From a bacterium (GTDB taxonomy: Bacteria; Patescibacteriota; Minisyncoccia; JBBINA01), in the NCBI GenBank assembly GCA_037444125.1, contig JBBINA010000005.1:1-63698 (forward strand): 63,698 nucleotides of DNA, read 5' to 3'. The notes below the pieces were generated by a model. It saw nothing but the letters and a program-made list of their open reading frames with translations, was not told the DNA's origin and searched no databases. Both the position numbers and the translations under genes were made by a program. Below, piece by piece: positions 1-63,698 of this stretch. The first letter of the stretch is position 1. Each line of letters starts with the position of its first letter.

Positions 1-366
1 CTTGAAAGTGTTTTTGAACTGGCGGAATTTCAGCAAAAGAAAAACGCCCTGACGAGCGAAAAGAAAACTTTGGAAGAAAAATTATCGGATTTTGAGCGAA
101 AAGGCAATCATTGGCTTGAACTCATCAGAAATTGGATTTTGGAAGCCAACCAAGCCAAAAATCTCGCTTTGCAAGAAAATTTTTCAGAAATGAAAAATTT
201 CCTCAAAAAAATCGGCTTGAACCGCCAAATCAGCCAGCAAAAACTTTCAATTGATTTCAAAAAACCCTTTGATTTGATCGCAAAACTGCCCGCCGAAGCG
301 AAGGGCGAAGCCCCGAGCGAGGTGGCTAATTCAATATGGTGGACCCGAGGGGACTTGAACCCCTAA
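1..366 (+). CDS. C-terminal part of a probable large serine (site-specific) recombinase; 5' end outside the window
   Basis: Frame is open from base 1 (LESVFELAEFQQKKNALTSEKKTLEEKL...). It has a coiled-coil followed by a tail ending WWTRGDLNP*, which is the antisense of a tRNA 3' end. This layout is typical of recombinase genes abutting a tRNA att site. The catalytic domain is not visible. Confidence 0.55.
   Translation, partial: LESVFELAEFQQKKNALTSEKKTLEEKLSDFERKGNHWLELIRNWILEANQAKNLALQENFSEMKNFLKKIGLNRQISQQKLSIDFKKPFDLIAKLPAEAKGEAPSEVANSIWWTRGDLNP
1..366. mobile_element. Putative right boundary of an element integrated at the tRNA-Ala 3' end
   Basis: Recombinase-like ORF converges on and overlaps the tRNA 3' end. 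The partner att repeat would lie upstream, outside the window. Confidence 0.4.
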
Positions 367-413
367 CCTCCTGACTGCCAGCCAGGCGTTCTAGCCAGTT
401 GAACTACAGGCCC
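337..413 (-). tRNA. tRNA-Ala(GGC), CCA encoded
   Basis: Cloverleaf GGGCCTG...CCTGG-CTGGCAG-TCAGG...AGGGG-TTCAAGT-CCCCT-CGGGTCC-A-CCA, with the G3:U70 alanine identity pair. Confidence 0.95.
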
Positions 414-454
414 TTAGATTTAAGAAATTTAATTTGGTTTTTGTGCGGTTTAAG

Positions 455-526
455 AGCGGGAGAGGGGATTCGCACCCCCGGCCTCTTCCTTGGCAAGGAA
501 GCGTTCTACTGCTGAACTACTCCCGC
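455..526 (-). tRNA. tRNA-Gly(GCC), CCA not encoded
   Basis: GCGGGAG/CTCCCGC acceptor stem, CTTCC-TTGCCAA-GGAAG anticodon arm, U73 discriminator. Confidence 0.93.
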
Positions 527-563
527 GTTAAATTATTTCCAATTTACGGCTATTGTAATATTA

Positions 564-800
564 CTAAAAATTTTTTGGATTATCAACTCGAACATTCTGC
601 CAAGAGATTATTTGTCGTTCAAGTTCGTCTTTTTGCTTCATTAGATTGTTGATTCTGTCATTGTAATGTTTTAACTCTTTTTGATATCGTTGTTCGATGC
701 GGTCCCTTTCGCGTCTAATGTTTTCAATTTGAATTTGAAGAGCTTCGATTTGTTCTTGTAGTTGTTTTATATTTGTTTCTTTTTGGTGTAGAGTGACCAT
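564..800 (-). CDS. Small coiled-coil hypothetical protein (78 aa, start MVTLHQKE)
   Basis: Continuous heptad-like K/E/Q/L-rich sequence. The ORF-track start at 863 lies inside tRNA-Arg, so ATG at 800 is preferred. Confidence 0.6.
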   Translation of the reverse strand: MVTLHQKETNIKQLQEQIEALQIQIENIRRERDRIEQRYQKELKHYNDRINNLMKQKDELERQIISWQNVRVDNPKNF

Positions 801-804
801 ATTG

Positions 805-878
805 TGCCTCCAGAGGGAGTCGAACCCCCAACCCCCTGGTTCGAAGCCAGGTACTCTATCCAATTGAGCTATGGAGGC
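805..878 (-). tRNA. tRNA-Arg(TCG), CCA not encoded
   Basis: GCCTCCA/TGGAGGC acceptor stem, CCTGG-CTTCGAA-CCAGG anticodon arm, TTCGACT T-loop. Confidence 0.94.
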
Positions 879-1061
879 GTTGGGCTATGATAAATGTATT
901 TGGTAGAGTAAGGTTTTAATTTAATTTTAACCTTAATGTCGTCTTATTGCAAGGTTGATGTATATTGTTTATTTTTTTTACTATTTCCAAAGAATTATGA
1001 TATAATTTATTTTAGTTTTAGTTTATGATTGTTTTAAAATTTCATTTTGAGATTTTGAAAA

Positions 1062-2555
1062 ATGATAAATCCGATTCCAAATGTAATTATTGATATTTTA
1101 AAAAAAATGACTGCCCATAAATTTGAGGCTTATTTAGTAGGAGGTTGCGTTAGGGATCTTTTTTTGAATAAAAATAAAATTATTTCTGACTGGGACATTA
1201 CAACTAGCGCTAAGCCAGAAGAAATCCAAGAGCTATTTTCCAAAAGTCGTTATGAGAATAAATTTTTTACTGTTTTTGTGTATCCGAATGATGATCAAGT
1301 TAAAGAGGTTCATATAACCACTTTTAGGCGTGAAGAAAAATATTTAGACAGAAGACATCCGGAAGTTGTTGTATTTGGTAATTCAATCGAAGAAGATTTA
1401 AGTCGCCGCGATTTTACGATTAATGCTTTAGCTTTGAAGTTATCTGAACCCTCAGAAGCCAAAAAAGGATCGACAATAATCGAGGTTGGTTCTAATTATT
1501 TTGAAGTTGTTGATATATATCAAGGATTGAAAGACTTAAAAAATAAAATTATAAAAACAGTGGGTAATCCTGATAAAAGGTTTAATGAAGATGCTTTAAG
1601 ACTAATGAGAGCGGTTCGCTTGGCGACTCAACTTCATTTCGAGATTGACGGGGATACCTTCTCTTCTTTACAGAAAAATGCCTCGTTGAGTCAAGGTATT
1701 GCAGTGGAAAGAATACGTGATGAGTTTTGTAAGATAATTGATTCATCCGAACCCGATCGTGGTATTGAGCTTTTGCGTAAAGTAGGACTATTGCAATATA
1801 TTATTCCTGAACTTTTAGAAGGTGTTAACTGTCTTCAAAATAAGCATCATATTTATGATGTTTATACTCACAATCTATATTCTTTAAAATTTGCGGCTTA
1901 TTTTGGTTATAATTTTGAGGTGCGTCTTGCCGCTTTACTTCATGATATTGGTAAGCCGCGCGTTAAAAAGGGCGAATATCCCAGCGCCACCTTTTATCAA
2001 CACGAAATTGTTGGCGCTAAAATGACAAAGGAAATTTTGACGCGACTTAAATTTCCTAAAAATACAGTTGATAAAGTTACTCACCTTGTTAGGTACCACT
2101 TGTTTTATTATGATATTGGCAAAGTGACCGAAGCTGGCGTTAGAAGATTTATCAGGCGAGTTGGTTTGGATAATGTAAAATTGCTGATACAACTTAGGAT
2201 GGCCGAAAGAAAGGGCTCGGGTGTACCTAAAGCTAAACCTTATCGCTTGAGACATTTTGAATATATGATTGATAAAGTGAAGAAAGACCCCATTAATGTT
2301 TCAATGTTAAAGGTTGATGGCTATGATGTTATGAAAGTTTTAAATATAGGGCCAGGTCCAAAAGTTGGTTTAATTCTTTCAGCTTTACTTGAGGAAATCT
2401 TAACCGACCCCACGCTTAACGAACGAAGTTATTTAATTGAGAGAATAAAAAAACTGGCAGAGCTGTCTGTAGAAGAGCTAAAAATAAAAATGCAGAAAAT
2501 TAAAGAATTTCAAGATAAAGAAGATTTAGAATTAAGAAAAAAGCACGCTATTTAA
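1062..2555 (+). CDS. cca: CCA-adding tRNA nucleotidyltransferase with HD domain
   Basis: VGGCVRD, DWDITT, RRDFTINA and EDALRLMRAVR motifs; HD motif ALLHDIGK. Confidence 0.92.
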   Translation: MINPIPNVIIDILKKMTAHKFEAYLVGGCVRDLFLNKNKIISDWDITTSAKPEEIQELFSKSRYENKFFTVFVYPNDDQVKEVHITTFRREEKYLDRRHPEVVVFGNSIEEDLSRRDFTINALALKLSEPSEAKKGSTIIEVGSNYFEVVDIYQGLKDLKNKIIKTVGNPDKRFNEDALRLMRAVRLATQLHFEIDGDTFSSLQKNASLSQGIAVERIRDEFCKIIDSSEPDRGIELLRKVGLLQYIIPELLEGVNCLQNKHHIYDVYTHNLYSLKFAAYFGYNFEVRLAALLHDIGKPRVKKGEYPSATFYQHEIVGAKMTKEILTRLKFPKNTVDKVTHLVRYHLFYYDIGKVTEAGVRRFIRRVGLDNVKLLIQLRMAERKGSGVPKAKPYRLRHFEYMIDKVKKDPINVSMLKVDGYDVMKVLNIGPGPKVGLILSALLEEILTDPTLNERSYLIERIKKLAELSVEELKIKMQKIKEFQDKEDLELRKKHAI

Positions 2556-2589
2556 CTTTAATTATATTCTTTTTTTAATACTCAATACA

Positions 2590-3792
2590 ATGAAAAAAAG
2601 ATCAGGTAAATATGTTTATCTTGATTATGCTTCTACCACGCCGTTAGATAATGAAGTTGCAAAAGAAGTTGCTAGGTGTAACCAGCTTATTTTTGGCAAT
2701 CCTTCATCAGCTCATAAATATGGTCAGGATGCTCGTCAAGCTGTTGATATGGCGCGGTTTAAAATTAGCCGCATTCTTAACTGCGATTTTAGGGAAATTA
2801 TTTTTACTTCTTCAGCTACTGAATCAAACAATACTATTCTTAAAGGCGTGGCTTTTTATTATTTGCATAACACAAATCTTATTCCGCATATTATTACTAC
2901 AGAGATCGATCATAAATCAGTTTTAGAGCCATTAAATTATCTTAAAAAGTTTAAAATCGAGATATCATATTTAGAAGTTGGTAGCGATGGGCTTATTAAT
3001 ATTAATCGTTTGAAGTCGTTAATTAAGGATAATACAGTTCTTATCTCGATTCATTATGTTAATTCAGAGATAGGCGTTATCCAACCAATTAAGAAAATAG
3101 CTCAGACGCTTAAAGCTATTAATGAGAAGAGGTTATCCAAAGGCAAAGCTCCTATTGTTTTTCATACGGATGCGGTTCAGGCGGCAAATTATTTAACTCT
3201 AGACACAAAGGAGTTGATGATTGATGCTATGACCTTAAGTTCGCACAAGATTTATGGTCCAAAAGGCATAGCTTTATTATATTTAAAAAAAGCAACTCCT
3301 TTTGAAGCTATGATGATGGGAGGTTCGCAGGAGTTTGGGTTTAGAGCTGGAACTGAAAATGTTTCAGGAATATGTGGTTTTAGCAAGGCACTAGAAATTT
3401 GTCAAAACCTTAAAGAAAAAGAAGGAAAACGTTTGAGCGATTTAAGAAATTATTTGTTAAAATTACTGCGAGCAAAATTGCCGCAGGTCCAAGTTAATGG
3501 TTCTTTAACAGAACGTATTGCTAATAATTTAAATATTTCGCTGCCAGGTATTAAAATGGATAGAGTTATTATTGCTTTAGATGTCGCTGGTTTTGCTGTT
3601 TCTGTAGGGTCGGCTTGTTTAGCCGATTCTTCTTCTTATGTGCTTAAAGCTATTGGCACTAATAAGAATCAAACGCGTGACGGCATAAGGATTACTTTGG
3701 GTAGATTTACTAGCAGGCAGGATATTGAAAAATTCGTTAAAGTATTGTATACTATCGTTTTATCTTTAAGGATGACCAATACTTATGAGTGA
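2590..3792 (+). CDS. iscS: Cysteine desulfurase (IscS/NifS family)
   Basis: YLDYASTTP, HTDAVQ, SSHKIYGPKG (PLP lysine), RAGTEN and GSAC (catalytic Cys). Confidence 0.92.
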   Translation: MKKRSGKYVYLDYASTTPLDNEVAKEVARCNQLIFGNPSSAHKYGQDARQAVDMARFKISRILNCDFREIIFTSSATESNNTILKGVAFYYLHNTNLIPHIITTEIDHKSVLEPLNYLKKFKIEISYLEVGSDGLININRLKSLIKDNTVLISIHYVNSEIGVIQPIKKIAQTLKAINEKRLSKGKAPIVFHTDAVQAANYLTLDTKELMIDAMTLSSHKIYGPKGIALLYLKKATPFEAMMMGGSQEFGFRAGTENVSGICGFSKALEICQNLKEKEGKRLSDLRNYLLKLLRAKLPQVQVNGSLTERIANNLNISLPGIKMDRVIIALDVAGFAVSVGSACLADSSSYVLKAIGTNKNQTRDGIRITLGRFTSRQDIEKFVKVLYTIVLSLRMTNTYE

Positions 3793-5137
3793 GAACACCA
3801 GAATTAAATTAGTGCTTTATACTTTTTTTATAGTCTTTTTAATTTTGTTGCTTTTTACATTTAGAAACTTGTGGAACGATTTTGCTAATTTAATAGAGTC
3901 GAAAAAAATTTTTTTTCTTCCGCGACTCGCGACAAAAGAATTTTTACTAGGGTTGGATTTAAAAGGCGGTGTTTCGCTTTTGTATGAAACAGATTTGAGT
4001 CTTATTCCTACTCAAGATCAGGTTAAAGCTTCTGAAGGCGCCCGCGAAGTTATAGAGCGAAGAGTTAATTTTTTCGGCTTTACTGAGTCTCAAGTTGCTT
4101 TGACCAAAAGCGGCGCTTCCTATAGAATTTTAGTTGAGATCCCTGGAAAAATTACCTTGGATCAAGCTAAGGCTTTAGTAGGCGAGACGCCAGTATTGGA
4201 TTTTAGGGAAGAAGCGGCTACCTCGACTAGCGCGACTACCACAAGTGAAGAGCCTTTTAAGTTAACTCCTCTTAATGGTAGAATGCTTAAACGAGCTCAA
4301 GTTGTTTTTAATCCGACTACCTATGCTCCAGAAGTTGAAATAGAATTTAACGATGAAGGCAGGAAAATTTTTGCCGATCTTACCCAAAAGAATTTAAACA
4401 AGAGATTGGCTATATATCTTGACGGCGCGCCCATTACTATTCCAGTAGTGCGTGATGTTATTACTGACGGTCGAGCTGTTATTTCAGGAAATTTTAGTCT
4501 TGAGGAAGCGAAAAAATTAGCCACGCGACTTAATGCAGGTGCTTTACCGGTACCCGTAAAATTAATTTCATCTCAGCAAATTGGTTCAATTTTAGGAGAA
4601 GCTGATTTTCAAAAGACTCTTAAAGCCGGGGCTATTGGAGTTTTAATTTTGATAATTTACTTGATTGTCTACTATCGGCTCTTGGGTGTAGTTTCGGTGT
4701 TGAGTTTAGGGGTTTATGCCATAATTATACTTTTTATTTATAAAAATTTGCCAATTACCTTAACTTTATCAGGTTTGGCTGGTTTTATTGTCAGTATAGG
4801 TATGGCAGTGGATGCAAATGTTTTAATTTTTGAGCGCATTAAAGAAGAGTTACTCTTTGGCAAAGATTTATATCTTGCCTCTGATGATGCTACCAAAAGG
4901 GCTTGGACAGCTATTCGTGATTCAAACCTTACAACTCTTCTTATTATGTTGATTTTGTATATGTTGGGCACAAGTTTTGTTAAAGGTTTTTCCTTGACTC
5001 TTTCTCTTGGTATTATAGTGAGCATTATGACAAATTTTTTCTTAACGCGTTATATTCTGTTGGCATTGTCCCAAACGAAATTAAGCCAGTATAATCTTCT
5101 TTATCTGCCGTTTTATATTTTAAAAAATAATAAGTAA
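3785..5137 (+). CDS. secD: Protein translocase subunit SecD
   Basis: LGLDLKGGV, LNAGALPVP and GMAVDANVLIFERIKEE motifs; C-terminal TM bundle. Confidence 0.95.
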   Translation: MSENTRIKLVLYTFFIVFLILLLFTFRNLWNDFANLIESKKIFFLPRLATKEFLLGLDLKGGVSLLYETDLSLIPTQDQVKASEGAREVIERRVNFFGFTESQVALTKSGASYRILVEIPGKITLDQAKALVGETPVLDFREEAATSTSATTTSEEPFKLTPLNGRMLKRAQVVFNPTTYAPEVEIEFNDEGRKIFADLTQKNLNKRLAIYLDGAPITIPVVRDVITDGRAVISGNFSLEEAKKLATRLNAGALPVPVKLISSQQIGSILGEADFQKTLKAGAIGVLILIIYLIVYYRLLGVVSVLSLGVYAIIILFIYKNLPITLTLSGLAGFIVSIGMAVDANVLIFERIKEELLFGKDLYLASDDATKRAWTAIRDSNLTTLLIMLILYMLGTSFVKGFSLTLSLGIIVSIMTNFFLTRYILLALSQTKLSQYNLLYLPFYILKNNK

Positions 5138-5144
5138 AAGTTAT

Positions 5145-6047
5145 ATGTTTGTTAAAAAAAGATTTTTGTGGTATTTAGTTTCATTTATTTTATTGGTTAT
5201 TGGCTTTTTACCGGTTTTTAAATATGGCATCTCTTTTGATGTTGATTTTAGCGGAGGTTCGATTATTCAAATTCAGTTTGATAAAGATGTCGATAGAGGA
5301 TCTGTGGAAAAACAACTCAAGGAGGCCAAATATAAACTTTCCAGCGTTATTACAGTATCAAAAAATGAATATAGGATAAAGCTCAAAGAAACAGAAAAGG
5401 ACAAAGAAGACATAAAGAACAAAATTTTTGAGGAATTAAAAAAACTATCTTCATTTAAAGAAGACGATGTCTTATTTTTGTCGATTGAGCCGATTGTTGG
5501 AAAAGAATTAACGAATAAGACAATTACTGCTTTGATAATCGGATTAGCGGTTATACTAATTTATATAGGATTTGCTTTTCGTCAGGGTTCGTATATTTTA
5601 CCCTCTTATTTTTTCGGCCTTTCTGGGATTATTGGTGTCGTACATGATGGTTTGATAACTTTGGGGCTTTTCAGCTTATTGTCTCATTATTACGGTTATG
5701 ATTTTTCAATTCCTGTGGCGGCGGCGTTACTTACTATTTTGGGTTATTCAATAAATGACACTATCATTATTTTTGATCGTATCCGCGAAAACATTATGCG
5801 TGAAAGTGTTAATGATTTTGCTCTATTGGTTAATAAATCTATTTTTCAGACACTGCCACGTTCTATTAACACTTCGCTTACTACTATAATAGTTATTGCT
5901 TTAATGTTGTTTATGGGTTCCGATGCCCTGATACCGTTTGCTTTTACTCTTGGTGTTGGTATTTTGATTGGTACTTTTTCTTCAATGTTTATCGCTGCGC
6001 CTCTGTTGTATGATTTTTACTCCTTGCGCCAGAAAAGGCAAAAATAA
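5145..6047 (+). CDS. secF: Protein translocase subunit SecF
   Basis: DFSGGS, GYSINDTIIIFDRIREN and RSINTSLTT motifs; follows secD. Confidence 0.95.
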   Translation: MFVKKRFLWYLVSFILLVIGFLPVFKYGISFDVDFSGGSIIQIQFDKDVDRGSVEKQLKEAKYKLSSVITVSKNEYRIKLKETEKDKEDIKNKIFEELKKLSSFKEDDVLFLSIEPIVGKELTNKTITALIIGLAVILIYIGFAFRQGSYILPSYFFGLSGIIGVVHDGLITLGLFSLLSHYYGYDFSIPVAAALLTILGYSINDTIIIFDRIRENIMRESVNDFALLVNKSIFQTLPRSINTSLTTIIVIALMLFMGSDALIPFAFTLGVGILIGTFSSMFIAAPLLYDFYSLRQKRQK

Positions 6048-6049
6048 AA

Positions 6050-6226
6050 TTATTTCTTTTTATAACGGAAACCAAATTTATTGAACTTATCGGCAAATTT
6101 GCGTTGCAGTAGGTATATTCTCTCCTTTGCCTTTAGAGTTTCAAAAAATCTTCTAAAAAATAATAATTGAGGCATACGAAAAGCAGTTTTGCCCCGTGGC
6201 GGTTTTTTTGAAGCGTAATCTTTCAC
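6050..6226 (-). CDS. Possible small basic protein (58 aa, GTG start), below the ORF-track cutoff
   Basis: Frame VKDYASKKPPRGK...KFGFRYKKK* fills the gap between xseB and the converging secF. No recognisable motif. Confidence 0.3.
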   Translation of the reverse strand: MKDYASKKPPRGKTAFRMPQLLFFRRFFETLKAKERIYLLQRKFADKFNKFGFRYKKK

Positions 6227-6234
6227 GAAATTTT

Positions 6235-6465
6235 TTAATTATTATTTTCGCTATTTTTTTCGATGCCCTTGAACTTAATTTTAATTTCTTCAATATAATT
6301 TTCAACCTCTTTTAATCTGTTTTTTAAATTTCTGGCTAAAAATAACCCTCGTTCAAATTTCTTTATGGCGTCTTCAAGGTCTAAATCTTCTTTTTCGAAA
6401 CTTTCGTTGATTGCTTGTAGTTCTTTGAAATATTCATTGAATTTAAATTTTTCTTTTGGAGCCAT
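6235..6465 (-). CDS. xseB: Exodeoxyribonuclease VII small subunit
   Basis: LDLEDAIKKFERG motif, 76 aa, adjacent to xseA. Confidence 0.9.
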   Translation of the reverse strand: MAPKEKFKFNEYFKELQAINESFEKEDLDLEDAIKKFERGLFLARNLKNRLKEVENYIEEIKIKFKGIEKNSENNN

Positions 6466-6481
6466 AATTATTATTTACAAA

Positions 6482-7678
6482 TCAGAAAAGTGTTTGTTTA
6501 TCTTGAAATAATCTTTTTATTTTTGATTCGATTTTGCCATCGTGCAATAAAGTTTTTATAATTTGATTGGTTTTTAATTGGTTTATGCTTTTTATAGGTT
6601 TTTGATTACAATCATAAACAATTGAATAGCCTTTTTTTAATATAGCATATGGATTGAAATTCTTCAAAAAACTAATTTGAGACCTAAGATTTATTTTTAT
6701 GCTAGTTATGAGGTAATTTATTTTTTCCTCAAGTGACCGTATAAGATTATTTATTCTTAAATTTTGGTCTTTGATAAAATGATTGGCTAGATTTTGAAAT
6801 ATATTAATTTCCTCTGAAAAGGTTCGGATAGCTTTTTCTAGTTTAAAATTTATATTTTTTTCATAATATTCTATTTCGCGCAAGACATTATTTCTATCGC
6901 GGATAATTAACTGGGCAGCGTTAGAAGGCGTAGAGGCCCTTAAATCAGCCACTAAATCGGCAATTGTTGTGTCTTTTTCGTGGCCTATACCTGTTATTAC
7001 TGGTATTTTTGAGGCGAAAATTGCTCTGGCAAGGGCTTCGTTATTAAAAATAGCTAATTCTTCCAGAGAGCCTCCACCTCTAAGTAAAACAACCGCGTCT
7101 AAATTATAAATATGGTTTTTATCGGAAAAGTGTTTTAGCGCTTCAATAATTTGAAAAGGAGCCTCATCTCCTTGTATTTGAACATTGATTAAATATAATT
7201 TCAAACCGCCTATTCTTTCACTGACGATTTTGAGAAAGTCCTTATAGCCAGCGGAGTCGCGTGAGGTTATTAATCCAAGCCTTTCAGGAAAGTCTACAAT
7301 TCTTCTTTTGCGGCTTACATCAAAAAGACCTTCTTTTTCCAGTTTTTCTTTAAGCAGTAAAAACGATTTAAGTATTGATCCTTCACCATGCGGTTTTATT
7401 GTATAGATTTTTAGTCTAAAGCGTCCTGTTTTAGCATAAATATTAGGTAAGCCAGTTACTTCTACCATCATACCATCAGCAATGGCAATTGTTAAGTAGT
7501 AAATAGGAATGAAACACTCAATAACAGAGGTATCGTCTTTAAGAGAAAAAAAGACCCATTTATTGTGACTTATATTGAATCCTGAGACTTCACCAATAAC
7601 CCTTATTTCTTCAAAATCAGTAAGCGCGGTATTTATAAGTTCAATAAATTCAGATACCGTAAGAGGTTTATCTAGCAT
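6482..7678 (-). CDS. xseA: Exodeoxyribonuclease VII large subunit
   Basis: N-terminal OB fold (VIGEVSGF), RGGGSLEEL, GIGHEKD and RASTPSNAA motifs. Confidence 0.95.
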   Translation of the reverse strand: MLDKPLTVSEFIELINTALTDFEEIRVIGEVSGFNISHNKWVFFSLKDDTSVIECFIPIYYLTIAIADGMMVEVTGLPNIYAKTGRFRLKIYTIKPHGEGSILKSFLLLKEKLEKEGLFDVSRKRRIVDFPERLGLITSRDSAGYKDFLKIVSERIGGLKLYLINVQIQGDEAPFQIIEALKHFSDKNHIYNLDAVVLLRGGGSLEELAIFNNEALARAIFASKIPVITGIGHEKDTTIADLVADLRASTPSNAAQLIIRDRNNVLREIEYYEKNINFKLEKAIRTFSEEINIFQNLANHFIKDQNLRINNLIRSLEEKINYLITSIKINLRSQISFLKNFNPYAILKKGYSIVYDCNQKPIKSINQLKTNQIIKTLLHDGKIESKIKRLFQDKQTLF

Positions 7679-8837
7679 TATGATTTAACAAGTTATTATA
7701 TATTTCTTCAAGTTTTTTAGAGATTGTTTCAATTGAATAGTTAGCTTGTTGCTTTTTTTGATTTATTGAAATTCTTCGCCTTAGGTTCTCATTATTAAGC
7801 ATCTTAATAATATAAGAGATAAAATTATTTTTATTACTAGTTAAAAAACCAGTTTCGTTATTTTTGACAAAGTGTTGAGCTGAGCCAAATTTATCTAAAA
7901 CGACTAAGGGTAATCCTGAAACTATAGCTTCTGTTATGGTTAAACCTTGAGATTCAAAGGAGCCAGCATAGACGAAAACATCCGCTCCTGAGTAGTAATG
8001 AGGTAAACTGGTATAATTAACTTGTCCGGTAAAGATTACCCAGCGATCAATTTTTAATTTTTTTGCTTTTATAACTAGCAAGGATTTAAGATATCCACCG
8101 CCCACAATGACCAAATAGACATTTTTGCTTAATCGTTTAAGGACATTGGCAAATGCTTCTAACAAAAAAAAGAGATTTTTTTCATAAGATAGTCGAGAGA
8201 CTGTAAGCAAGATTAAATCACTTGGTTTTAGTTGGTATTTTCTGCGTATAAAGTCTTTACGTGGATATAAAAAGACATTTAAATCAATGGGAGATGGAAG
8301 TACTTTAATTTGACTCCTGTTTTTAATACTTATATTTTGCTTCATAATTGGACTGGGCACAATGACGGTATCACAATGTTTTATATAATTACGAATAAGA
8401 GATTTGACTCCATTTTGCAGAAACAAACTGAACGTTGACAGCCGTTTTGTTTTAAAATATTCAAAGTATGGAGTGTGATAGGTATAAATTAAGGATTTTC
8501 TGTATTTGTGCGCAAATTTTAAAGCAATTTTGCCCAGAAAAAAGGGGTGATGGCTGTGAATTATATCCGGTTTAAATTCTAGGCAAATTGTTTCAATTTT
8601 TTTAAAAAAATAAATTGGCAGTGGATAATTAAGCGATTCGAAAAGACCACTCAGTCGAATTGAGTCAACTCTTACTATGCCTTTTTTAATATTAGTATTA
8701 GTTTTTCTTGTATATTTTGGCGCTATAATTAAGACTTTATGACCTAGTTTTTCCAAGCCGATTTTATAGTTATAAACTGCCCTAGCGACGCCAGAAACTC
8801 TTGGGAGGTAGTTGTTGGTAAAATGGATTATTCTCAT
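7668..8837 (-). CDS. GT4 family glycosyltransferase (possible glycolipid glucosyltransferase)
   Basis: MRIIHFTNNYLPRVSGV N-terminus, HSHHPF, VSRLSYEKN and ESQGLTITEA (EX7E). Start moved from 8888 to the ATG at 8837. Confidence 0.88.
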   Translation of the reverse strand: MRIIHFTNNYLPRVSGVARAVYNYKIGLEKLGHKVLIIAPKYTRKTNTNIKKGIVRVDSIRLSGLFESLNYPLPIYFFKKIETICLEFKPDIIHSHHPFFLGKIALKFAHKYRKSLIYTYHTPYFEYFKTKRLSTFSLFLQNGVKSLIRNYIKHCDTVIVPSPIMKQNISIKNRSQIKVLPSPIDLNVFLYPRKDFIRRKYQLKPSDLILLTVSRLSYEKNLFFLLEAFANVLKRLSKNVYLVIVGGGYLKSLLVIKAKKLKIDRWVIFTGQVNYTSLPHYYSGADVFVYAGSFESQGLTITEAIVSGLPLVVLDKFGSAQHFVKNNETGFLTSNKNNFISYIIKMLNNENLRRRISINQKKQQANYSIETISKKLEEIYNNLLNHNAR

Positions 8838-8913
8838 TGTAGCGAAATAGTTATTTATTTGACAACATTTGACAACATAATATAACATAATATATTATAT
8901 TATATATTTAAAT

Positions 8914-9537
8914 ATGATTTTAATATATTTAAATATGATATATAAGATAATTAAAACCTATAATATCAACGAAATCAATGTATTTATGGTTTTGGGTTTT
9001 ATTTTAGCCAGTTTGTACTTAAATTTTTTTCTATCGCGTTTTTACGCATCAGAATTTGTAATTATTATTGATCCGCCTAATCCAAAAAACGCCAGCTTTA
9101 CTCTTTCTGAGCGTAAAATCAACGCCCTTTTTTTGGCAGAAATAGCAAGTTCGCCTTATTTTTATGAGAAAGATATTTTAAATCGTGAAACTAAACTTAA
9201 AACTTCAATTAATGAACGCACCGGGTCTATAAAATTCCGTTTTAATAGTTATAATCGCGACGATTTAATAAGGGATACTTATAGGCTTTTTTCGTTATTG
9301 AGTTCTGGAGTTTCCTCTATTTTAAGAGGTTCTAAACCTGATGATGTAATGATACTTGAAAAACCATATGTAGAAAGCTATATACCCGCAAGCCGGATAG
9401 TCATAAGTTTAATAAGTGGCTTAGTGCTTGGAAATGTTTTTCTGTTTGTGATTAGGACTTTCTTTAAAATTAAAACAAAAAAAGGCGAAATTAAAGTTAT
9501 GCCTTCTCCGCCTCCGAACTTACCGATAGTAACTTGA
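8914..9537 (+). CDS. Membrane protein with Wzz/YveK-like topology (chain-length determinant-like)
   Basis: One N-terminal and one C-terminal TM helix flanking a ~120-aa extracytoplasmic region; divergent from the GT4 gene. Family assignment is by topology only. Confidence 0.45.
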   Translation: MILIYLNMIYKIIKTYNINEINVFMVLGFILASLYLNFFLSRFYASEFVIIIDPPNPKNASFTLSERKINALFLAEIASSPYFYEKDILNRETKLKTSINERTGSIKFRFNSYNRDDLIRDTYRLFSLLSSGVSSILRGSKPDDVMILEKPYVESYIPASRIVISLISGLVLGNVFLFVIRTFFKIKTKKGEIKVMPSPPPNLPIVT

Positions 9538-9551
9538 TTAAATATTAAATA

Positions 9552-9989
9552 TCATTTTAATATTTCATAACTGAGCGTTACAATGACTTTTATTTTGTTG
9601 GACGTTTCAGTTGCCTCTATTATTTCAGAGTAATCAATTATTTTGCCAAGTTTTAAGCCTAACCAGCCGGCGATTTTTCGAGCTTTTTGTTGAGTTTTTT
9701 GGATTGCCATAAGACGGGCTTTATCTTCGATATCGGAAATATTATTTTCTTCTGCATTCATCTCATAAGATATTTCAGCCCAGTCTGTAAAGTTAACTTT
9801 ATGATCTATAGAGCTTTCAGTGTTTAAAGAAGGCTTTATTTTTTTTATTTTATTTAGTCCATCGACAAATTGGTTGAAGGCGGCAAAGATAAAAAAAACC
9901 GCTACTGCCACTAGGATAATTATCAATAATATTGCTAAAATAAGCCGTTTTTTGTAGAGATTTATAAATTCAGTTAATAGTGTAAGCAT
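9552..9989 (-). CDS. Membrane-anchored protein with a partial SIMPL (DUF541)-like domain
   Basis: N-terminal TM helix, then AIQKTQQKARKIAGWLGLKLGKIIDYSE...VIVTLSYEI, which resembles the SIMPL C-terminal half. Confidence 0.6.
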   Translation of the reverse strand: MLTLLTEFINLYKKRLILAILLIIILVAVAVFFIFAAFNQFVDGLNKIKKIKPSLNTESSIDHKVNFTDWAEISYEMNAEENNISDIEDKARLMAIQKTQQKARKIAGWLGLKLGKIIDYSEIIEATETSNKIKVIVTLSYEILK

Positions 9990-10082
9990 TGAAGTAATAT
10001 TTTAATTTTAATTAATTAAAATGCAAGGGTTTATTGGTTATACGACATTGTGTATAAAATGTGGATAAGTTTACATTCCTAG

Positions 10083-10111
10083 TTGCATTTTTTGATGGAA
10101 TGTGATAGAGT
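10083..10111 (+). promoter_or_regulatory. Sigma70-type promoter for the LysM/M23 gene
   Basis: TTGCAT-17 bp-TAGAGT with an extended -10 TG. Confidence 0.5.
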
Positions 10112-10250
10112 AGATTTGTGGCTTTAATAAGCCACAGTTTATTTACTAACCTAGTGGTATTGATTAAAAGCAGATTTAAGCGGAGGTAAATAGATTTTTA
10201 ATTTCTAAGAGAGGCTTATTAGTATCAATGTTAAAACTGATATTTTCCGG

Positions 10251-11240
10251 ATGCTGATAGGGCTTTTTATAGTTACGAGTCTTGTTTTTGTCAAGGCTAA
10301 TTTAATTTTGGCGGCTTTTACCAACAACGAGGTTATGAAAATTAATAAGAAGCTCAGTAGAATTTCCGAATTTATTAAAGGCGGCATCGATAGTGAGAAT
10401 ATTGATTACAATTTGTTATTAAGCTCATCCGGCATAATGAATCCTCTTTTAATCAATGATATTAATCAGTTTGGATTATTGCAGGAGCCAGTTAACAACG
10501 AAATTATTACTTATAAAGTTGTAAAAGGGGATACCATAGAACAAATCGCCAAGAAATTCAATATTAATCAAGACACTATCATTTATGCCAATAATTTAGC
10601 TAATCCAAATACCTTAAGAATTGGTCAGGAACTGCTTATTTTGCCGATTAGCGGCGTTATACATAAGGTCAAAGCAGGCGAGACAGTGTCTCAAATTGCT
10701 TTTTTATATAATGTGACTATTGATAAAATCATTGAATTTAACCTTTTAACAGAAGATGCCTTTATAAGAGCTGGTGATATTCTTGTAATTCCGGGCGCTA
10801 AACCTTTAAGAAGTAAAATAGCAGAATCAGCTACAACGACTAAGTTTGGTATATCATCTCTTTATTCTGATTTGCCTTCTTTTGATAGTTATTATCTATA
10901 TCCAACAGTCAAGAACTCAACTAATTGGGGACGTTTGCATAGAAACAATGCGGTTGATATTGCTACTGGTTGTGGTAATGAAATCTATGCCTCTGCTGCA
11001 GGTACGATTCGTATTGCAGATTCCATCGGTTATAATGGGGGTTATGGCAAGTATGTAGTTATTGATCATGACAATCAAACATCGACGCTTTATGCACATA
11101 TGTCGAAGATTTATGTGGGAAAAGGTCAATATGTTAATCAAGGCGATGTTATTGGTTTAATTGGCTCAACGGGTCGTTCGACTGGTTGCCATATACATTT
11201 TGAGGTTCGGGGCGCTAGAAATCCTTTTGTCAAATACTAA
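10251..11240 (+). CDS. LysM x2 + M23 metallopeptidase (peptidoglycan hydrolase)
   Basis: Two LysM repeats (YKVVKGDTIEQIA, HKVKAGETVSQIA); M23 motifs H..AVD, YAHMS and GRSTGCHIHFEV. Confidence 0.92.
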   Translation: MLIGLFIVTSLVFVKANLILAAFTNNEVMKINKKLSRISEFIKGGIDSENIDYNLLLSSSGIMNPLLINDINQFGLLQEPVNNEIITYKVVKGDTIEQIAKKFNINQDTIIYANNLANPNTLRIGQELLILPISGVIHKVKAGETVSQIAFLYNVTIDKIIEFNLLTEDAFIRAGDILVIPGAKPLRSKIAESATTTKFGISSLYSDLPSFDSYYLYPTVKNSTNWGRLHRNNAVDIATGCGNEIYASAAGTIRIADSIGYNGGYGKYVVIDHDNQTSTLYAHMSKIYVGKGQYVNQGDVIGLIGSTGRSTGCHIHFEVRGARNPFVKY

Positions 11241-12181
11241 TTAAAAAACCTTGTTAAATATGGTTTATAGCCGTTAATAAATGCCGGTGCCAGCATTATT
11301 TTTTTGCCTTCAGGTTTGACTTTAAGTATTTTTAATAAAGTGTTGTTAGCGCAGTTCACTAATATTTCCTTTTTTGAAGTGAGGTAAATTTCGCCTGGAG
11401 ATAGGTTTTTTAATTTCTGTTCGACTACATTTTTAGCTTCAATCACTTGGATTCTAAACAGGCGATTTTTTTTATTTATGAAAGTAAAGACAGTAGGATA
11501 AGGATAGTAGGCTCTAGTCATTCGGTTAATTCTTGCAGCGTCATATTTGTGCCATATGATATGTCCGTCGTTTTTTGTCAGTTTATAGCAGGTGGTTATG
11601 CCGCTTTTAGGTTGGGGTTTTGTTTTGATTTCTTCATTTACCCATTGTGGCAAGATTTCAAGTAGCAACTTTGAACCTAATTGAGCAAGTTTTTCTTGTA
11701 ATGTTATGTAAGTATCTTTAGCTGTAATATAAATTGGTTGGCTCTGAGTTATAATGTCGCCTTCGTCTATTTTTTCATTCATTAATATAATTGTCACGCC
11801 TGTATAAGTGTCACCTTCGATTATAGCCGATTGGATTGGCGTTGCGCCTCGCCACCGTGGTAAAAGTGAAGGATGAATATTTAAAAATCCATATTTAGGA
11901 TAAGTTAAAATTTCTTTTGGGATTATTAAGCCGAAATCAGAAAGAATTGCTGTCTTAATTTTAAACTTATTAAAAGATTTTTTAATATTATTTAAAACAT
12001 TTGGGTTTTTAAGCGCGCTTACCTCTATAAACGGTATCTTATCATTATTAATTTTAAGGCGTTTTAGGTTAGAGGTGATTATTAATGCAGGTTTAATCGG
12101 CGATTGCAAGAGATTATTTATGATAATTCCGCCGAATTCTCCTGTAGTAAAAAAAGCATATGGCGGGAGGCCTTTTTTCAT
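11237..12181 (-). CDS. fmt: Methionyl-tRNA formyltransferase
   Basis: LNIHPSLLPRWRGATPIQ, TGVTIILM..D.GDII and RAYYPYP motifs. Confidence 0.93.
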   Translation of the reverse strand: MKKGLPPYAFFTTGEFGGIIINNLLQSPIKPALIITSNLKRLKINNDKIPFIEVSALKNPNVLNNIKKSFNKFKIKTAILSDFGLIIPKEILTYPKYGFLNIHPSLLPRWRGATPIQSAIIEGDTYTGVTIILMNEKIDEGDIITQSQPIYITAKDTYITLQEKLAQLGSKLLLEILPQWVNEEIKTKPQPKSGITTCYKLTKNDGHIIWHKYDAARINRMTRAYYPYPTVFTFINKKNRLFRIQVIEAKNVVEQKLKNLSPGEIYLTSKKEILVNCANNTLLKILKVKPEGKKIMLAPAFINGYKPYLTRFFN

Positions 12182-13158
12182 ATAAGCCCCATTATTTGTT
12201 TAATTTGTCCAATTTTATGTTTAGCTATGATTTTAGCTTTTCGATTATTATTCTCTATTATTTTTTTTATGGTTTGCTCTTTTTTTGAAAGTTCAAAAAA
12301 TTTTGACCGTATGGGTTTTAAATAACTAGCTAAACTTTTTGCTGTTTCTTTTTTAAATTGACTATAATTTTTTAGTTTTCTGAACTTTTTTGCCGTTTCA
12401 GTTAAAGAAATATCAGTTATAGCGCTATAAATAACCATTAAATTTGAAATACCCGGTTTAGTTAGCGGATTATACTCAATTTTATTTTCAGAATCAGTTA
12501 CTGCAGACATTATTTTGTTTGTTATGGTTGGTTCATCATCATCTAAGAAAACGCAACCTTCTGGTTCTGATTTTGACATCTTTTTAGTTGGGTCGTGTAG
12601 ATTCATTATTTTAGCTTCAGTTTTGGGAATTAGCGGTTTTGGGATTTTAAGAAGGTCAGTTTTGAATCTTGAGTTGAATCGTTTGGCTATAGAGCGCGCT
12701 AATTCTATATGTTGGGCTTGGTCTTTTCCAACAGGTACACAGTCCGTGTCATAAAGTAGTATATCAGCTGCCTGCAGTATTGGATAGTTGAGAAGACCGG
12801 CGTTGGCATTTTTTTTAAATTTTTTTACTTTGTCTTTATACTGGTGCATTCTCTGGAGGTCCCCAATTGCCGTACAAGTGCTTAAAAGCCAAGTCAGTTC
12901 AGTATGTTCGACGACCGCTGATTGCACAAAAAGTATTGCTTTTTGGGGATCTATACCCGAGGCTATTAGATAGATAATAGATTTAAAAATTTTTTGCTGC
13001 ATTTTCTGTGGTTCATAGGGAATGGTAATGGCATGAAGATCGACAATGCAAAATAAACACTGATTGCCATCTTGCAATTTAACCCATTGTTTTATAGCGC
13101 CCAAGTAATTACCTATATGAAATTTTCCTGTTGGCTGGATTCCTGAAAAAATTGTCAT
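12178..13158 (-). CDS. trpS: Tryptophanyl-tRNA synthetase
   Basis: SGIQPTG, HIGN (HIGH motif), YPILQAADIL, VPVGKDQ and KMSKS. Confidence 0.96.
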   Translation of the reverse strand: MTIFSGIQPTGKFHIGNYLGAIKQWVKLQDGNQCLFCIVDLHAITIPYEPQKMQQKIFKSIIYLIASGIDPQKAILFVQSAVVEHTELTWLLSTCTAIGDLQRMHQYKDKVKKFKKNANAGLLNYPILQAADILLYDTDCVPVGKDQAQHIELARSIAKRFNSRFKTDLLKIPKPLIPKTEAKIMNLHDPTKKMSKSEPEGCVFLDDDEPTITNKIMSAVTDSENKIEYNPLTKPGISNLMVIYSAITDISLTETAKKFRKLKNYSQFKKETAKSLASYLKPIRSKFFELSKKEQTIKKIIENNNRKAKIIAKHKIGQIKQIMGLI

Positions 13159-13170
13159 ACTTTATAGATA

Positions 13171-13533
13171 TTACGAAGCAGTTTTTTTAATATTTGTTTC
13201 AGCTATTATTTGGCTAAAGATTTCAGGTTTGTTTTCAGCCAGATAAGCCAAAATTTTGCGATCAAGCTGAATATTTTCTTTTTTTAAGGCATGTATCAAT
13301 TTTGAATAAGTAGTACCATTAATGCGAGAGGCGGCGTTGATTTTGACCTGCCACAAAGCGCGAATATCTCGTTTTTTCGTGCGTCTGTCGCGGTAGGAAT
13401 AACGCATAGCTCGTTGCAACCTTTCTTTAGCCCTTTTATAAACATTTTTGCCAAAAGAATAAAAACCTTTTGTTTGTTTAAAAAGTTTACGTCTTGTTTT
13501 TTTTGTCATTACGCCGCCCTTAACACGGACCAT
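13171..13533 (-). CDS. rplT: 50S ribosomal protein L20
   Basis: MVRVKGG, YSYRDRRTKKRDIRALWQVKINAA and LDRKILAYLA. Confidence 0.97.
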   Translation of the reverse strand: MVRVKGGVMTKKTRRKLFKQTKGFYSFGKNVYKRAKERLQRAMRYSYRDRRTKKRDIRALWQVKINAASRINGTTYSKLIHALKKENIQLDRKILAYLAENKPEIFSQIIAETNIKKTAS

Positions 13534-13549
13534 TAAAATGATTTAAGGA

Positions 13550-13738
13550 TTAAAAGTAATTAATTGCCATATAATGTTTGATACTTTTGGCTATACTGCT
13601 AGATAGGTTTGCGATTTTTCTTTTATTGCGAATAATTTTGCCGCTTTTTTTAGCTCTAAAATGATTTTGTCCAGCAATACGTTTTAAAAATTTATTTTTT
13701 CGAGTTATTTTGAGACGTTTCAATATGGATTTGCGCAT
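13550..13738 (-). CDS. rpmI: 50S ribosomal protein L35
   Basis: KSILKRLKIT...AGQNHFRAKK; lies between infC and rplT. Alternative TTG start at 13765. Confidence 0.9.
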   Translation of the reverse strand: MRKSILKRLKITRKNKFLKRIAGQNHFRAKKSGKIIRNKRKIANLSSSIAKSIKHYMAINYF

Positions 13739-13751
13739 GTTGGTTGAAAAA

Positions 13752-14243
13752 TTATTTTTTGACAATAATTAATGTTATGCCGTGAGGCATCGTCTTAAAA
13801 GGCGATTCAATTTTATAGTCAACTTCAATTAGTTTAAGTATTTCTTCAATTTTTTGCTTGGCTAATTCTTTTAAGCCTTTTTGGCGGCCTTTTAAGATTA
13901 ATTCAATTTTAACCGGATTGTTTTTATTTAAAAATTCTGTAGCCTTTTTTGCCTTAATAGATAAATCGTGTGAACTTGTAGTAAAGCCTATTTTAATGGT
14001 TTTGAGTTTCGACTTTTTCGTTTTTTTTATTTTCTTTTGTTGCTGATAGAGAAATTTGCCAAAATTAATTATTTTACAGATTGGAGGATTTGAGTTAGGA
14101 TTAATTTCGACTAAATCGAGATTTTTATAATTGGCAATTTCTTGAGCTTTTGCTATGGGCATCACTCCTAGATTTTCTCCATTTTCATCAATTATGCGTG
14201 CGCTTTGGATTTTAATCGAGTTATTAATTCGGTAATATTTCAT
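13752..14243 (-). CDS. infC: Translation initiation factor IF-3
   Basis: RINNSI, LDLVEINPNSNPPICKIINFGKFLYQQQKK and KGRQ motifs; infC-rpmI-rplT order. Confidence 0.95.
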   Translation of the reverse strand: MKYYRINNSIKIQSARIIDENGENLGVMPIAKAQEIANYKNLDLVEINPNSNPPICKIINFGKFLYQQQKKIKKTKKSKLKTIKIGFTTSSHDLSIKAKKATEFLNKNNPVKIELILKGRQKGLKELAKQKIEEILKLIEVDYKIESPFKTMPHGITLIIVKK

Positions 14244-15048
14244 TATTTAGCAGTTTATAGAGGTTTAGCCAGTCTTCTTTTTCTAAATTTTCAGCTCTAA
14301 CTGATAATTTGAGCTGTAAAAGTTTAAGACTATTCTCTATCGTTATTTTATGATAATATTTAGAAAGGTTATTATAAAGAGTTTTTCTTTTTGAGGAGAA
14401 ACTTTGTTTAATCAAACGCATTATAGATTCAAAATTTGCAATTTGTTCTATGTTTTTAATTTTTATTAAGGTTGAATTGACTTTTGGTATTGGTCGAAAG
14501 TTCCCTTTTTTTATTGAAAGAAGTTTTTCAACTTGCGAGCGTAAGTTTACCGCTAAGCCAAAAACGTTCTTTTTTTCTGGGTCTATAATTTTATCCGCAA
14601 CTTCTTTCTGGATTAAAAAAATAATTTCTCTAGGTGGTTGTTTTAAGCTAAGCGTTTTATTGATAAGAGGTTTTGTTAGATAGTATGGAATATTGCCAAC
14701 TATCTTATACTGGTCGTTTTTAAAGGCGATATGGTCTAAAAACTTTAGAATATCTTCGTTTATAGGTTTAAAATTTAAAAAACGGCTAAACTTCTTTTTC
14801 AAATAATTACATAAAATATCATCTTTTTCAACTCCTATAACTTTAATATCTAATTTATTCTGTCTTATTCTGAATAAAAGTTCTTCTGTTAGAGCTCCAA
14901 AACCGGGACCGACCTCAATAATTTGATTTATGCCATTAATGTTATCTAGAACTTTTTTTGCAATTTCTTTAATGTGCTTTTTAGAAACTAAAAAATTTTG
15001 CCCCAAATATTTTTTTGCTTTAAATTTATTTTCATTTAGATTCTGCAT
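14224..15048 (-). CDS. rsmA: 16S rRNA adenine dimethyltransferase
   Basis: KKYLGQNFL, EVGPGFGALT, VGNIPYYLT, IQKEVA and F.PIPKVNS motifs. Confidence 0.94.
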   Translation of the reverse strand: MQNLNENKFKAKKYLGQNFLVSKKHIKEIAKKVLDNINGINQIIEVGPGFGALTEELLFRIRQNKLDIKVIGVEKDDILCNYLKKKFSRFLNFKPINEDILKFLDHIAFKNDQYKIVGNIPYYLTKPLINKTLSLKQPPREIIFLIQKEVADKIIDPEKKNVFGLAVNLRSQVEKLLSIKKGNFRPIPKVNSTLIKIKNIEQIANFESIMRLIKQSFSSKRKTLYNNLSKYYHKITIENSLKLLQLKLSVRAENLEKEDWLNLYKLLNNEILPN

Positions 15049-15086
15049 CGCATTACTAACATAGGAATAGAGAGGGGCAATTATTG

Positions 15087-15157
15087 TGGCGGGGGGCGGA
15101 TTTGAACCGCCGTCTGGGGCTTATGAGACCCCCGAGATACCACTTCTCTACCCCGCG
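15087..15157 (-). tRNA. tRNA-Met(CAT), initiator-like (C1.C72 mismatch, A11-U24), CCA not encoded
   Basis: CGCGGGG-TA-GAGA-AGTGGTA-TCTC-G-GGGGT-CTCATAA-GCCCC-AGAC-GGCGG-TTCAAAT-CCGCC-CCCCGCC-A. Confidence 0.9.
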
Positions 15158-15202
15158 TCTATTTAATCTTTAATTATAAACTAATAATATAAATTTTGCA
15201 AT

Positions 15203-15889
15203 TCATTTTTTGAGTTTTTGTTTCCATTCATTTATTTTTTGATGATTGCCTGATTTAAGAATTTTGGGTATCGCCCATTCAATATTTTTGGCCGGTTTAA
15301 ATATGGCTGGGCGGGTATATTGTGGGTATTCAACTAAATTTTTACAATTATAGCTTTCCTCTTGAAGTGATTTTATGTTTCCAAGTACCCCAGGAATTAA
15401 TCGCGAAATTGTTTCAATGATTGCTAGGGCGGCTATTTCGCCGCCAGATAAAATAAATTTGCCAATAGAAATTTCTTCATGGATAAGATATTTTTTTACT
15501 CTTTCGTCAGTACCTTCATAACGTCCGCATATAATAGCTATTTCTTTGAAATTTCCTAGAGAAACTGCCATTTTTTGGTTAAATAGTTTTCCTTTTGCCG
15601 AAGTCAGTATAATTAATTTTCCGTCATCTCTTAGTTTATCTAACCTTTTGTAAAAACATTTTTTGAATATGTGCTCAAGACAGTTAAAGATAGGTTCTAT
15701 CTTCATTAGCATTCCTGGCCCTCCTCCGTATGGTTTGTCATCAACTGAATGGTGCTTGTCCTTTGTGAAATCGCGAATATTCCAGATTTTAATTTTTATT
15801 ATTCGTCTTTTTAGAGCTTTCTTTAAAAGTGAATCCTTGAAATAGAATTCAACAAGATTAGGGAAAATTGTCAATATATGAAATATCAT
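15203..15889 (-). CDS. trmD: tRNA (guanine-37-N1)-methyltransferase
   Basis: LTIFP, VDDKPYGGGPGMLM, CGRYEG.DERV, SIGKFILSGGE and EYPQYTRP. Confidence 0.96.
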   Translation of the reverse strand: MIFHILTIFPNLVEFYFKDSLLKKALKRRIIKIKIWNIRDFTKDKHHSVDDKPYGGGPGMLMKIEPIFNCLEHIFKKCFYKRLDKLRDDGKLIILTSAKGKLFNQKMAVSLGNFKEIAIICGRYEGTDERVKKYLIHEEISIGKFILSGGEIAALAIIETISRLIPGVLGNIKSLQEESYNCKNLVEYPQYTRPAIFKPAKNIEWAIPKILKSGNHQKINEWKQKLKK

Positions 15890-15917
15890 AATAAAAAATT
15901 GGGACTTCTTTTATTAT

Positions 15918-15954
15918 AAAACAGCCCGTGTCTTTGCGCAACACGAGCTGTTTT
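15918..15954 (-). terminator. Hairpin / intrinsic terminator after khpA
   Basis: AAAACAGCCCGTGT...ACACGAGCTGTTTT inverted repeat with A/T tracts on both sides. Confidence 0.55.
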
Positions 15955-15977
15955 GTTTCAAGGTTTATTTTCTGGTT

Positions 15978-16286
15978 TTAGAGGTCGATATCAACATCGC
16001 CTGTTTTACCTTTTTTTTCATTTTTCTTTTCGTTCTCAGGGCTTACGAGTCGTAGGTTAACTCTGGCATTGTTTTTGGCGCCGACGGTGCGAGCCAAAAC
16101 TCGGATTGCCTGAATGGTTTTACCTTGTTTGCCAATGACGATGCCAAGATCTTCTTGATTAACCTGGAGAGTTAGCAATACTCCCATCTCGTCAACCTTG
16201 CGGTCAACTTTGACATCGTCTGGTTTATTAACAAGGTGTTTAACCACGTACTCAACAAACTCCTGATCGATATTTGCTTTTGCCAT
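15978..16286 (-). CDS. khpA: KH-domain RNA-binding protein (KhpA/YlqC family)
   Basis: DLGIVIGKQGKTIQAIR (GxxG KH motif), next to trmD. ATG at 16286 preferred over 16298. Confidence 0.88.
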   Translation of the reverse strand: MAKANIDQEFVEYVVKHLVNKPDDVKVDRKVDEMGVLLTLQVNQEDLGIVIGKQGKTIQAIRVLARTVGAKNNARVNLRLVSPENEKKNEKKGKTGDVDIDL

Positions 16287-16394
16287 TGAAGTATACAATA
16301 TTACAACTTAGACAGTTTACAACTAAAATCATCAATTTTGAGTTCGACCTTGACTCAAAATTAATGCTGAGACTGTTAGAAACAAACTAATTTT

Positions 16395-16422
16395 ATTATA
16401 TCAAAATATTCTAAAAAGTCAA
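16395..16422 (-). promoter_or_regulatory. Sigma70-type promoter for khpA
   Basis: TTGACT-16 bp-TATAAT with an extended -10 TG on the minus strand. Confidence 0.6.
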
Positions 16423-16496
16423 GAGGTATTGTAATTTAATGAACTGGATTTAATTATAATACAGAAAATTATAAAATCAAGGGCTTTTAACTATAA

Positions 16497-17369
16497 TCAG
16501 ATTGATTTTGTTTTTATTTTTTCATTGTTAATTGTTTCAAGATTATATTTTTTTTGGCATTGCGGGCAATAATAAGTAGAACGTCCACTAATTTTTATAA
16601 CTTTTATTTTTGTATTACAGCGAAAGCATGGTAAGTCATAACGCGCATAAACTTTTCTAATTCTTTGGTAATTACCTGATTGACCATCTGGTTGTCGATA
16701 GGTTTGGATGGTTGAACCTTTGTTTTTAAGCGCTGTTGTTAAAACCATTTTAATAGCGTTAAGAAGATTACTTATTTGAGTCAAACTCAAATTTTCAAGG
16801 CTTTGCAACGGATGTATTTTTGTGTGCCATAGGATTTCATCAGCGTAGATATTGCCAATTCCGGAAACAATTTTTGATTGGTTGAGTAGAGATTGTTTTA
16901 TTTTACCTCGTTTTGATTTTATGCGACTTAAAAATTTATCAAATTTTATTTTGAGAGCGTCAGGCGCAAGAGTAAGAAAAGGCAAAGATTTTAGTAATTC
17001 TTTCTTTGGTCCAGCGTATAATCTGCCGAATTTACGTATGTCTGAGAAAACTAGTTGATGTTTATTATTTAAATAAAAGATTATATGTGAATGAGGTTGT
17101 TTAGTTTTTGAATTTGTATATAGTAAATTGCCAGTCATTTTTAGATGCACCGCTAAAAGATATTTGTGATTTAATTCCATCAATATATATTTGCCCAAGC
17201 GGTTAATGTGAGTTATTTTCTTGCCTCTTACTATTTCTTTAAATTGCTTAATATTGTCCGGTTCTTTAATAATTTTTGGATATCCTATCCAAACTTTGTT
17301 TATTTTTTTATTTAGCAAATATTTTTTGAGGTATTTTTTCGTTGTTTCCACCTCTGGCAGTTCAGGCAT
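16497..17369 (-). CDS. mutM: Formamidopyrimidine-DNA glycosylase
   Basis: N-terminal PELPEVE, HLKMTG, GIGNIYADE and a C-terminal CxxC...CPQCQ zinc finger. Confidence 0.96.
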   Translation of the reverse strand: MPELPEVETTKKYLKKYLLNKKINKVWIGYPKIIKEPDNIKQFKEIVRGKKITHINRLGKYILMELNHKYLLAVHLKMTGNLLYTNSKTKQPHSHIIFYLNNKHQLVFSDIRKFGRLYAGPKKELLKSLPFLTLAPDALKIKFDKFLSRIKSKRGKIKQSLLNQSKIVSGIGNIYADEILWHTKIHPLQSLENLSLTQISNLLNAIKMVLTTALKNKGSTIQTYRQPDGQSGNYQRIRKVYARYDLPCFRCNTKIKVIKISGRSTYYCPQCQKKYNLETINNEKIKTKSI

Positions 17370-17370
17370 A

Positions 17371-17398
17371 TTGACATAATATAATTAATATATATAAT
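17371..17398 (+). promoter_or_regulatory. Sigma70-type promoter for the DUF2156/histidine-kinase module
   Basis: TTGACA-16 bp-TATAAT, starting immediately upstream of the divergent mutM start codon. Confidence 0.55.
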
Positions 17399-17453
17399 AA
17401 AACTTATTTTGGCAGTTCTTTATAAACATTTATCGTAACAGAAAGGAGTCAAA

Positions 17454-18032
17454 ATGCAACTTCTTAAGGAGGTTGCTGGATTGATTGGCGGCATATTCGT
17501 ATTTTTTGCCTTTATTCCTTATATCGTTTCAATTATTAGAGGTGAAACGAAACCCAACCGGGTTTCGTGGATCTTGTGGGCGATAATTGGGTTTTTAGAT
17601 GTTATAGCATATTTTTCACTTGGTGCAGTCTATACAATGTGGATTCCAGTTCTCTATTTTCTATTTCCTTTAGTAGTGGCAATTCTTTCGTTTAAGTATA
17701 ATGGTAAAGCTGGTGCGACGCCTGCGGATGGCTGGTGTATGTTTGGCGCTAGTGTTGGATTAATATTATGGTGGTATTTTCAATCGGCTTTAGTTGGTTT
17801 AATCTCGTTTATGGTTGTTGATTTGTTTGCGATGTTGCCCACAGTAATCAAGAGCTATTTGCGGCCGTGGGAAGAAAGTAAGCTTGCTTGGACCCTTGCT
17901 TCAGTTGGTAACTTAATTAACTTATTTCCTGTTACAGAATGGAACTTAGATATCGTCTTGTTGCCTCTGTATTATGTCTTTCAGACAGTTACGATTTCTT
18001 TTCTATTATGGTTTTCGCCTAAGTCCCGCTAG
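17454..18032 (+). CDS. Multi-pass membrane protein (about 6-7 TM), unknown function
   Basis: Hydrophobic throughout; PYIVSIIRGETKPNRVSW and LPTVIKSY..P motifs are PQ-loop-like; GGAG RBS. Confidence 0.75.
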   Translation: MQLLKEVAGLIGGIFVFFAFIPYIVSIIRGETKPNRVSWILWAIIGFLDVIAYFSLGAVYTMWIPVLYFLFPLVVAILSFKYNGKAGATPADGWCMFGASVGLILWWYFQSALVGLISFMVVDLFAMLPTVIKSYLRPWEESKLAWTLASVGNLINLFPVTEWNLDIVLLPLYYVFQTVTISFLLWFSPKSR

Positions 18033-18068
18033 CACTGGTTTTTGAGAAGCTAGCGGGATTTTTGTTAA

Positions 18069-19019
18069 TTGTTTATAATTAAAATTATGATCCCTCAATT
18101 TCCTAAGTTTAAAAAACTTGAATTAGAAGATAAATCCGAAATAGAACAATTTACAAGCCAATTTCAACCATATTCTGATTTTAATTTCATAAATTTGTGG
18201 TGTTGGGATGTTGATAATAAAACAGAGATATCAAAGACTGCTAGTGCGCTTATAGTTAAGTTCATTGATTATGTAACAGGTGATTTAACTTATTCTTTTT
18301 TAAGTAGTTCGAATTGCGATGAACTTGCTAAGGATTTACTTGAATCGCTGAGTAAGCAAAATTTGAAACCCGAGCTAAAGTTGATACCTCAAATATCAGC
18401 AAAACATCTTAATAGTTCGACTTTCGAGGTTGTTGAGGACCTAGATAATTTTGATTACATATATGATTTAGAAAAGCTGGTTAGTTATAAGGGTAAATTT
18501 TTTGAGACTAAAAGAAATCTTTTAAATAGATTCGTGAGTAAGTATAAAAAAAATAATATTCAAACCCAAGTTCTTGATTTGAATAATTCTGATATTCGAA
18601 AACAAATTATATTTTTGAGTAATGTTTGGGAAAAGAATAAAAATGTCGTACTTAAAAATGAAACCACGGCCATGCACGAACTTTTTGAGATTCATGATCA
18701 GTGTAAACTAATTGTTGTAGGAATATTTATTGATGCTGATCTTGTTGCCTTCTGTTTTAATGAGCTTCTTAAACATAATTATGCGATTTCGCATTTTACT
18801 AAAGCAAATATCAAATATTCTAGTGGAATATATGCCTATTTAATGCAAGAAAATGCCAGGATATTAATTATGCACGATAAAACCTTGCTTAATTATCAAC
18901 AGGATTTAGGTATTTCGAGTCTTCGTTATGCCAAAAAATCCTTTAGACCAGCATTTTTTCTAAAAAAATATCGAGTATGCCTAAAAAATAGATTGCAATT
19001 TAAAAATGTTTGGCTATAA
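18069..19019 (+). CDS. DUF2156-family protein (aminoacyl-tRNA-dependent transferase-like fold)
   Basis: YSDFNFINLWCW, NFDYIYDLEKL, KRNLLNRF, HFTKAN and NYQQDLGISSLRYAKKSFRP. Confidence 0.8.
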   Translation: MFIIKIMIPQFPKFKKLELEDKSEIEQFTSQFQPYSDFNFINLWCWDVDNKTEISKTASALIVKFIDYVTGDLTYSFLSSSNCDELAKDLLESLSKQNLKPELKLIPQISAKHLNSSTFEVVEDLDNFDYIYDLEKLVSYKGKFFETKRNLLNRFVSKYKKNNIQTQVLDLNNSDIRKQIIFLSNVWEKNKNVVLKNETTAMHELFEIHDQCKLIVVGIFIDADLVAFCFNELLKHNYAISHFTKANIKYSSGIYAYLMQENARILIMHDKTLLNYQQDLGISSLRYAKKSFRPAFFLKKYRVCLKNRLQFKNVWL

Positions 19020-19888
19020 TAAAACAAAAACATAAAATTATGAATATGAGAACTATATCGATATTGTGGATTTTCAAAAAAAACAAAATTATATTTTTTG
19101 GTTTTATCTACTTCTTTCTTATGAGTTTATGGTGGTTCACTATTTTTATACGCGTATTAAAAGATGGGCTAGAAAATAATATTTTTACAAATATTTATGG
19201 ACTGATGGCTTTATATGGAAGTATCTTCGGTTTTTTAATCTCGTTTCGTTGGGGTGGATCGAAAAGCCTGATGGGAAGAATGTTTTTGGCTTTCTCATCA
19301 GGCCTCTTTTCTCAGTTTTTAGGCCAAATATTTTATATTTATTATATTTATGTTCTACACATTGAGGTGCCATATCCTTCAATTGGAGACTTGTTTTTTA
19401 CTCTTAGTGTAATTTTCTATATAGTTGGAGCTATATATCTTGGAAGAATTGTTGGAGCGCATTTTAATATGCAATCATTAAAAGGTAAACTGCGGGCGTT
19501 GCTAATACCTCTTATGGTTTTAGCCTTATCTTATTGGATATTTTTAAAAGATATAGATTATGACTGGTCGAAACCGTTAAGTGTATTTTTTGACTTTATT
19601 TATCCTTTTGGTCAAGCGTTATATATCTCAATAGCTTTAGTTGCCTATTTATTTTCAAGAAACATGCTGGGTGGCATTATGAAGACTCCTATACTATTAC
19701 TTATTGCTTCTCTTTTTACGCAGTATTTGGGTGATTTCTTTTTTACCTATCTGACCTATAAAGAAGCGTGGTATGTAGGAGGTATTGATGACTACCTATT
19801 TTTCCTATCATACTCTTTTATGACCTTTAGCATACTTTTGAGCGGCGAAGTTTTGAATAGAGAAAAGAATGCAGTTGTTAAAGAATAA
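19010..19888 (+). CDS. Stand-alone multi-TM sensor-like membrane protein
   Basis: About 8 TM helices; the PYPSIGDLFF motif resembles TM input modules usually fused to kinases or GGDEF domains. Confidence 0.65.
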   Translation: MAIIKQKHKIMNMRTISILWIFKKNKIIFFGFIYFFLMSLWWFTIFIRVLKDGLENNIFTNIYGLMALYGSIFGFLISFRWGGSKSLMGRMFLAFSSGLFSQFLGQIFYIYYIYVLHIEVPYPSIGDLFFTLSVIFYIVGAIYLGRIVGAHFNMQSLKGKLRALLIPLMVLALSYWIFLKDIDYDWSKPLSVFFDFIYPFGQALYISIALVAYLFSRNMLGGIMKTPILLLIASLFTQYLGDFFFTYLTYKEAWYVGGIDDYLFFLSYSFMTFSILLSGEVLNREKNAVVKE

Positions 19889-19889
19889 T

Positions 19890-20174
19890 ATGGACACCAT
19901 TTTTCAACAAATTGCCTTGAAGATGATAAAAGAACAGGAGTTTATTATTGGTCCATTGGCATGGGAAGAGGCAAAAAGAGTAAAAGGATTAAAAATTATT
20001 GACGCTGTCAATCAAGATTTGGTTTTTGAGGAAGAGCCAAAGCAAGTTTTAGATAGACTAGTGGCGCAATATGAAAGATTGTTTGGTCGGACATCTCGGG
20101 AAATATGTCGGGCTGCTGTATTAAGTTTGACCGCAAGTTTGCCCAAAGAAAGTATTCCCGCGACCTTACAGTAA
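19890..20174 (+). CDS. Small cytoplasmic helical protein, putative signalling adaptor
   Basis: IKEQEFIIGPLAWEEAK...LVAQYERLFG. ATG at 19890 follows the upstream stop by 1 bp. Confidence 0.7.
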   Translation: MDTIFQQIALKMIKEQEFIIGPLAWEEAKRVKGLKIIDAVNQDLVFEEEPKQVLDRLVAQYERLFGRTSREICRAAVLSLTASLPKESIPATLQ

Positions 20175-20220
20175 TTCCTCGTTTAATTTGGTCGTTTTTT
20201 CAATAATTTAAAAACTTATA

Positions 20221-21657
20221 ATGTTTTCGGATTTTCAACGGCAAGATGACAAAAGGGAGGTGAGTAAAACCGACTTTGATTATGAGGCTCATCTTAAAAC
20301 TATAAATGAAGAGCTTTATAAGCGAAATGTTGAGCTAGCTATAAAAAACAAGACACTTTCTTTATTACAGAAATTATATGAGGTTAGCGTTTTAGTACTT
20401 GAACCAAAACTTTTGGCAGCCAAGATAGTTAAATTAATTCAAGCAGAACTTGACTTTGAATTGGTTCAGATGTTGTTGTGCAACAGAGATAAAGATAGAT
20501 TAGAATCTATGAAACTAGCAGTTTCGAGTAGGTTTAAAAATGTTTTGGCAGAAAATAATTGTTCCCTAGATGAGATAAAAATAGAAGGCGCATCCACTCA
20601 TTATTTTTTTGCTCCAGTGGTGATAGATAAACGGATGAATTTTTCCGAAGGCATTACTGCGCCTTTTTCCGGCTGTTTTGATAAAAATATTTTAGAAAAA
20701 CTTAATTTTGATACTCCTATAAAAGCATTACTTGCCCATCCTTTAATGATTGAAAACGAGGTTATAGCTATCCTTCTATTAGCTATAAACAGACCCTATA
20801 AAGATTTAATTGAATTTGAAAGACAATCCATTTCTAGTTTTATTAATGTTATTTCTGTAGCGCTTGATAGGTCTTTTATCTACCAAAAATTAAAAATAGC
20901 CAATCATAAGTTGATTATAGCTAATGACAGGTTAAGGGAACTTGATAAACTAAAGTCAGAGTTCATTAGTATTTCTTCTCATCAATTAAGGGGTCCCCTT
21001 ACGGTTATTAAGGGTTATATTTCAATGATTTTAGAAGAATCGTTTGGAAAAGTTAATAGAGATATTAAAAAAGTTCTTCAGGATGTATATTATTCAAATG
21101 AAAAAATGATTGGTTTAGTCAATGAACTTTTGAATGCTTCACGAGTTGAGCGCGGTGCGGTGACATTGGTATTTGAAGAGGGTGATTTGAATAAATTTAC
21201 AGCCGCCATTATTAAAGAGCTTGACTGGAAAGCCAAACAGAAAAAAATTGATTTAAGCTTTAAACCTGCAAAGATACCACCTGTTTTTTTTGATGTTGAC
21301 AAAATGCGTCATGCTATTTACAATGTTATTGATAATGCTATTAAATATACTGATAAAGGAGGGGTTGAAGTTGTAACTAAGTCAATTAAGGGCAAAATTC
21401 AAATTCGAGTGAAAGATACCGGTATTGGTGTGACTCAAGATGAAAAACAGAAGCTATTTAAACGCTTCACTCGTGGCGATGAGGCATTAAGATTGCATCC
21501 AGAGGGAACTGGTCTTGGATTGTTTTTGGTTAAACAAATAGTCGAGGGTCATAAGGGAAAAGTTTGGGTAGAATCTAAGGGGCGCTATCAAGGTTCAACT
21601 TTTTATATTGAGATTCCGGTTAATTTAAAACTAAAGAAAGTTTTAACTAAGATTTAG
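20221..21657 (+). CDS. Cytoplasmic GAF-domain sensor histidine kinase
   Basis: H-box SHQLRGPLT, N-box NVIDNAIKYT, G1 DTGIGV and G2 GTGLGLF; GAF-like N-terminal region; no TM helix. Confidence 0.92.
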   Translation: MFSDFQRQDDKREVSKTDFDYEAHLKTINEELYKRNVELAIKNKTLSLLQKLYEVSVLVLEPKLLAAKIVKLIQAELDFELVQMLLCNRDKDRLESMKLAVSSRFKNVLAENNCSLDEIKIEGASTHYFFAPVVIDKRMNFSEGITAPFSGCFDKNILEKLNFDTPIKALLAHPLMIENEVIAILLLAINRPYKDLIEFERQSISSFINVISVALDRSFIYQKLKIANHKLIIANDRLRELDKLKSEFISISSHQLRGPLTVIKGYISMILEESFGKVNRDIKKVLQDVYYSNEKMIGLVNELLNASRVERGAVTLVFEEGDLNKFTAAIIKELDWKAKQKKIDLSFKPAKIPPVFFDVDKMRHAIYNVIDNAIKYTDKGGVEVVTKSIKGKIQIRVKDTGIGVTQDEKQKLFKRFTRGDEALRLHPEGTGLGLFLVKQIVEGHKGKVWVESKGRYQGSTFYIEIPVNLKLKKVLTKI

Positions 21658-22183
21658 GTTTAATTTTAAATAGTTTTAGGATTTTAACAAGGTTTTGGTA
21701 AACGGGCAATTTATCTGGGACTATTCTTATATAGTCAGTTTCATCGTATTTGTGAGAAGCAAATTCGAATAAAACTGGGTTTTGTTTTGAGACAGAATAA
21801 ATTAAATGATAAACGCCCGGCGGGATAGTAATTGCGGCAATTTTATTTTTGTTATCAATAGTGAGATTTTTAACTATAGAGTTGGTGATTGGTGGAGAGT
21901 TTTTTCCTACGAGAATATATTCTTCATTGTTTTTAGTAGGAGATTCTTTACGCATATCATAAAAAAACCATAAAGCAGTTCCATAAGGCACATAAGCAAT
22001 ATCAATGTTTTTTAAGTGATAATGTCCGCCTCTCCAAATGCCTTTTTCATTTAAAACAACCGCTAAGGCGCGGTTTTTTGTTGTTTGAGTAAGTTCGCAT
22101 AAATAACCCCGATTGTCAGCAACGACTTTATAAAATCTTATGGTTAATCCCTTAATATTAGTTTTCATAACGAATGAATTCAT
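21647..22183 (-). CDS. Cupin-fold dTDP-sugar epimerase/isomerase (RmlC/FdtA-like)
   Basis: DNRGYLCE, WRGGHYH, YDMRKESPT and IPPGVYH; overlaps the end of rfbB. Confidence 0.78.
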   Translation of the reverse strand: MNSFVMKTNIKGLTIRFYKVVADNRGYLCELTQTTKNRALAVVLNEKGIWRGGHYHLKNIDIAYVPYGTALWFFYDMRKESPTKNNEEYILVGKNSPPITNSIVKNLTIDNKNKIAAITIPPGVYHLIYSVSKQNPVLFEFASHKYDETDYIRIVPDKLPVYQNLVKILKLFKIKPKS

Positions 22184-23400
22184 AATTCACCTACAAAGGC
22201 GTTGAATTCTTTTTGTTTTTTTAAGACTCTTTGTATCCACCACTTATTTGAAGTATACCAAGAGATAACTTCCGTTAATTTTTCTTCAAAATTTACTTTT
22301 GGTTCGAAGCCTAATTCTTTTTTAATTTTAGTAATGTCAAGAGAATAACGGATGTCATTACCGGGTCTATCTTGTATGAATTTGATTAAAGTTTTGGGTC
22401 GTTCTAAAATCTTTAGAATTTTGTACGCAATTTCAATTACAGGAATTTCTTGTTTTGCAGCTATATTGTAGACTTCTCCAGGAGTACCTTTATGTAAAAC
22501 CATATCAAGCGCTTGGCAATGTTCTTCAACATAAATCCAGTCGCGGATATGAGATCCATTACCATGTACAGGAAGCGGCTCTTTTCTTAATGCTCTAAGC
22601 GTCCAAAAGGGAATAACTTTTTCTGGATACTGGTACGGTCCATAGTTGTTAGTGCAGTGGGTAACAATTACCGGCGTTTTAAAAGTTTGAAAATAGGCTC
22701 GGCACATTAGATCGCCGCCAGCTTTTGAGGCAGAATATGGCACATTAGGTCTAAATGGCGAGTCTTCTGTAAAGCTGCGGAAATCGTTTATTTCAAGCTC
22801 GCCATAGGTTTCGTCAGTTGAGATATGGACGAAACGTTTTATTTTATATTCTTTAACCAATTCAAGAAGATTGGTAACGCCCAAAACATTAGTATTGACA
22901 AAATCTCTAACATTTGAAAAAACAGATCTACCCACATGAGTTTCCGCGGCAAAGTTAATAACATAGTCAATTTTATATTTTTTCGCCGTATCTGATAATT
23001 TTTGATAGTCGCAGATATCGCCTTTAATAAATTTATAACGAGATGAATTTTTTAAATCCAATAAATTATCCAAATTGCCCGCATAAGTCAGTTTATCGTA
23101 ATTAATAATAGTATAATTCTGATATTTTTTATGAACGAATCTGATGAAATTGCTACCTATAAAACCAGCGCCACCGCAGACCAAAATGTTTTTGGCTAGA
23201 TTTGTATTTTGCGCCTTTTCCTTAAAATATTTTTTTAATTTTTTATAATTTATTTCAGTTAAGACTGAAATTTCTTCTAAAGATAATTTGCCTTCTTCGT
23301 AAAGATTTTCGAGAATCTTGAATTTTTTGACAAAATCTGAAGAAATATTACCGAGCTGTAAAGTTTTTTGCAGTATTTTTTTAGATTCGTCTTTTTTCAT
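22180..23400 (-). CDS. rfbB: dTDP-glucose 4,6-dehydratase with a ~70-aa N-terminal extension
   Basis: GGAGFIGSNF, DKLTYAG, NFAAETHV, HISTDE.YG, YSASK, NNYGPYQYPEK and DRPGNDIRY. Confidence 0.93.
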   Translation of the reverse strand: MKKDESKKILQKTLQLGNISSDFVKKFKILENLYEEGKLSLEEISVLTEINYKKLKKYFKEKAQNTNLAKNILVCGGAGFIGSNFIRFVHKKYQNYTIINYDKLTYAGNLDNLLDLKNSSRYKFIKGDICDYQKLSDTAKKYKIDYVINFAAETHVGRSVFSNVRDFVNTNVLGVTNLLELVKEYKIKRFVHISTDETYGELEINDFRSFTEDSPFRPNVPYSASKAGGDLMCRAYFQTFKTPVIVTHCTNNYGPYQYPEKVIPFWTLRALRKEPLPVHGNGSHIRDWIYVEEHCQALDMVLHKGTPGEVYNIAAKQEIPVIEIAYKILKILERPKTLIKFIQDRPGNDIRYSLDITKIKKELGFEPKVNFEEKLTEVISWYTSNKWWIQRVLKKQKEFNAFVGEL

Positions 23401-23478
23401 AAAATAAAGTAAGCTTATATTTTACTTATATAGATTGGAAAATCAATATTGGCAACAAGACTTTAATTTTTTATAATA

Positions 23479-23943
23479 AATGCCAGTTCGCAAAAATTAA
23501 CTCAAAAGGGATAATTGCGGTGAGCGAAGTTTTTCATCCGAACGCTTAAAACAACTTCACTTGAAACTATTGAGGAAATAGGTTTTAATCCGTTTCAAAG
23601 ATTGAAAGAGATTACCGGAAATCCCGGAAATTGCAATCGTTTATTTTTTTGAGACGCATGATAAAAAAGAAGGAATCAAATTTTTTCGGCTTTAAATTTC
23701 ATCATAGCGAGGTCAGCCTTTGATTTTGTTTTGCTGATATGTTTGAGGGTTTAAGATTTAACTACTATGAGATTAATGAGATTAATAAGGATATTTTGCG
23801 TCCGCTTTCGGCGATAGCCGAAAAAATAATTAAAAGTATCCTGGTGCCGTGGCATGTGGCATGAGGTAGTAAAATTTTCAGATATGATGATCCAGGCAGG
23901 AGTAGCTAGGCTCAAAGCTCAACTTTTAGAAGAAAGATATTAA
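23479..23943 (+). pseudogene. Probable decayed gene (three short protein-like frames)
   Basis: Frames IRTLKTTSLETIEEIGFNPFQRLKE... (ends 23652), MFEGLRFNYYE...PWHVA* (23739-23864) and MMIQAGVARLKAQLLEERY* (23884-23943). A hairpin with a T-run follows near 23982-24009. Confidence 0.4.
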
Positions 23944-24024
23944 AAGATTTTGCTAATAATCACGGAGGTTAATTTTACGGTAGACTAGCTTTAGTAGGCG
24001 AGTCTTTTTATATGTGTTCTTTTA

Positions 24025-24834
24025 CTATATTAATCTTATATTTTTCCATTTCCACATATACTTTAAAAAGCTCATAATATGGACACGGGTATATTTGTTT
24101 AAGAAAATATCCGTTAAGCCTCGTTTAAGCGAAGCTCGGATATGATAGTGGGTGAAGACTGAATGTGGGTAGTATATAATCTTAAAGCCAGCTTGCTTAA
24201 ACCGTTTTGCCCAATCAACATCTTCAAAATACATAAAAAATCTTTCATCTAATAAGCCAACTTTTTTGATATAGCTTTGTTTTGTCATTAAAGCTGAACC
24301 CATCAGCCAGTCAACTTCAAAGGGCTTTTTTAAGTTTTTGTTTTTATAGCTATAATAAGATAAAACTTTTTGGCCAAATTTAGTTTTAGCAAAGGCAGTG
24401 CGTCTAGCTAATATTGATAGTATTCCTGGTTCATGAAAAAAAGATTGTTGAAGCGTGTTGTCTACGTTTAGGAGTTTTGGCCCGATTAATCCTACTTGTT
24501 CGTGTTTTTCCAAATAATTAATTAGTTCAATAATTGATTTTTCATTTCTTGTTACGATATCAGCGTTTAAAATAAAAATATACTTACCTTTTGATTTTTT
24601 AATGCCGGCGTTTACTGACTTGCCAAAACCAACATTTTTTTTAGAACCAATATAACGAAAGTTGTGGAGATTTCCGTATTTTTCATTAAGAAGTTGTTTT
24701 GTTCCTTCTTGAGCTTCGGAATCAACAACAATAATTTCATAATCAATTGATTTTAAATTTTTTATTATTGAATCAATACAATTAATAAGGAGATTTGGAA
24801 CTTTATAATGATTTATAACGACAGAAAGCAACAT
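24025..24834 (-). CDS. GT2 family glycosyltransferase (rhamnosyltransferase-like)
   Basis: LSVVINHY, NVGFGKSVNAG, LNAD, VDWLMGSAL and DERFFMYFEDVDW. Confidence 0.9.
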   Translation of the reverse strand: MLLSVVINHYKVPNLLINCIDSIIKNLKSIDYEIIVVDSEAQEGTKQLLNEKYGNLHNFRYIGSKKNVGFGKSVNAGIKKSKGKYIFILNADIVTRNEKSIIELINYLEKHEQVGLIGPKLLNVDNTLQQSFFHEPGILSILARRTAFAKTKFGQKVLSYYSYKNKNLKKPFEVDWLMGSALMTKQSYIKKVGLLDERFFMYFEDVDWAKRFKQAGFKIIYYPHSVFTHYHIRASLKRGLTDIFLNKYTRVHIMSFLKYMWKWKNIRLI

Positions 24835-24871
24835 AAGAAAAACTTAAATATTACTTGAAGGTTTTTAATTC

Positions 24872-25819
24872 TTAACTTATTTTACCCATTTTGCCTTTAT
24901 AGAAATCTTTTATACCTTTAATAATAGCTTTAGCTGATTCTTTTTTTGAAGGAATAATTAATTTTATAACTTGCTTTATGAATTTATAGGTTGCCCATAG
25001 ATGAATGGCGAGTTTGCTAAGTAAGAATGGGGCATTTTTGTGAGCAAGGTAAAGAGCATTTCTAAAATGGTAATACCAAATAGTTGGGTTGCCTAAGGTT
25101 TTTGTAACGCTTGAAACTTTGTGATAAATGATTGCCTTAGGAACATAAAGACACTGAAAACCAACTTTGCGCGCTTGAAGATTATAATCCGTATCCTCAT
25201 AATATAAAAAATATTCTTCTCGCATAAAACCGATTTTTTCAATTACTTCTTTTTTAAGCAACATACAGCATCCCGTAATCCAGTCAACAATTTTTGGAGA
25301 TTGAGCCTCCAAAAATTCAGATTTTGTTTCAACCCTGTTGTAGTCTAGGTGGTTACCGCCTCCAAACCAAGAAAATTTGCCGCCGCCGAACCAAATTTTA
25401 TTTGGTTCAGAATGATACATAATTTTTGGACCGAGTATGCCCACTTGCGGATTTTTTTCGGCTGCTTCAATTAATTTATCTAGAAAATCTGGCTTAACAT
25501 TAGTATCGTTATTTAAAAGCAAAAAATAGCCAAAGCCATCACGAAAAGCTTTTTTGAGCCCAAGATTGTTGCCGCCAGCAAAGCCTAGATTATTATTAGA
25601 AATTATTAGTTCTAGCGGATATTTGAATTTTTGTTTTTTGATAAATTCTTTGATTTTTACGAGACTGTCGTCTAATGAGCCATTTTCGATCAGATACACT
25701 TTGAAATTAGGATAAGTGGCTTTATTTAAAGATGAAAGACAGGATTTTGTATCCTTAAAGCCATTATAATTAATGATTATTACAGCAACATTTGGCTTTG
25801 GTTCAAGCGTTGTATGCAT
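24872..25819 (-). CDS. GT2 family glycosyltransferase
   Basis: IIINYNG, NLGFAGGNN, LLNNDT, DWITGCCML, YFLYYEDTD and RN motifs. Confidence 0.9.
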   Translation of the reverse strand: MHTTLEPKPNVAVIIINYNGFKDTKSCLSSLNKATYPNFKVYLIENGSLDDSLVKIKEFIKKQKFKYPLELIISNNNLGFAGGNNLGLKKAFRDGFGYFLLLNNDTNVKPDFLDKLIEAAEKNPQVGILGPKIMYHSEPNKIWFGGGKFSWFGGGNHLDYNRVETKSEFLEAQSPKIVDWITGCCMLLKKEVIEKIGFMREEYFLYYEDTDYNLQARKVGFQCLYVPKAIIYHKVSSVTKTLGNPTIWYYHFRNALYLAHKNAPFLLSKLAIHLWATYKFIKQVIKLIIPSKKESAKAIIKGIKDFYKGKMGKIS

Positions 25820-25844
25820 TTATTATTTATAAACTTTTAGTGTT

Positions 25845-26606
25845 CTAGTGTTCGACAATTAATCTTAACAAATATATTATGATTACACCGACTAGAATTA
25901 AAACAAAAGGAGTAATTATATTTTTTGAAGGTAAATCTTTTTTTATTTCAGGAATTAAATCAGAAGCCGCTATAAACAGAAAGCCACCGCCGGCTATAGC
26001 TAGCATATAATTGGGCAAAAACTCCACATTTTTTAAAACAAAGTATCCGCTAATACAACCAAGCAAGCTAAAAAGAGCGGTTATAAAATTATAAAATATA
26101 GCTTTTGTCCAGCTTAATCCTGTAGTTCTTAAAATTGAAAAATCGCTTATTTCCTGTGGTATTTCGTGAAAGATAACCGAAATGCTTAAGAGAATGCCTA
26201 TTTTTATATTAACTAAGAAAGCGATGGCTATTACAATGCCATCAATAAAATTGTGTAAAGAATCTGCCAAGAGAATTATTTTAGCTCTAGGTAATATACA
26301 ATCCTTACATTTAATATCGTGATGATGGTGATGCCAAGTAAATCCGCGTTCAAGAGCAAAGAATAGCAAGAATCCTAGTAGAATTATTTTGCTATATATG
26401 TTTATTTGTTCACTATTTTCAATAAATAACTCAGGTAATATATCAAGAAAAAAAACGCCTAGCAATGTACCGGTGGCAAAAGAAATCAGAAACCTCCCAT
26501 ATTTTTTAAGATTTTCACTGGTAGTATTTTTGAAAATAAGACCAGCGATTAGAGAAGGCAAAGAAATTAATAAACTAAAAAAAATAATTAGGGATAATGT
26601 TGGCAT
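25845..26606 (-). CDS. ZIP-family divalent metal (Zn) transporter
   Basis: His-rich loop HHHHHD, ADSLHNFIDG, HEIPQEISDF and ASDLIPE. Confidence 0.9.
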   Translation of the reverse strand: MPTLSLIIFFSLLISLPSLIAGLIFKNTTSENLKKYGRFLISFATGTLLGVFFLDILPELFIENSEQINIYSKIILLGFLLFFALERGFTWHHHHHDIKCKDCILPRAKIILLADSLHNFIDGIVIAIAFLVNIKIGILLSISVIFHEIPQEISDFSILRTTGLSWTKAIFYNFITALFSLLGCISGYFVLKNVEFLPNYMLAIAGGGFLFIAASDLIPEIKKDLPSKNIITPFVLILVGVIIIYLLRLIVEH

Positions 26607-26805
26607 TATATATAAAGATTAGTTAAAGGTAGTAAAAGTTAATTGTATAAGCTTGAAATTGATAAATCAATACTTTGGTAAAAAATTTTTCTGTATAGGC
26701 CTATATATAACATATCGTATTTATTGTGAATTATAAACGGAGGAGTTTCCTAGCTCCCACTTTTGATTGTCTTTATACTGCACGGACGATCAAGAGTCTG
26801 TATGG

Positions 26806-27276
26806 TTATGTCTCGAACACAGTTGCTTTAACTTTATATTTATTAGGCATCCTTCTGGAACGCTGTATATCTAAAACTTTTTCAAGATGATTCATCAAAC
26901 GGGGTAAGTTTGGTAATGCGACTCCTAAAATCTTTGACTATTCGTGATAGGTAGCCTCAACGCCAATTTCATCATGATTGTTGGTGAGTTGTACCTTGTA
27001 ATGTATCTGCAGTATGGCGATTTTCTGTCGGGCATCAAAGCGCGGCTCATTTAAAATTTTCTTAACGACAGGAGATAGTTTATCGTTGTTTACTATTGTC
27101 CCTTCCTTAGAGAAAGTGTCGTCGCTAGGGAATGCCGTACCACCTCCTCCCTACAGGGCAAGGTTATTAGGGCCTGCAGTATCCCCATTGACGGGGTAAA
27201 AAATCCAGACTAGAATGGAGAAAATAGCTAAGGGTAGGGTTAGCCAGGGACAACGGTTACGATATTCTTTGTACAT
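26806..27276 (-). pseudogene. 156-codon membrane-anchored protein gene interrupted by two in-frame TAG codons
   Basis: ATG at 27276, hydrophobic segment WLTLPLAIFSILVWIFYP, TAG at 27153-27151 and 26940-26938, final TAA at 26808-26806. No frameshift is needed. Confidence 0.6.
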
Positions 27277-27567
27277 AACTCTGTGAGTATAAATAGTCCA
27301 AGATACCTTTGCAAATACCTTCTGTCAGGTCTGCCAAAATGTCAGAAGTCAGCCACCTTGTTATCATTTTCCACGGCGAGCCGGTGATCGGCGCGCCCAG
27401 TTTTTCGTGGCGGCATTATGTCCGCTTTTTTTCTTTGATTATATTATGTGTATTGAAAGAATAAAAGTATATGAGAGAATACTTTATGGCATAAATACAT
27501 ATTAATACATATTTTAATTAACCTCTTAATTTTTTTAGAAAAAAATTTAGTGGTTTTAAACACTTTC

Positions 27568-27596
27568 TTGATTTTTGCTTCAGTATTTATTATACT
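27568..27596 (+). promoter_or_regulatory. Sigma70-type promoter for rpsB-tsf
   Basis: TTGATT-17 bp-TATACT. Confidence 0.55.
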
Positions 27597-27645
27597 TCTT
27601 AAAATCTTTTTTTAAAATATTCCTTTTAATTTTAATCTTTAATAA

Positions 27646-28377
27646 TTGTTTAACAATCCAATAATAATGCCAATAATAATGAATGAAGATAATAAATCCC
27701 AACTTCTTTTTGCCAAAGAAGAAGAAATAAAATTAATGTTAAAAAACGGTCTTCATTATGGGCACAAAAGGACTTATTTACACCCTTCAATGAGACCGTA
27801 TGTTTTTGGAATAAAAGACGGTATTTATATAATTGATCTTGAAAAAACATATGACAAGTTACAGGAAGTGTTGCTTCGATTAAAAGAGTTAAAGGAACAG
27901 AATAAGATTATTTTATTCGTTGGCACTCTGCCACATTTTAAAGAAATTATTGGCTCTTTTGCCGAAAAAATCAAAATGCCTTATGTAGTTGAGAGGTGGA
28001 TTGGCGGTTTAATTAGTAATTATGATGTCGTTGGTAAGCGTTTGAAGCATTATCTCAATCTTAAAGAAAGCAAAGATAAAGGCGAATGGGATAATATGAT
28101 TAAAAAAGAAAGGGTTAAGCTTGAAAAAAAATTTGCTAAACTTTCTAAACAATTTGAATCCTTGCGATTTATGACTAGACTTCCTGATGCAATTTTTGTT
28201 TTTAATATACGAAACAATATGGCAGCTATTCGCGAAGGCAAGGAAAAAAATATAAAGGTTTTTGCTATCGCCGACACTGATTCAAATATTAGTGATGTTG
28301 ATTACTTTATTCCTGCCAATGATAATGCTTTAAACTGCTTAAAATATTTAATTTCTAAGTTAGAGTTAATTTTTTGA
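27646..28377 (+). CDS. rpsB: 30S ribosomal protein S2 (true start may be the ATG at 27667 or 27679)
   Basis: GLHYGHK...HPSMRPYVFG, ILFVGT, RWIGG, LPDAIFV and DTDS...PANDN. Confidence 0.96.
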   Translation: MFNNPIIMPIIMNEDNKSQLLFAKEEEIKLMLKNGLHYGHKRTYLHPSMRPYVFGIKDGIYIIDLEKTYDKLQEVLLRLKELKEQNKIILFVGTLPHFKEIIGSFAEKIKMPYVVERWIGGLISNYDVVGKRLKHYLNLKESKDKGEWDNMIKKERVKLEKKFAKLSKQFESLRFMTRLPDAIFVFNIRNNMAAIREGKEKNIKVFAIADTDSNISDVDYFIPANDNALNCLKYLISKLELIF

Positions 28378-28964
28378 TGTTAAAAATTGATTTAAAAAAA
28401 ATAAAAGAATTGAGGGAGATGACTGAGGTGAGCATAGGAGAATGCCGGAAGGCGCTTGAAGAAGCAAATGGCGATCTTAACAAGGCTATCGCAATCCTCA
28501 AAACACGAAGCGCCCAAATATCTGAAAAAAAGTCTTCACGTACAACCAAAAGCGGTTATATTGGTTCTTATGTCCATACAAATGGTAGAGTTGCTTCTTT
28601 GGTAGTTTTAAACTGTGAAACTGATTTTGTCGCTAAAAATGAAGATTTCAGAAAGTTAGCCTATGAATTGGCTGTACAGGTTGCTGGTTATAACCCGCTT
28701 TTTATTGACAGCGAATCTTTAGATGCAAAACAAATAAAAGAACTAGAGAAAAAGTTTGCTAGTGATATTGATTCTAAAAAGCCAGCCGCTATTAGGCAAA
28801 AAATTATTGAAGGAAAACTTAAGAAATATTTCGAGGAGAATTCCTTAATGGAAGAACCTTATTTTCGAGACGAATCAATCAGGATAAAAGACCTTATTAA
28901 TCAGTACATTCAGAAGTTAGGAGAGAATATAAAAATATCAAAATTCGTGCGAATTGAAATCTAA
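28377..28964 (+). CDS. tsf: Elongation factor Ts (short form)
   Basis: IKELREMT....ECRKAL, LNCETDFVAK and IGENI-like KLGENIKISKFVRIEI; TGATG overlap with rpsB. Confidence 0.95.
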   Translation: MLKIDLKKIKELREMTEVSIGECRKALEEANGDLNKAIAILKTRSAQISEKKSSRTTKSGYIGSYVHTNGRVASLVVLNCETDFVAKNEDFRKLAYELAVQVAGYNPLFIDSESLDAKQIKELEKKFASDIDSKKPAAIRQKIIEGKLKKYFEENSLMEEPYFRDESIRIKDLINQYIQKLGENIKISKFVRIEI

Positions 28965-28970
28965 CGGGTT

Positions 28971-29705
28971 TTGATGATTGAGATTTATATTACATTAGCG
29001 CTTTTGGCAGCTTCATTAATAGCGATTTTTTATTTTCATTATATTTCCTCCGACAAAAAAATTAGCTTTAAATTGCTGAAGTTTTCATCTTTGGCAGCCA
29101 TTCGTAAATTTAAGTTAGGATTGGTATTAGTTTTACAGAGAACCTTTGAGGGTTCAAAATTTTTTATTCAGAAAGTAATGATAAAGCTTCCACTGATGCT
29201 TAATAAAGTTAAAAATTTTTTTAGTGGCGTCAAATTAATCAAAGTATACATATCTAAAATGAAGTTGCCAAAAATTAGCCTACCTACGATTCGTTTGCCT
29301 AAAATTACCTTGCCGAAACTGAATTTATCTTTTCCCAAACCAAAAAGGCGCGAAACAAGCGATTTTTTAAAAAGACTGCTGGATTTTAAAGAGAAAAGCA
29401 GCCTTGAGGTTAGTTCTGGCGAGACAGAAGGGAAACTATCTGAATTAAAGACAGAAAAAAAGGCAAGTAAAGAACCGGAAGAAATGTCTGAAGAAAGTTT
29501 TAGGCAGGTTGAGAAACAATGGATTGAGGCTATCATTAAAGATTCAAAAGATATTGTAGCCTATAAGAAACTAGCCAAACTTTATTATCTGCATAAAGAT
29601 TATAGTTATTGCCAGGAGATATTAGATACCTTAAGAAAAATGGGATCAAAAGATCCTTTTATTGATAAGTATCAGAAAAAATTAGCGACAAAGTTGAAAT
29701 CCTAA
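28971..29705 (+). CDS. Membrane-anchored hypothetical protein with a C-terminal TPR-like helix pair
   Basis: N-terminal TM helix, then EKQWIEAIIKDSKDIVAYKKLAKLY. Confidence 0.65.
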   Translation: MMIEIYITLALLAASLIAIFYFHYISSDKKISFKLLKFSSLAAIRKFKLGLVLVLQRTFEGSKFFIQKVMIKLPLMLNKVKNFFSGVKLIKVYISKMKLPKISLPTIRLPKITLPKLNLSFPKPKRRETSDFLKRLLDFKEKSSLEVSSGETEGKLSELKTEKKASKEPEEMSEESFRQVEKQWIEAIIKDSKDIVAYKKLAKLYYLHKDYSYCQEILDTLRKMGSKDPFIDKYQKKLATKLKS

Positions 29706-29720
29706 AACTCTTTTTGTTTT

Positions 29721-29793
29721 GCCTGGATAGCTCAATTGGTAGAGCAGCGGTTTTGTAAACCGCAGGTCGTGGGTTCGAGCCCCACTCCAGGCT
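29721..29793 (+). tRNA. tRNA-Thr(TGT), CCA not encoded
   Basis: GCCTGGA/TCCAGGC acceptor stem, GCGGT-TTTGTAA-ACCGC anticodon arm. Confidence 0.95.
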
Positions 29794-29843
29794 CATTATA
29801 ATTAGGAGCTGAATTTTTTTTACCTTTTGCTTTATAAAATTTT

Positions 29844-29866
29844 AAAAGACCCGAGTCATCGGGTCT
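29844..29866 (-). terminator. Intrinsic terminator-like hairpin
   Basis: AGACCCGA-gtca-TCGGGTCT perfect stem with a U-tract on the minus strand. Confidence 0.55.
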
Positions 29867-29935
29867 CAGCTGTATTAGCTCTATTAGTAGTTTCTGGAAA
29901 GGCTAATCATTATTTATTATTTGAGCGATGCAGGT

Positions 29936-30397
29936 TTATATATAGATATAGAGCATTAATGAACGGTTTAACATTTGTAGGTTTTCTTTATTTTTAATTT
30001 CGGTTTTTTTTTCGACGCACCTGATGATATACTTTAACATCACGGCCAAAATTTCGAAAATTTCCTTTACACTTGAAACCCTTTTTATCAGATGTTGAAT
30101 TTTTGGCATAATTTCTTTTATCGTGGCAATAAAAAGATTTATATATGCAAAGTTTTCTTCTGTAGGAATATTTTTGGGAAATGGAAACAAACAAGAAAAA
30201 GAATTCCAAGTTTCTTTAGAGGTATTAATACTTCTTCTAATTGCGACTTTTGAGTAGAGTCTAGAATACCCTTTTCACTAATTCGAGAACTTTAATTATA
30301 CTTTTTAAAGTTTTGTCTAATTTTTGCCATTTTAGATTTCTCGTTAGCCTGACATCCGGTGTGAAACACACTTTTGATATTATAGAGACCTCCTTTT
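29936..30397 (-). pseudogene. Fragmented gene remnant between tRNA-Thr and tRNA-Gln
   Basis: Strong RBS AAAGGAGGT (30388-30397) followed by ATA rather than ATG, then several staggered short frames including 29936-30190. Confidence 0.35.
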
Positions 30398-30597
30398 GAT
30401 TTGATTAGATTACATTTATAACAAACTATTTTATAAAGTGCAAAAAAAATGTTTTTTTTGATAAACTCGCTAAATTTATAAGGCTAAGGTTAATAAATTT
30501 ATAATATCGTAATTTTGCCAAGCTTGAATTTAAATATAATTTTGAGAGGTTTAGTTTTCTTGATAAAGTAATTAAATTCCGTTAGAATATATTTGTT

Positions 30598-30671
30598 TGC
30601 GGGGTCGTCTAATGGCAGGACAGCAGCCTTTGGAGCTGCATATGAAGGTTCGAATCCTTCCCCCGCAGCCA
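30598..30671 (+). tRNA. tRNA-Gln(TTG), CCA encoded
   Basis: TGCGGGG/CCCCGCA acceptor stem, GCAGC-CTTTGGA-GCTGC anticodon arm, G73-CCA end. Confidence 0.95.
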
Positions 30672-30723
30672 GTTTGTAAAGTTTAGGTTTCTGTTAAAGA
30701 GATAATGGACCTTTTGTTATATT

Positions 30724-33462
30724 TTACGAAGACATTTTTTTGAGCATATCTAGAAAAGTTTTGTTTTGTTTGTAAGTGTTTTTTAATAATTTTAGTTTTT
30801 CTTTTTCTGATTTGACTAATTGTTTTGGAGCTTTTTTTATAAATTCTTTGTTTGAAATTAATGCTTTTTTTGTTTTGATTTGATTTTCTAAGTTTAATAG
30901 TTCATTTTTTAGTCTTGTCTTTTCTTTTTGAAAATCAATTGCGCCTTCAAGGTTATAGTAAAGAGTTATATTATCTATTTTTTTTGTGATAGTTTTGTAT
31001 TTTGAAGACGGTTTTTTGAAAATAATCTTGTCATTTATAAAAGATTTGATTATATGTTTGTTTATTTTCAAAATATTATTTTTTTCTACAATAAAAAGCT
31101 TGACTGGTGTGCGGATTGAATAGATGTTGTGTATATTTCTGGTAAATTGGACTACTTTTTGTATTTTTTGAAAATTTTTTGTCCAGTCATCTTTAATTAA
31201 TTTTTTTCTTACTGGCGGCGGATTTTTAATTAATAATAAATCATTTTCATCTTTTATGCCGGCAATGTTTTTCATTTCGCTGTATAAAGCTTCGGTTAAA
31301 AAAGGCATAAAGGGATGCGTCCAAATTAAAAATTCATAAAATATTTGAGTTCCAATTTGGATTCTTAATGGTTTTAAGTCATCGTCTATTTTCATTATTT
31401 CCACATACCAGTCGGCAAAATTAGACCAAATAAAATTGTTAATTTTGTCAAAAGCGACGCCAAAGGAAAAATTAGCTAAATGTTTTTGAAGATCTAATTT
31501 TAATTTTTCAAATTCGGATAAAATCCAATGGCTGGCTAAATCAAAATTATTATTTTGCTGTTTTAAGTAATCTGTTTTATTGAAAACTATATTTTTTATA
31601 ATTTGGTTTGCATAGGGATTACTTAATATAAAACGGCCTATATTCCAAATTTTGTTGATCAGGTTTCTTGTGCCGATAATTTTTTGTTCAGAAATATGTG
31701 AGTCGCCGCCTGGAGCGGTTTTTGAAATCAAACCAATCCGTAGGGCATCAGCGCCATATTTTTTTACCATTGACAAAGGGTCAACCACATTGCCTTTTGA
31801 TTTGGACATTTTTTCGCCTTTTTCATCTCTAATCAAGCCGTGTAGATATACATATTTAAAAGGTACTTTAGAAGTAGCATAAATTCCGAGCATCATCATT
31901 CGGGCGACCCAAAAAAACAAAATATCATAGCCTGTTTCCATTACTGTTGTCGGGTAAAAACTTTGAAAGTCAGGAGCGTTATCTATCCAACCTAAAGTGT
32001 TGAATGGCCATTGCCCGGACGAGAACCATGTATCGAGTGTGTCGGGATCTTGAATTATATTATTTTTGTCGCCGCAAAAAGGACAAATTTTTGGTTTATC
32101 AATACTGACAAATAATTTTCCGCAGCCTCGAGTTTCTTTTATTTTGTTCATTAATTTTTGAAGCTTTGATAGTTGTGCGCTGCCGCAGTAATAAACGGGG
32201 ATTTGCTGTCCCCACCAAAGTTGCCTGGAAATACACCAGTCTTGAATATTTTTTAACCATTGAAACATTATTTTATTGAATCTTTTGGGAATAATTTTAG
32301 TTTGTTTATTTTTTAAAGCTTGAATTGCTTTTTTGGCAAGTGGTTGCATTTTAATAAACCATTGCTTTGAAATCATTGGTTCTATAATTTCATTACAGCG
32401 TTCACAGTGGGCAATGTTGTTATTGTATTCTTCTGTTTTAATAAGTAAATTTTGGTTACGTAATGTTTCGATAATTTTTTGACGCGCTTCGTCTTTTTTT
32501 AATCGGGCAAATTGTTTGCCTTTAGCAGAAATAACTCCTTCGAAATTTATAATTTGGACTAATGGTAGGTTGTGTTTTTTAGCGATTTGGTAGTCAACTG
32601 GATCATGGCTTGGTGTTACTTTAACTGCGCCCGTTCCAAAATCTTTTTTGACCAACTCGTCGGTGATGATTGGAATTTCACGATTCACGAGAGGTAAAAT
32701 AACGGTTTTGCCAATCATTTTTTTGTATCTTCTATCTTTTGGATTTACAGCTATGGCAGTATCACCTAACATTGTTTCTGGTCTGGTGGTGGCAACAGAA
32801 ATAAAAGATTTTAAGTCGTCTTTTAAAGGATACCTAATGTAATAGAGTTTGCTTTTTTCTTTTTTATATTTTATTTCGAGGTCTGACAGTACTGTCTGGC
32901 AGCGTGAGCACCAGTTGACCATTCGATTTTCACGGTAAATTAAACCGTCGTCATAAAGTTTTTTAAAAATCGTGTAAACAGGTTTTAAAAATTTAGGGTC
33001 AAGTGTGAAGGAGTTTCTTGACCAGTCGCAGCTGGCGCCTAAAATTTTTAATTGCTGTTCGATGTTTTTTTTGTTTTCAAGAGTAAAAATCATACATTGT
33101 TTCAAAAATTCATCTCGTCCTAAATCAAATCGCGTTAACCCTTGTTGAGCTAGCTTTTTCTCGAAAGCGACTTGCGTGGCGATGCCAGCATGGTCTGTGC
33201 CGGGAAGCCATAAAGTTATAAAACCTTTTAGTCTTGCCCACCTAGTCATTATGTCCTCCAAAAAAACAAAAATAGCATGCCCCATATGCAAAGATGCGTT
33301 AGCATTGGGCGGTGGCATAATAATACTGAAATGTTTTAAATTTTTAATTTTCAATTTTAAATTGGAAATACAATCCGGATTGAAGTAACCGGCTTTTTCC
33401 CAGAGCGAATATATATATTGTTCATATTTTTCTTGCTGATAATTTTTTTCTAGCAAGACCAT
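30724..33462 (-). CDS. valS: Valyl-tRNA synthetase
   Basis: PPPNANASLHMGH, GTDHAGIATQ, DWCISRQLWWG, DTWFSS and KMSKSKGN; C-terminal coiled coil. Confidence 0.97.
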   Translation of the reverse strand: MVLLEKNYQQEKYEQYIYSLWEKAGYFNPDCISNLKLKIKNLKHFSIIMPPPNANASLHMGHAIFVFLEDIMTRWARLKGFITLWLPGTDHAGIATQVAFEKKLAQQGLTRFDLGRDEFLKQCMIFTLENKKNIEQQLKILGASCDWSRNSFTLDPKFLKPVYTIFKKLYDDGLIYRENRMVNWCSRCQTVLSDLEIKYKKEKSKLYYIRYPLKDDLKSFISVATTRPETMLGDTAIAVNPKDRRYKKMIGKTVILPLVNREIPIITDELVKKDFGTGAVKVTPSHDPVDYQIAKKHNLPLVQIINFEGVISAKGKQFARLKKDEARQKIIETLRNQNLLIKTEEYNNNIAHCERCNEIIEPMISKQWFIKMQPLAKKAIQALKNKQTKIIPKRFNKIMFQWLKNIQDWCISRQLWWGQQIPVYYCGSAQLSKLQKLMNKIKETRGCGKLFVSIDKPKICPFCGDKNNIIQDPDTLDTWFSSGQWPFNTLGWIDNAPDFQSFYPTTVMETGYDILFFWVARMMMLGIYATSKVPFKYVYLHGLIRDEKGEKMSKSKGNVVDPLSMVKKYGADALRIGLISKTAPGGDSHISEQKIIGTRNLINKIWNIGRFILSNPYANQIIKNIVFNKTDYLKQQNNNFDLASHWILSEFEKLKLDLQKHLANFSFGVAFDKINNFIWSNFADWYVEIMKIDDDLKPLRIQIGTQIFYEFLIWTHPFMPFLTEALYSEMKNIAGIKDENDLLLIKNPPPVRKKLIKDDWTKNFQKIQKVVQFTRNIHNIYSIRTPVKLFIVEKNNILKINKHIIKSFINDKIIFKKPSSKYKTITKKIDNITLYYNLEGAIDFQKEKTRLKNELLNLENQIKTKKALISNKEFIKKAPKQLVKSEKEKLKLLKNTYKQNKTFLDMLKKMSS

Positions 33463-33589
33463 AGATAAAATTTTTAAATATCTCTTAAGATAAGTTATTT
33501 ACGCTAGCCTATATTATATGAATGGTTCAGATTAAATACAAGACACTAGTTGAATTTTGATAATTTTAAATAAAACAAAGCAAAAAAAA

Positions 33590-34201
33590 TTAAGCAAAAT
33601 AGTTTAGGTCTTTTAATTTTAAGATTAAATTGTTAACCGCTTGGTGTCGATGGTTACATTTTAGATGTTCATTTTTGTTTAAATCCTGATATAGTTTGTT
33701 AAATTTGTCCACTATGAATAAGCAGCGGAAGGGGTAGCCGGGAGTTTTTAAAGGAGAGGCATTTAGGGCTATATGTCCTTGAATAGAAGCTTCAGAAAAT
33801 ATTTTTATGTTTTTATCTTTGTCTAAAAAGCAAATTACTACTCGTAACTTGCAAGTGCGTTTTTCAAAAGGCACGTTTTTTAATTTTGTTAAAGTGTAAT
33901 TAATAAGTTCTTCATCGTTTACCTCATAACCTGGCCATCGTCTTGATTTTGCCCCGGGCTCGCCATTTAAAAAATCAATTTCTATGCCGCCATCATCAGC
34001 CAAAACCGGCATATCAACTTTATCAATATAAAAACTTGCTTTAACAAAAGCATTGTCAAAAAAATTTTGACCATTTTCTTTTGGTTCTGTTTTGAAATCG
34101 AAATCTTTGGGAGACAAGATTTTGTCAAAAAAATTTTTGAGCAAAGTTTGATATTCGGCTAATTTACCTTGATTATTGGTGGCAATAAAAAGATATTTCA
34201 T
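33590..34201 (-). CDS. rdgB: Non-canonical purine NTP pyrophosphatase (Ham1/RdgB)
   Basis: ATNNQGK, E.G..F.DNA..KA, ADDGG, GEPG..S.RW and NHR motifs. Confidence 0.88.
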   Translation of the reverse strand: MKYLFIATNNQGKLAEYQTLLKNFFDKILSPKDFDFKTEPKENGQNFFDNAFVKASFYIDKVDMPVLADDGGIEIDFLNGEPGAKSRRWPGYEVNDEELINYTLTKLKNVPFEKRTCKLRVVICFLDKDKNIKIFSEASIQGHIALNASPLKTPGYPFRCLFIVDKFNKLYQDLNKNEHLKCNHRHQAVNNLILKLKDLNYFA

Positions 34202-35097
34202 TAAAAAAAATTACGTCGTTTAAAAATGTAAAACATAAATATAGCCACGATTAGCATTATATTAATAACAATCAAAAAATCGCCCGGCGCGCCGATAAAA
34301 GGCATTGATTTTGTTCGCATTGAAAAAATAGCCGCAATAAGCGTTAGTGGGAAAGTAAAAACAGCTATAATGGTCAAAATTTTTATTATCTCATTTGTTT
34401 TAATAGTTAAAATATTTTGCGCCGACATTTCTGCCGAATCAATTATTTCTTTATAATTTTTGATGTAAATAACCACTTCGTCAAATAGGGTTTTTAAGTG
34501 GTCGAAAAACGGCGCTTTAGTTGAATCATAAAAAACCTTTACTTTATTAATAAATTTCTCAAAAGTTATTTTTTGCGGTTCAATGATTTTTATAAAATCT
34601 AGAACATCGCGTTTGATAAGCGATATGTATTTAATTGTTTGAGTAGTTGGATTAGTTAGTTGATCGTTTATATTATCTATGTCAGCCTTAATATGAGTTA
34701 ATTCTCGTTGTAAAAACTCCAGATTAATTTTGATTAAATTATATAAAAATTCAGGTAAATTTATTTCAGAAAAATATTGCTCAAAACTCTTATTCAAAAA
34801 TTCTTCAATTGGTTCAAGTTTATCGTAAGATATTGTAAGCAGTCTGTTTTTATTAATAATAAAATCTATTTCTTGCGGGTAAACTGTTTTTTTTATTTCG
34901 CTATATATAGGTATTTCTAATACTATATATAGGTAGTCATTGTATTCTTCAAATTTTGCACGTGAGGACGGGGATTCAAGTTCGCGCAAATGAGCTTGAT
35001 GGATGTCAAAATGTTTTTTAATAAACTGAAAGTCTTCTAAATGAGGCTTAACAATATAAAACCATGTAAAAGTTTTGAATCCGAAGACTTGGCGCAT
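34201..35097 (-). CDS. corA: CorA-family Mg2+ transporter
   Basis: RAKFEEYNDYLY, NEIIKILTI, then two C-terminal TM helices. The GMN signature appears as SMR. Confidence 0.8.
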   Translation of the reverse strand: MRQVFGFKTFTWFYIVKPHLEDFQFIKKHFDIHQAHLRELESPSSRAKFEEYNDYLYIVLEIPIYSEIKKTVYPQEIDFIINKNRLLTISYDKLEPIEEFLNKSFEQYFSEINLPEFLYNLIKINLEFLQRELTHIKADIDNINDQLTNPTTQTIKYISLIKRDVLDFIKIIEPQKITFEKFINKVKVFYDSTKAPFFDHLKTLFDEVVIYIKNYKEIIDSAEMSAQNILTIKTNEIIKILTIIAVFTFPLTLIAAIFSMRTKSMPFIGAPGDFLIVINIMLIVAIFMFYIFKRRNFF

Positions 35098-35170
35098 AGA
35101 TTTTTATTATTAAAGCAATAATCTCTCGTTGAAATAAATAAAAATTTTGGTTTCTGAAAATCTAAAAACT

Positions 35171-35214
35171 GACTAACAAACTGACTGACATTGACTAACA
35201 AACTGACTGACATT
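35171..35214. repeat. Perfect tandem duplication of 22 bp
   Basis: GACTAACAAACTGACTGACATT at 35171-35192 and again at 35193-35214. Confidence 0.9.
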
Positions 35215-35247
35215 AAGTGAAGTTTATGTTTTATTTTCAAAAAATTA

Positions 35248-35276
35248 TTGACAATATTTTAGTAGTTTGCTATGAT
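35248..35276 (+). promoter_or_regulatory. Near-consensus sigma70 promoter upstream of the S8 protease cluster
   Basis: TTGACA-17 bp-TATGAT with an extended -10 TG. Confidence 0.75.
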
Positions 35277-35293
35277 GGTAAAGATCAAAAACG

Positions 35294-35462
35294 CTCTCTT
35301 AAGCTCCTTGAAGAGTTTTCTCAAATTTAAAGCCTAAATTTGAAAACTGGGCACAGGAAACTTAGAGAGTATTTTAAATTTCTTTGAATCTGCTCGTGGA
35401 GCAACCTGCGAATTTTAGGGAGACCCTCCTACCTGGAATTTTGTAGAGTGGCTCGCGGGCAG
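35294..35462 (+). ncRNA. Candidate structured RNA or leader (two long hairpins)
   Basis: Hairpin 1 at 35294-35369 and hairpin 2 at 35390-35462 begin just after the predicted transcription start. No match by eye to riboswitch consensus sequences I know. Confidence 0.4.
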
Positions 35463-35529
35463 TTTCGAGGGAGTATAATAATTAATGATTATACTCAGCC
35501 AATTTTAAAAAACTAGATATCTGATAATA

Positions 35530-37359
35530 ATGAAAAAAATATTGAAAATTATTTTAGTTGCCGTTTTAGTTTTAGGGATTTCGAGAATTTTAAAAGCCAG
35601 CACTATTTTTAATTTTGATATTGAACAAATATCAGAGTTTGAAAATAGAGATTTGGTTAATGAAATAAAAAATAATGTTAACAACTTTCAGATTTATCGA
35701 GATGACAGGTTAATTGTCAAACTAAAAAACGAACATAATTTTCGTACTTTATCACTTTCACAAGGCATAAAAGTTTCAGAGGCTATTAATTCCTTGAGGC
35801 AAAATCCGGAGATTGAGTATGTTGAGCCGGATTATTATGCTTATGCTCAGTTCATACCTAACGATCCATATTATAAATATCAGTGGAACTTTAATAATAA
35901 TGTTTATGGCGGAATAAATCTTGAGTCAGCTTGGGATTTGGCTCAGGGACAAAGCGTTGTTATCGCTGTAATTGACACGGGTGTAGCTTATGAAAATTAC
36001 AATAGTTTTCGGCAGGCTCCTGATTTGGTTAATACCCAATTTGTTGCCGGTTACGATTTTATTGAAAACGATTTTCATCCAAATGATGACAATGGCCATG
36101 GCACTCATGTCGTTGGAACTATTGCCCAGTCAACTAATAATAAACTTGGCGTAGCCGGAGTTGCTTATATGGCTAAAATAATGCCTATAAAAGCTTTAGA
36201 CAGAAAAGGTATTGGTTCTTATTCAGCCATTGCTAACGCCATACGTTATGCCGCTGATAATGGTGCACATATTATTAATTTGTCTTTAGGTGGACCAAGC
36301 CATTCGCAGGCATTATTGGATGCTGTCAGGTATGCTTATAGTAAAGGAGTATTTATAGTGGCAGCCGCAGGAAATGATGGCAAGGAAGTTATGTCATATC
36401 CTGCCGCTTATGATGAGTATGTAATGTCTGTTGGAGCAACCCGTTTTGACGAAAGACTTTCTTATTATTCAAATTACGGTTCATCTTTAGATATAGTTGC
36501 GCCGGGAGGCGATCTTAAGGTGGACCAAAATAATGATGGTTATGGCGACGGAATTTTACAGCAGACAATAGCGTCAAATAATCCCAGAAAATTTGGTTAT
36601 TATTTTTATCAGGGGACCTCAATGGCTACGCCGCATGTCGCTGGTGTGGCAGGGTTAATCAGGTCATTAGGGATTTCATCGCCTCAGCAAATTAGGGATA
36701 TTCTAATAGGTAAAGCTAAAGATTTGGGCGAGCCTGGGTTTGACAAATATTATGGTTATGGCAGATTAGACGCTGCTGCCAGTATAAATGAAGTTTTAAG
36801 ATTAGTTAATATAACTACGCAAAATTCTCAGCCGAATTTACAGCTTGAAACAACTAACCAAACGAATTTCTTAGATTCTAATACTTCCGAGAATAGTGGT
36901 AAAAATTTTATCTCAAAGATTTCAATTACTGACATATATGTGTCAAATTTTGATGCAGGCCGTCGCGTTCGAGTAGGTTTTCGGCTAGAAAATGGCAATA
37001 GAGAAGCTGTAACTTTATTAGCCAAGGGGCAGATTTTAGATGAGGATAATAACTTAGTTTCTTGGGGAAATTTTGAGGATATGACCTTAATAATTTCAGG
37101 TAATCGTTCAAAAATAGCATGGTTTGAGAGACTATTTATACCAGAAAATATTGATACGCGTAATTATATTCTTGAAATAATTTTAGTTGATGAATCAGGA
37201 AATAGTGTCAAAACCTCTAAAGATCTTGCTTATCAGGGGACTCGTTTCAAAATTAAAAATTTTATTTCTGATTCCATTTTGACAAAATTTAATAAGCAAG
37301 TAAAAAATATATTGACAAATTCTGAAAGTGTAATAGAATTACTAAACAAAAAAATTTGA
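35530..37359 (+). CDS. Secreted S8 (subtilisin-family) serine protease with prodomain and C-terminal Ig-like domain
   Basis: Signal peptide; catalytic triad motifs VIDTG, HGTHV and GTSMATPHVAG; oxyanion AAAGN. Confidence 0.95.
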   Translation: MKKILKIILVAVLVLGISRILKASTIFNFDIEQISEFENRDLVNEIKNNVNNFQIYRDDRLIVKLKNEHNFRTLSLSQGIKVSEAINSLRQNPEIEYVEPDYYAYAQFIPNDPYYKYQWNFNNNVYGGINLESAWDLAQGQSVVIAVIDTGVAYENYNSFRQAPDLVNTQFVAGYDFIENDFHPNDDNGHGTHVVGTIAQSTNNKLGVAGVAYMAKIMPIKALDRKGIGSYSAIANAIRYAADNGAHIINLSLGGPSHSQALLDAVRYAYSKGVFIVAAAGNDGKEVMSYPAAYDEYVMSVGATRFDERLSYYSNYGSSLDIVAPGGDLKVDQNNDGYGDGILQQTIASNNPRKFGYYFYQGTSMATPHVAGVAGLIRSLGISSPQQIRDILIGKAKDLGEPGFDKYYGYGRLDAAASINEVLRLVNITTQNSQPNLQLETTNQTNFLDSNTSENSGKNFISKISITDIYVSNFDAGRRVRVGFRLENGNREAVTLLAKGQILDEDNNLVSWGNFEDMTLIISGNRSKIAWFERLFIPENIDTRNYILEIILVDESGNSVKTSKDLAYQGTRFKIKNFISDSILTKFNKQVKNILTNSESVIELLNKKI

Positions 37360-37516
37360 CAAAATTAACTCGCCTATACCTATATTGATAAGTTGATAAC
37401 GGAGGGTGGAGGGAACGGAGGGATAAAAAAGATGATAAAGTTAAGAAAGCTAACACAGTTCAACAATTTGCCAAATGTAAATAATGTAGCGAGGGGGCGA
37501 GTTTTAAATTTGGTTC

Positions 37517-37550
37517 AAACCTGCATTTTTTTAAAAAATGCAGGTTTTTA
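37517..37550 (+). terminator. Palindromic hairpin after the S8 gene
   Basis: AAACCTGCATTTTT...AAAAATGCAGGTTT followed by T residues. Confidence 0.6.
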
Positions 37551-37689
37551 AATTTTTAAAGTGTTTTTTAACATAATTAATATTAATATCTAAATATTAA
37601 GAAGGTCGGTCTGTCAGCGGCAGACATAAGAATGTGCAAAGTTCATATTTTATTCAGACGCACATTCAAATGAAAGGAGGTGAAAAAAA

Positions 37690-38628
37690 ATGAAAAAATT
37701 AATAGCAGTATTCGTCGCAGTTGCCACTTTGGGTGTTTACGGCTTTGCCGCTGCTCACCCAGATGTGACTTTTGTGGTTTCCAACAGTAACAATGCTAAC
37801 GTTATAAATACTTTAGGATCTCTTTCTACTACTGGCAACAACTTAATTACCGCTGATCAAGATGTAGAGGATGGCGAAATTACTACTGGCAATGCCGAGA
37901 CTGAAGGCACAGTTTCAAATGATATTAACCAAAACTCGGCTGGCATGGACGTTTATGCTGGTTCCGATGTATCTGTAGCTATTAGCAATGAAAATAATGC
38001 CACTGTAAATAATACTGAACTATTGGCAGCTGAAACAGGTGAAAACGAAATTTCAGCTGACCAAGATGTTGGTAGTGGCAGAATCACTACAGGCAATGCC
38101 AAGGCTACAGGTAAAATTGGTAGCGTAAGTGGTATTAATCTTAATGTGGCGGAGTTGCAGATTGGTGATCCTGCTTCTTCTTGCGATGACTGCACTGGCG
38201 TTGATGATGTAAGTGTCTCAATTGAAAATAACAACGAAGCAAATTTAGAGAATATCGTTGTTCCTGTCGGTGATACAGGCGAAAACTTGATTACCGCTGA
38301 ACAAGATGTCGGTTCTTGCGATAGTTGTGGTTCAGGCGAAGCTACTATTGATACTGGCGATGCTGAAGCTAATGGTGAAATTGAGAATGATGTTAATCAA
38401 AATCAAGCTCAAGGTGGCATTTACGGCTCCAGTGATGTCATGGCCGTCGTAACTAACGGTAATGACGACCTTCAGTCGAATACCGTCACGCCAGTAGCTA
38501 ATTCCGGCACTAATGAAATTTCAGCTACACAGGATGTCTCTGGTTCAACCATTACGACTGGTTTAGCCAAAACCACATTGAAAATCATTAACCGCAAGAA
38601 TATCAGCATAACAGATTTCGACTTCTAA
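37690..38628 (+). CDS. Secreted four-repeat N/T/G/D-rich protein, paralog A1 (predicted beta-solenoid)
   Basis: Sec signal MKKLIAV...GFAAA; four ~65-80-aa repeats; CDDC and CDSC loops; RBS GAAAGGAGGTG. Confidence 0.85.
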   Translation: MKKLIAVFVAVATLGVYGFAAAHPDVTFVVSNSNNANVINTLGSLSTTGNNLITADQDVEDGEITTGNAETEGTVSNDINQNSAGMDVYAGSDVSVAISNENNATVNNTELLAAETGENEISADQDVGSGRITTGNAKATGKIGSVSGINLNVAELQIGDPASSCDDCTGVDDVSVSIENNNEANLENIVVPVGDTGENLITAEQDVGSCDSCGSGEATIDTGDAEANGEIENDVNQNQAQGGIYGSSDVMAVVTNGNDDLQSNTVTPVANSGTNEISATQDVSGSTITTGLAKTTLKIINRKNISITDFDF

Positions 38629-38649
38629 AAAGATTTGAAAGCTATTTCC

Positions 38650-38696
38650 CGGGATCCTGCACCTTCATTACAAATAAGAAGGTGCAGGGAATCCCG
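38650..38696 (+). promoter_or_regulatory. Intercistronic stem-loop between A1 and A2
   Basis: GGGAT-CCTGCACCTTC-(11 nt)-GAAGGTGCAGG-ga-ATCCC; no U-tract. Confidence 0.65.
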
Positions 38697-38751
38697 AAGG
38701 GACAAAATTCATAGGCATTAAAAATAATTTTTTCGAAAGGAGGTGAAAAAA

Positions 38752-39690
38752 ATGAAAAAATTAATAGCAGTATTCGTCGCAGTTGCCACTTTGGGTGTTT
38801 ACGGCTTTGCCGCTGCTCACCCAGATGTGACTTTTGTGGTTACAAACAATAACAACGCGCTGGTGACTAATTCGTTAACAAGCTTAGCAACTACTGGCGA
38901 CAACACTATTTCAGCTGATCAGGATGTGGAAGACGGCGAAATAAGCACTGGCAATGCCGAGACTGAAGGCACAGTTGAAAATGATATTAACCAAAACGCG
39001 GCTCAAATGGAGGTTAATGCCGGCTCAGATGTAACGGCATTGGTTAGCAACACAAATGACGCTTTAGTTACTAACGACGAAACTTTAGCGGCAGATTCAG
39101 GCGAAAATGAAATTACAGCCGAGCAGGATGTAGCCGGAGGTATCATAACTACAGGCAATGCCAAAGCTACAGGTAAAATTGGTAGTTTAACTGGCATAAA
39201 TATTAATGTAGCTAGTTTCATTATTGGTGATCCTACTTCTTCTTGCGATGACTGCACTGGCGTTGATGATGTAACTATAGAGGTTGATAATAGAAACGGC
39301 GCTTCTGTTGAAAATGGAATATTAAGCGATGCTGAAACAGGCGAGAACGAAATTGCGGCTGAGCAAGATGTTGATGGATGTAGTTCCTGCGGTGGCGGCG
39401 GCGCTTTGATTGATACGGGTGACGCCACAGCTGAAGGTGAAATAAAAAATGATGAAAATCAAAATGAAACTACGGGTAGTGTCTTTGCTTCAGGCGATGT
39501 AGATGTTGCGGTAGGTAATAATAATCTAGTTTTTGATTTTAATTCAGTTATTCCAGTAGCCGACACGGGTGCCAACGAAATCAGCGCCAGCGAAGATGTT
39601 AGTGATTCAACAATATCTACTGGTTTTGCAAAAACATTGCTTAAGGTGTTCAACCGCAAGAACATTAGCATAACTGAGTTTGAGTTTTAA
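38752..39690 (+). CDS. Secreted four-repeat protein, paralog A2
   Basis: Same signal peptide, repeat register and CxxC loops (CDDC, CSSC) as A1. The track start at 38743 lies inside the RBS, so ATG at 38752 is used. Confidence 0.85.
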   Translation: MKKLIAVFVAVATLGVYGFAAAHPDVTFVVTNNNNALVTNSLTSLATTGDNTISADQDVEDGEISTGNAETEGTVENDINQNAAQMEVNAGSDVTALVSNTNDALVTNDETLAADSGENEITAEQDVAGGIITTGNAKATGKIGSLTGININVASFIIGDPTSSCDDCTGVDDVTIEVDNRNGASVENGILSDAETGENEIAAEQDVDGCSSCGGGGALIDTGDATAEGEIKNDENQNETTGSVFASGDVDVAVGNNNLVFDFNSVIPVADTGANEISASEDVSDSTISTGFAKTLLKVFNRKNISITEFEF

Positions 39691-39706
39691 GCCAGATTAA
39701 TTTTTA

Positions 39707-39754
39707 TAGGAAGAGGTGCAAGCCTGAATTAAAAGGTTATGTTGCCTCTTCCTA
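39707..39754 (+). promoter_or_regulatory. Intercistronic stem-loop after A2
   Basis: TAGGAAGAGG(T)GCAA...TTGCCTCTTCCTA inverted repeat. Confidence 0.65.
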
Positions 39755-39821
39755 AAGGAGGGGAAAAAAATAAAAAAATATTTTAAAGGTATATTAAAGT
39801 ATAAACGTTAAAAATTATAAA

Positions 39822-40316
39822 ATGCGTTTGTCATCAAAAATTAGAAGGGTAAGTTTGTTTACGATGTTTTTTCTGTTCTTGAGTAGTATTGTCGCGGCAA
39901 AAAGCGTTGTTAATAATGATGTTTTTGTTTCTAGCAATAGTGGCGGCAATACTCTTAAAAACGGCAGAGTCATCGAAGGAAAAGAATTAAACAAAGTTGA
40001 GATTAATACGACTATAGACGGCAAAAAATTAGAGCCAATATCATTTACTCAAACGCAAGATAATAAAAAAATTATTGAAAAAAAGATTGATTATGTTTCG
40101 GAAGATGGTTCTGTTCAAGTGAAAAATTCTGTTAAAAGCGAAATTGGTCAAACAGAGTTTTTTCAGGGCAATAATTTTTTTGAGAGGAAAAACCTGCAAA
40201 TTACAGAAATTGAAGTTAAAAAGAGTCTTATAGAACAATTAAAAAATTCAGTTGCTAATTATTTCGGGTCAATAAGATTAGTTTTAAATGTTTTATTTAA
40301 TAATCTTGTTAGATAA
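39822..40316 (+). CDS. Secreted hypothetical protein
   Basis: Signal peptide ending IVAA; VFVSSNSGGN echoes the A/N-x-T/S-G-x-N repeat motif. Confidence 0.7.
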   Translation: MRLSSKIRRVSLFTMFFLFLSSIVAAKSVVNNDVFVSSNSGGNTLKNGRVIEGKELNKVEINTTIDGKKLEPISFTQTQDNKKIIEKKIDYVSEDGSVQVKNSVKSEIGQTEFFQGNNFFERKNLQITEIEVKKSLIEQLKNSVANYFGSIRLVLNVLFNNLVR

Positions 40317-43300
40317 GGTGAGAAAATTTGTTATTTTGTTTTATGCTTTATGGATAGCATTTAATCCGGTAGTTTTGGTTTTTGCTCAAACTGCTAGCAC
40401 TACTGACATCACCGCCCAGTTGCAACAACAAATTATTTCACAAGTTCAAACACAGACTGCTTCTTTGCCAACTTCAAATTCTATCGTTACTAATCAAAAA
40501 AGTTCAAATGTTAATAGTCAAATTAATAATCAGATAAGTGATGAGTTGGCTAAAATTGAACAAACTCAGCAAGAAGTTCCGATTGAAACTCAACAAAAAG
40601 TAGATGAAGCCTCAAAAGAGGCCGCTAGCAAATTAAACGATAAAAACGCCACAGGTAATAACACTAGCGATAATGAAGCGAATAATAATAACCAATTGCC
40701 GTCTTATGCCTATGATGGACCGATAAATCAAAGTTCAGAAAGTGCTAATTCCAATACCCAAGTTCAAAATTCCAATAATGAAAATGTTAGCACCGTACCT
40801 TCGCCAATGGATAGCGATAACGCTCAAATCTTAACTAACGCCAATATTGATCCAGTGCAGACTTCAGTTGGCGATGTACAGATTTCTGGATCAGTTCAAA
40901 CTGGCAATAATGATGGATCAGTTAAAGTTCAAACCGGTAATGTCAAGATTCAAGGCGAGGTCTTCAATCAAGCCAATACCAATACTGTCAGCGTAAACCA
41001 AACTCATCACAGCAATACTTTGGTAGAAAATAAAAACAAAAATCTTGTGGTTAATCTTTTTGATTATTTTGGCAGTTCAGGGCAAAACACAATTGAAAAA
41101 AATGACGGCCGAGCTGAAATTGATACCGGTAATGTTGATATTAGGCTTAATCTTTTGAATTTAACTAATACTAATATTACTAATTCAACCTGGGGTCAAT
41201 ATTTCTATAATTCCGAAGTTCCTTTAAATCAGGATATTAATATTGAAGAAGCTTGGCATAAAGCCGCGCATGATGATTGCAAATTTGGCGAGTGTGCCGG
41301 TGAATTCAAGGTGGTTAATATGAATGAGTCAACGGTGCAAAATAAGGTTAAGGTGCTGGGGATTTCAGGACAAAATAAAATTAAGGATGCTGACGGTGAT
41401 GGCATAATTAGAACAGGCGATGTCAGAGTGGCTACAAATTTAATTAACTTTTTGAATACTAATCTTACAGGTTCAGAGTGGGATTTAAGCGTTATTAATT
41501 TATTTGATGATTGGAAGGGGGATCTTATTTTGCCCGGCAAGCAAAAATACGATAGCAACAAAAAGAACTACAAGCTTTTCCCCAATACAGTTATTGATAA
41601 TAAAAACGATGTTTTGGTGTCTAATGAAATAGTTCTTGACGCTAATACCGGCAATAACCTAATTGATAATAATGACGGTGTTTCGAAAATAAAGACCGGC
41701 GATGCCCTGACTAAATCCAATATTCAAAATGTCATTAACGCTAATTTTCAAGGCGGAGATTGGTTTCTGGTGATTATTAATCGCTTTAATAACTGGGAAG
41801 GCAAAATTTTTAATAAGCCAACTGAAATTGGGGAACTAGTTCAAGACAAAAGTTTGATTTTTTCGTCATTTTTATCCGACGAAATGCTAAAAAATTTGTA
41901 TCATAATGACGATGAAGCTATTTTGTCAGTTACTAATAATAATCTCGGTGAACTTCGTAATGAAATTCTTATACAAGCTATGACAGGTGGCAATGAAATC
42001 CAGGGAAATGATGGGGATGCTGTTATAGAGACAGGCAAGGCGTTAATTCTGGCAAATGTTTTAAATATAGCTAATGTTTCAATTGCTGGCGGCGATTGGC
42101 ACTTGGCGGTTATTAATGTATTTGGCGATTGGCATGGTAATATTTTCTTTGGTAAACCCGACCTTAAAGTAACAGTTGAGAGTAATAAAACAGAGCTGTA
42201 TCAGCCCGGAGAAATGGTTGAATTAACAGCGATTTATTCCAACACCGGTTCAGCTGACGGCGATAACGCTAATCTCACTATGAGTTATGATTCTGATAAT
42301 TTAAAGCCGCTTTCTTCCACAGATTTAACTCAAAATAAAGGAAAAATCACTTGGGACCTAGGTAAGGTGCCTCAAGGAACAACTAAAAAAATAACTCAAC
42401 GCTTTGAGTATATTGGCAAAAATCCAACAGAAACAACAGCCGAAGTTAATGTGGCAATTGCAAGTCCGGTGCCTGATCTTAATATTGCAGATAATACAAA
42501 AAGCTTAGTTTTGGTTTATAAAAATAATAAGCCAGTTCAAAATCCAAAAGAAAATTCGAATAATAATGGGCAATCGACAAATAATGATAATAACTCAAGC
42601 CAAATGAGCAATAATTCAAGCAATAATCAGCAAAGCAATTTAAACAACAATAACCAGCCAAACTCATCAAATAGTTCGTCGGGTAGTAATAATGGCTCAG
42701 TGTCCGCCACTACTAGTAATTCAATATCCAACTCAAACGCTAATAACATCAGCGGTAGTTTTGGCGGTACCTCAAGTTCCGTTTTACAAGGACCAGTTGA
42801 AATTAGTAAATCCAACTCAACTAAAGGTTCAGTTAAACCAGGAGAGACGGTTAGTTATGTCATCAGAGTTAAAAACATTTCTGTAAGTAATATATATGGT
42901 TTAGTTATTACTGATACGATGAAAAATAGCGCTGGTACTATTATTACTTCTGACCGTTGGGAATTTGAAGAAGTAAAGTCAAACAAAGGTTTTGAAATTA
43001 AATACGATGTCACTATTTCTAATGAAACTCCTTCAGGCATATATACTAACTATGCCAAAATTGAAGGTTTTGATTCTCGTGGTGTAAAATTCACGGCTGC
43101 GGCCCAAAGCGTTATAACAGTGGCAAACGAAACATTATTAATGACTACTCTTCAAAACCAAAATCAAACAAATCTTCAACAAGCTATGATGACAACGCCA
43201 GTTATTAAATCAGATATTCCTGCGGAAAGTTTAATCATTAACAATCAAAAACCTTCAAAAATCCAATATCATCAAAACCTTGCCTATGAAAATACTAACC

Positions 43301-43620
43301 TTTTGCCTAGCAACATAAACAGCGTAGTTAGGAGGGTTAAAGAAACTCTTGGCAAGGTGGCTAATTTTGATTCTCCCAAACCGACGAAATTAGCGAATGG
43401 GACAAATGCTACTTTTACTCCACGGTTTATTAAGAAGGATAGTTTTTATGAAGAAAATGCAAGTGAAGGTATGTTGTTAGCTTCTGGTTTATTAGATAAA
43501 TTGACTAATAATTACCCAAAAATTTTAATCTTATTTGTCGTTATAGTTTATATATCAACATTCCTAAATTTTGGAGTAATATATGAAGGACGAGCTACCA
43601 AAAATCGAAAACGGAAATAA
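40288..43620 (+). CDS. Large membrane-anchored surface protein: Q/N-rich N-terminus, five A1-like repeats, two DUF11-like Ig domains, N/S-rich linker, C-terminal TM helix
   Basis: Repeats of the form G-x-N...I-x-TG[ND]...N-x-x-N-T-N; PDLKVT...PGEMVELTAIYSNTG and VEISKS...PGETVSYVIRVKN; hydrophobic ILILFVVIVYISTFL then RATKNRKRK. Alternative GTG start at 40318. Confidence 0.8.
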   Translation: MFYLIILLDKVRKFVILFYALWIAFNPVVLVFAQTASTTDITAQLQQQIISQVQTQTASLPTSNSIVTNQKSSNVNSQINNQISDELAKIEQTQQEVPIETQQKVDEASKEAASKLNDKNATGNNTSDNEANNNNQLPSYAYDGPINQSSESANSNTQVQNSNNENVSTVPSPMDSDNAQILTNANIDPVQTSVGDVQISGSVQTGNNDGSVKVQTGNVKIQGEVFNQANTNTVSVNQTHHSNTLVENKNKNLVVNLFDYFGSSGQNTIEKNDGRAEIDTGNVDIRLNLLNLTNTNITNSTWGQYFYNSEVPLNQDINIEEAWHKAAHDDCKFGECAGEFKVVNMNESTVQNKVKVLGISGQNKIKDADGDGIIRTGDVRVATNLINFLNTNLTGSEWDLSVINLFDDWKGDLILPGKQKYDSNKKNYKLFPNTVIDNKNDVLVSNEIVLDANTGNNLIDNNDGVSKIKTGDALTKSNIQNVINANFQGGDWFLVIINRFNNWEGKIFNKPTEIGELVQDKSLIFSSFLSDEMLKNLYHNDDEAILSVTNNNLGELRNEILIQAMTGGNEIQGNDGDAVIETGKALILANVLNIANVSIAGGDWHLAVINVFGDWHGNIFFGKPDLKVTVESNKTELYQPGEMVELTAIYSNTGSADGDNANLTMSYDSDNLKPLSSTDLTQNKGKITWDLGKVPQGTTKKITQRFEYIGKNPTETTAEVNVAIASPVPDLNIADNTKSLVLVYKNNKPVQNPKENSNNNGQSTNNDNNSSQMSNNSSNNQQSNLNNNNQPNSSNSSSGSNNGSVSATTSNSISNSNANNISGSFGGTSSSVLQGPVEISKSNSTKGSVKPGETVSYVIRVKNISVSNIYGLVITDTMKNSAGTIITSDRWEFEEVKSNKGFEIKYDVTISNETPSGIYTNYAKIEGFDSRGVKFTAAAQSVITVANETLLMTTLQNQNQTNLQQAMMTTPVIKSDIPAESLIINNQKPSKIQYHQNLAYENTNLLPSNINSVVRRVKETLGKVANFDSPKPTKLANGTNATFTPRFIKKDSFYEENASEGMLLASGLLDKLTNNYPKILILFVVIVYISTFLNFGVIYEGRATKNRKRK

Positions 43621-44470
43621 ATTAACAGTTTTATTTAACAGGCTTACATCTTTTGCTATTATTGTTTTAGTTTTTTTTATAATTGGCGGGTCAATTTTGG
43701 CTATATCTAATAGTCGAGATTTAAAAATAAAAGCTAATATAAATCCAGCTATACAAGTTTCGTCCGGAGAAATTAATTTTAATGACTTAACTTCGGGTCA
43801 AACCAGCACTCAGGAAATTGAGATTAAATTAAGCGACATTTTTAATGAAACCCAGCCGGTAAAATCAGTACATTATGTTATTCATAAATTTAACCAACCC
43901 AAAAATTCGCAAGACCTTACTTATTGCCAGAAAACGACTAATTTTCCTGATATTAGAAATTGGAGCAATTATTCAGCTGAAGATTGGCAGGATTTTATTG
44001 ATTCAGCCTATTTTGAAAAATGCAACTTATCGCTTTGCCCCTTTATTTCTATTAAAAAGTCAACTAATGAGATGTCAGAAAACGGAGCTTTATTTGCGGC
44101 TCGTCCTCAGGTAGTCCAAAATGATTCTGGTTTTTTAGATGTTTTTGTTGAAAACAATGTTCAGAATAGAGACCCCAGTTCTATATTGACAGATACTAGA
44201 AAAAGTGATAAATTTGACTATGGAGTTGATGCCTTTAATTATCCAAAAATAATAGATAATACTTTTGAGTTTACAAAAGCCAAAGGATATTTGGAGAAAA
44301 ATACGGATTCTAGCGATAAATGGCTTGTAACTTTAGAAGCGCCCTGTTTTAAAAATGACTCAAACTGCAATGCAAGGTACAAGGAACTTTTTGACAAGAT
44401 ACCCAACGAACTGGCTAATCAGAATTGGGGTTGCTCGATTTGGTACGAAATAATCAATATTGAAAGATAA
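43583..44470 (+). CDS. Exported Cys-containing protein, TasA-like/Ig-like subunit candidate
   Basis: N-terminal hydrophobic helix; KIKANI strand, EINFNDLTSG, LCPF, DKWLVTLEAPC and WGCSIWYEI. Confidence 0.65.
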   Translation: MKDELPKIENGNKLTVLFNRLTSFAIIVLVFFIIGGSILAISNSRDLKIKANINPAIQVSSGEINFNDLTSGQTSTQEIEIKLSDIFNETQPVKSVHYVIHKFNQPKNSQDLTYCQKTTNFPDIRNWSNYSAEDWQDFIDSAYFEKCNLSLCPFISIKKSTNEMSENGALFAARPQVVQNDSGFLDVFVENNVQNRDPSSILTDTRKSDKFDYGVDAFNYPKIIDNTFEFTKAKGYLEKNTDSSDKWLVTLEAPCFKNDSNCNARYKELFDKIPNELANQNWGCSIWYEIINIER

Positions 44471-44895
44471 TGAATTTTTTTAAAGGCAAAACAGAAAAGA
44501 AACTGTTTTGGACAGGAATTATTGTTTTTATAATTGTTTTTATTGTTATTGTCATTTCAAGACAAGTGAGTTTTGATATTTATGTAACAGTAATACCCTC
44601 AAAAAATGTTTTAGAAGTTAATTTTGATTCTCATCACATTAATTTCGGAGTTGTTAGCCCTGGATTTGTTGCGCATAAATATATTGATCTTAAGAACGAT
44701 TCTAAATTGACTAATGTTTTTTACATAAAAATTAAAGGCGAGATTGCCAGTTGGCTAAAAACTGATAATAGTCTTTTTGCCGTGAAACCTGAATCATCAA
44801 GACAAATACAACTTACCTTATCAGTTCCTAAAATAGTAAAATTTGGGACTTATAAAGGCGTGATAAGGCTTTATAATTTTTATACTATTTTTTAA
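44470..44895 (+). CDS. Small exported Ig-like protein
   Basis: TM/signal segment, then HINFGVVSPG...IDLKN...VKPESSRQIQLTLSVP...GTYKGVIRL; TAATG coupling on both sides. Confidence 0.7.
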   Translation: MNFFKGKTEKKLFWTGIIVFIIVFIVIVISRQVSFDIYVTVIPSKNVLEVNFDSHHINFGVVSPGFVAHKYIDLKNDSKLTNVFYIKIKGEIASWLKTDNSLFAVKPESSRQIQLTLSVPKIVKFGTYKGVIRLYNFYTIF

Positions 44896-46154
44896 TGCGC
44901 GGTTTTTTTACACGCAAAATAAGCTTATGTTTAGTTATGGCAGTAATAGCTGTTTTGATATGGCCTAGTAAAATTTTGGGTTTTGAAGCTTATCAGGTTA
45001 GAATAAACGCGGTACTTCGGCCTCAAGACCAGATATCTCCTCCGCCCCAACAGCAATGCGAAACAGTTGTTTTAGAAGGCAATATGAATATTGCTAGTAT
45101 GACTTTTAGAAATAAAAGTGTTATTTTAAAAACTGGCAGCGTTTTAGTTCCTAAGCTGTCAAATATTAATCTTTATGTGGGATGCGATTTTATAATTGAA
45201 AGAGGCGCTTCAATTGATGTCAACAATGCCCAAGATGGTTTTATCCGTTTGATAATAGGACAGAATTTAATTTTAAATGGTAAAATTTTAGCTAAATCCA
45301 ACGGTACACCTTCGTCTGTTCGAATTTCAACTGGAGCAGACGCTCTTATTAACGGCGAAATTGATAGCTCAGGTTCTGCTTCTGCCGGTATGATAAGAAT
45401 TGATAGCAACAGAAAACTTGTAATAAATTCTCAAAGCATTAGAGCTAATTCATTAGACGGCACAGCCGGAGAAATTAGACTTAATGTACTTGATGATTTA
45501 GAAATTAATGGGAAATTGGAAGCTAAAGGTATTAATATTAATGCTTCAGGTGGTTCTATAAGAGCTGTTGTTGAGGGCAAAGTAGCTATTGCTGGCGTTA
45601 TAGATGTATCAGGCAATCAAAAAGGCGGCAGTATTAGAATTTCTGCTGAAAAAAACATTAATTTAGAAAACAGTGGTCAAATTAATTTTTCTTCTCAAAA
45701 TGGTAATGGCGGTATAGTTATAATCAATACGGGTAAAGATTTAGAAATTAAAGGTTCTTTGATTGGCGATGGTTTAAGGTCTGGAGGGTCGTTTATAGCT
45801 ACAATTGATAAAGACTCTTTAATCACGGGTATTATAACGGCAAACGCTTTTGATCCTAGTTCAGGAGAAGGCGGTGTTATTGGTTTAAATGCTAGTAATG
45901 GAAATCTAATAATTTCAGGCAAGCTTGAGGCTAAAGGCAAAACAAAAAACGGATCAATTAATTTAACTTACTGTTCTAAAAATTTTTCGGGCGCTCAATT
46001 TAATCCTTTACCCTCAGAAGTTGATAATTGTCCTAATATTCAAAGTTTAACAACTGAAAATTCGCTTTATACTCCAATTCAAACTAATACATTTTTTATG
46101 AGCCAAATTGACAGCCCTTTGCTGAATTATTTTAATATTTTTATAAAAAAATAA
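44895..46154 (+). CDS. Secreted Gly-rich beta-helix (adhesin-like) protein
   Basis: Signal peptide, then FEAYQVRINAV, then about 8 repeats of the form GG-x-I-x-I-x-A-x-x-D/N-L-x-I-x-G-x-I-x-A. Confidence 0.7.
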   Translation: MRGFFTRKISLCLVMAVIAVLIWPSKILGFEAYQVRINAVLRPQDQISPPPQQQCETVVLEGNMNIASMTFRNKSVILKTGSVLVPKLSNINLYVGCDFIIERGASIDVNNAQDGFIRLIIGQNLILNGKILAKSNGTPSSVRISTGADALINGEIDSSGSASAGMIRIDSNRKLVINSQSIRANSLDGTAGEIRLNVLDDLEINGKLEAKGININASGGSIRAVVEGKVAIAGVIDVSGNQKGGSIRISAEKNINLENSGQINFSSQNGNGGIVIINTGKDLEIKGSLIGDGLRSGGSFIATIDKDSLITGIITANAFDPSSGEGGVIGLNASNGNLIISGKLEAKGKTKNGSINLTYCSKNFSGAQFNPLPSEVDNCPNIQSLTTENSLYTPIQTNTFFMSQIDSPLLNYFNIFIKK

Positions 46155-46156
46155 TT

Positions 46157-47470
46157 ATGCCAAAATTTGCTATGGTAATAAAATTAATCTTGTTTTTTAT
46201 GCTTATTTCGGTAAGCAGAATTTTTGCTCAAGATATTTCAATTTTTACGATTTCCACAGACCTTATTGATTTGAGCAATATTTTTGCTGGAGAAAAATTT
46301 ACAAGGACTTTTAGGGTTAGTCTTGACCCTGCAGTTACAAATAAAATTCTAAATTATAAAATAATCCGTCCAACAAATAGCCCCTTCTGCAATAGCATTT
46401 TATTTAAACCGGAAGAGCAAAATGATGCCATTAATTCCAGTTTTTTAAGTGCGTCTAGCGACAGAGAAGATATTTGGGAATTAGTTATAGAAGTTCCGGA
46501 ACTTGAAAATAGTACTTTGGCCAGTAATAAGACAATGATTTCTGCCGGTAATTATGAGTGTAATATTCAGGTTGAAGCAATTTCAGTGCAAGATGAGACT
46601 AGCCAACCATCGCCGCCAAGTAATGGTAGTGGAGGTGGTAGTGCGCCAGGCAATGATGTTAACGTTCCCTCGCAGCCACAAGGTCAAAGCGGTTCTGGAG
46701 GAGGCGGTTTCTTAATAGTTTCTCAACAAACGCAACAAAAAGGCGAAGACTTTCAAACTAATGCGTTTGGTCTAGTCGTAGATAATGTTCCTCCTAAAAT
46801 CACACCCCCAACTGAAGATTTATTTCTTATTAATGAATCTTTTAAGATTAAAGAGATTGGCAGCGATTATATCATTATTATGTTTAACACATCGCTGCCT
46901 TTGTATGTAAAGGTTGTTTATGATGTGAAAAGCCATGACCCAATTGAATCCGATAAAAAAAATTATGGTTATGCCTCCTCGACGGAAGAAACAACTAGCA
47001 GTGGTTCATTTTTTGAAATAAAGTTAGTTGGTTTAAATCCCGACACTGCTTATTATTTTAGAATTGTGATGAGAAATCTTAACTTGATAAAGCCAAGCAA
47101 AGAGTTTTATGTGAAGACTTTAACCGCGAGAAAGACTCCCGAAGTAGCTAAACAAACGGTTACCGCAACAACGACGCAGCCAAGAGGTGATAAAGAAGAA
47201 GGACAAGAGCAAGAAGCTAACGGGCTAACACCAAAATTTTTCAGCTTAGCCAATCTGAAAAGTTTTTTAAGCAACTTGCCAGTGGAAATGTGGTTAATAA
47301 TAATTTTGGCTTTAATTTTGATAATAGATTATATAAGACGAAAAGTTATCCAACGGATTAAAAAATTGAAAAAGCATTCACTATTTACAAGATTAAAAAA
47401 ATACTTTATAGTGTTAATATTTCTGTTGTTAGGTAAAAAAAAGAAAAAGGGTAACAGATTTAATTCTTAA
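46157..47470 (+). CDS. Surface protein: TasA-like N-domain, G/S/P linker, Fn3-like domain, C-terminal TM anchor
   Basis: IDLSNIFAGEKFTRTFRVSL...DIWELVIEVP...YECNIQVE resembles the 43583 protein; GLNPDTAYYFRIV (Fn3); WLIIILALILIIDY then a basic tail. Confidence 0.7.
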   Translation: MPKFAMVIKLILFFMLISVSRIFAQDISIFTISTDLIDLSNIFAGEKFTRTFRVSLDPAVTNKILNYKIIRPTNSPFCNSILFKPEEQNDAINSSFLSASSDREDIWELVIEVPELENSTLASNKTMISAGNYECNIQVEAISVQDETSQPSPPSNGSGGGSAPGNDVNVPSQPQGQSGSGGGGFLIVSQQTQQKGEDFQTNAFGLVVDNVPPKITPPTEDLFLINESFKIKEIGSDYIIIMFNTSLPLYVKVVYDVKSHDPIESDKKNYGYASSTEETTSSGSFFEIKLVGLNPDTAYYFRIVMRNLNLIKPSKEFYVKTLTARKTPEVAKQTVTATTTQPRGDKEEGQEQEANGLTPKFFSLANLKSFLSNLPVEMWLIIILALILIIDYIRRKVIQRIKKLKKHSLFTRLKKYFIVLIFLLLGKKKKKGNRFNS

Positions 47471-47478
47471 AAATTATT

Positions 47479-48525
47479 ATGTTAAATAAAGCCAAAAAAC
47501 TTTCTATTTTATTAAGTTTTTTAGCTATTTCTGTTGGGATAGGGTTATCTTTTAAAAGTTTAGTCGGGGCGCAAGATAAGCTAACTATCGAGCAATTTCT
47601 TGTGCGCGAAACTGAAGCAGGTGCTTTGAGTGGGATTTCTCTTGAATTTATTGTTAAAGCTTGCGATAAACGCGATTCTTCGATTGCAGCAACATTAAAT
47701 TATGGCGATGGCTCAATCGATACATTTAGTATTCGTTGTGGTGAAAGTATATCTAAAATTCATACCTATAACTCTAGCGGTCGTAATATTATTACTCTTA
47801 AGGTTAAGAATGCCTTTGGAGAGGAGTTGAGGCGACAACTTGAGGTTGATGTTAGAAACTTTCCGCCGGTTATTCGCGAATTTGGATTAAATCCATTGAG
47901 CAATTTGGCGGCTAATCAAATGGTGTTGTTTGATATTTCTGTTTGCGATTCGGCTAAAGACGTTATAAAAGCGCGGTTGTTGCCGGGTGACGGTCGGGAA
48001 ATAGTTATTGATCCTAGCTGTGGTTTAAGCACTTACTCGGTTATTTATACTGCCAATGGCACTTATACAGCTAAAATTATAGCTGAAGACTCTAATAACC
48101 AAAGAAGCGAAAAATCGTTGAATGTGACTATTGGCGGAGTGGCTACAACCATTCCTATTATTCCGCCAGCGCCATCTGATTTAAGGAGAAAATTAGTGCG
48201 CACCAATGAAAATGGCCCAATTTATTATATAACTGAAATATTAAGAAAAAGAAAAATACCTAATATGGATGTTTTTCATTCTTATGGTAATAAACTTTCT
48301 GATGTTATCTTAATTTCGGAGTCAACTTTGCAATTATTTCCTGATGTTAAATTAATTCATTTAGATAATGAAATGCCTTTTCGCGTTTTTTTGTTAGAAA
48401 ACAATGTTAAACGGTGGATTACCACTTTTGAAGCCTTAAAGCGTTTAGGTATGGAAAATGAACCAGTAGCGCCGGTAAACTTAACTGAGTTTATTACCTA
48501 TCCAACCGGACAACCTATTTTTTGA
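47479..48525 (+). CDS. Secreted protein with two PKD-like domains and a C-terminal surface repeat domain
   Basis: LNYGDGS...HTYNSSG and LLPGDGR...YTANGTYTA (PKD); IYYIT...KRKIPNMDVFHSYG and VFLLENNVKRWITT..YPTG repeats. Confidence 0.75.
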   Translation: MLNKAKKLSILLSFLAISVGIGLSFKSLVGAQDKLTIEQFLVRETEAGALSGISLEFIVKACDKRDSSIAATLNYGDGSIDTFSIRCGESISKIHTYNSSGRNIITLKVKNAFGEELRRQLEVDVRNFPPVIREFGLNPLSNLAANQMVLFDISVCDSAKDVIKARLLPGDGREIVIDPSCGLSTYSVIYTANGTYTAKIIAEDSNNQRSEKSLNVTIGGVATTIPIIPPAPSDLRRKLVRTNENGPIYYITEILRKRKIPNMDVFHSYGNKLSDVILISESTLQLFPDVKLIHLDNEMPFRVFLLENNVKRWITTFEALKRLGMENEPVAPVNLTEFITYPTGQPIF

Positions 48526-48606
48526 GGTTTTAAATTGAGATTGAATTAGTGCTGTCTTTTTGATAAAATAAGTTTAATAACTTTTATAATTATTAATTTT
48601 AGGTCA

Positions 48607-51291
48607 ATGGATCTAAATCGTTTTACTACAAAATCCCGTGAAGCCATAGAGGAAGCACAAAGACTTTTGCAACAAAAGAACCAGCAGCAGCTTGATGTGT
48701 TGCATTTATTTTATGTACTGCTTAAGGATGAGACCTCAATTGTCGTTACTATTTTGGAAAGATTTGGGTTTGATATTCCGTCTTTACGCGATAAACTTTA
48801 TCAAGAATTGGAAAGGGTGCCGGTTTTTTATGGCGAGTATTCATTTGGTCAAGTTTATATTACCCCTGAACTCAATCGAGTGTTAAATCGTGCGATGGAG
48901 GAATCTAGAAAAATGCAAGATGAGTTTATATCAGTTGAACATATACTTTTAGCTATTATAGATACACCTTCTCGCGCTCGCGAAATAATGTATGAAGTTT
49001 GGCAATTACAAATGTCTTACACTTCCCAAGCCGACGAACGCCTTATGCCTAATTATGAAAATATTCTTAAAATTTTAAAGGAAATTAGAGGCTCTCATCG
49101 CGTAACAGATCCTGAACCTGAAACTAGCTATCAGGCTTTGCAAACCTACGGCAAGAATCTTACGCAAATGGCGCGAAATGGCCAGCTTGATCCAGTTATT
49201 GGTCGCGAGAACGAGATAAGACGGATTATGGAAGTTTTAGTAAGGAGGAAAAAAAACAATCCGGTTTTAATTGGCGAAGCTGGTGTTGGTAAAACCGCCA
49301 TTGTCGAGGGACTTGCTCAAAGAATAGCAATGAAAGAGTGTCCAGAAATTTTAAGAGAAAAAGAGATAGTTCAACTTGATCTGCCTTTGCTTATTGCTGG
49401 CACTAAATATCGTGGAGAGTTTGAAAAAAGGCTTAAGGCTGTAATCAAAGAAATAGAGGAGTCGAAGGGAAGAGTGATATTATTTATTGACGAATTGCAT
49501 ACAATTGTTGGAGCAGGTGCTGCTGAAGGAGCGGTTGATGCTTCTAATATTTTAAAACCGCCATTAGCTCGCGGAGATATTCATGCTATTGGAGCAACCA
49601 CCTTGAAAGAATATCAAAAATACATTGAAAAAGACCCGGCTTTTGAAAGGCGCTTTCAACCTATTTATGTTAAACAACCTTCTATTGAGGATACCGTTTC
49701 GATTTTAAGAGGCATTAAAGAAAAATACGAACTTCACCATGGCGTTAGAATTCAAGATAAAGCGCTAATTGCCGCAGCGGAACTAGCTTCTCGTTATATT
49801 CAAGATAGATTTCTACCGGATAAAGCAATTGATTTAATTGATGAGGCGTCTTCTTCGTTGCGACTTGATATTGATAGCTCGCCTGAAGATATAGAAAATT
49901 TGAGGCGCGAGTTACTTAAATACGAAATTGAAAAAAGAGCTTTAGAAAAGGAAACCGATAAAGAATCAAAAGAAAGAATGAAGAAAATTATCGCTAAACT
50001 TAACGAATTAAAAGAGGAATATAATAAACGTTATGCTATTTGGGATCAGGAAAAAAAGACTATTATGCGCATGCGTGATTTAAAAAAAGAAATGGAAAAA
50101 CTTAATCTTGAGGCTGATATTAACCAAAGAATTGGTAATTTTGAAAAAGTTGCTGAAATAAGATATTTAAAGATTCCGAGATTAGAAAAGGAATTTGCTG
50201 CCGTCACAAAAGAACTAAAAAAGTCAGAAAAAAAGAATCCAATATTAAAACAAGAAATTACTGAAGAAGATGTGGCTAAAGTTGTTAGTCGTATTACGGG
50301 CATACCAGTGGCAAAAATGCTTGAGGATGAAAAAAACAAATTATTAACAATGGAAGACGAAATAGGGAAAAGAATAGTTGATCAGAAGGAAGCCATAAAA
50401 ACAATTTCCAACGCTATCAGACGAAACCGAGCTGGCTTGACGCCGCCAAATAGACCATTAGGCACTTTTTTGTTTATTGGACCAACTGGAGTAGGAAAAA
50501 CAGAGTTGGTTAAGGCATTGGCAGAATTTATGTTTAATGATGAAAATGCCTTGATTCGTATTGATATGTCTGAATATATGGAAAGGCATTCCGTTTCAAA
50601 ATTGGTGGGGGCGCCTCCTGGTTATGTTGGTTTTGAAGAAGGAGGTTATTTAACCGAACAAGTGAGGCGTCGCCCTTATTCCATTATTTTATTTGATGAG
50701 ATTGAAAAAGGTGCGCCTGATGTGTTTAATCTATTTCTTCAGATTTTTGATGAAGGTCGTTTGACCGATTCCAAAGGACGCACAGTTAATTTTAAAAACA
50801 CAATTATTATTATGACTTCAAATTTAGGCAACGATGTTATTAAGGAGTTCAAGCCAATAGGTTTTGACCCTGAACATCAAGAAATAGATGACAAAGAACG
50901 TTATGTTTTGATGAAAGAAAATATTCAAGCTAAAATAAAAGAATTCTTTAAGCCAGAATTTATTAACCGTATTGACGAGATAGTTGTGTTTAATTATCTA
51001 TCTAAAGACGATTTAAAACAAATAGTGGAGCTTGAAATTAAAAAAATTGAAAAAGATCTAAACAAAAAAGGTATAACTATAAATGTTTCTGATACTCTTA
51101 AAGAGCATTTAGCTCGGGAGGGATTTTCGCCTGAATATGGAGCTAGGCCATTAAAGCGGCTTATACAAAAAGAAATTTTGGATAAATTAGCAATAAAACT
51201 TATCGAAGAAAAAATTAAAAAAGGCGAGAAAATACTTCTGGATTTTTCTAAAGACAAAAAAGAAGTGCTTATAGGTGCTAAAAAAAGTTAA
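48607..51291 (+). CDS. clpB: ATP-dependent chaperone ClpB
   Basis: Two AAA+ modules ([16 protein letters not shown]), M-domain coiled coil, GAPPGYVG and YGARPLKR. Confidence 0.96.
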
Positions 51292-51897
51292 TTACAAATG
51301 TTCAGGATGATTTGGTTGATGTTCTGACTGCGTCTGTTGACGATGTAGTTTGATATATTCATCGTAAATAGCCAAAATGTCGGTTTTGGCTTTATATGGA
51401 TTAGGAATGTTTCTGAAAACAAAAGTTTCATTGGTACCGGCTGTTTGAACTGATAAGTTGCCGTAATTTAACATAGTTGGAATAAATCCAGCTACTATTA
51501 CATTTATATTTTGAATTTTTGATATTTTAAATTCAGAGAAATCTCTAACGAATAAACCTTTTTGCTCAATATCGATTATACGATCATTTGTCACTAGCCA
51601 GGTGTCAAGCCAATAATCGACAAAACCTATGCAAAATGAAATGAATAAAATAAGGATAATAACTGAGGAAAAAAACAAAGCAAGCATTTTATATTCATAA
51701 TTAGGCGACTTAAAAAAAAATACTAACGCGCTAGCTATAGTTATAATAATTGCTGTGCCGAAAGAAATAATCTCCAGAAATAATATAAACCAATGCCGTC
51801 TATATGTATTTATTATTTTTTCTCCTGGATTTAGGGCAATCATTTTTGATGATAAGTTATTAAAGAAGTTTAATGGCAATTGATTCCCAGGGGACAA
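51292..51897 (-). CDS. Membrane protein with a bacterial PH (bPH_2-like) domain
   Basis: Two TM helices, then VTNDRIIDIEQKGLF...ISKIQNI...NYGNLSVQTAG. Confidence 0.8.
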   Translation of the reverse strand: MSPGNQLPLNFFNNLSSKMIALNPGEKIINTYRRHWFILFLEIISFGTAIIITIASALVFFFKSPNYEYKMLALFFSSVIILILFISFCIGFVDYWLDTWLVTNDRIIDIEQKGLFVRDFSEFKISKIQNINVIVAGFIPTMLNYGNLSVQTAGTNETFVFRNIPNPYKAKTDILAIYDEYIKLHRQQTQSEHQPNHPEHL

Positions 51898-52081
51898 GAA
51901 TAAACAATACGAAACTAATGATTATTAATACAATAGCAGTAATATTAATAGATTTGGTAATTTTATTATCAAGTTTAGGGTTAATGCCAAATTTATTAAT
52001 ATGATAATTAATAAAATAAAGACTAATTCCCGTAAAAAGACAAATAAAGAAGTAAATTGAAACGGCTATAATTCTAAACAT
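51860..52081 (-). CDS. Small two-TM membrane protein
   Basis: Two hydrophobic helices; overlaps the start of the PH-domain gene. Confidence 0.6.
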   Translation of the reverse strand: MFRIIAVSIYFFICLFTGISLYFINYHINKFGINPKLDNKITKSINITAIVLIIISFVLFILVPWESIAIKLL

Positions 52082-52210
52082 ATATTTTATAATATTATAA
52101 TTATCTGCATTATTTTAATCTGTAAAAATAAATATACAAGTATTATTGACAAAAATGCTATAAATATTTTAAAATAATAACAGTACGTTATATCACTTTA
52201 GGAGGTAATT

Positions 52211-53662
52211 ATGCGACATAAAGCTATTTTATGTCTTTTTATATTGTTGTTAACTTTTGTTTCTGATGGTTTTCTCCTTGGTATTGAAAAAGGGACGTCT
52301 ACCTTAATACTAGTCAACGGCGATATTGGTTTGCAAGAACCTTTCGTTTCGCGGTTAGTTTTTCTGTTGGCTTCAAGATTTAACGAAACATCAGTTATTG
52401 TTCATCTGGATAAATTTTCCCAAAGTGTTTTAGATTTAATGGCATATAATCGAATTATTTATTATGGATTGGATTATAGAGTCAGTAGCTTGTCAATGGA
52501 TTTAGTCAATAAAATTAACGCTTGGCTAAAAGGCGGTAGTAGCAAGATATTTTTATGGATAGGTTACAATGGCCATAGGTTTGATTTTGAACAGTGGGGT
52601 TTTACTGTTGAAGAAGAAAATAAAATGCATACCGGAAGACTTTATTATTATGGAAGAGATGATAGGTTGATTGTTTTTAAGATTGGGAATCCGGATGTGT
52701 TTTTTGTCAATATTTTAAATCCCGAACAAGTAAAAGTGGAAGCATTAATTGAGACAAATGACGGCATTAAGCCGATAATTGTCAGGGGAAGAGCCTTAAA
52801 TGATTCTTGGGGTCGGGTTATATATATAGGATATCACCCAACTGCCTATGTTGATAAATTATCTGGCCTTATTCCATTCACCGATTTACTTCATGAAGTT
52901 TATGTTTACCCTCATAATAAGAAACTGCTTTTCCTTAGATTGGAAGATTGGCATCCTTTAAGTGATAACAGCAAATTTAAGTCAGTTGTTGATTATTTAG
53001 TAAATCAAAAATTTTACTATACGCTTTCGCTTATTCCTGCGTATGCGCAGGGGGATAAAATATTGGAAACTATCAGGACTGAAAATATAAAAGAAAATCT
53101 TTATCATCTTTTAAAAGCGCCTTATGCTTCGGTAGTTATTCACGGTTATACTCACCAATTAAACGGCACAACCGCCATTGATTATGAATTTTATGATGAA
53201 AAAAAAGATGTTTATTTAAGCGTTGAACAGACAAGAAAAAGGGTTGAAAAAGCGATTGAGCTTGTTTTTGGGGCTAATCTAGCTGGATTTATCGCTGGTT
53301 GGGAAACACCGCATTACAAAGCAAGTCCTGAAGCGTATCAAAAAGTATTTGAGAAAGAGTTTACGTTTATTTTTGAAGATTGTCATCAAGATAGCCTTTG
53401 CTGGTACTTGCCATATTATTTAAAAATAAACAAAACAGGATATCTTAATACTATACTAGGATATGTTAGGCAGCCCTTAGAAGAGATTATAAATGAAATT
53501 ATCGTCTATGCCGAAATACTTTCAAATTTGAGATATGCAGTTGAAATTGGCTTATTTTATCATCCGGATGTGTTTGGCTTGGATTATTTACCGCAACTTA
53601 TAGAAGCACTAAAGACTCAAGGATGGGAGTCAATTAGCCTTTTTACGCTCCTAAATTATTGA
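52211..53662 (+). CDS. Secreted DUF2334-family polysaccharide deacetylase-like protein
   Basis: LRLEDWHP, IHGYTHQ, YEF, WETPHY and FYHP motifs; signal peptide; GGAGG RBS. Confidence 0.82.
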   Translation: MRHKAILCLFILLLTFVSDGFLLGIEKGTSTLILVNGDIGLQEPFVSRLVFLLASRFNETSVIVHLDKFSQSVLDLMAYNRIIYYGLDYRVSSLSMDLVNKINAWLKGGSSKIFLWIGYNGHRFDFEQWGFTVEEENKMHTGRLYYYGRDDRLIVFKIGNPDVFFVNILNPEQVKVEALIETNDGIKPIIVRGRALNDSWGRVIYIGYHPTAYVDKLSGLIPFTDLLHEVYVYPHNKKLLFLRLEDWHPLSDNSKFKSVVDYLVNQKFYYTLSLIPAYAQGDKILETIRTENIKENLYHLLKAPYASVVIHGYTHQLNGTTAIDYEFYDEKKDVYLSVEQTRKRVEKAIELVFGANLAGFIAGWETPHYKASPEAYQKVFEKEFTFIFEDCHQDSLCWYLPYYLKINKTGYLNTILGYVRQPLEEIINEIIVYAEILSNLRYAVEIGLFYHPDVFGLDYLPQLIEALKTQGWESISLFTLLNY

Positions 53663-53689
53663 AAATGGCGAGAGTAACTCTCGCCATTT
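53663..53689. terminator. Bidirectional terminator between convergent genes
   Basis: AAATGGCGAGAG-taa-CTCTCGCCATTT perfect 12-bp stem. Confidence 0.75.
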
Positions 53690-53692
53690 GAA

Positions 53693-54787
53693 TTATTGAC
53701 ACAAAAGCATTCTGGCTTCATTTTCTGCTTTCTTGTTAAGAGGGCTATATCGGGTAAAACCTGTTTCAACCGGCACTTGATTATACTGAGCCACAAAAAT
53801 ACTGTATCCTTTGATAAAGTCTCTTACGTTCCATACTAAACGTAATGCTTGATAGGCCCGGTATTGTTCTTCTTCGTCTTCTTCGGTGGCTAAAAGAAAA
53901 TTCCAAGGATATATGGCTGTTTCGTCTTTACTTTGATAGCCGGTTTCCCAAAATATAATTGGTTTATTGTATTTATGATAGAACTTGGTTATATCATTGA
54001 CAATATTTTGATTATGCCGGTCCTTAAACCAACCGTTAATCAATTGATATGTTAGGGCTTCAGAATTGTCTGTGATTTCAAAATATGAATTAAGGCCAAT
54101 GTAATCTACGCTGTCCCACGGAAAATTATCACGTGCGCGCTTATAATTCTTTTCATTCCACCACCAGTTGGTTTGATAGCTAATTTTGCCACTAAAGACT
54201 TGTTTCACTGATGAGATTAAGTTATTCCATAAATCTTTGTATTCCGGTTTTTCCATTGAAATAAGTTCGGCTCCAACTAAAAATACATTGACTATACCTG
54301 ACTCTTGTGCTATTTGAGCAAAGTACAATAAGGAATTTTTGTAGTTATCAAACCATAAAGCCGGGTTTGACGGTTGTATTTCTCCTGCCCAAGGCGCCAT
54401 TTTCTCATAATTTTCTGGATCTACCAAAAGCGTCGGCAAAATATCAATTTTAAGATTGTATTTGCGCGCTACTTTGAATATTGTTTGAAGAACCTCTTTT
54501 GAGACGGTGCGTTTGTCAATATGTGGTTCGTTTGAAGCAAGATTTTCCTGGTAAATATTAACTGGGATTAAAAGCCGATTTAAACACTGTAATTTTGTAA
54601 CCAAAATTCTGATTTCCTTATTGATTTGCTCTTCGTTGCCACTGCCATAGTTCCAAAATTCATAATCAGCATAGCGGATGCTCCTTGCTTCTAGAGTAGC
54701 TAATGTCGCGGCGGTAAATTTAAAACTAAAAACTGACAAAGTCAGGACGACGAGCGCAACTGCATAGAATTTCCGCTTAAGTTTCAT
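53693..54787 (-). CDS. Secreted GH113-like (clan A TIM-barrel) glycoside hydrolase
   Basis: Signal peptide; WFDNYK, VGAELISME (acid/base Glu), DSVDYIGLNSYF and IIFWETGY (nucleophile Glu); AAGGAGG RBS. Confidence 0.75.
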   Translation of the reverse strand: MKLKRKFYAVALVVLTLSVFSFKFTAATLATLEARSIRYADYEFWNYGSGNEEQINKEIRILVTKLQCLNRLLIPVNIYQENLASNEPHIDKRTVSKEVLQTIFKVARKYNLKIDILPTLLVDPENYEKMAPWAGEIQPSNPALWFDNYKNSLLYFAQIAQESGIVNVFLVGAELISMEKPEYKDLWNNLISSVKQVFSGKISYQTNWWWNEKNYKRARDNFPWDSVDYIGLNSYFEITDNSEALTYQLINGWFKDRHNQNIVNDITKFYHKYNKPIIFWETGYQSKDETAIYPWNFLLATEEDEEEQYRAYQALRLVWNVRDFIKGYSIFVAQYNQVPVETGFTRYSPLNKKAENEARMLLCQ

Positions 54788-54793
54788 TTTTTT

Positions 54794-56146
54794 TCAACCT
54801 CCTTGGTAAGTTGATGGGGCAGGAATAGCGCTATAACGTTCAGTTTTAGCCCAGACAACGTTTTCATTTCTTAATTCCGAAAGACAACCTTTTAAAACCG
54901 GCCAAAACCAATGGTAGCTGTAGAAAGGAGTTAATAAGCCTACCAATATTGTTTCTTTTAATGTATAACCGCCAGTTTTCATACCTACAAAGACTAAGGG
55001 TAAAAAACTAAAAGAATTTAACAACATTAGCCAGTAAGGAAAACTATTTTGAATATATACATCAAAATATTTTCCTAAGAAAATAAGCGGTAAACCAATA
55101 ATAATGGTTGCGCCTACTATAATTGGTATTGTCCAGAAAGTCAAGTAATAAAAGATTGTCACTTTTTTGGAAAAGGACATTGGACTAGAGTAGAATTCAG
55201 GATTTAAGATAAACTGTCTAAATGCTTGAATTGTTCCGCGCGCCCATCTTTTGCGCTGTCTAAAAAGTGCCTTTATTGTTTCTACACCTTCTTGAAAAAC
55301 TGCATAATTGGAAAAGCCGATTTTTGCTCCAAGCATATGGAGTCTAATTGAAATATCCAGATCTTCTGTTAGTGCGTTTTTATGCCAGAAATAACCGTTT
55401 TTTTTATAAAGTTCTAATAATTTTTTGAAGGTTATAAACTGGGCATTGCCTCCAAGAAACACAGTGCCGTCTAAATATTCTCTTACCCTTTGAACTAGTT
55501 TGGAAAATGCCAGAAATTCAGTGTCTTGAAATTTGGTTAACATAAGATGGTTATTTTTTATTCGGACAGCGCATTGTACAGCGTCGCAATTTTCTTCATT
55601 GAACTTACGCAATACATCAACGAATAATTCTGAACTGTATTCAGCGTCTGCGTCAGAAACACCTATAACCCAGTTTTTTGGTTGTCGCCATAGCAAGAAA
55701 TTTCTTAAAAATTTCGCCCCTTCATTTAGCGTTTCAGCTTTGCCTTTGCGCGAATTACTACCCTTTCTTTCGACTAAATGTATTTTTTGCGGAAATTCAG
55801 ACATTAAAGCTTTGATTATTCTATCAGTGCCATCAGTGCTATTGTCATTGATAATCAATATATCGCATTCAATATTTAATTTTTTATCGCTAGTTGATTT
55901 CAAGATTGACCTTACAGTGTTTTTTAAAACTTTTTGTTCATTGTAAGCCGGTATCATCATTGTAAGATGAGTAATTTTTCTTTCTTTAGTGCTGAATTCA
56001 ATTTTTTTATCTACTTTTCCTTTAATTAACTGTTTTAGTCTTATGAAGTTGTAAACAGCTATGATAAATAAATTTGGAATCGTACAATAAACAATAAAAA
56101 ACCAAGTCAACCAATCAGTTGAAATAATCATAAAATAGTCCTCCAT
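54794..56146 (-). CDS. Processive GT2 glycosyltransferase (cellulose-synthase-like); alternative start 56131
   Basis: PAYNE, NDNSTD, GKA, DAD, TED and QRKRW (D,D,D,QxxRW); one N-terminal and several C-terminal TM helices. Confidence 0.88.
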   Translation of the reverse strand: MEDYFMIISTDWLTWFFIVYCTIPNLFIIAVYNFIRLKQLIKGKVDKKIEFSTKERKITHLTMMIPAYNEQKVLKNTVRSILKSTSDKKLNIECDILIINDNSTDGTDRIIKALMSEFPQKIHLVERKGSNSRKGKAETLNEGAKFLRNFLLWRQPKNWVIGVSDADAEYSSELFVDVLRKFNEENCDAVQCAVRIKNNHLMLTKFQDTEFLAFSKLVQRVREYLDGTVFLGGNAQFITFKKLLELYKKNGYFWHKNALTEDLDISIRLHMLGAKIGFSNYAVFQEGVETIKALFRQRKRWARGTIQAFRQFILNPEFYSSPMSFSKKVTIFYYLTFWTIPIIVGATIIIGLPLIFLGKYFDVYIQNSFPYWLMLLNSFSFLPLVFVGMKTGGYTLKETILVGLLTPFYSYHWFWPVLKGCLSELRNENVVWAKTERYSAIPAPSTYQGG

Positions 56147-56169
56147 TAGATTGTTAGGGTACTTGCAAT

Positions 56170-56198
56170 ATTCTAAGATAAAAATATTCTTATGTCAA
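56170..56198 (-). promoter_or_regulatory. Sigma70-type promoter for GT2-GH113
   Basis: TTGACA-17 bp-TAGAAT on the minus strand. Confidence 0.7.
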
Positions 56199-56250
56199 TA
56201 ATTTATAAATTAAAAAAAGTTTGAAGTTTACAATATAGAAATTGAAATAA

Positions 56251-56279
56251 TTGCAAAATAAGAAACTTGTCGTTATAAT
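56251..56279 (+). promoter_or_regulatory. Sigma70-type promoter for tRNA-His
   Basis: TTGCAA-17 bp-TATAAT. Confidence 0.65.
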
Positions 56280-56307
56280 GAATATTAAAGTTCAAATATT
56301 AAAAAAT

Positions 56308-56379
56308 GGTGGCTGTGGTGTAACGGCAGCACTAGGGCCTGTGGAGCCTTCAGAGCGGGTTCGAGTCCCGTCAGCCACC
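56308..56379 (+). tRNA. tRNA-His(GTG) with encoded G-1 and C73; CCA not fully encoded
   Basis: G-GTGGCTG/CAGCCAC-C acceptor stem, AGGGC-CTGTGGA-GCCTT anticodon arm. Confidence 0.95.
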
Positions 56380-56388
56380 CAAAATAGA

Positions 56389-56413
56389 AAGCTCCGGTTT
56401 AAAGCCGGAGCTT
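56389..56413. terminator. Bidirectional terminator between tRNA-His and the PKD gene
   Basis: AAGCTCCGGTTT / AAAGCCGGAGCTT inverted repeat. Confidence 0.7.
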
Positions 56414-56421
56414 GATTGAAC

Positions 56422-56862
56422 TTATCGTACATAACCATAAATCATCGCTACAATTAAAACCGCGGCGATACTAAGAATTAACACTATTTGAACTGAAGGA
56501 TCGATTTTGGAAAAATCAATTGTATGAACGACTACTGTTGACGGCACCATAATCCATCTTTCAACGATTAGATATTCAATACCTGAATATGTAACCGCCT
56601 TTACCATCACATAATATTGACCAGGCGCGGGATAAACATGCGGTAAGCGAAGTTCGCGAGTTCTTTTAATAGTTCCATCTCCAAAATGCCATATGTATTC
56701 TTTGACTTCATAAAAAACTTGGGTTTGTCGAATTTCAAACCAAATTGTATTTGAACCTGATGCGTGCCAAAACAAACTAGTTTGTGTTTGCGAAAAGCCT
56801 TCTTTGTTGGGTGTAATAAGTATACTCGCTACAGCTATGACTAGCCATAACAAATTTTTCAT
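56422..56862 (-). CDS. Single-PKD-domain surface protein with a C-terminal TM helix
   Basis: YIWHFGDG...HVYPAPGQYYV; signal peptide; C-terminal hydrophobic helix; AAGGAG RBS. Confidence 0.85.
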   Translation of the reverse strand: MKNLLWLVIAVASILITPNKEGFSQTQTSLFWHASGSNTIWFEIRQTQVFYEVKEYIWHFGDGTIKRTRELRLPHVYPAPGQYYVMVKAVTYSGIEYLIVERWIMVPSTVVVHTIDFSKIDPSVQIVLILSIAAVLIVAMIYGYVR

Positions 56863-56876
56863 CTGAAATCATCTCC

Positions 56877-57623
56877 TTAAAAACATAAAGGTCCATATGG
56901 CGCGATATTACAGCTAAACGCTACCATAAATTTTATGATAGCAATTATTAGAACTATTCCAGAATGTTGCTCAATTTGCCACTTTACATTAATAACTTTT
57001 GCTGTTTCGTGACAGCGGTTATCTATTGTGCAAGAGCGTAAAAAAACTCGATAAATTCCGCTTTCTTTATAGCGATGATTTACTTGTTCGCCCGCACGTA
57101 TGTAAGATTGAATGCCGTCACCAAAATCCCAAATATAATAGGCTGGTTGCGATGCGATAATTTGGGGTTTAAAAATAATATTGTAACTCCTTGATTCTTG
57201 CTGGGCTGAAAAATTTACCAATGGACCTGGTCTTTGCGTTTCGTCATAAACCATTAAAGCATAAATTGCTTCAGCTGTTCGATTTTCTTTATCAACAACA
57301 CGTAGTCTTACTTTAACAAGTCCTATCGATTTAAAAACCCATGTGCCAAATGGAAAATCTGTTATTTGGTCGGTGCTGCCGTTATTGTCGTAATCCCAGT
57401 AATAATATCGTATTTCTCCCTTTGAACTGCGGGCGTCAAAAACAATCTGTTCGCCTTTTATAATTTTGAAAGGACTATGAGTAAAATAAGCGATAGGAGC
57501 TTTTGTAGGTCGGCTTCTTTGCGTTTGGGCAAAAATTATCGTACTATTGTCAATTAACAAAATCGTTAAGACAAATAGAAAAAGCGAAACCCATATCTTC
57601 CCAAATTGGTTTTTTTTTAACAT
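56877..57623 (-). CDS. Two-PKD-domain surface protein
   Basis: FDARSSKG..YYWDYDNNG and YIWDFGDG...HRYKESGIYRV. Confidence 0.85.
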   Translation of the reverse strand: MLKKNQFGKIWVSLFLFVLTILLIDNSTIIFAQTQRSRPTKAPIAYFTHSPFKIIKGEQIVFDARSSKGEIRYYYWDYDNNGSTDQITDFPFGTWVFKSIGLVKVRLRVVDKENRTAEAIYALMVYDETQRPGPLVNFSAQQESRSYNIIFKPQIIASQPAYYIWDFGDGIQSYIRAGEQVNHRYKESGIYRVFLRSCTIDNRCHETAKVINVKWQIEQHSGIVLIIAIIKFMVAFSCNIAPYGPLCF

Positions 57624-57691
57624 CGTGTATCCCCCCTTGGATACAAAGGTTCATTTATATCTTAACACACTAAAGTTATAAAGTCAAATTT

Positions 57692-59023
57692 TTATTGGGC
57701 CTGAGTGGTTGTGTTCGTGATGTTTGAGTTTTCTAATGTTGGTTGTGAAGTAGTTGGGGCTTTAAGGGTTTCATTAACGATCGCTTCATTAAGGGTTTCC
57801 GTTGATGTTGCTTGTTCCGGCATTGATTCTTCAGGAGAGCTGGTGATATTATTTAATTCGGTTTCTGATTTATTTGGTTCAATATAGCGGGTAGGCAGAT
57901 TATGATTAATAATCCAGTAATCAAAATTAAGCACCTTAACGCCATCATGGCTAAAACTGATTTCAAAGCCTTCTCCTTCTACTCTTTTTGATATCCACCA
58001 ATTTGACATTGGGTCATTTAAAAAAGTAATAAAAATAATTGAATTTTCCTTTACAAAGGGTTCGCGTATAAATAGAGCGTTTGAGTCAAGTAATGTTTCT
58101 ATGTGTCCTGTTATTTGATTTTTTAATTGCGTATTGGAAGTTTCAATAGAATTGGTTGCTGTGCTAACGGCCTCATTATTAAAAAAAGTTGAAGTTGCAA
58201 GTTGGTTTTCAACAAGTTTCTCATTTAACTTATCAATTTTTTCATTAAGTTTAATAAGTTCAGCTAGGATAGTTTTAATTTCGGTAAAAATGGCACTTAT
58301 TTTGTTTATTAAATAAACAAATAAGTTTTTTATACTTGACCAAAAACCTTCATTTTGCTCTGGGGTGCTGGTGGCTTGGAGGCTTGAGTTTAATAAATTC
58401 ATTTTCATTTCCTCGGCCGCAGCTTTTAAAGAGTCATTTTGTAAAGGTTCGGTTTTTAATTCTTGGAGCACTTTTTTTAAATCATCAGTATCAAAAACGA
58501 GAATAGCATTAGTGGCATTACTTAAAAAATTATGCTTGAGAAGTTCGGTAATTAAATTATCTTCTTCTTTAATTTTTTGCTCCTGCATAAATTTTTCCAA
58601 AGTAATAATCCTACGGCGAGGAATCATTTCTTGGTCCCAGTTTAGTTCATCAGTCAAACCGCCTACTGAAAGTGTGAGATAATAGTCTTTTGCATTAAAA
58701 TCAAAGTTTATTTTATTGTATCGTCCCAAAATAACTTGAAAATAGCCATCGGTTCCAACTTTGACTTTATGGAGGCCAACAAACATCTCTTGCCAAACCA
58801 AATTGCCGCCAAGTTCTTCATCATATATGAGAAATTTAAAATTATATTTTCCGGCTGGCAGTAAATTTCCCTTGTTATCAGTCAAAGTTCCTTTAAATAA
58901 AATTCTTAAAGACTGGCTTTCTTTTTTAAAATCAACTTGCGCCTTGGTTATAGATATTGTCAAAAATAATAAAAATAAGAATAAGAAAACAAAGACTATT
59001 AACTTTTTATTTAATTTCGCCAT
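57692..59023 (-). CDS. Secreted protein with the terminal domains typical of CPR giant surface proteins but no large passenger region
   Basis: FKGTLTDNKG...YNFKFLIYD...GG..VWQE...GYFQVILG at the N-terminus; coiled coil; IFITF...WWISKR...FEISF...FDYWII near the C-terminus. Confidence 0.6.
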   Translation of the reverse strand: MAKLNKKLIVFVFLFLFLLFLTISITKAQVDFKKESQSLRILFKGTLTDNKGNLLPAGKYNFKFLIYDEELGGNLVWQEMFVGLHKVKVGTDGYFQVILGRYNKINFDFNAKDYYLTLSVGGLTDELNWDQEMIPRRRIITLEKFMQEQKIKEEDNLITELLKHNFLSNATNAILVFDTDDLKKVLQELKTEPLQNDSLKAAAEEMKMNLLNSSLQATSTPEQNEGFWSSIKNLFVYLINKISAIFTEIKTILAELIKLNEKIDKLNEKLVENQLATSTFFNNEAVSTATNSIETSNTQLKNQITGHIETLLDSNALFIREPFVKENSIIFITFLNDPMSNWWISKRVEGEGFEISFSHDGVKVLNFDYWIINHNLPTRYIEPNKSETELNNITSSPEESMPEQATSTETLNEAIVNETLKAPTTSQPTLENSNITNTTTQAQ

Positions 59024-60719
59024 CTGTCAATTTTGATTTATAGCTTCTTTTGTAAATTAAATATAAAAGCGTTATTAAGAGAGAAATTAACAGAATTAAA
59101 TTTATAACCACCAAAATATTATCTGGATCCTGATACCAATAAATATAGGTAATGCCGATTTCAATATTTTTATTAATAACCCGGTCTACTACTTCAAATG
59201 GTTCAGTTTCGTATTTTTCATTTGTAGGCTGATTAACTGCTTCAAGATAGTAAATTCCAGCAGGAACCATAAAGCCATATTCGCCTCTTTCGTTGGTAAA
59301 TTGAGGATTTTTTTGGTCATAATTATAGCCAGGCCACATTTCAAAAATATTTTTATTTTTGTTTTTATGATAAAGAGTTATTTTGGCGCTTGAAACCTTT
59401 TCTTCTTCAAATTTTTCTTGAAGCGATATAATAGTTAATTTTTTAAATAAGGCTATTTTCTGACGAATTATCCGGCGATAAACATAACCATAAGGATCAA
59501 TAAGAATTTCACCCACTTCAACTAGATCAACGGAGCCATCTTTATAGATAATCATTAATTTTATGTTATATTTTCCTCCGGCAAATAGAGGCGTTTTAAA
59601 ATCTACTATGTAATTTCGGTTAGAATTTTCATATCTAAATAAATGTTCTTCAAGGTTAGCAAATGAAAAGATAATTTGAGTCGGTTGTTTCTTAAAATTC
59701 TGCTTGTTTAAGGTTATCTTAACTTGTTGGTTGGGAAAATAATGGATTCTCAATTTCTTTAATTTCTGCACTTTTGGCGCTTCGCCAAGTTCAAGCCTTA
59801 ATTCACCGTTTTTTATGTCAACTTGAGCATTGTTAAGTAATAACTTTTCTGTTTCTTTGACCGACACTTTTAGTTCTTCACCCATTCGTTTAATTGGTTT
59901 TAAATTATCAATGATATCATAGGAAGGAAAAATTATTTTTAAAATTGTGCCGCTTGAAACATTACCACTTGTATCAACACTGAATAATGTGTAATAAAAA
60001 GTTTCGCCTTGAATAATATCTTCGTCAATAAAACTTTCGTTGGTGCCTTCGTAAATTTTTCTGCCGGAAAAAGGACTTGTTGGAGGCTCTCTTGTGTCTT
60101 TTAGCAAAATAACATTACTAAAATCGCTATCTATTGGGTTTGACCAAAATAAATAAATACCTAAACCTTTTATTTCAGCGGTAAAATTTGAAGGATTGGC
60201 TGGAGGTTCGTTGTCTTGCTTAGAGAGTGTGCGAAAATTAAAAACTTGCGAAGTTATTCTATTGCCTTGATTGTCTTTTGCGACTATTTGATAGTAATAG
60301 AGAGTATCTTCTTTTAAGTTTTGAAGGCTAAAGATATGTTCATTTTGGAACGAATTATCCCATATAGTTTTATCGAAGTCATATGAAAAGCCGTAATTTA
60401 ACTCGCCAAAACTATTCTTATTAGTCGTAAATTTTATTTTTAAAAAATTTGCTCCAATTTCAAGCACTTCAATATTAATAATCACAAAGGGTTGTTGTTG
60501 ATTAATCATTATTCCTTGTCCGCCATTTCCTTGTATTAAAGGCGTTGTTGTTGATTCAGGAGGCGTGCTGGTTGTGGTTGTGCTGATAACTTGCGCAGTA
60601 ATAACCAACTCCTGAGTTGAAGTTGCGGCTACTGCATTTATTTTTTTAGTGAACAGAAGGACACCTACAGTTATTATCCAAAAGAGTAAAAAAAAAATTA
60701 CTAAAGAAAAGTTTTTCAT
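59007..60719 (-). CDS. Surface protein: two Fn3-like domains, carboxypeptidase-regulatory-like domain, C-terminal TM helix
   Basis: NLKEDTLYYYQIVAKD, PPANPSNFTA...YYTLFSVD and NPQFTNERGEYGFMVPAGIYYLE; TM LVVINLILLISLLITLLYL. Confidence 0.78.
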   Translation of the reverse strand: MKNFSLVIFFLLFWIITVGVLLFTKKINAVAATSTQELVITAQVISTTTTSTPPESTTTPLIQGNGGQGIMINQQQPFVIINIEVLEIGANFLKIKFTTNKNSFGELNYGFSYDFDKTIWDNSFQNEHIFSLQNLKEDTLYYYQIVAKDNQGNRITSQVFNFRTLSKQDNEPPANPSNFTAEIKGLGIYLFWSNPIDSDFSNVILLKDTREPPTSPFSGRKIYEGTNESFIDEDIIQGETFYYTLFSVDTSGNVSSGTILKIIFPSYDIIDNLKPIKRMGEELKVSVKETEKLLLNNAQVDIKNGELRLELGEAPKVQKLKKLRIHYFPNQQVKITLNKQNFKKQPTQIIFSFANLEEHLFRYENSNRNYIVDFKTPLFAGGKYNIKLMIIYKDGSVDLVEVGEILIDPYGYVYRRIIRQKIALFKKLTIISLQEKFEEEKVSSAKITLYHKNKNKNIFEMWPGYNYDQKNPQFTNERGEYGFMVPAGIYYLEAVNQPTNEKYETEPFEVVDRVINKNIEIGITYIYWYQDPDNILVVINLILLISLLITLLYLIYKRSYKSKLTDGEIK

Positions 60720-61723
60720 TGCACATTATTTATTTTATTTAAGTGCCGATTTATTATCCATTGATTGTATCGCTTGATGCCAATAAATCCTAATATAATC
60801 AGCAAAATAATTATTATTGCGCTTGTTAGTAAAAGCTCCCAGGGTAATACCCAAAATGTTAGCATATCGTTAGCCTGTTTGCCGTTTGAGCCGTATTCAA
60901 GGGTTAAGTAAGCTGAATATCTACCTAAAGCAAAATTGTGTCTTTCATATTCAAGCCATTCAAAAAAGTTTTTTGGTTGTTGATTTTGAATTTTTGAATT
61001 TTGATTTGCCTGCCAAGCGACATTATATTTTCTAATTGAACCTCGTAAAATATTACCTTTAAGGGGATTAGCTTGAAATAATATAGTTGTCCGTCCAAGT
61101 AAGTTTTTTATTTCAATACTTCCTTGAGGTTTTAAATGAACATTACCAGAATTTTCAAACCTCCAGTAAAAATTAATAGGTCGCGCTTTATATAATTTTT
61201 TATTCTGAAACAAACCAAATTCAAGAAGCCTACCCTCTTCTTTTATATCGCCAGCAACTTTTATTAAAACTAGTGCGCCAATTTTGCCGCTAATAGAAAC
61301 ACCGCTTCCGCCAACATCACTTGGTGGTTGTGTGCCTAAAAATATGCCGCCGTAATGTCCTCCGGCTGAAGCAGTTTCAGGAATTTTTATTTCAATGGGT
61401 ATTTCTTTGCGTTCGCCCGGTTGAAACTCAATTGGTTGATTATTTAAAATAAACCATGAAGCCATTTCGCCTTCTTCAGTTGTCTCATAAAAAAAAGGTT
61501 CGCCTCGCTCTTCTTCTTTAGCCTTAAAATTCATTGTTGATAAATAATAAGAGCCAAGTGAACTTGATTCATTAAAAACTTTGAGCGTGATTATTAATTT
61601 ATCGCCGGGATTGCCTTGAAGTTCAAAAACAGGCGGTGAAATAGTAAGAGCATAACTTCTAAGAGGCAGCGTAAAAATAAATAAAAGTGCCCAGAATGCA
61701 AATTTTCTAAACATAACAATCAA
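60716..61723 (-). CDS. DUF916/DUF3324-like (WxL-interacting, CscA-like) membrane-anchored protein
   Basis: ISPPVFEL...PG...VFN, PETASAGGHYGGI, FENSGNVHLKPQGSIEIKN and GRYSAYLTLEYG; C-terminal TM helix. Confidence 0.75.
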   Translation of the reverse strand: MIVMFRKFAFWALLFIFTLPLRSYALTISPPVFELQGNPGDKLIITLKVFNESSSLGSYYLSTMNFKAKEEERGEPFFYETTEEGEMASWFILNNQPIEFQPGERKEIPIEIKIPETASAGGHYGGIFLGTQPPSDVGGSGVSISGKIGALVLIKVAGDIKEEGRLLEFGLFQNKKLYKARPINFYWRFENSGNVHLKPQGSIEIKNLLGRTTILFQANPLKGNILRGSIRKYNVAWQANQNSKIQNQQPKNFFEWLEYERHNFALGRYSAYLTLEYGSNGKQANDMLTFWVLPWELLLTSAIIIILLIILGFIGIKRYNQWIINRHLNKINNVQ

Positions 61724-61777
61724 GTTTTTAAATATTCAAAAATTCAAATTAGTTTTTCGCTATTGCTATTACTTTTA

Positions 61778-62815
61778 TTAGAATGTTCCTGTTGATATTA
61801 AGGTAACAGTATGGCTATAGCTTCCTGAAGGCGTTGTGCCGTTAATTGAAGCCGCAAAGCACAAAGTAACTGCATCTGTAATTGGCCCAGTTGCTCCGGC
61901 AAAGGTTTGTGCTGTTCCGGTAATTGCTGTGGCTGGGTTGCCATCGCATACACCTGTTTCTTGAGCTATTGTCTGGCCTGAGTCACTTGTTGATACTCCA
62001 TATTCTTCTGAGCCAGCAGTAACTATGCCGTCGCTAACATCATTTATATCGTTTCCGTCGAACCTTAAATTGCCGTCTTCAAGTATAGTTGCCGAATATC
62101 CGCCGGCCGCGTTAGTTGTTGTAGTAGCGACAATTGTAGTTGTTGCTACTGCTGAGACAGATAAGGTGCCAAGGTTAGCGCTACTTGCCGAAACAGTAAA
62201 AGTGATGGTTGGATCAACGGTTGCCGAAATGGTTACTTGATCTGGGCTAGTAATAGCCACAGCTAATTGGCCTGAATCTCTTACAGTTGAACAAGTCGCC
62301 GGATCGTCAGTGCAGGTTTTAACTGTAATAATCTTTGAACCGCTACTGCTAGGATTAGTTATCTTGTCGTTGATGATAGTTACAGTGCTAGTCGCATTAG
62401 CTAATGAGGCGCCTGTGCATAATTTTAAAGAAATATAAGAGGTTGTTGTGGCTAAATAAAATTGGTTAGATGCAGAACAGGCCGATGTGCTTGTGCCGGT
62501 GAAGGAAGTTGTTCCATCGGTCATAGTAACATCGTCGAAAGTAAGATTTGCATAGGTAAACCCAGAGTCTAGCTCAAGTCTTACTCCTCCGCCAGCCGGA
62601 GTGGTTTGCGTGGGCACAAATTGTATTGTATGGTTAGAGGTTGCGCTTGTTTGTAATCTAGTCATTGTGTCTTTAAGATTGCTTAAATTTCCTGCATCTA
62701 TCTCGAAAATCGGGGGTAGATATATAGATAATAAAGAAATTGTTAAAATTATAGTTGTCAATTTTCGGCTAAATGAACTAAATGATTTTAATTTATTATA
62801 AATTCTCATCCTCAT
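61778..62815 (-). CDS. Secreted T/S-rich protein with a C-terminal WxL-like domain
   Basis: DQVTISATVDPTITF, NLGTL, TNAAGGY, EEYG and AASINGTTPSGSYSHTVTLISTGTF. Confidence 0.7.
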   Translation of the reverse strand: MRMRIYNKLKSFSSFSRKLTTIILTISLLSIYLPPIFEIDAGNLSNLKDTMTRLQTSATSNHTIQFVPTQTTPAGGGVRLELDSGFTYANLTFDDVTMTDGTTSFTGTSTSACSASNQFYLATTTSYISLKLCTGASLANATSTVTIINDKITNPSSSGSKIITVKTCTDDPATCSTVRDSGQLAVAITSPDQVTISATVDPTITFTVSASSANLGTLSVSAVATTTIVATTTTNAAGGYSATILEDGNLRFDGNDINDVSDGIVTAGSEEYGVSTSDSGQTIAQETGVCDGNPATAITGTAQTFAGATGPITDAVTLCFAASINGTTPSGSYSHTVTLISTGTF

Positions 62816-62955
62816 ATTTATTTTTTAATATTTAATAATTAATTTATATTTTATATTATATCGAAATATTTTATTTTAAAATTTTACTTATCTATAATAA
62901 AATTGCAATATAATAAATTGTGGATAACTTTTAGAGGCCGCACCTGCAAAAAATT

Positions 62956-63698
62956 TCAATAGGTGCTGGTGATAATAAATGTTAGGGTGGTAGAATAAAC
63001 GCCAATTTCAGTTGAATTAGAGATATTGGCCATATAACAAATAGTAAAGGTAGTCGCGGCAGAGGGTTCTAAAGCTGAGGCAATAGTATTGCCAGAAACA
63101 AACTTAAATTGATTGGCGGTTCCGTATTCAGAGGCAGCCGTGCCTGAACCGCCTGAAGGATTGGCGCCGCAGGCAGGCGAAGTATTAGCCACAAGGTTAA
63201 TGCCGAATTGCTCGGTTCCGGGGTTAGACCCTGTTGGAGTTGAAAGTGCGTTTATAGTATAAGAAGGGTTTACGGTATGAGTAAGAGTATTGCCTGAAAT
63301 GGTAATAATATAACCTGAAGCTCCGTTTGTGGAAGCTGACATTGTCATTGTAGAAGTTGAGACTGAAAGTGTCGATAAGGTCCCAAGGTTAATAGCGTTT
63401 GTACTTAAGGAAAAAGAAATCGAAGGCGTAATGGTAAAACCGTCAGAGCTTACATAATTAGACGCGGTATTTGCGTTGTTATATGCTCGTACTTGAAAAT
63501 AATAAACCAAATTTGGAACTAAAGTCAAACCACTTAAAGTTGTGGAAGTAGAAGTAGTAAAAAAAGTGAAGCTTGAAGCTTGCCAAGAAGCGCCATTCCA
63601 GAAATAATTATCAGACTGCCTCCTGAAAGAATATTCATAAGTATTAGTTTGGCGAAGGCTAGATTCTGCATCAGAAAATCCTGACCAATTAGCCGAAG
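62956..63698 (-). CDS. 3' part of a surface protein: Fn3-like domain plus C-terminal WxL-like domain; starts outside the window
   Basis: Frame open to the window edge (SANWSGFSDAESS...YYFQVRAYN); NLGTL, TNGASGY, EQFGINL and YMANISNSTEIGVYSTTLTFIITSTY. Confidence 0.72.
   Translation of the reverse strand, partial: SANWSGFSDAESSLRQTNTYEYSFRRQSDNYFWNGASWQASSFTFFTTSTSTTLSGLTLVPNLVYYFQVRAYNNANTASNYVSSDGFTITPSISFSLSTNAINLGTLSTLSVSTSTMTMSASTNGASGYIITISGNTLTHTVNPSYTINALSTPTGSNPGTEQFGINLVANTSPACGANPSGGSGTAASEYGTANQFKFVSGNTIASALEPSAATTFTICYMANISNSTEIGVYSTTLTFIITSTY

Follow-up and report, generated by a model that had tools for sequence, protein, structure and literature searches.

Several histidine kinases rely on separate membrane or coupling proteins, such as BceS with BceAB, GraS with GraX and VraFG, LiaS with LiaF, and DcuS with DctA. 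In systems of this type, a different membrane protein perceives the signal, and a small protein in the cytoplasm may link it to the kinase; the kinases themselves retain their membrane helices. Polytopic helical input modules are known as HisKA_7TM (PF16927), MASE3 (PF17159), MASE4 (PF17158) and 7TMR-DISM, and these lie N-terminal to a kinase or other outputs. On the output side, PilG and PilH of the Chp system are receiver-only CheY-like regulators of type IV pili which are encoded with pilus genes and act by protein contact.

Transferases of the DUF2156 family are known in several forms. In MprF, the synthase domain (PF09924) is combined with a membrane domain (PF03706). The basic helix between the two GNAT halves of DUF2156 enzymes is an aminoacyl-tRNA-binding element (PMC7334510). 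Free-standing enzymes that aminoacylate membrane sterols are also known (PMC8913301). The 2HQY clade is reported to consist of acetyl-CoA-binding acetyltransferases. BT_3689 of Bacteroides thetaiotaomicron (PDB 2HQY) is reported to carry acetyl-CoA in its active site, and the DUF2156 protein HPB8_1270 of H. pylori contributes to lysine acetylation of RNase J, with a partial and redundant effect (PMC10700544).

The stretch of DNA analysed here (the window, 63,698 nucleotides) belongs to an ultra-small bacterium (Patescibacteria/CPR). Five ORFs (A to E), all on the + strand, are present at positions 17454-21657. Four of them, B to E, form a unit, the reduced version in this genome of a module that is widespread in Patescibacteria. 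No description of the B-C-D-E set was found in the literature or domain libraries searched. The features are as follows.

17371-17398, + strand: promoter-like site (TTGACA-16-TATAAT) upstream of A, a consensus match only (12 of 12 positions)
17454-18032, + strand: gene A, polytopic membrane protein of 192 aa, PQ-loop-like by its best Atlas match
18021-18070, + strand: terminator-like hairpin between A and B, 13-bp stem, then U-run AUUUUUGUU
18087-19019, + strand: gene B, free-standing DUF2156 double-GNAT transferase of 310 aa (PF09924)
18993-19020, + strand: promoter-like site (TTGCAA-16-TATAAT) in the terminal part of B and just upstream of C, 10 of 12 consensus positions
19040-19888, + strand: gene C, 8-TM sensor module of 282 aa, N-terminal helix plus 7TM receptor-like bundle
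19890-20174, + strand: gene D, cytoplasmic coupling domain of 94 aa, with an ATG fitting the family N-terminus
20221-21657, + strand: gene E, soluble histidine kinase of 478 aa (HisKA and HATPase_c)

When gene order was compared in 80 species-level loci of Patescibacteria, B adjoined C in 68 of 72 loci, D lay directly 3' of C in 72 of 75 (typical gaps 1-12 nt) and E came next after D in 59 of 66. B and C form the tightest pair, in both orientations and with gaps of about 10-80 nt. The B-C-D-E order is preserved in dozens of species from several classes, and its clustering is far above chance expectation, which is not the case for gene A. Homologues of A occurred in four of the 84 loci analysed for this gene, the window included. 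Of the three further loci, one has the homologue adjoining B and two (L048 and L080) have it 3-7 kb away. Thus, of the five-gene module given in the preliminary description, genes B to E are upheld by synteny and gene fusions, and A lies outside its conserved part. The genes B to E travel together in the 80 species and do not assort independently, and this conserved synteny ties the DUF2156 gene functionally to the kinase genes, a link that we consider likely. It is extremely improbable that A to E are neighbours by chance or operon shuffling with no common function. Such an explanation would fit gene A, which is truly not conserved and is parted from B by the terminator-like hairpin, but for B to E it is contradicted by the order held in dozens of species and by the gene fusions.

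The genes are closely spaced (54, 20, 1 and 46 nt for A-B, B-C, C-D and D-E, respectively). They had been placed behind one promoter. This is doubtful because the hairpin (dG -22.3 kcal/mol, z -4.5; 0 of 200 shuffles fold as well) follows A and the second promoter-like site precedes C. A to E are probably not one transcription unit. Elsewhere, B and C are divergent in two thirds of the species, and therefore C-D-E has its own promoter there. Since a hairpin follows A and B varies in orientation, co-transcription is not established.

The kinase E consists of a conserved N-terminal helix, a GAF-like domain, HisKA (PF00512; residues 245-312, 1.7e-11) and HATPase_c (PF02518; 7.2e-25). Among 33 relatives, no variation is seen at H254, N368, N372, D399, G401, G403, F413 and G431, and hardly any at G429 and G433 (conserved in at least 90 %). 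E itself retains its H, N, G1, F and G2 boxes. In the case of the GAF domain, E of the window gives no match at E<=0.01; GAF_2 is matched in 23 of the 33 relatives, and residues 22-230 of E align with the GAF-bearing stretch of a fused protein, P0167. The previous label of GAF kinase thus stands for the kinase part, with the GAF domain assigned through relatives only.

P0167 is a real 796-codon ORF in which C (residues 3-264), D (271-358), GAF, HisKA and HATPase form one protein, and E is colinear with its residues 361-793. Fusions of C and D alone are 364-387 aa long. E carries no membrane input on its own polypeptide; C and D are separate genes here, and their fusion with the kinase is confined to rare relatives, P0167 among them. 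Because of the natural C-D fusions and the C-D-GAF-HisKA-HATPase fusion, we conclude that C, D and E together make up, with high probability, a single sensor histidine kinase, divided here among three genes. In contrast to the kinases of the BceS, GraS, LiaS and DcuS type, E is wholly soluble, and the fused forms indicate a clean dissection of one polypeptide. P0167 has no B gene next to it, and the kinase can therefore occur in the absence of B.

The families of C and D are undescribed. C gives no Pfam match even at E<=10 and no NCBIfam model; its family comprises at least 2360 cluster representatives at E<=0.001. Its motif set comprises WGG.S, PYPSxGD (PYPSIGD at residues 111-117, nt 19370-19390), LDFGYPxGQ, LGGxMK, QYxxDxxFLYQ and NDY. 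By the positive-inside rule, the outer face carries the conserved PYPS..D, LDFGYP.G, FL and D..Y, and the cytoplasmic loops carry WGG.S and LGG. The AF2 model of the C-D fusion has a pLDDT of 93.6 and a pTM of 0.91. TM2-TM8 resemble 7TM receptors with Z scores of 9.6-12.9, values that are also within the range of unrelated helical bundles (Z<=12.9). The nearest named Atlas clusters are known 7TM sensor domains (0.77-0.79, a weak lead), to which C may be distantly related. C is, like those domains, a polytopic helical input module, but it differs from them in having eight helices, its own motif set and no matching Pfam model. Synteny and fusions bear out the earlier view of a stand-alone membrane input encoded apart from a soluble kinase.

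Elsewhere, the C domain is fused to histidine kinase domains, NB-ARC/STAND NTPases and TrmB HTH, and it also occurs in tandem. Since it is joined to NB-ARC/STAND and TrmB HTH, it is a modular signalling domain. These architectures, typical of sensor domains, bear on a different role for C, in which it would be mainly a membrane partner of B that presents or translocates a substrate like the membrane part of MprF, the kinase would merely report on that enzyme complex, and C would be no receptor for a ligand. The tightness of the B-C pair in both orientations would agree with this role, as would the unusual abundance of polar and aromatic residues that are invariant in C and lie inside the membrane, which is reminiscent of an enzyme or transporter. 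However, the C domain is found without B in the fused kinase, and the fold search brings up receptors, not transporters. We therefore regard this role as distinctly unlikely and retain C as the input of the kinase.

D is predicted to fold into two helices, a beta-hairpin and two to three helices (pLDDT 94.5). It is homologous to the C-terminal part of the C-D fusions and shares 42 % identity with residues 271-358 of P0167 (4e-24). Synteny and the fusions support this small protein as the coupler between C and the kinase. No sequence or fold relative of D was found in the PDB, and it bears no resemblance to any archaeal signalling output domain, which it had been said to recall.

B matches LPG_synthase_C (PF09924; 1.2e-24) over model positions 7-297 of 298, with nothing outside this match. 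The lack of a fused flippase, noted before, is therefore correct. It keeps 16 invariant residues. The inter-GNAT helix is K/R-rich (nine K/R and one D/E in residues 130-160; 3-11 K/R and 1-6 D/E in 27 relatives). With the domain at full length, these invariant residues and the helix kept, a lost catalytic pocket is contradicted. The closest solved relative of B is BT_3689 (2.6e-18 with the single sequence and 8e-41 with the profile), and residues 8-302 of B are colinear with chain residues 4-298 of 2HQY. Both BT_3689 and HPB8_1270 have the size and architecture of B and share the motifs KRN..NRF and GL..LR..K....P with it. We know of no link of these two proteins to a sensor kinase, decarboxylase or permease.

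MprF and B belong to the same catalytic Pfam family and have the basic inter-GNAT helix, and both combine a soluble transferase with polytopic membrane proteins. However, B differs from MprF in having a kinase, a decarboxylase and a permease (DMT or PQ-loop-like) as neighbours, and an MprF-type flippase domain is neither fused nor adjacent to it. Neither the single sequence nor the 28-member family profile retrieves any solved MprF synthase chain at E<=1; the profile also picks up classical acetyltransferases, with E-values of about 0.01-0.04. At the locus of the window, B is not accompanied by a gene for an aminoacyl-tRNA synthetase.

A split MprF-like lipid system was the main idea of the preliminary description. 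B would aminoacylate phosphatidylglycerol or another, possibly host-derived, lipid from aminoacyl-tRNA, the permease (A or EamA) would flip the product, and C-D-E would sense membrane charge or the modified head-group and adjust the system. The full-length PF09924 match is in line with this, and so is the precedent of the free-standing sterol-aminoacylating enzymes. In addition, a CDP-alcohol phosphatidyltransferase is present in the genome. Since CoaE, acetate kinase and PFOR (POR_N) gave no match there, the supply of acetyl-CoA is doubtful, and aminoacyl-tRNA is the donor sure to be at hand. The K/R-rich helix, an aminoacyl-tRNA-binding element in DUF2156 enzymes (PMC7334510), is equally basic in 2HQY and thus does not discriminate between the MprF and 2HQY types. 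The aminoacyl-tRNA idea is unproven because B is closest to BT_3689 and not to the MprF synthases, and the reading of B as a reporter of charged tRNA finds no direct support. Amino-acid decarboxylases, the tightest metabolic neighbours of the module (40 of 55 loci elsewhere), have no role in known lipid aminoacylation. With no flippase domain of the MprF type at hand either, we consider a lipid system of this kind rather unlikely.

The likeness to BT_3689 and HPB8_1270 also raises the possibility that B is a regulatory accessory and not a metabolic enzyme, acting as a protein lysine acetyltransferase on the kinase, the regulators or pilus proteins. These are its closest characterised relatives, and B aligns with 2HQY end to end. 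However, their reported donor is acetyl-CoA (PMC10700544), which the source genome of B may not make, and the effect in H. pylori is limited as described above. The recurrent decarboxylase and permease neighbours would be left unexplained. We judge this role of B very unlikely. The wider context of B includes a decarboxylase and a permease for small molecules and suggests an amine as substrate no less than a lipid, and the chances that the acceptor is an amine and not a lipid are about even.

An EamA permease is found in 42 of 55 module loci elsewhere, and no EamA match was obtained in the genome of the window. Gene A occupies the position of the EamA permease of other species, which is usually accompanied by an arginine or AdoMet-family decarboxylase. 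A has no Pfam match and its family is rare. Its best Atlas cluster is 'PQ loop repeat protein' (0.95; 229 of 256 features in common). The motifs IPYI..(9)..KP...SW and LPTV..(7)..P..E....W are visible in A, and aligning its halves with hhalign yields a weak internal repeat signal (E 0.004, probability 8 %). On the basis of its position, this repeat signal and the one Atlas match, A may be a permease.

We propose, at even odds, that the module is a circuit which makes, transports and senses an acylated amine or a membrane modification and controls pili. The acceptor of B would be an amine or a head-group of the membrane, and the group transferred would be acyl or aminoacyl. A candidate amine is agmatine, which would be supplied by the pyruvoyl arginine decarboxylase (PvlArgDC) encoded on contig 7, unlinked to the module and beside PIG-L and HD genes. 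A small permease, PQ-loop-like A here and EamA elsewhere, would move the substrate or product across the membrane. C would bind the compound, or sense the modified surface, through an aromatic/acidic pocket on its outer face, and the signal would pass from its conserved cytoplasmic loops via D to E, where the N-terminal helix and the GAF domain would receive it. This kinase would then autophosphorylate at H254 and phosphorylate one or both of two single-domain CheY-like regulators.

The reported absence of a response regulator holds for the locus but not for the genome, which has two intact single-domain regulators (125 and 134 aa), each adjoining a PilB-like pilus ATPase gene. Both have the acidic pocket, phospho-acceptor Asp, Thr/Ser and Lys conserved and are 43-52 % identical to the module's regulators elsewhere. 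At module loci of other species, a single-domain regulator is present in 25 of 45 and pilus genes in 16 of 45. We infer a putative kinase-regulator pairing only from orthology and counts (two kinases and two regulators in the genome). Whether the regulators at the pilus loci are the output of the kinase is evenly balanced, and it is by gene position that the system may be linked to pili. Because they adjoin the PilB ATPase genes, the regulators would tune a type IV pilus or DNA-uptake machine, probably by protein contact and not by transcription. In contrast to the Chp system, neither a CheA-type kinase nor a chemoreceptor occurs here. The regulators of this genome, like PilG and PilH, are receiver-only and encoded with pilus genes, and the kinase proposed to act on them is a GAF kinase of the HisKA type.

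The window contig (63.7 kb, G+C ~33 %) belongs to an 802-kb genome in 19 contigs (98 % complete; assembly GCA_037444125.1), the source of which can be placed in the Patescibacteria/CPR through its relatives. Positions 17454-21657 are filled by five ORFs on the + strand, here called genes A to E.

Genes at 17454-21657
17454-18032, + strand: gene A, polytopic protein of 192 aa
18087-19019, + strand: gene B, PF09924 (LPG_synthase_C/DUF2156) protein, matching the whole model (1.2e-24)
19040-19888, + strand: gene C, membrane protein of 282 aa with PYPSIGD at residues 111-117
19890-20174, + strand: gene D, protein of 94 aa
20221-21657, + strand: gene E, HisKA and HATPase_c protein

The start of B was chosen at 18087, in agreement with the family N-terminus MIPxFPxFKKLEL. 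A consensus scan found a perfect -35/-10 promoter match upstream of A and a promoter-like site (10/12) immediately ahead of C, and a 13-bp hairpin with a U-run (dG -22.3 kcal/mol, z -4.5) is located downstream of A. Because of this hairpin and the site before C, a single five-gene transcript is doubtful, and the operon behind one promoter proposed in the preliminary description was not accepted.

When the query protein P0002 was compared with 60 genomes of the same class, no match was obtained; the window's genome is the sole family member in that collection, which is little informative. Hundreds of relatives subsequently came from searches of large protein and contig collections. For C there were over 100 close relatives, nearly all of 265-290 aa and Patescibacterial in every case where the source names the organism, and a profile built from 25 C sequences matched at least 2360 cluster representatives among 1.8 billion (E ≤ 0.001). 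With one genome scanned per species, matches came from at least 239 species, and 80 loci were kept. ORFs were called and clustered, HMMs were built, and neighbours were counted only where the contig extends far enough. Many of the 80 loci (e.g. L009, L010, L014, L015 and L019) are titled "uncultured Gammaproteobacteria" or Pseudomonadales; on a typically Patescibacterial module these titles probably come from automatic mislabelling within a single bulk MAG project, and records titled "uncultured Gammaproteobacteria" were counted only as separate species.

B adjoined C in 68 of 72 loci, 23 times in the same direction and 45 times divergently, and most of these gaps measured 10-80 nt. D was directly 3' of C in 72 of 75, usually at a distance of 1-12 nt, and E followed D in 59 of 66. 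With these counts, independent assortment, considered beforehand as grounds for abandoning the module, does not apply to B, C, D and E. It does apply to A, whose homologues were found at only three other loci (L017, adjoining B; L048 and L080, some kb off). Gene A, present at no more than 4 of 84 analysed loci, was rejected as a module member; for the remaining four genes a chance neighbourhood is highly improbable. One locus, L037, has a single C gene followed by two copies of D (5631-5909 and 6510-6788). Literature searches on DUF2156 in Patescibacteria, on Saccharibacteria with decarboxylase, pili and kinase, and on two-component systems and pili in CPR yielded no description of the module.

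Judged from their sequences, C, D and E are one kinase encoded in three genes. In proteins of 364-387 aa, C and D form a single chain (D matched two of these in BLASTP, at 3e-11 and 2e-19), and on a WWE3 contig such a fusion is divergent from DUF2156 and kinase genes. A natural fusion of all three, P0167 (796 aa; GAF, HisKA and HATPase_c domains; ORF uninterrupted in its contig), is colinear with the split genes, with C at 3-264, D at 271-358 (42 % identity, 4e-24) and E at 361-793 (30 % identity, 2e-56). No membrane helix and no GAF match were found in the window's own E, GAF_2 was matched by 23 of 33 E relatives, and P0167's GAF stretch aligns with residues 22-230 of E. Among relatives, E has an invariant catalytic His and invariant ATP-binding boxes. 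The module is a two-component kinase split over three genes; its input and coupling domains are undescribed, and its partner is a DUF2156 protein. It is quite unlikely that C serves B as a membrane subunit and is not a receptor.

All E relatives also have a strongly conserved N-terminal helix before the GAF-like domain (window 20281-20400, residues ~21-60, consensus E.YK.NLELA..NKTLSLLRKL). It is likely a docking or signalling helix, since it comes directly after D in the fused protein.

AlphaFold2 was applied to a natural C-D fusion with an alignment of 90 rows. In the model (pLDDT 93.6, pTM 0.91), eight membrane helices lead into a compact domain built from two helices, a beta-hairpin and another two helices. 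The positive-inside rule places the N- and C-terminal ends of protein C in the cytoplasm and the invariant motifs PYPS..D, LDFGYP.G, FL and D..Y at its outer face, with WGG.S and LGG on cytoplasmic loops beside D. An outer pocket with many aromatic and acidic residues may suit a cationic ligand. Helices 2-8 of C superposed on 7TM receptors and rhodopsins (Z 9.6-12.9), and only 7TM receptors were returned by VIA-align; Foldseek of the C-D model against the PDB gave only E-values of at least 0.012, with none at E ≤ 0.001. The modelled C appears to resemble 7TM receptors, a likeness for which no kinship is claimed because such Z values can reflect a common arrangement in helical bundles.

In the case of D, modelled alone with a pLDDT of 94.5, no sequence or fold relative was found in the PDB. 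Foldseek gave E-values of at least 1, among them weak matches to H-NOX (N-terminal half), and VIA reached a Z of 5.6 at best (5.1 for Af1502). The likeness to archaeal signalling output domains suggested in the preliminary description was thus rejected as unsupported by the sequence and fold searches. Nothing meaningful was obtained for A, C and D in Pfam (E ≤ 10) or NCBIfam (E ≤ 0.1).

The C domain behaves like a modular sensor domain: it was also found in tandem, behind a TrmB HTH and at the C-terminal end of NB-ARC/STAND NTPases. At locus L030, C (661-1473) and D (1501-1788) are followed at 1809-4139 (+) by a 776-aa AAA/NACHT-type NTPase, not a histidine kinase, so that the C-D pair can couple to a STAND NTPase instead; this NTPase bears its own C-terminal C domain. 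In several Microgenomates-like genomes, B-C-D-E has within a few kb an NB-ARC/STAND NTPase of 676-765 aa that ends in a C domain (L051:3104-5134, L052:108-2138, L055:3493-5523 and L075:3041-5338). L054:3754-9316 is a different arrangement of the sensor domain, in which three adjoining genes (521, 440 and 538 aa) each combine a C domain with extra parts, one with a weak GAF_3 match, and B and E are absent.

B matched BT_3689, a free-standing DUF2156 protein of Bacteroides thetaiotaomicron (PDB 2HQY), end to end (2.6e-18 as a single sequence; 8e-41 with a 28-member family profile). The next matches of the profile were classical N-acetyltransferases (0.014-0.044), and no solved synthase domain of MprF, the aminoacyl-phosphatidylglycerol synthase, matched B or its family profile at E ≤ 1. 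The catalytic pocket, whose loss had been raised as a possible objection, is retained, with 16 invariant residues in the B family. Acetyl-CoA was reported in the active site of 2HQY, and HPB8_1270, a DUF2156 protein of H. pylori, was shown to contribute to lysine acetylation (PMC10700544). B also retains the basic helix between the GNAT halves, an aminoacyl-tRNA-binding element in DUF2156 enzymes (PMC7334510); the same helix is present in 2HQY.

The genome content is ambiguous as to the donor: CoaE, acetate kinase and PFOR were not found in the window's genome and GNAT was represented by only one short frame, which suggests that acetyl-CoA may be scarce in this cell, yet the nearest solved relative binds it. 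Aminoacyl-tRNA is always present. We consider it very unlikely that B is a protein acetyltransferase, as its acetyl-CoA-binding relatives would have it. A split MprF-like lipid aminoacylation system, with which the basic helix is compatible and which finds no match among the solved MprF domains, is unlikely. A CDP-alcohol phosphatidyltransferase is present in the genome, which leaves a phospholipid acceptor conceivable. No specific support was obtained for the proposal that the module reports charged-tRNA status.

Genes for an EamA/DMT permease (42/55 loci) and a decarboxylase (40/55; pyruvoyl arginine decarboxylase in 28 and an AdoMet_dc-family enzyme in 12) also recur near the module. Neither was found beside the window's module, nor were a receiver-only regulator or type IV pilus genes, and AdoMet_dc and EamA had no match in the whole genome. 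The arginine decarboxylase of this genome is on contig 7, adjoining PIG-L and HD genes. The permease position in the window is occupied by gene A. Its product carries the motif P-x(9-11)-P...W twice, gives a weak signal for an internal repeat (hhalign E 0.004) and has an Atlas match to "PQ loop repeat" (0.95); tentatively, it may be a replacement permease. In the window the module is reduced to four genes, with a PQ-loop-like gene in EamA's place and the decarboxylase unlinked.

A receiver-only response regulator recurs near the module in 25 of 45 loci, and type IV pilus genes (e.g. PilB, PilC and pseudopilins) in 16 of 45. The window's genome has two histidine kinases in all, and as many response regulators. 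The regulators, encoded on contig 8 (30156-30533, - strand) and contig 18 (1701-2105, + strand), are both receiver-only proteins of 125 and 134 aa, retain the acidic pocket, acceptor Asp, Thr/Ser and Lys, and are 43-52 % identical to module regulators elsewhere. The earlier remark that there is no response regulator thus holds at the locus and not genome-wide. Since each of these regulators, akin to those of the module, adjoins a PilB-like ATPase gene (one lies between recA and pilB), the output is likely the pilus/DNA-uptake machine.

The best reading, to which we assign an even chance, is a circuit that makes, transports and senses a compound. B would modify an amine or head-group, a permease would move the modified compound, and C would detect it outside the cell; D, the N-terminal helix and the GAF domain of E would relay the signal, and E would phosphorylate receiver-only regulators, which would act on pili. 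It is unlikely that this extends to self-signalling by ultra-small episymbionts, in which the decarboxylase and DUF2156 enzyme would make an (amino)acylated amine, e.g. an agmatine derivative, the permease would release it, the three-protein 7TM-like receptor kinase would detect it and receiver-only regulators would switch the type IV pilus/DNA-uptake machine. If this were true, it would represent a novel type of quorum or host-contact signalling, in which both the receptor fold family and the coupling domain would be new.

Patescibacteria/CPR, which live attached to other cells, account for a large part of bacterial diversity and possess very few regulators. Of the two kinases in this genome, one belongs to a module conserved across them, is built from two families (C and D) in no domain library, and is tied to a DUF2156 enzyme. 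Knowing its ligand would reveal what minimal cells monitor, and could also explain how the pili that serve attachment and DNA uptake are controlled. The occurrence in nature of split, half-fused and fully fused forms provides a ready-made system for studying signalling from a membrane receptor to a soluble kinase.

On contig 7 of the same genome (L085:5489-6837, - strand), the gene for pyruvoyl arginine decarboxylase forms a pair with that for a PIG-L family deacetylase, opposite an HD-domain gene which it faces, a setting that is not a classical polyamine operon. On contig 8 (L086:3474-8986, - strand), recA (340 aa) and the gene of a PilB-like ATPase (553 aa) flank a receiver-only regulator, with a 692-aa gene upstream of the regulator, in what looks like a DNA-uptake/recombination cluster. 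On contig 12 (L088:3811-5581), the one histidine kinase of the genome besides E (459 aa) comes after an 803-aa Ig-like/TSP3 surface protein and is followed by a prokaryotic diacylglycerol kinase gene.

Follow-up and report, generated by a model that had tools for sequence, protein, structure and literature searches.

Which structure, if any, do A1 and A2, two paralogous secreted repeat proteins encoded side by side in an uncultured, ultra-small member of the Patescibacteria, form at the surface of the cell? Patescibacteria (CPR) make up a very large and mostly uncultured share of bacterial diversity, and to our knowledge their cell envelope has hardly been characterised at the protein level. 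A sequence-only reading of the locus had proposed that the two proteins are functional-amyloid-like fibre subunits, i.e. uncapped beta-solenoids with Asn ladders resembling CsgA and FapC, or alternatively that a regular Thr/Asn face binds ice, mineral or glycan. The window, i.e. the whole stretch of 63,698 nucleotides that was analysed, carries housekeeping genes and is a normal piece of the chromosome; a phage origin was rejected. The two genes and their putative expression signals are arranged as follows.

37517..37547, + strand: terminator-like hairpin separating the protease gene from A1 (stem of 14 bp with a T-run behind it; -17.8 kcal/mol, z = -4.7)
37675..37682, + strand: Shine-Dalgarno sequence AGGAGGTG of A1, 7 nt 5' of the start (read from the sequence)
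37690..38628, + strand: A1, 312-aa secreted four-repeat protein (ORF list, AlphaFold2 model)
38647..38702, + strand: strong stem-loop 3' of A1 (-31.7 kcal/mol, z = -6.3)
38752..39690, + strand: A2, 312-aa paralogue with the architecture of A1
39701..39760, + strand: strong stem-loop 3' of A2 (-25.7 kcal/mol, z = -4.8)

The listed open reading frame of A2 begins at GTG 38743. As this GTG falls within the Shine-Dalgarno sequence AGGAGGTG, the true start is ATG 38752, which yields a protein of 312 aa with an N-terminus matching that of A1. The paralogues share 68% identity at the protein and 71% at the DNA level, dN/dS is 0.27, and both are under purifying selection. Neither the leaders nor the intergenic regions gave a match in Rfam; the consensus Shine-Dalgarno sequence and the 3' stem-loop found at each gene would fit a major subunit produced in excess over the downstream genes. 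Each protein starts with a Sec signal peptide (aa 1-22, MKKLIAVFVAVATLGVYGFAAA, followed by HPD; read from the sequence), and the repeats then span aa 25-312 and leave room for neither an extra domain nor an anchor, in line with the initial description of secreted, anchorless four-repeat proteins. The mature chain (290 aa, ~29.5 kDa) contains 46-53 D/E versus 7-8 K/R, so that the strong acidity noted earlier is borne out, and the C-termini of A1 and A2, ISITDFDF and ISITEFEF, display the expected I-T-[DE]-F-[DE]-F ending.

The four repeats of A1 and A2 (aa 25-92, 93-172, 173-248 and 249-312) are 64-80 aa long and 36-49% identical in pairwise comparison, and Smith-Waterman alignment of one half against the other gave z = 20-22 over composition-preserving shuffles. 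Tandem Repeats Finder did not detect repeats at the DNA level in the genes, which suggests that the protein repeats are old. The consensus originally derived from A1 and A2 was correct and extends to 529 distinct repeat instances (V.N.N.A.V.N.V...ANTG.N.I......G...I.TGDA.A...V.N.VNTN). Six buried Asn per repeat (N10, N16, N27, N53, N56, N58) are 57-99% conserved throughout the family, and G25, T42 and G43 are also near-invariant across the 529 repeats. The corresponding repeat profile, which comprises 64 columns, matches A1 and A2 four times each (E 1e-14 to 1e-19), and both proteins carry the residues N10, N16, G25, N27, T42, G43 and N56. The outward (odd) columns of the profile are variable, with the commonest residue reaching at most 24%, and the regular Thr/Asn face postulated before was not found.

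The taxonomic range was mapped with the profile, as the sequence-only reading had suggested. An exhaustive search yielded 263 clusters with the repeat, and all members whose source is named belong to the Patescibacteria, as do the relatives of the window's ClpB. Three architectures occur, namely two repeats (~160 aa), four repeats (300-450 aa), and four to six repeats in proteins of 750-1200 aa with a terminal membrane anchor. Per family member, the repeat number varies from 2 to 9, as would be expected for an open-ended stack. Among the relatives listed, at least 63 have just two repeats, which would be too few for a free-standing stack, and nearly all mid-size members are fixed at four. A1 and A2 have no family match in Pfam, NCBIfam or PHROG; a Pfam scan at E up to 1 produced noise alone (META, TcaA), and a profile search of PDB sequences at E up to 10 gave zero matches. 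Since the A profile found no relative in 185,579 species genomes, the A-type subfamily would be either absent from representative genomes or too diverged there. We found no description of the repeat in the literature on Patescibacteria. It thus appears to be an unnamed family of Asn-ladder/TG repeats that is widespread in Patescibacteria and has neither a domain model nor a solved relative.

How might such repeats fold? AlphaFold2 confidently predicts A1 to be all-beta (pLDDT 82.9, pTM 0.67), with strands of 17-25 residues running from residue 26 to 311 and 2-3-residue turns forming all strand-to-strand links; two of the five models scored low (63.9 and 47.7). The model has neither helices nor a capping element, which agrees with the absence of a capping domain stated at the outset. 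A Foldseek search of the model against PDB and viral structures returned nothing significant (best E = 0.016, TM <=0.13). All 50 listed PDB neighbours, non-significant as they are, and the equally non-significant top-ranked neighbours from the viral library belong to the parallel beta-helix, solenoid or curlin/FapC class. From the class of these non-significant neighbours we infer parallel in-register stacking, and the rung geometry of the A1 model is likewise putative. The proposal of an amyloid-like solenoid therefore holds in part: the uncapped all-beta model, the buried Asn and the range of 2-9 repeats speak for it, whereas a significant Foldseek match is missing.

Covariation within single repeats was analysed by mean-field DCA on the 529 repeats; the signal was weak, and its top signals were gap-driven. 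The top non-gap pairs (22-45, 18-51, 14-55, 12-55, 25-43, 27-42) form one antidiagonal, compatible with a single hairpin or arch per repeat. In the analysis of paired repeats, in-register stacking was inseparable from shared ancestry, and no inter-repeat antidiagonal was seen. As a hydrogen-bonded hairpin suits the antidiagonal equally well as a face-to-face arch, we also considered a non-parallel fold, in which the four repeats, each a long hydrogen-bonded beta-hairpin, make up one antiparallel sheet of eight strands that then rolls up or dimerises, and in which the solenoid-like model reflects a predictor bias for Asn/Gly/Thr-rich repeats. The exclusive use of short turns between strands, the lack of a significant solenoid match and the two poor AlphaFold models are consistent with such a sheet. 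However, not one of the 50 listed PDB neighbours is an antiparallel sheet or barrel, the inter-repeat antidiagonal is absent, and the repeat-to-repeat junctions, whose median length in the family is 36 aa, would be unusual for a meander. We therefore regard the antiparallel arrangement as unlikely.

The same set of structural neighbours includes the Ca2+-dependent antifreeze domain MpAFP RIV (3p4g), which at 17% has the highest identity among the listed, non-significant neighbours (range for this domain 14-17%, TM 0.06). Like A1 and A2, it is acidic, all-beta and ~300 aa long and has a Thr-Gly-x-Asn/Asp turn, but its rung measures 19 aa as compared to ~70 aa. A1 and A2 might accordingly be soluble secreted proteins that bind Ca2+, other metals or the crystal face of a mineral or ice through their acidic surface and (N/D)-T-G-(D/N) turns, without forming any structure. 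The extreme acidity, the Asp/Asn beside the TG turns, the invariant Asp in the central loop of each repeat of the A subfamily, and the Fe/Si-rich hot spring from which one relative originates would all suit this function. Yet the variable outward positions offer no regular Thr or Asn face of the kind present in ice-binding solenoids, which argues against ice or mineral binding as first envisaged. Moreover, Pfam gave no match to DUF3494 or other ice-binding families, to the GGxGxDxUx nonapeptide of RTX/beta-roll proteins (HemolysinCabind) or to any other calcium-binding repeat, and the conserved pairing with an anchored paralogue, described below, would be left unexplained. Such a binding role is thus decidedly improbable.

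As the earlier analysis had noted, the cysteines of both proteins are confined to two CxxC inserts, C165/C168 and C210/C213.

38182..38193, + strand: A1 CxxC loop 1 (C165-D-D-C168) at the junction of repeats 2 and 3; inserted when compared with the orthologue P0003, which has no Cys
38317..38328, + strand: A1 CxxC loop 2 (C210-D-S-C213) at profile columns 34-36, where repeat 3 has its variable central loop
39244..39255, + strand: A2 CxxC C165/C168 (sequence)
39379..39390, + strand: A2 CxxC C210/C213 (sequence)

Both inserts are missing from P0003, the closest orthologue (65% identical), as well as from P0004-6 and P0015; the two loops co-occur, being either both present or both absent, and paired loop cysteines recur elsewhere in the repeat family. 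The loops are thus present in A1 and A2 as described but facultative; being inserts that come and go together, they cannot be essential for assembly. A joint Zn(Cys)4 site formed by the two loops was set aside; by inference, either topology would put them at opposite ends of the repeat, one at its base and one at its tip.

We then considered the genes that surround A1 and A2.

35530..37359, + strand: secreted protease of the subtilisin-like S8 type, with whose gene the cluster begins (Pfam Peptidase_S8 4e-60, plus a fervidolysin-like pro-domain)
39822..40316, + strand: small protein of 164 aa, secreted or membrane-bound, that has a single partial repeat (aa 29-53, E = 4e-4)
40288..43620, + strand: 1110-aa surface protein with signal peptide, repeats, stalk and C-terminal anchor
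43583..47470, + strand: four extracytoplasmic genes (295, 141, 419 and 437 aa; BLASTP 22-76% to the neighbours in L001, L005 and L007)
47479..48525, + strand: 348-aa PKD-domain protein (Pfam PKD_4 1e-8), last gene 5' of ClpB

The seven-gene cluster, in the order S8 protease, A-type protein, small protein, large protein, p295, p419 and p437, is kept in the related loci L001 and L007 at 22-70% identity and spans four lineages; in L005 it is conserved downstream of the contig end. The protease and the 164-aa protein have orthologues at the equivalent positions in L001 and L007, and every A-type cluster has conserved the 295-, 419- and 437-aa genes; for the 141-aa gene, L001 alone gave a match. 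Membership of the 348-aa PKD protein is uncertain, its orthologue likewise occurring in L001 only. Searches of the cluster genes against Pfam, NCBIfam and PHROGs identified the S8 protease and PKD domains and, beyond these, gave no more than weak hints; the Pfam matches of the four extracytoplasmic genes are all weak. The neighbouring protease, together with secretion and paired cysteines, could point to an effector, toxin or bacteriocin-like protein that the protease processes. We give this hardly any credence: enzymatic and pore-forming domains, an immunity gene and a leader-peptide architecture are all lacking, the phage library search was without matches, and the entire chain is built from a structural repeat that anchored surface proteins also carry.

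The 1110-aa protein is one of these. Its signal peptide and a Q/N-rich region precede 4.5 repeats (aa 204-601, nt 40897..42090; E 1e-11 to 1e-15), each with a Trp-containing extension behind it, and these are followed by a stalk region and a C-terminal transmembrane helix with a basic tail (read from the sequence); its homologues contain DUF11, CLIPPER_2 and CARDB domains. AlphaFold2 modelled aa 190-640 with pLDDT 75.9 and pTM 0.77, and Foldseek found nothing significant in the PDB for this repeat domain. A free four-repeat protein lies just upstream of an anchored protein with four to six repeats in all five related loci examined, and the pairing is also present in the window. The anchored partner ends with a transmembrane helix and basic tail in each of the five, including the distant 410-aa branch (L008, L011). 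This genetic association suggests that A1 and A2 are linked to the 1110-aa protein as subunits to their anchor.

Would such a link give rise to a polymer or to a defined complex? Because orthologues conserve all four repeats one by one, the A-type protein is a fixed-length unit with specialised end rungs, and these could equally prevent stacking by serving as caps at the sequence level. The closest A-type relatives (P0003-6, P0015) have few K/R, of which 4-5 fall within the final 20 residues, the chain being acidic elsewhere; P0016, which has just 2 there, is an exception. One or a few A1/A2 molecules might thus decorate the repeats of the anchored stalk as a defined heteromeric tip, e.g. the head of a host-attachment adhesin, with specific docking or capping surfaces provided by the first rung and by the last strand, which is basic and aromatic. 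The fixed number of repeats in nearly all mid-size members and the conserved pairing with the anchored protein would fit this finite arrangement, as would the epibiont lifestyle that is common among Patescibacteria. Against it, the expression signals indicate an excess over the anchor gene, the open edges and two-repeat members favour open-ended association, and nowhere do A1 and A2 resemble a ligand-binding domain. On balance, a finite decoration seems unlikely.

The most likely reading, to which we give about even odds, is that A1 and A2 are made abundantly, secreted by the Sec route and used as the major subunits of an assembly on the cell surface, with the anchored paralogue as its tether. 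In this assembly, each repeat would form one long beta-arch, with strand a opposite d/e and strand b opposite c, bent at the two invariant Thr-Gly motifs. Four arches stacked in register would yield a flat, wide-rung cross-beta block with a core of stacked Asn, Ala and Val. As A1 and A2 have no cap domain, the top and bottom rungs would be open, and these edges may extend the block by strand-to-strand hydrogen bonding, adding further copies in what would amount to polymerisation. The edges could also bind the 4.5 repeats that the 1110-aa stalk protein, the product of the second gene downstream, carries at its outer end; this protein would tether and probably nucleate the fibre or sheet. Polarity for head-to-tail contact may come from the contrast between the acidic body and the last strand, which is basic and aromatic, and the paired CxxC loops may be optional stabilisers. 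Counting against the model, a stack of such strongly acidic rungs would need counter-ions. A more specific picture, which we put forward tentatively, is that of an amyloid-like outer layer or fibre of Patescibacteria with rungs ~70 residues wide, templated by the anchored stalk and in some lineages cross-linked laterally by the paired Cys loops, which would lie at opposite ends of the rung.

Such an assembly would resemble curli in several respects. As with CsgA/CsgB, the subunit is Sec-secreted, consists solely of imperfect repeats with buried Asn/Gln, lacks a cap domain and is predicted to form a parallel cross-beta stack; nearby, and conserved here, lies the gene of a cell-bound paralogue that shares its repeats, which would match the nucleator logic of CsgB. 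CsgA and phage 'curlin associated' proteins are also among the non-significant Foldseek neighbours. However, the repeat does not correspond to a narrow rung of the curli or Fap type. Its 64-80 aa, with model strands of 17-25 residues, contrast with about 22 aa in the curli repeat and with the rung of about 19-23 residues in the narrow two-layer solenoid of curli, the TM to CsgA (8c50) is 0.05, and Curlin_rpt (PF07012) does not match. In addition, the cluster genes have no CsgE/F/G Pfam matches, the anchor, a type-I membrane protein, has 1110 aa and a stalk, unlike the small CsgB, and the body of A1/A2 is strongly acidic. The Fap system likewise combines a secreted repeat amyloid subunit with a homologous minor/nucleator protein and a protease in the operon, and the FapC fibril 9u4u is the top, non-significant PDB neighbour (E = 0.016). 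Yet the TM is only 0.08-0.13, there is no sequence similarity, the FapF outer-membrane channel and the fapA-F domains were not found in the cluster genes, and the protease is a subtilase and not a C39 peptidase such as FapD. A1 and A2 thus lie outside the curli and Fap families. Unlike TasA/camelysin, they have no Peptidase_M73/TasA match in Pfam or NCBIfam, and a SipW-type signal peptidase gene was not found in the cluster.

The sheath (SH) proteins of Methanospirillum and Methanothrix form an envelope of cross-beta subunits in which disulfides join the units (PMC11576556). The putative cross-beta envelope structure and the paired loop cysteines recurring in the repeat family provide an analogy to this sheath, but the latter belongs to another domain of life, no homology was detected, and the cysteines are facultative here; we found no report of a sheath for these Patescibacteria in the literature. 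If the proposed layer or fibre is real, it would add a third, independent system to the functional amyloids of bacteria and would be to bacteria what the amyloid sheath is to archaea. A genuine wide-rung cross-beta stack would furthermore be a new architecture among bacterial functional amyloids and solenoids, and it would offer a concrete candidate, open to testing, for the appendages or surface layer that Patescibacteria cells have been seen to bear. The repeat profile itself can be used at once for annotating the family in Patescibacteria.

The genes considered here form a run in the window, listed below in order.

Genes of the A1/A2 cluster
Upstream of A1: secreted S8 protease (Pfam Peptidase_S8, 4e-60)
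37690..38628, same strand as A2: A1, ORF of 312 aa, secreted four-repeat protein
38752..39690 (listed ORF start GTG 38743), same strand as A1: A2, 312 aa, paralogue of A1
39822..40316, downstream of A2: 164-aa protein with one partial repeat
40288..43620, downstream of the 164-aa gene: 1110-aa protein with signal peptide, 4.5 repeats and anchor
After the 1110-aa gene: extracytoplasmic proteins of 295, 141, 419 and 437 aa
End of the downstream run: PKD protein, then ClpB

The listed GTG start of A2 falls within a consensus Shine-Dalgarno sequence (GAAAGGAGGTGAAAAAAATG); the true start is ATG 38752, giving 312 aa and the N-terminus MKKLIAVFVAV... shared with A1. Judged from the sequence, both proteins open with a Sec signal peptide of typical make-up (MKK followed by a hydrophobic core and AAA|HP). 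Four repeats (aa 25-92, 93-172, 173-248 and 249-312; mutual identity 36-49%) span residues 25-312, with no further domain, LPXTG motif or transmembrane segment. The alignment score of one half against the other lies 20-22 standard deviations above composition-preserving shuffles; no tandem repeat is left at the DNA level, so the repeats are old. The mature proteins of about 29.5 kDa are strongly acidic (D/E 46-53 vs K/R 7-8), and C165/C168 and C210/C213 are the only cysteines in both. The sequence-only reading had described a signal peptide, four repeats, acidity, two CxxC motifs and no anchor; ORFs, repeats and cysteines all bear this out. A role as effector or toxin appears very improbable. 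Antisense ORFs within A1 (37953-38234 (-), 93 aa) and A2 (39003-39428 (-), 141 aa) are most likely by-products of repeat codon composition rather than genes.

A1 and A2 are 68% identical as proteins and 71% as genes, and dN/dS (0.27 between them, 0.20 to the orthologue in locus L001) shows that both are under purifying selection. In codons 1-30 (37690-37779 vs 38752-38841), covering the signal peptide and the beginning of repeat 1, DNA identity is 100%, compared with 52-86% per 30-codon window beyond; this suggests that the 5' end is strongly constrained or has undergone gene conversion. A terminator-like hairpin with T-run separates the S8 protease gene from A1. Each A gene has a consensus Shine-Dalgarno sequence and a strong 3' stem-loop (A1: -31.7 kcal/mol, z = -6.3; A2: -25.7 kcal/mol, z = -4.8), a layout that would be typical for a major subunit overproduced relative to the downstream genes. 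The A1 leader, about 140 nt from terminator to start codon (37548-37689), contains two short inverted repeats, GTCTG..CAGAC and AATGTGC..GCACATT, and had no match in Rfam. Past the A2 stem-loop, 39755-39780 (AAAGGAGGGGAAAAAAATAAAAAAAT) closely resembles the A1/A2 leader and start (AAAGGAGGTGAAAAAAAATGAAAAAAT) with ATA in place of ATG, as if the 5' end of one more tandem copy had survived here as a relic. The 164-aa gene, for which no Shine-Dalgarno sequence of its own is obvious, begins roughly 50 nt further downstream.

Neither protein matched Pfam, NCBIfam or PHROGs, or PDB sequences even by profile at E up to 10, and literature searches returned no description of the repeat family. A word-indexed search of 5.8 billion proteins yielded a single close orthologue (P0003, 65% identity), a second group (P0004-6) at 31-34%, and distant proteins of 410-448 aa. 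Exhaustive HMMER against 1.84 billion cluster representatives gave 263 clusters at E < 0.001, only 4 of them below 1e-30; the A-type subfamily is therefore rare and the repeat itself widespread. Iterative searching from A1 produced a 64-column repeat profile, which located 573 repeats in 162 retrieved proteins of three architectures: two repeats in about 150-230 aa (63 proteins), four in 300-450 aa, and four to six in 750-1200 aa. The consensus of 529 distinct repeats, V.N.N.A.V.N.V...ANTG.N.I......G...I.TGDA.A...V.N.VNTN, has conserved key positions (N10 95%, N16 91%, G25 100%, N27 99%, T42 90%, G43 98%, N53 80%, N56 99%, N58 80%), and the positions in between are variable and polar. The search for taxonomic range called for by the sequence-only reading points to one lineage: the few family members with a named source are all hypothetical proteins of 'Patescibacteria group bacterium'. 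Scanning species genomes with the A profile turned up no relative; the best 80 species-genome matches to the window's ClpB, at 52-59% identity, mostly carry named Patescibacteria labels, the rest generic or other ones. Elsewhere the window carries housekeeping genes (tRNAs, SecDF, Fmt, TrpRS, IF3, S2, EF-Ts, ValRS, L20).

From an alignment of 13 sequences, AlphaFold2 predicted an all-beta A1 with confidence (mean pLDDT 82.9, pTM 0.67; three of five models above 80), with strands from residue 26 to 311 and neither helix nor capping element. Each modelled repeat runs from a 17-25-residue strand through a break at the first T-G, short strands of 5 and 8 residues and a break at the second T-G to strands of 9 and 8 residues or a single one of about 20, and a 2-residue link leads to the next repeat. 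Foldseek found nothing significant in the PDB (best E = 0.016, TM <= 0.13) or the viral structure library. All 50 PDB neighbours listed, none significant, are parallel beta-helices, solenoids or cross-beta amyloids, with FapC at rank 1 and SufB/D, MpAFP, tapirin, SRRP, CsgA, Ag43, ice-binding proteins, tailspikes and RTX among the others; no antiparallel sheet or barrel occurs among them. The top-ranked viral neighbours, likewise non-significant, carry the labels 'parallel beta-helix repeat' and 'curlin associated'. The prediction of a stackable beta-solenoid is thus partly supported: the model is all-beta and uncapped, and its neighbours, none of them significant, are solenoids and amyloids. 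Very low TM to narrow solenoids (CsgA 0.05), together with the 17-25-residue strands, disfavours a conventional rung of 18-25 residues.

The 529 repeats covary weakly; with gap-driven signals set aside, the best pairs (22-45, 18-51, 14-55, 12-55, 25-43, 27-42, 21-46) share one antidiagonal (i+j = 67-69), which holds about 8 of the top 45 pairs against an estimated chance expectation of 2-3. Each repeat should therefore be one long hairpin or arch, with the first long strand opposite the last strands, the T-G motifs mutually opposed and a variable loop (columns 32-37) at the tip. Small residues occupy the conserved alternate positions (V, N, N, A, V, N, V, A in one arm; A, A, V, N, V, N in the other), which fits a tight core of two layers in which Asn residues are stacked. 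We infer that four such arches may stack in register into a flat cross-beta block of wide rungs, its top and bottom edges left open. The fold could instead be antiparallel, an eight-stranded sheet of hydrogen-bonded long hairpins, which would still be compatible with a self-associating sheet; the inter-repeat antidiagonal is, however, absent from paired-repeat covariation, and we consider this fold quite unlikely. The same covariation has a strong in-register signal, confounded by ancestry; taken together, the two outcomes lean towards the stack without being decisive.

In A1, A2, P0003-6 and the relative P0015, 4-5 of the few basic residues fall within the last 20 residues (...AKTTLKIINRKNISITDFDF) and the remainder is acidic; P0015 has 5/5 K/R there vs 97 D/E elsewhere. 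The relative P0016, with just two K/R in this segment, is the exception, and across the wider family the pattern is not general (29/76 proteins). Between orthologues, corresponding repeats are more alike than adjacent repeats within one chain, and this is true of all four; the protein is therefore a fixed four-rung unit with specialised ends, which could serve head-to-tail contact or, at the sequence level, act as a cap.

The 1110-aa protein begins with a signal peptide. Its 4.5 copies of the A repeat (E 1e-11 to 1e-15) each have a Trp-containing extension behind them; there is also a stalk region, and the chain ends in a transmembrane helix and a basic tail. Its repeat domain is predicted to be all-beta with the strand pattern of A1 (pLDDT 75.9, pTM 0.77) and likewise had no structural match; its homologues carry DUF11, CARDB and CLIPPER_2 domains, CLIPPER being a domain from a published survey of isopeptide bonds formed within one molecule. 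Gene order (S8 - A - small - big - 295 - 419 - 437, small and big being the 164- and 1110-aa proteins) is kept, at 22-70% identity, in L001, L007 and, downstream of the contig end, L005. A scan with the repeat profile covered five loci, each of which encodes a free four-repeat protein followed by a 4-6-repeat protein with terminal transmembrane helix and basic tail. Two of the five stem from the distant 410-aa branch, so that the pairing reaches beyond the A subfamily; two of the five encode further small repeat proteins with an anchor. Of the independent evidence that free and anchored repeat proteins act together, this recurrent pairing is the strongest. On the likeliest reading, to which we give an even chance, A1 and A2 are secreted major subunits of a surface assembly; they would join through the open edges of their beta-stacks, and the outer repeat domain of the stalk protein would tether the assembly and probably template it. 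The assembly might be a fibre or a sheet, and the S8 protease may have a role in it. A finite tip complex of A1/A2 on the stalk protein is a doubtful alternative, and a soluble cation- or mineral-binding protein an improbable one. The suggestion that the repeat face binds ice is not supported, as the regular outward face it requires is absent.

Both CxxC motifs of A1/A2 are inserts, missing in P0003 (65% identity), P0004-6 and P0015; the distant A-type P0016 has CxC at exactly the two corresponding sites, so that within the subfamily the sites co-occur (A1, A2, P0016) or are jointly missing. Family-wide, cysteines form close pairs (CC, CxC, CxxC) at inter-repeat junctions or in the tip loop, nearly always in even number, and 41 of the 63 two-repeat proteins have exactly two. 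The pairs recur but are optional, so neither folding nor assembly can depend on them. In A1, one pair lies at the arch base (junction 2/3) and the second at the repeat-3 tip, probably too far apart for one intramonomer site. Closure of their own loops, metal binding or a lateral tip-base link between neighbouring subunits are possible roles. The 295-aa protein (43583-44470) combines seven cysteines with a membrane helix at its N-terminus; the organism therefore probably uses extracytoplasmic disulfides, or metal sites.

Among known systems this one most resembles curli in its working: the subunit is secreted, all-repeat and uncapped, with buried Asn positions and a cell-bound paralogue. Unlike in curli, the repeat is three times as long as a curli rung, the body is highly acidic and the partner is a long membrane-anchored stalk protein. 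The defining features of curli, Fap, TasA, RTX and ice-binding proteins were looked for and not found, which places A1/A2 outside these families; the archaeal amyloid sheath, with disulfide-linked units, is an analogy only. We rate the family as unnamed, lineage-restricted secreted beta-repeat structural proteins whose predicted fold lacks a solved counterpart.

Several minor features accompany the cluster. The 141-aa protein (44470-44895) has an N-terminal membrane helix and weak ASH and Cep192 Ig-like matches (E about 0.01-0.05); the 419-aa protein (44895-46154) has a weak DUF7305 match and Gly/Ile-rich repeats that suggest another beta-helix, and either may serve as an assembly factor. Four-repeat relatives from the distant 410-aa branch (L008 1853-3112 and 6110-6829; L011 7176-8483) end in W-E-M-P-E-(F/V)-D-F-N-F-N and a short hydrophobic tail, and a sortase gene lies three genes downstream in L008. 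The F-D-F resembles the ITDFDF end of A1; the motif may be a sorting or processing signal, truncated in the A subfamily. L007 (IMG 3300010938), which carries P0006 and the full cluster, comes from a core metagenome of the Chocolate Pots hot spring, rich in Fe and Si (PMC6137239). ValRS and a CorA Mg2+ channel lie directly upstream of the cluster (window 30724-35097 (-); likewise L001 2672-6464), and a ZIP zinc transporter gene at 25845-26606; these neighbours are probably just synteny. The A proteins may need divalent cations. A second run (56422-63528 (-)) bears no relation to the A repeat; its seven products, predicted to be surface or membrane proteins, include two PKD proteins, several without Pfam match, Thr/Ser/Ala-rich proteins of 345 and 190 aa, and a 335-aa protein with signal peptide and C-terminal membrane helix.

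Follow-up and report, generated by a model that had tools for sequence, protein, structure and literature searches.

We analysed a 63,698-nt stretch of bacterial DNA (the window), the sequence of which is present only in DNA runs, three in number, of a subsurface metagenome. The ORF under study encodes a 1110-aa protein, hereafter the anchored protein, and is preceded on the same strand by the genes of two soluble repeat proteins, A1 and A2, and of a third protein, p164, whose gene overlaps that of the anchored protein by 29 nt (Table 1). An S8 subtilase gene lies upstream of A1, and the terminator-like hairpin between them suggests that the subtilase forms a separate transcription unit. On the far side, the genes for p295, p141, p419, p437 and p348 follow one another with overlaps or gaps from -38 to +8 nt; weak Pfam matches describe p419 as beta-helix-like, p437 as Fn3 with a C-terminal TM, and p348 as two PKD domains. 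Homologues of these five proteins were confined to close relatives and a small number of other loci, and they are lineage-specific accessory surface proteins.

Table 1. Features of the locus (positions in the window, strand in brackets; residues refer to the anchored protein)
Feature	Position	Residues (aa)	Description
S8 subtilase	35530..37359 (+)		609 aa, secreted or membrane-bound; Peptidase_S8 E 4e-60, Fervidolysin-type prodomain
Terminator-like hairpin between S8 and A1	37517..37547 (+)		14-bp stem and T-rich tail
A1	37690..38628 (+)		312 aa, secreted, very acidic, four repeats; candidate major subunit
RNA stem-loop just past A1 stop	38646..38702 (+)		GC-rich; MFE -36.8 kcal/mol, z -3.7
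A2	38743..39690 (+)		315 aa, four repeats; A1 paralogue, 68% identical
RNA stem-loop just past A2 stop	39707..39754 (+)		MFE -32.9 kcal/mol, z -3.6
p164	39822..40316 (+)		small basic protein; signal peptide, one degenerate repeat, C-terminal amphipathic helix
Anchored protein	40288..43620 (+)	1-1110	uninterrupted ORF
Signal peptide	40288..40386 (+)	1-33	hydropathy; putative cleavage site VFA/Q
Q/N/S/T-rich low-complexity N-terminal extension	40387..40854 (+)	34-189	composition
Repeat head	40855..42162 (+)	190-625	repeat HMM, AF2 model
Repeat 1		183-232	repeat HMM, weak, E 0.003
Repeat 2		243-297	repeat HMM, E 1e-17 to 1e-19
Repeat 3		339-393	repeat HMM, E 1e-17 to 1e-19
Repeat 4		433-487	repeat HMM, E 1e-17 to 1e-19
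Repeat 5		546-599	repeat HMM, E 1e-17 to 1e-19
Ig-like domain 1	42163..42522 (+)	626-745	DUF11/CLIPPER-like via homologue P0004
N/S/Q/T-rich flexible linker	42523..42789 (+)	746-834	N+Q+S+T = 73%
Ig-like domain 2	42790..43122 (+)	835-945	DUF7507/CLIPPER_2-like via homologue P0004
Juxtamembrane segment	43123..43521 (+)	946-1078	probably wall-spanning
C-terminal TM helix and basic tail	43522..43617 (+)	1079-1099 and 1100-1110	hydropathy >2.2
p295, p141, p419, p437, p348	43583..48525 (+)		tightly packed, downstream of anchored gene

Hydropathy and sequence reading place a hydrophobic signal stretch at about aa 10-33 of the anchored protein, where A33 is near-invariant among 50 homologues, and hydropathy identifies a C-terminal TM helix followed by the basic tail EGRATKNRKRK. 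The protein is thereby firmly predicted to be exported via the signal peptide and held by the TM helix, in agreement with the membrane tether proposed in the initial annotation; an LPXTG sorting signal is absent from it. The Q/N/T-rich N-terminus, likewise described there, spans aa 34-189 (N+Q+S+T = 53%; N 16%, Q 13.5%, S 13.5%, T 9.6%) and is a lineage-specific extension, short or missing in most relatives. Two Ig-like domains had also been claimed, separated by an N/S/Q linker (the quoted part being aa 757-789). Both are present and are kept apart by the 89-aa linker rather than arranged in tandem, but the anchored protein itself gave no significant Pfam match over them, an MG2 match to Ig-like domain 2 falling short of the cut-off (E 3e-4). 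Their assignment comes instead from the homologue P0004 (42% identical), in which DUF11/CLIPPER (641-746) and DUF7507/CLIPPER_2 (840-941) lie within the Pfam cut-off and align with Ig-like domains 1 and 2, respectively; DUF11 is carried by 36 of 50 family members. Family consensus and published work (PMC12617251) point to K841, D875 and N921 of Ig-like domain 2 as candidate isopeptide-bond residues. The juxtamembrane segment gave no Pfam domain match. Besides its two CLIPPER-like Ig domains, the stalk contains two segments of flexible, low-complexity sequence. The overall layout supports a surface protein of type-I topology, tethered in the membrane and carrying the repeat head at the outer end of this stalk.

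The repeat HMM scores resolve the head into four clear repeats and one degenerate N-terminal repeat, which accounts for the five copies counted originally. The unit of about 55 aa (V.N.N.a.V.N.....a.TG.N.....G..I.TGdA.......N..N.N) is characterized by TG.N / TGDA turns and Asn ladders, and is found five times in the anchored protein, four times each in A1 and A2, and once, weakly, in p164. Every peptide quoted in the initial annotation was located again in the translation, including the repeat sequences NTGNNLIDNNDGVSKIKTGDALTKSNIQNVINAN (aa 452-485) and MTGGNEIQGNDGDAVIETGKALILANVLNIANVS (aa 565-598) and the W-containing strands WDLSVINLFDDWKG (aa 398-411) and WHLAVINVFGDWHG (aa 604-617). Such additional strands interrupt the array after each of repeats 2-5 (the other two at aa 301-308 and 491-505), and aromatics make up 8.1% of the head versus 1.7-3.1% of A1/A2. 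BLASTP aligned the anchored protein with A1/A2 at 40% identity over 63 aa (E 6e-4). When a set of 5494 ORFs was searched with a profile HMM derived from anchored heads alone, A1 was matched at 1.7e-14 and A2 at 4.7e-14, and the reverse profile, built from A-type proteins only, matched the anchored protein at 5.3e-11. Because these independent profiles find each other, the repeats of the anchored and soluble proteins are homologous, as had been supposed, and do not resemble each other by chance.

The solenoid envisaged for the head was not supported by modelling: the AF2 model was all-beta (pLDDT 71, pTM 0.76) with modules of about seven strands and 80-110 residues, not simple coils. The repeat regions of all ten cluster proteins were without a Pfam or NCBIfam match, and among 50 family members Pfam recognized stalk and anchor domains only, leaving the head without a match. 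The PDB yielded no significant match by sequence, either with single proteins or with a 50-sequence profile, and no match by fold with the AF2 head model. The head is a new all-beta repeat fold, with no relative in Pfam, NCBIfam or the PDB.

In A1, which has a hydrophobic N-terminus by hydropathy, each of the four repeats was matched at E ~1e-21. Both A1 and A2 have a pI of 4.05, and mature A1 contains no Trp and 1.7% aromatics. The AF2 model of A1, built from 8 sequences, was unreliable (pLDDT 52.8), and was therefore not used for fold searching or to argue for any interface. That AF2 folds the head moderately but not A1, from similarly shallow alignments, hints that A1 is perhaps not a stable monomer on its own. 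Across genomes, A-type proteins measure 170-560 aa and have Cys pairs; their number and size vary widely, with one to four genes and one to six repeats per genome, and some carry extra N-terminal domains (L008, L012). Gly/Asp-rich loops in the A-type proteins of other genomes merely resemble the RTX motif, and the RTX / beta-roll GGXGXDXUX repeat (HemolysinCabind) gave no Pfam match.

The mature p164 protein has a pI of 9.1. It was matched by the anchored-head-only HMM at 2.5e-4, and jackhmmer searches seeded with p164 converged on the repeat family; the alignment of its own family reads V.N.VSVSA.TGGN...G.V.EG, followed by a C-terminal helix of the F..I..FF.YVFSIF type. A p164-type protein is kept directly upstream of the anchored gene as a third conserved component of the cassette, a frequency given for about 20 loci, with an HMM of the C-terminal helix mostly returning its own seeds. 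The initial annotation had overlooked p164 as a conserved partner. We dropped the idea that the first unit of the head lacks a half-repeat which p164 provides, because that unit and p164 each contain a degenerate full repeat.

Low-complexity words flooded the word-indexed homology searches (14 and 4-8 matches), and the extent of the family was revealed by an exhaustive profile search, which returned 2676 clusters at 50% identity, mostly 800-1100 aa in length and spanning Parcubacteria-, Microgenomates- and Doudnabacteria-type lineages. Co-occurrence of anchored and soluble repeat proteins had been proposed as a check on their association. At 72 of the 76 assessable species-level loci, the anchored gene is immediately preceded, within 4 kb and in the same orientation, by genes for one to four short repeat proteins. 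Anchored homologues thus rarely lack soluble paralogues, and this condition, named in the initial annotation as one that could refute its reading, came out in favour of that reading. The same layout is found in metagenome contigs L001-L005, L007 and L008; a soluble partner was undetected at 4 of the 76 loci and in L006. A C-terminal TM helix is present in 37 of 76 relatives and undetectable in 34, LPXTG plus TM occurs in 2 of 76, the relative P0007 has the sorting motif LPITG, and Pfam detected PG_binding_1 in 5 of 50; with these alternative anchors, the family is consistently cell-bound.

The similarity of A1/A2 to their own anchored protein ranks 26 of 77. Family-wide, the best match falls on the cognate A/anchor pair no more than 7-8 times in 77, so that cognate similarity is weakly enriched across the family and not at all for the window. 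A recent duplication was rejected on this lack of cognate similarity, and sequence-matched templating was rejected because A1/A2 are no closer to their own anchor than to those of other genomes. The anchored and soluble gene set recurs across uncultured Patescibacteria and probably builds a major undescribed cell-surface structure; our literature searches found no published description of the cassette.

The stem-loops past the A1 and A2 stop codons were each more stable than all of 200 shuffled sequences. The 100 nt 3' of A-type genes had a median MFE of -36.4 kcal/mol, versus -22.0 kcal/mol for control genes and -20.4 kcal/mol for anchored genes (p about 1e-16). Hairpins 3' of A-type genes were also examined in four other loci, and the pattern spans the sampled loci. 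Such a layout would fit abundant soluble subunits and a rarer anchor. Alternatively, the hairpins could simply terminate transcription, and the genes behind them would then require a promoter of their own.

Several known systems offer points of comparison. Streptomyces chaplins comprise long, sortase-anchored ChpA-C and short, secreted ChpD-H, of which the secreted members probably build a surface structure that the anchored members keep in place. The cassette similarly combines envelope-anchored and small secreted paralogues with one common repeat domain, and some relatives of the anchored protein use LPXTG. It departs from chaplins in its ~55-aa TG.N / TGDA repeat, its Ig-like stalk and the extra W-strands, and the chaplin domain had no Pfam match in the cluster proteins or 50 family members. 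As in curli (CsgA/CsgB) and Fap, a cell-associated homologue that is scarcer than the main repeat subunit could act as the template for assembly, and the repeats are of the strand-turn-strand kind with conserved Gly, Asn and Gln. In contrast to these systems, the cassette host is monoderm, the nucleator candidate is a 1110-aa stalked membrane protein, and A-type proteins resemble anchors through an ancient relationship that is not matched genome by genome; neither the Curlin repeat nor CsgE/F/G matched the head, A1, A2 or their neighbours in Pfam or NCBIfam (E up to 0.1). The TasA/TapA/SipW locus of Bacillus subtilis likewise unites a fibre subunit, an anchoring or nucleating accessory and a peptidase, but its peptidase is a dedicated processing enzyme, whereas here it is an S8 subtilase present in about 17% of cassettes. 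Camelysin/TasA and SipW had no Pfam or NCBIfam match in the cluster proteins.

The CLIPPER (DUF11) fibrillar adhesins (PMC12617251) share the layout of a signal peptide, a distal head outside the stalk, CLIPPER/CLIPPER_2 domains of the CnaA-like kind and an anchor at the C-terminus. Both the signal peptide and the envelope anchor that serve to recognize fibrillar adhesins are present in the anchored protein. Its two stalk domains are, however, split by a low-complexity linker, the fold of its head is unclassified, with no known adhesive-domain match in Pfam, NCBIfam or the PDB, and obligate neighbouring soluble paralogues are not a fibrillar-adhesin feature. Pam pili (bioRxiv 10.64898/2026.03.03.709456) resemble the cassette as a CPR-specific, Sec-dependent surface assembly without an envelope-spanning machine, encoded in one operon by secreted and C-terminally TM-anchored components; their pilins are Ig-like and joined by donor-strand exchange with PapD-like chaperones. 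We rejected membership in this system, as no Pam NCBIfam model matches any cassette protein; p348 gave a sub-threshold PamR match (E 0.005, 15.8 bits versus a cut-off of 300).

We propose, with a probability of roughly 45%, that a surface assembly of soluble paralogues has the 1110-aa protein as its anchored base, within a conserved three-part Patescibacteria cassette that also encodes soluble repeat protein(s) and a small protein with a single repeat. A1/A2 would be made in excess over the anchor, because stabilising or attenuating hairpins come after their genes, and these acidic, aromatic-poor subunits would form an extracellular fibre or lattice. The anchored head could then enter the assembly by homologous repeat-to-repeat beta contacts, tying it to the cell and perhaps, as initially proposed, also seeding it, with the extra W-strands perhaps lending each head repeat its own hydrophobic core. 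The basic p164 would act as an adaptor or cap, and the S8 protease beside the cassette, at loci that have one, may process one component. The initial suggestion that S8 cleaves the low-complexity N-terminus found no support: this extension is lineage-specific, and S8 has a terminator of its own and goes with only about one cassette in six. Counting against the proposed assembly are the 34 of 76 relatives in which a C-terminal TM helix was undetectable, the 4 of 76 loci at which a soluble partner was undetected, and the lack of special similarity between A1/A2 and their own anchor. More doubtful is the broader proposition that the cassette gives many Patescibacteria their main proteinaceous surface structure (fibre or S-layer), with a new beta-repeat fold and the anchored paralogue as template and tether.

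Instead of a polymer, the genes could encode a defined heteromeric complex, in which the head of a fibrillar-adhesin-like anchored stalk binds a fixed number of A-type/p164-type partners as a host-recognition or adhesion tip. Such an arrangement would recall the Csc/WxL cell-surface complexes of lactobacilli and enterococci, where a TM-anchored protein and several secreted partners are encoded in one operon. The combination of signal peptide, distal head, CLIPPER stalk and anchor is that of a fibrillar adhesin (PMC12617251), the variable soluble partners would suit diversifying recognition modules, and Patescibacteria are, according to published work, largely episymbionts in need of host attachment. 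We nevertheless consider this complex unlikely: the stalk has only two Ig-like domains and no long tandem array, the A-type proteins are acidic, of low complexity and made up of repeats alone, no binding domain being recognised in them by Pfam or NCBIfam, and the hairpins after their genes, if they raise expression as we suppose, would suggest a large stoichiometric excess, not 1:1.

Still less probable is a two-dimensional surface layer, that is, an A-type lattice as on ultra-small CPR cells with the anchored protein as a pillar above membrane and wall. Cryo-EM of groundwater ultra-small bacteria by Luef et al. in 2015 reportedly revealed an S-layer. The wide distribution of the family in the phylum, the acidic secreted subunits, a gene layout that would fit high expression and the envelope-directed anchors (TM, LPXTG or PG-binding) are all consistent with a layer, and one survey reports S-layer proteins in Patescibacteria (10.1101/2024.05.28.596244). 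Against it, no SLH or other known S-layer anchoring or lattice domain was matched in Pfam or NCBIfam, and small A-type proteins with Cys pairs would be unusual among S-layer proteins. The least probable reading takes the anchored protein alone to be an adhesin or wall protein, and the upstream repeat proteins to be functionally unrelated, e.g. secreted Ca2+-binding or matrix proteins. The few loci with no detected soluble partner and the scant cognate A/anchor co-variation would accord with this, but near-universal adjacent synteny on the same strand, maintained between lineages whose identity is no more than about 25-30%, is hard to account for without a shared function.

Patescibacteria may represent a large share of bacterial diversity, and most appear to be attached to other cells. 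To our knowledge, type IV pili and, since recently, Pam pili are the only surface structures of theirs to have been described in molecular terms. The cassette comprises thousands of sequence clusters and has the layout of a major structural component and a minor anchor. If it does assemble into a fibre or lattice, the components of a main surface structure of CPR cells would have been named, providing targets for cryo-ET, proteomics and host-attachment work, as well as a new self-assembling repeat fold. Should the template-and-tether reading also hold, it would define a new class of bacterial surface polymers, self-assembling and nucleated by a membrane-bound homologue.

The S8 gene is a facultative neighbour of the cassette. 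It lies within 10 kb at 17 of 89 loci (about one cassette in six) and, where present, directly flanks the cassette every time, with a gap of no more than 960 nt.

The initial annotation had described the large open reading frame of the window as an anchored protein bearing repeats, an observation that was confirmed, with all quoted peptides found in the product at the expected positions; its reading of what the protein does gained partial support. Hydropathy indicated an N-terminal signal sequence, and A33, which precedes the likely cleavage site (between VFA and Q), was nearly invariant among 50 homologues. The sole C-terminal helix spans residues 1079–1099 and is followed by the tail EGRATKNRKRK. 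Pfam returned an MG2 match alone for this protein, below threshold; in a 42%-identical homologue (P0004), the domains aligned to its Ig-like pair passed Pfam cut-offs as DUF11 (641–746) and DUF7507 (840–941), which were detected in 36/50 and 18/50 relatives, respectively. These families, now named CLIPPER and CLIPPER_2, are CnaA-like stalk domains of fibrillar adhesins and are often isopeptide-bonded (PMC12617251). K841, D875 and N921 of the anchored protein coincide with the family-consensus K, D and TN.A, from which we infer a putative isopeptide bond at these residues.

Features of the anchored protein, ordered from the membrane outward, and of neighboring genes in the window
Feature	Position	Strand	Description
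Anchored protein	40288-43620	+	ORF, 1110 aa
Juxtamembrane segment			130 aa; innermost part of mature protein
Ig-like domain 2	aa 835-945		next outward from juxtamembrane segment
Linker			89 aa, 73% N/Q/S/T; between Ig-like domains 2 and 1
Ig-like domain 1	aa 626-745		between linker and head
Repeat head	aa 190-625		distal to Ig-like domain 1
Q/N/S/T-rich extension			156 aa; outermost, beyond head
A1	37690-38628	+	four repeat copies (repeat HMM)
CxxC-type motifs of A1	38170-38200, 38290-38320		aa 163-170, 208-216; same places in A2
A2	38743-39690	+	four repeat copies (repeat HMM)
p419	44895-46154	+	secreted; G.IRI/G.IRL-type beta-helix-like repeats; DUF7305 sub-threshold, E 1.6e-4
p437	46157-47470	+	signal peptide, G/S-rich linker, Fn3-like domain, C-terminal TM helix, basic tail
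p348	47479-48525	+	two PKD domains; sub-threshold PamR match, E 0.005 (CPR pilus protein)

The repeat unit comprises ~55 residues (V.N.N.a.V.N.....a.TG.N.....G..I.TGdA.......N..N.N). Using an HMM made from the window's own units, we identified five copies in the anchored protein, a weak one at residues 183–232 (E 0.003) and strong ones at 243–297, 339–393, 433–487 and 546–599 (each E 1e-17 to 1e-19). Extra aromatic strands, such as WDLSVINLFDDWKGDLILPG, trail each of the last four units and are missing from A1 and A2, the short secreted repeat proteins encoded upstream. A profile built solely from anchored heads matched A1 at 1.7e-14, A2 at 4.7e-14 and p164, a small one-repeat protein encoded between A2 and the anchored gene, at 2.5e-4, with no window match beyond these three, and a profile built solely from A-type proteins (soluble repeat proteins of the A1/A2 kind) matched the anchored protein at 5.3e-11. 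Because these independent profiles cross-match, the relation of the anchored protein to A1 and A2 is one of homology rather than shared composition.

The head itself gave no Pfam or NCBIfam match in the window protein or 50 relatives, and no PDB sequence match with single proteins or a 50-sequence profile, and is an unclassified family. An AF2 model from a 7-sequence alignment was all-beta (pLDDT 71.4, pTM 0.76; last module up to 93), with four similar modules of 80–110 residues and about seven strands each. A classical solenoid, the architecture that the initial annotation had proposed, is built of short coils, unlike these modules. The head probably represents a new fold, a call that is provisional because the model is of moderate quality.

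An exhaustive profile search over 1.84 billion cluster representatives retrieved 2676 family proteins at E<=1e-3 and 1257 at E<=1e-30, the majority of 800–1100 aa. Their source names are 'hypothetical', 'TIGR01451 repeat protein' or 'peptidoglycan-binding protein', and the sources are Patescibacteria or Paceibacterota MAGs. Scanning one genome per GTDB species yielded 180 relatives, 80 of which were taken into locus analysis; the named ones span Giovannoni-, Wildermuth-, Taylor-, Zambryski-, Kaiser-, Yonath-, Yanofsky-, Lloyd-, Doudna-, Kerfeld- and Roizmanbacteria. The repeat family is widespread in Patescibacteria and unclassified. Some co-assembly MAGs with relatives carry Saccharibacteria, Gammaproteobacteria, Bdellovibrionales or Binatia labels, and the cassette (A-type, p164-type and anchored genes) occurs in MAGs bearing the latter three (L022, L023, L031, L037, L047, L055, L057 and others), labels that are probably artefacts of labelling or binning in co-assembly.

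Of the 80 species-level loci, 76 were assessable, and 72 of these encode one to four short (<600 aa) repeat proteins on the same strand within 4 kb upstream. The initial annotation had named anchored homologues commonly lacking soluble paralogues as a refuting outcome; such cases are in fact rare. The arrangement is also found in metagenome contigs L001–L005, L007 and L008; the sole clear exception among these contigs is L006, whose anchored gene extends almost to the contig end. The W-strand motif is missing from the soluble partners; the only regex matches are two isolated ones, in L012 and L032.

RNA folding places a strong stem-loop behind the stop codon of both A1 (MFE -36.8 kcal/mol, z -3.7) and A2 (MFE -32.9 kcal/mol, z -3.6), and the A-type genes of L001, L004, L010 and L007 show the same (z -3.2 to -5.9). 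We compared the sampled loci by folding 100 nt downstream of each gene and determining the gain over shuffles. The median MFE was -36.4 kcal/mol after A-type genes (median gain -15.5 kcal/mol; n=76), -22.0 kcal/mol after control genes (-1.3 kcal/mol; n=100) and -20.4 kcal/mol after anchored genes (-2.3 kcal/mol; n=83), with Mann-Whitney p ~1e-16 to 1e-18. Operons that encode a major structural subunit first and minor components after it, such as pap and fim, usually have a stable hairpin behind the first gene. By this analogy, the cassette layout would fit unequal stoichiometry, with A-type proteins in excess.

The p164 gene lies directly upstream of the anchored gene, which it overlaps by 29 nt, and jackhmmer from a p164 seed converged on the repeat family. 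Alignment of 17 p164-type proteins revealed a signal peptide and a single degenerate unit (V.N.VSVSA.TGGN...G.V.EG), then an acidic linker and a C-terminal amphipathic helix (F..I..FF.YVFSIF). Mature p164 is basic (pI 9.1); A1 and A2 are very acidic (pI 4.05). A strong Shine-Dalgarno-like AAGGAGGGG (window 39755–39775) directly follows the A2 hairpin, ~55 nt before the start annotated for p164, where no ribosome-binding site is evident; either this start or a small ORF upstream of it may be wrongly assigned. An S8 subtilase gene within 10 kb is present at 17/89 loci, in all 17 directly flanking the cassette (gap <=960 nt). The protease is an accessory of facultative occurrence, and between its gene and A1 the window has a 14-bp terminator-like hairpin. 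The downstream genes p295, p141, p419, p437 and p348 are tightly packed, and their homologues are confined to near relatives and a few further loci, with p419 kept in close relatives and L010 only. Given the features of p437 and p348, the locus may combine components from more than one surface system.

Alongside the observed topology, homology, cassette conservation and hairpins, we propose, with a probability of roughly 45%, that the anchored protein is the base of an extracellular assembly of its soluble paralogues. A-type proteins would be made in excess, assemble outside the cell and contact the head via repeat-to-repeat pairing, with p164 as adaptor or cap and S8 as an optional processing enzyme; any seeding by the anchored protein would belong to this same conjecture. 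The pair logic resembles that of long and short chaplins, CsgB/CsgA of curli and TapA/TasA, and the stalk is akin to those of CLIPPER-type fibrillar adhesins. A fixed heteromeric adhesion complex is a possible, if clearly less probable, arrangement. A two-dimensional S-layer for which the anchored protein would serve as pillar seems unlikely, and independent functions of the anchored and soluble proteins more unlikely still. In Pfam and NCBIfam, the cassette lacks the defining domains of chaplins, CsgB/CsgA and TapA/TasA, as well as those of Pam pili, SLH S-layers and RTX repeats, and no published description of it was found in the literature searched. The cassette is a new take on the anchored-plus-secreted paralogue theme, based on an unclassified repeat family.

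Simple templating fits poorly with the pattern of similarity between partners. Compared with anchored proteins from other genomes, the cognate one is only slightly closer to the A-type repeats (mean percentile 0.30–0.32); it is the best match in 7–8/77 cases and ranks 26th of 77 for A1 and A2. Because cognate similarity barely exceeds non-cognate, the two lineages are ancient paralogues retained side by side rather than recent copies. AF2 gave no reliable fold for A1 (pLDDT 52.8, pTM 0.45), and aromatic residues make up 1.7–3.1% of A1 and A2 versus 8.1% of the head, which is compatible with A1 and A2 being subunits that require partners or ions to fold, a weak argument because the A1 alignment is shallow.

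Between their repeats, A1 and A2 each have two motifs of CxxC type (SSCDDCTG and GSCDSCGSG), and at the corresponding site A-type proteins elsewhere conserve a CGC; disulfide formation or metal binding is a possible role. In many other Patescibacteria, among them L030, L034, L067, L076, L086, L033 and L049, A-type genes encode long Gly/Asp/Asn-rich loops (GGDGEEGGNGGDAEG...) separating the TG.N half of each repeat from its TGDA half, together with a conserved terminal motif (N.VNRN.TR[IV].R). The loops look like Ca2+-binding segments, and no RTX model matches them. Soluble repeat proteins of L008 (8207–9331) and L012 (8256–9359) have an added ~180-aa N-terminal domain before the repeats, and L008 encodes a downstream 564-aa lamin-tail-domain (LTD) protein with two repeats.

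The window has a G+C content of ~33%, the species representatives closest to its ClpB, Paceibacteria/Parcubacteria-type MAGs, reach no more than 59% identity, and the public runs containing its sequence are exclusively subsurface metagenomes. ValRS and CorA genes upstream of S8 are syntenic with L001 (window 30724–35097, L001 2206–5998), whose anchored protein is 70% identical over the best local alignment (67% of query), which marks the whole region as a stable part of the chromosome rather than a mobile island. G+C peaks in the A1–A2 region (window 38001–40000; 0.40 vs ~0.33), probably owing to Gly/Ala/Asp/Glu/Thr-rich coding and GC-rich hairpins, and codon bias typical of highly expressed genes could be an alternative source.
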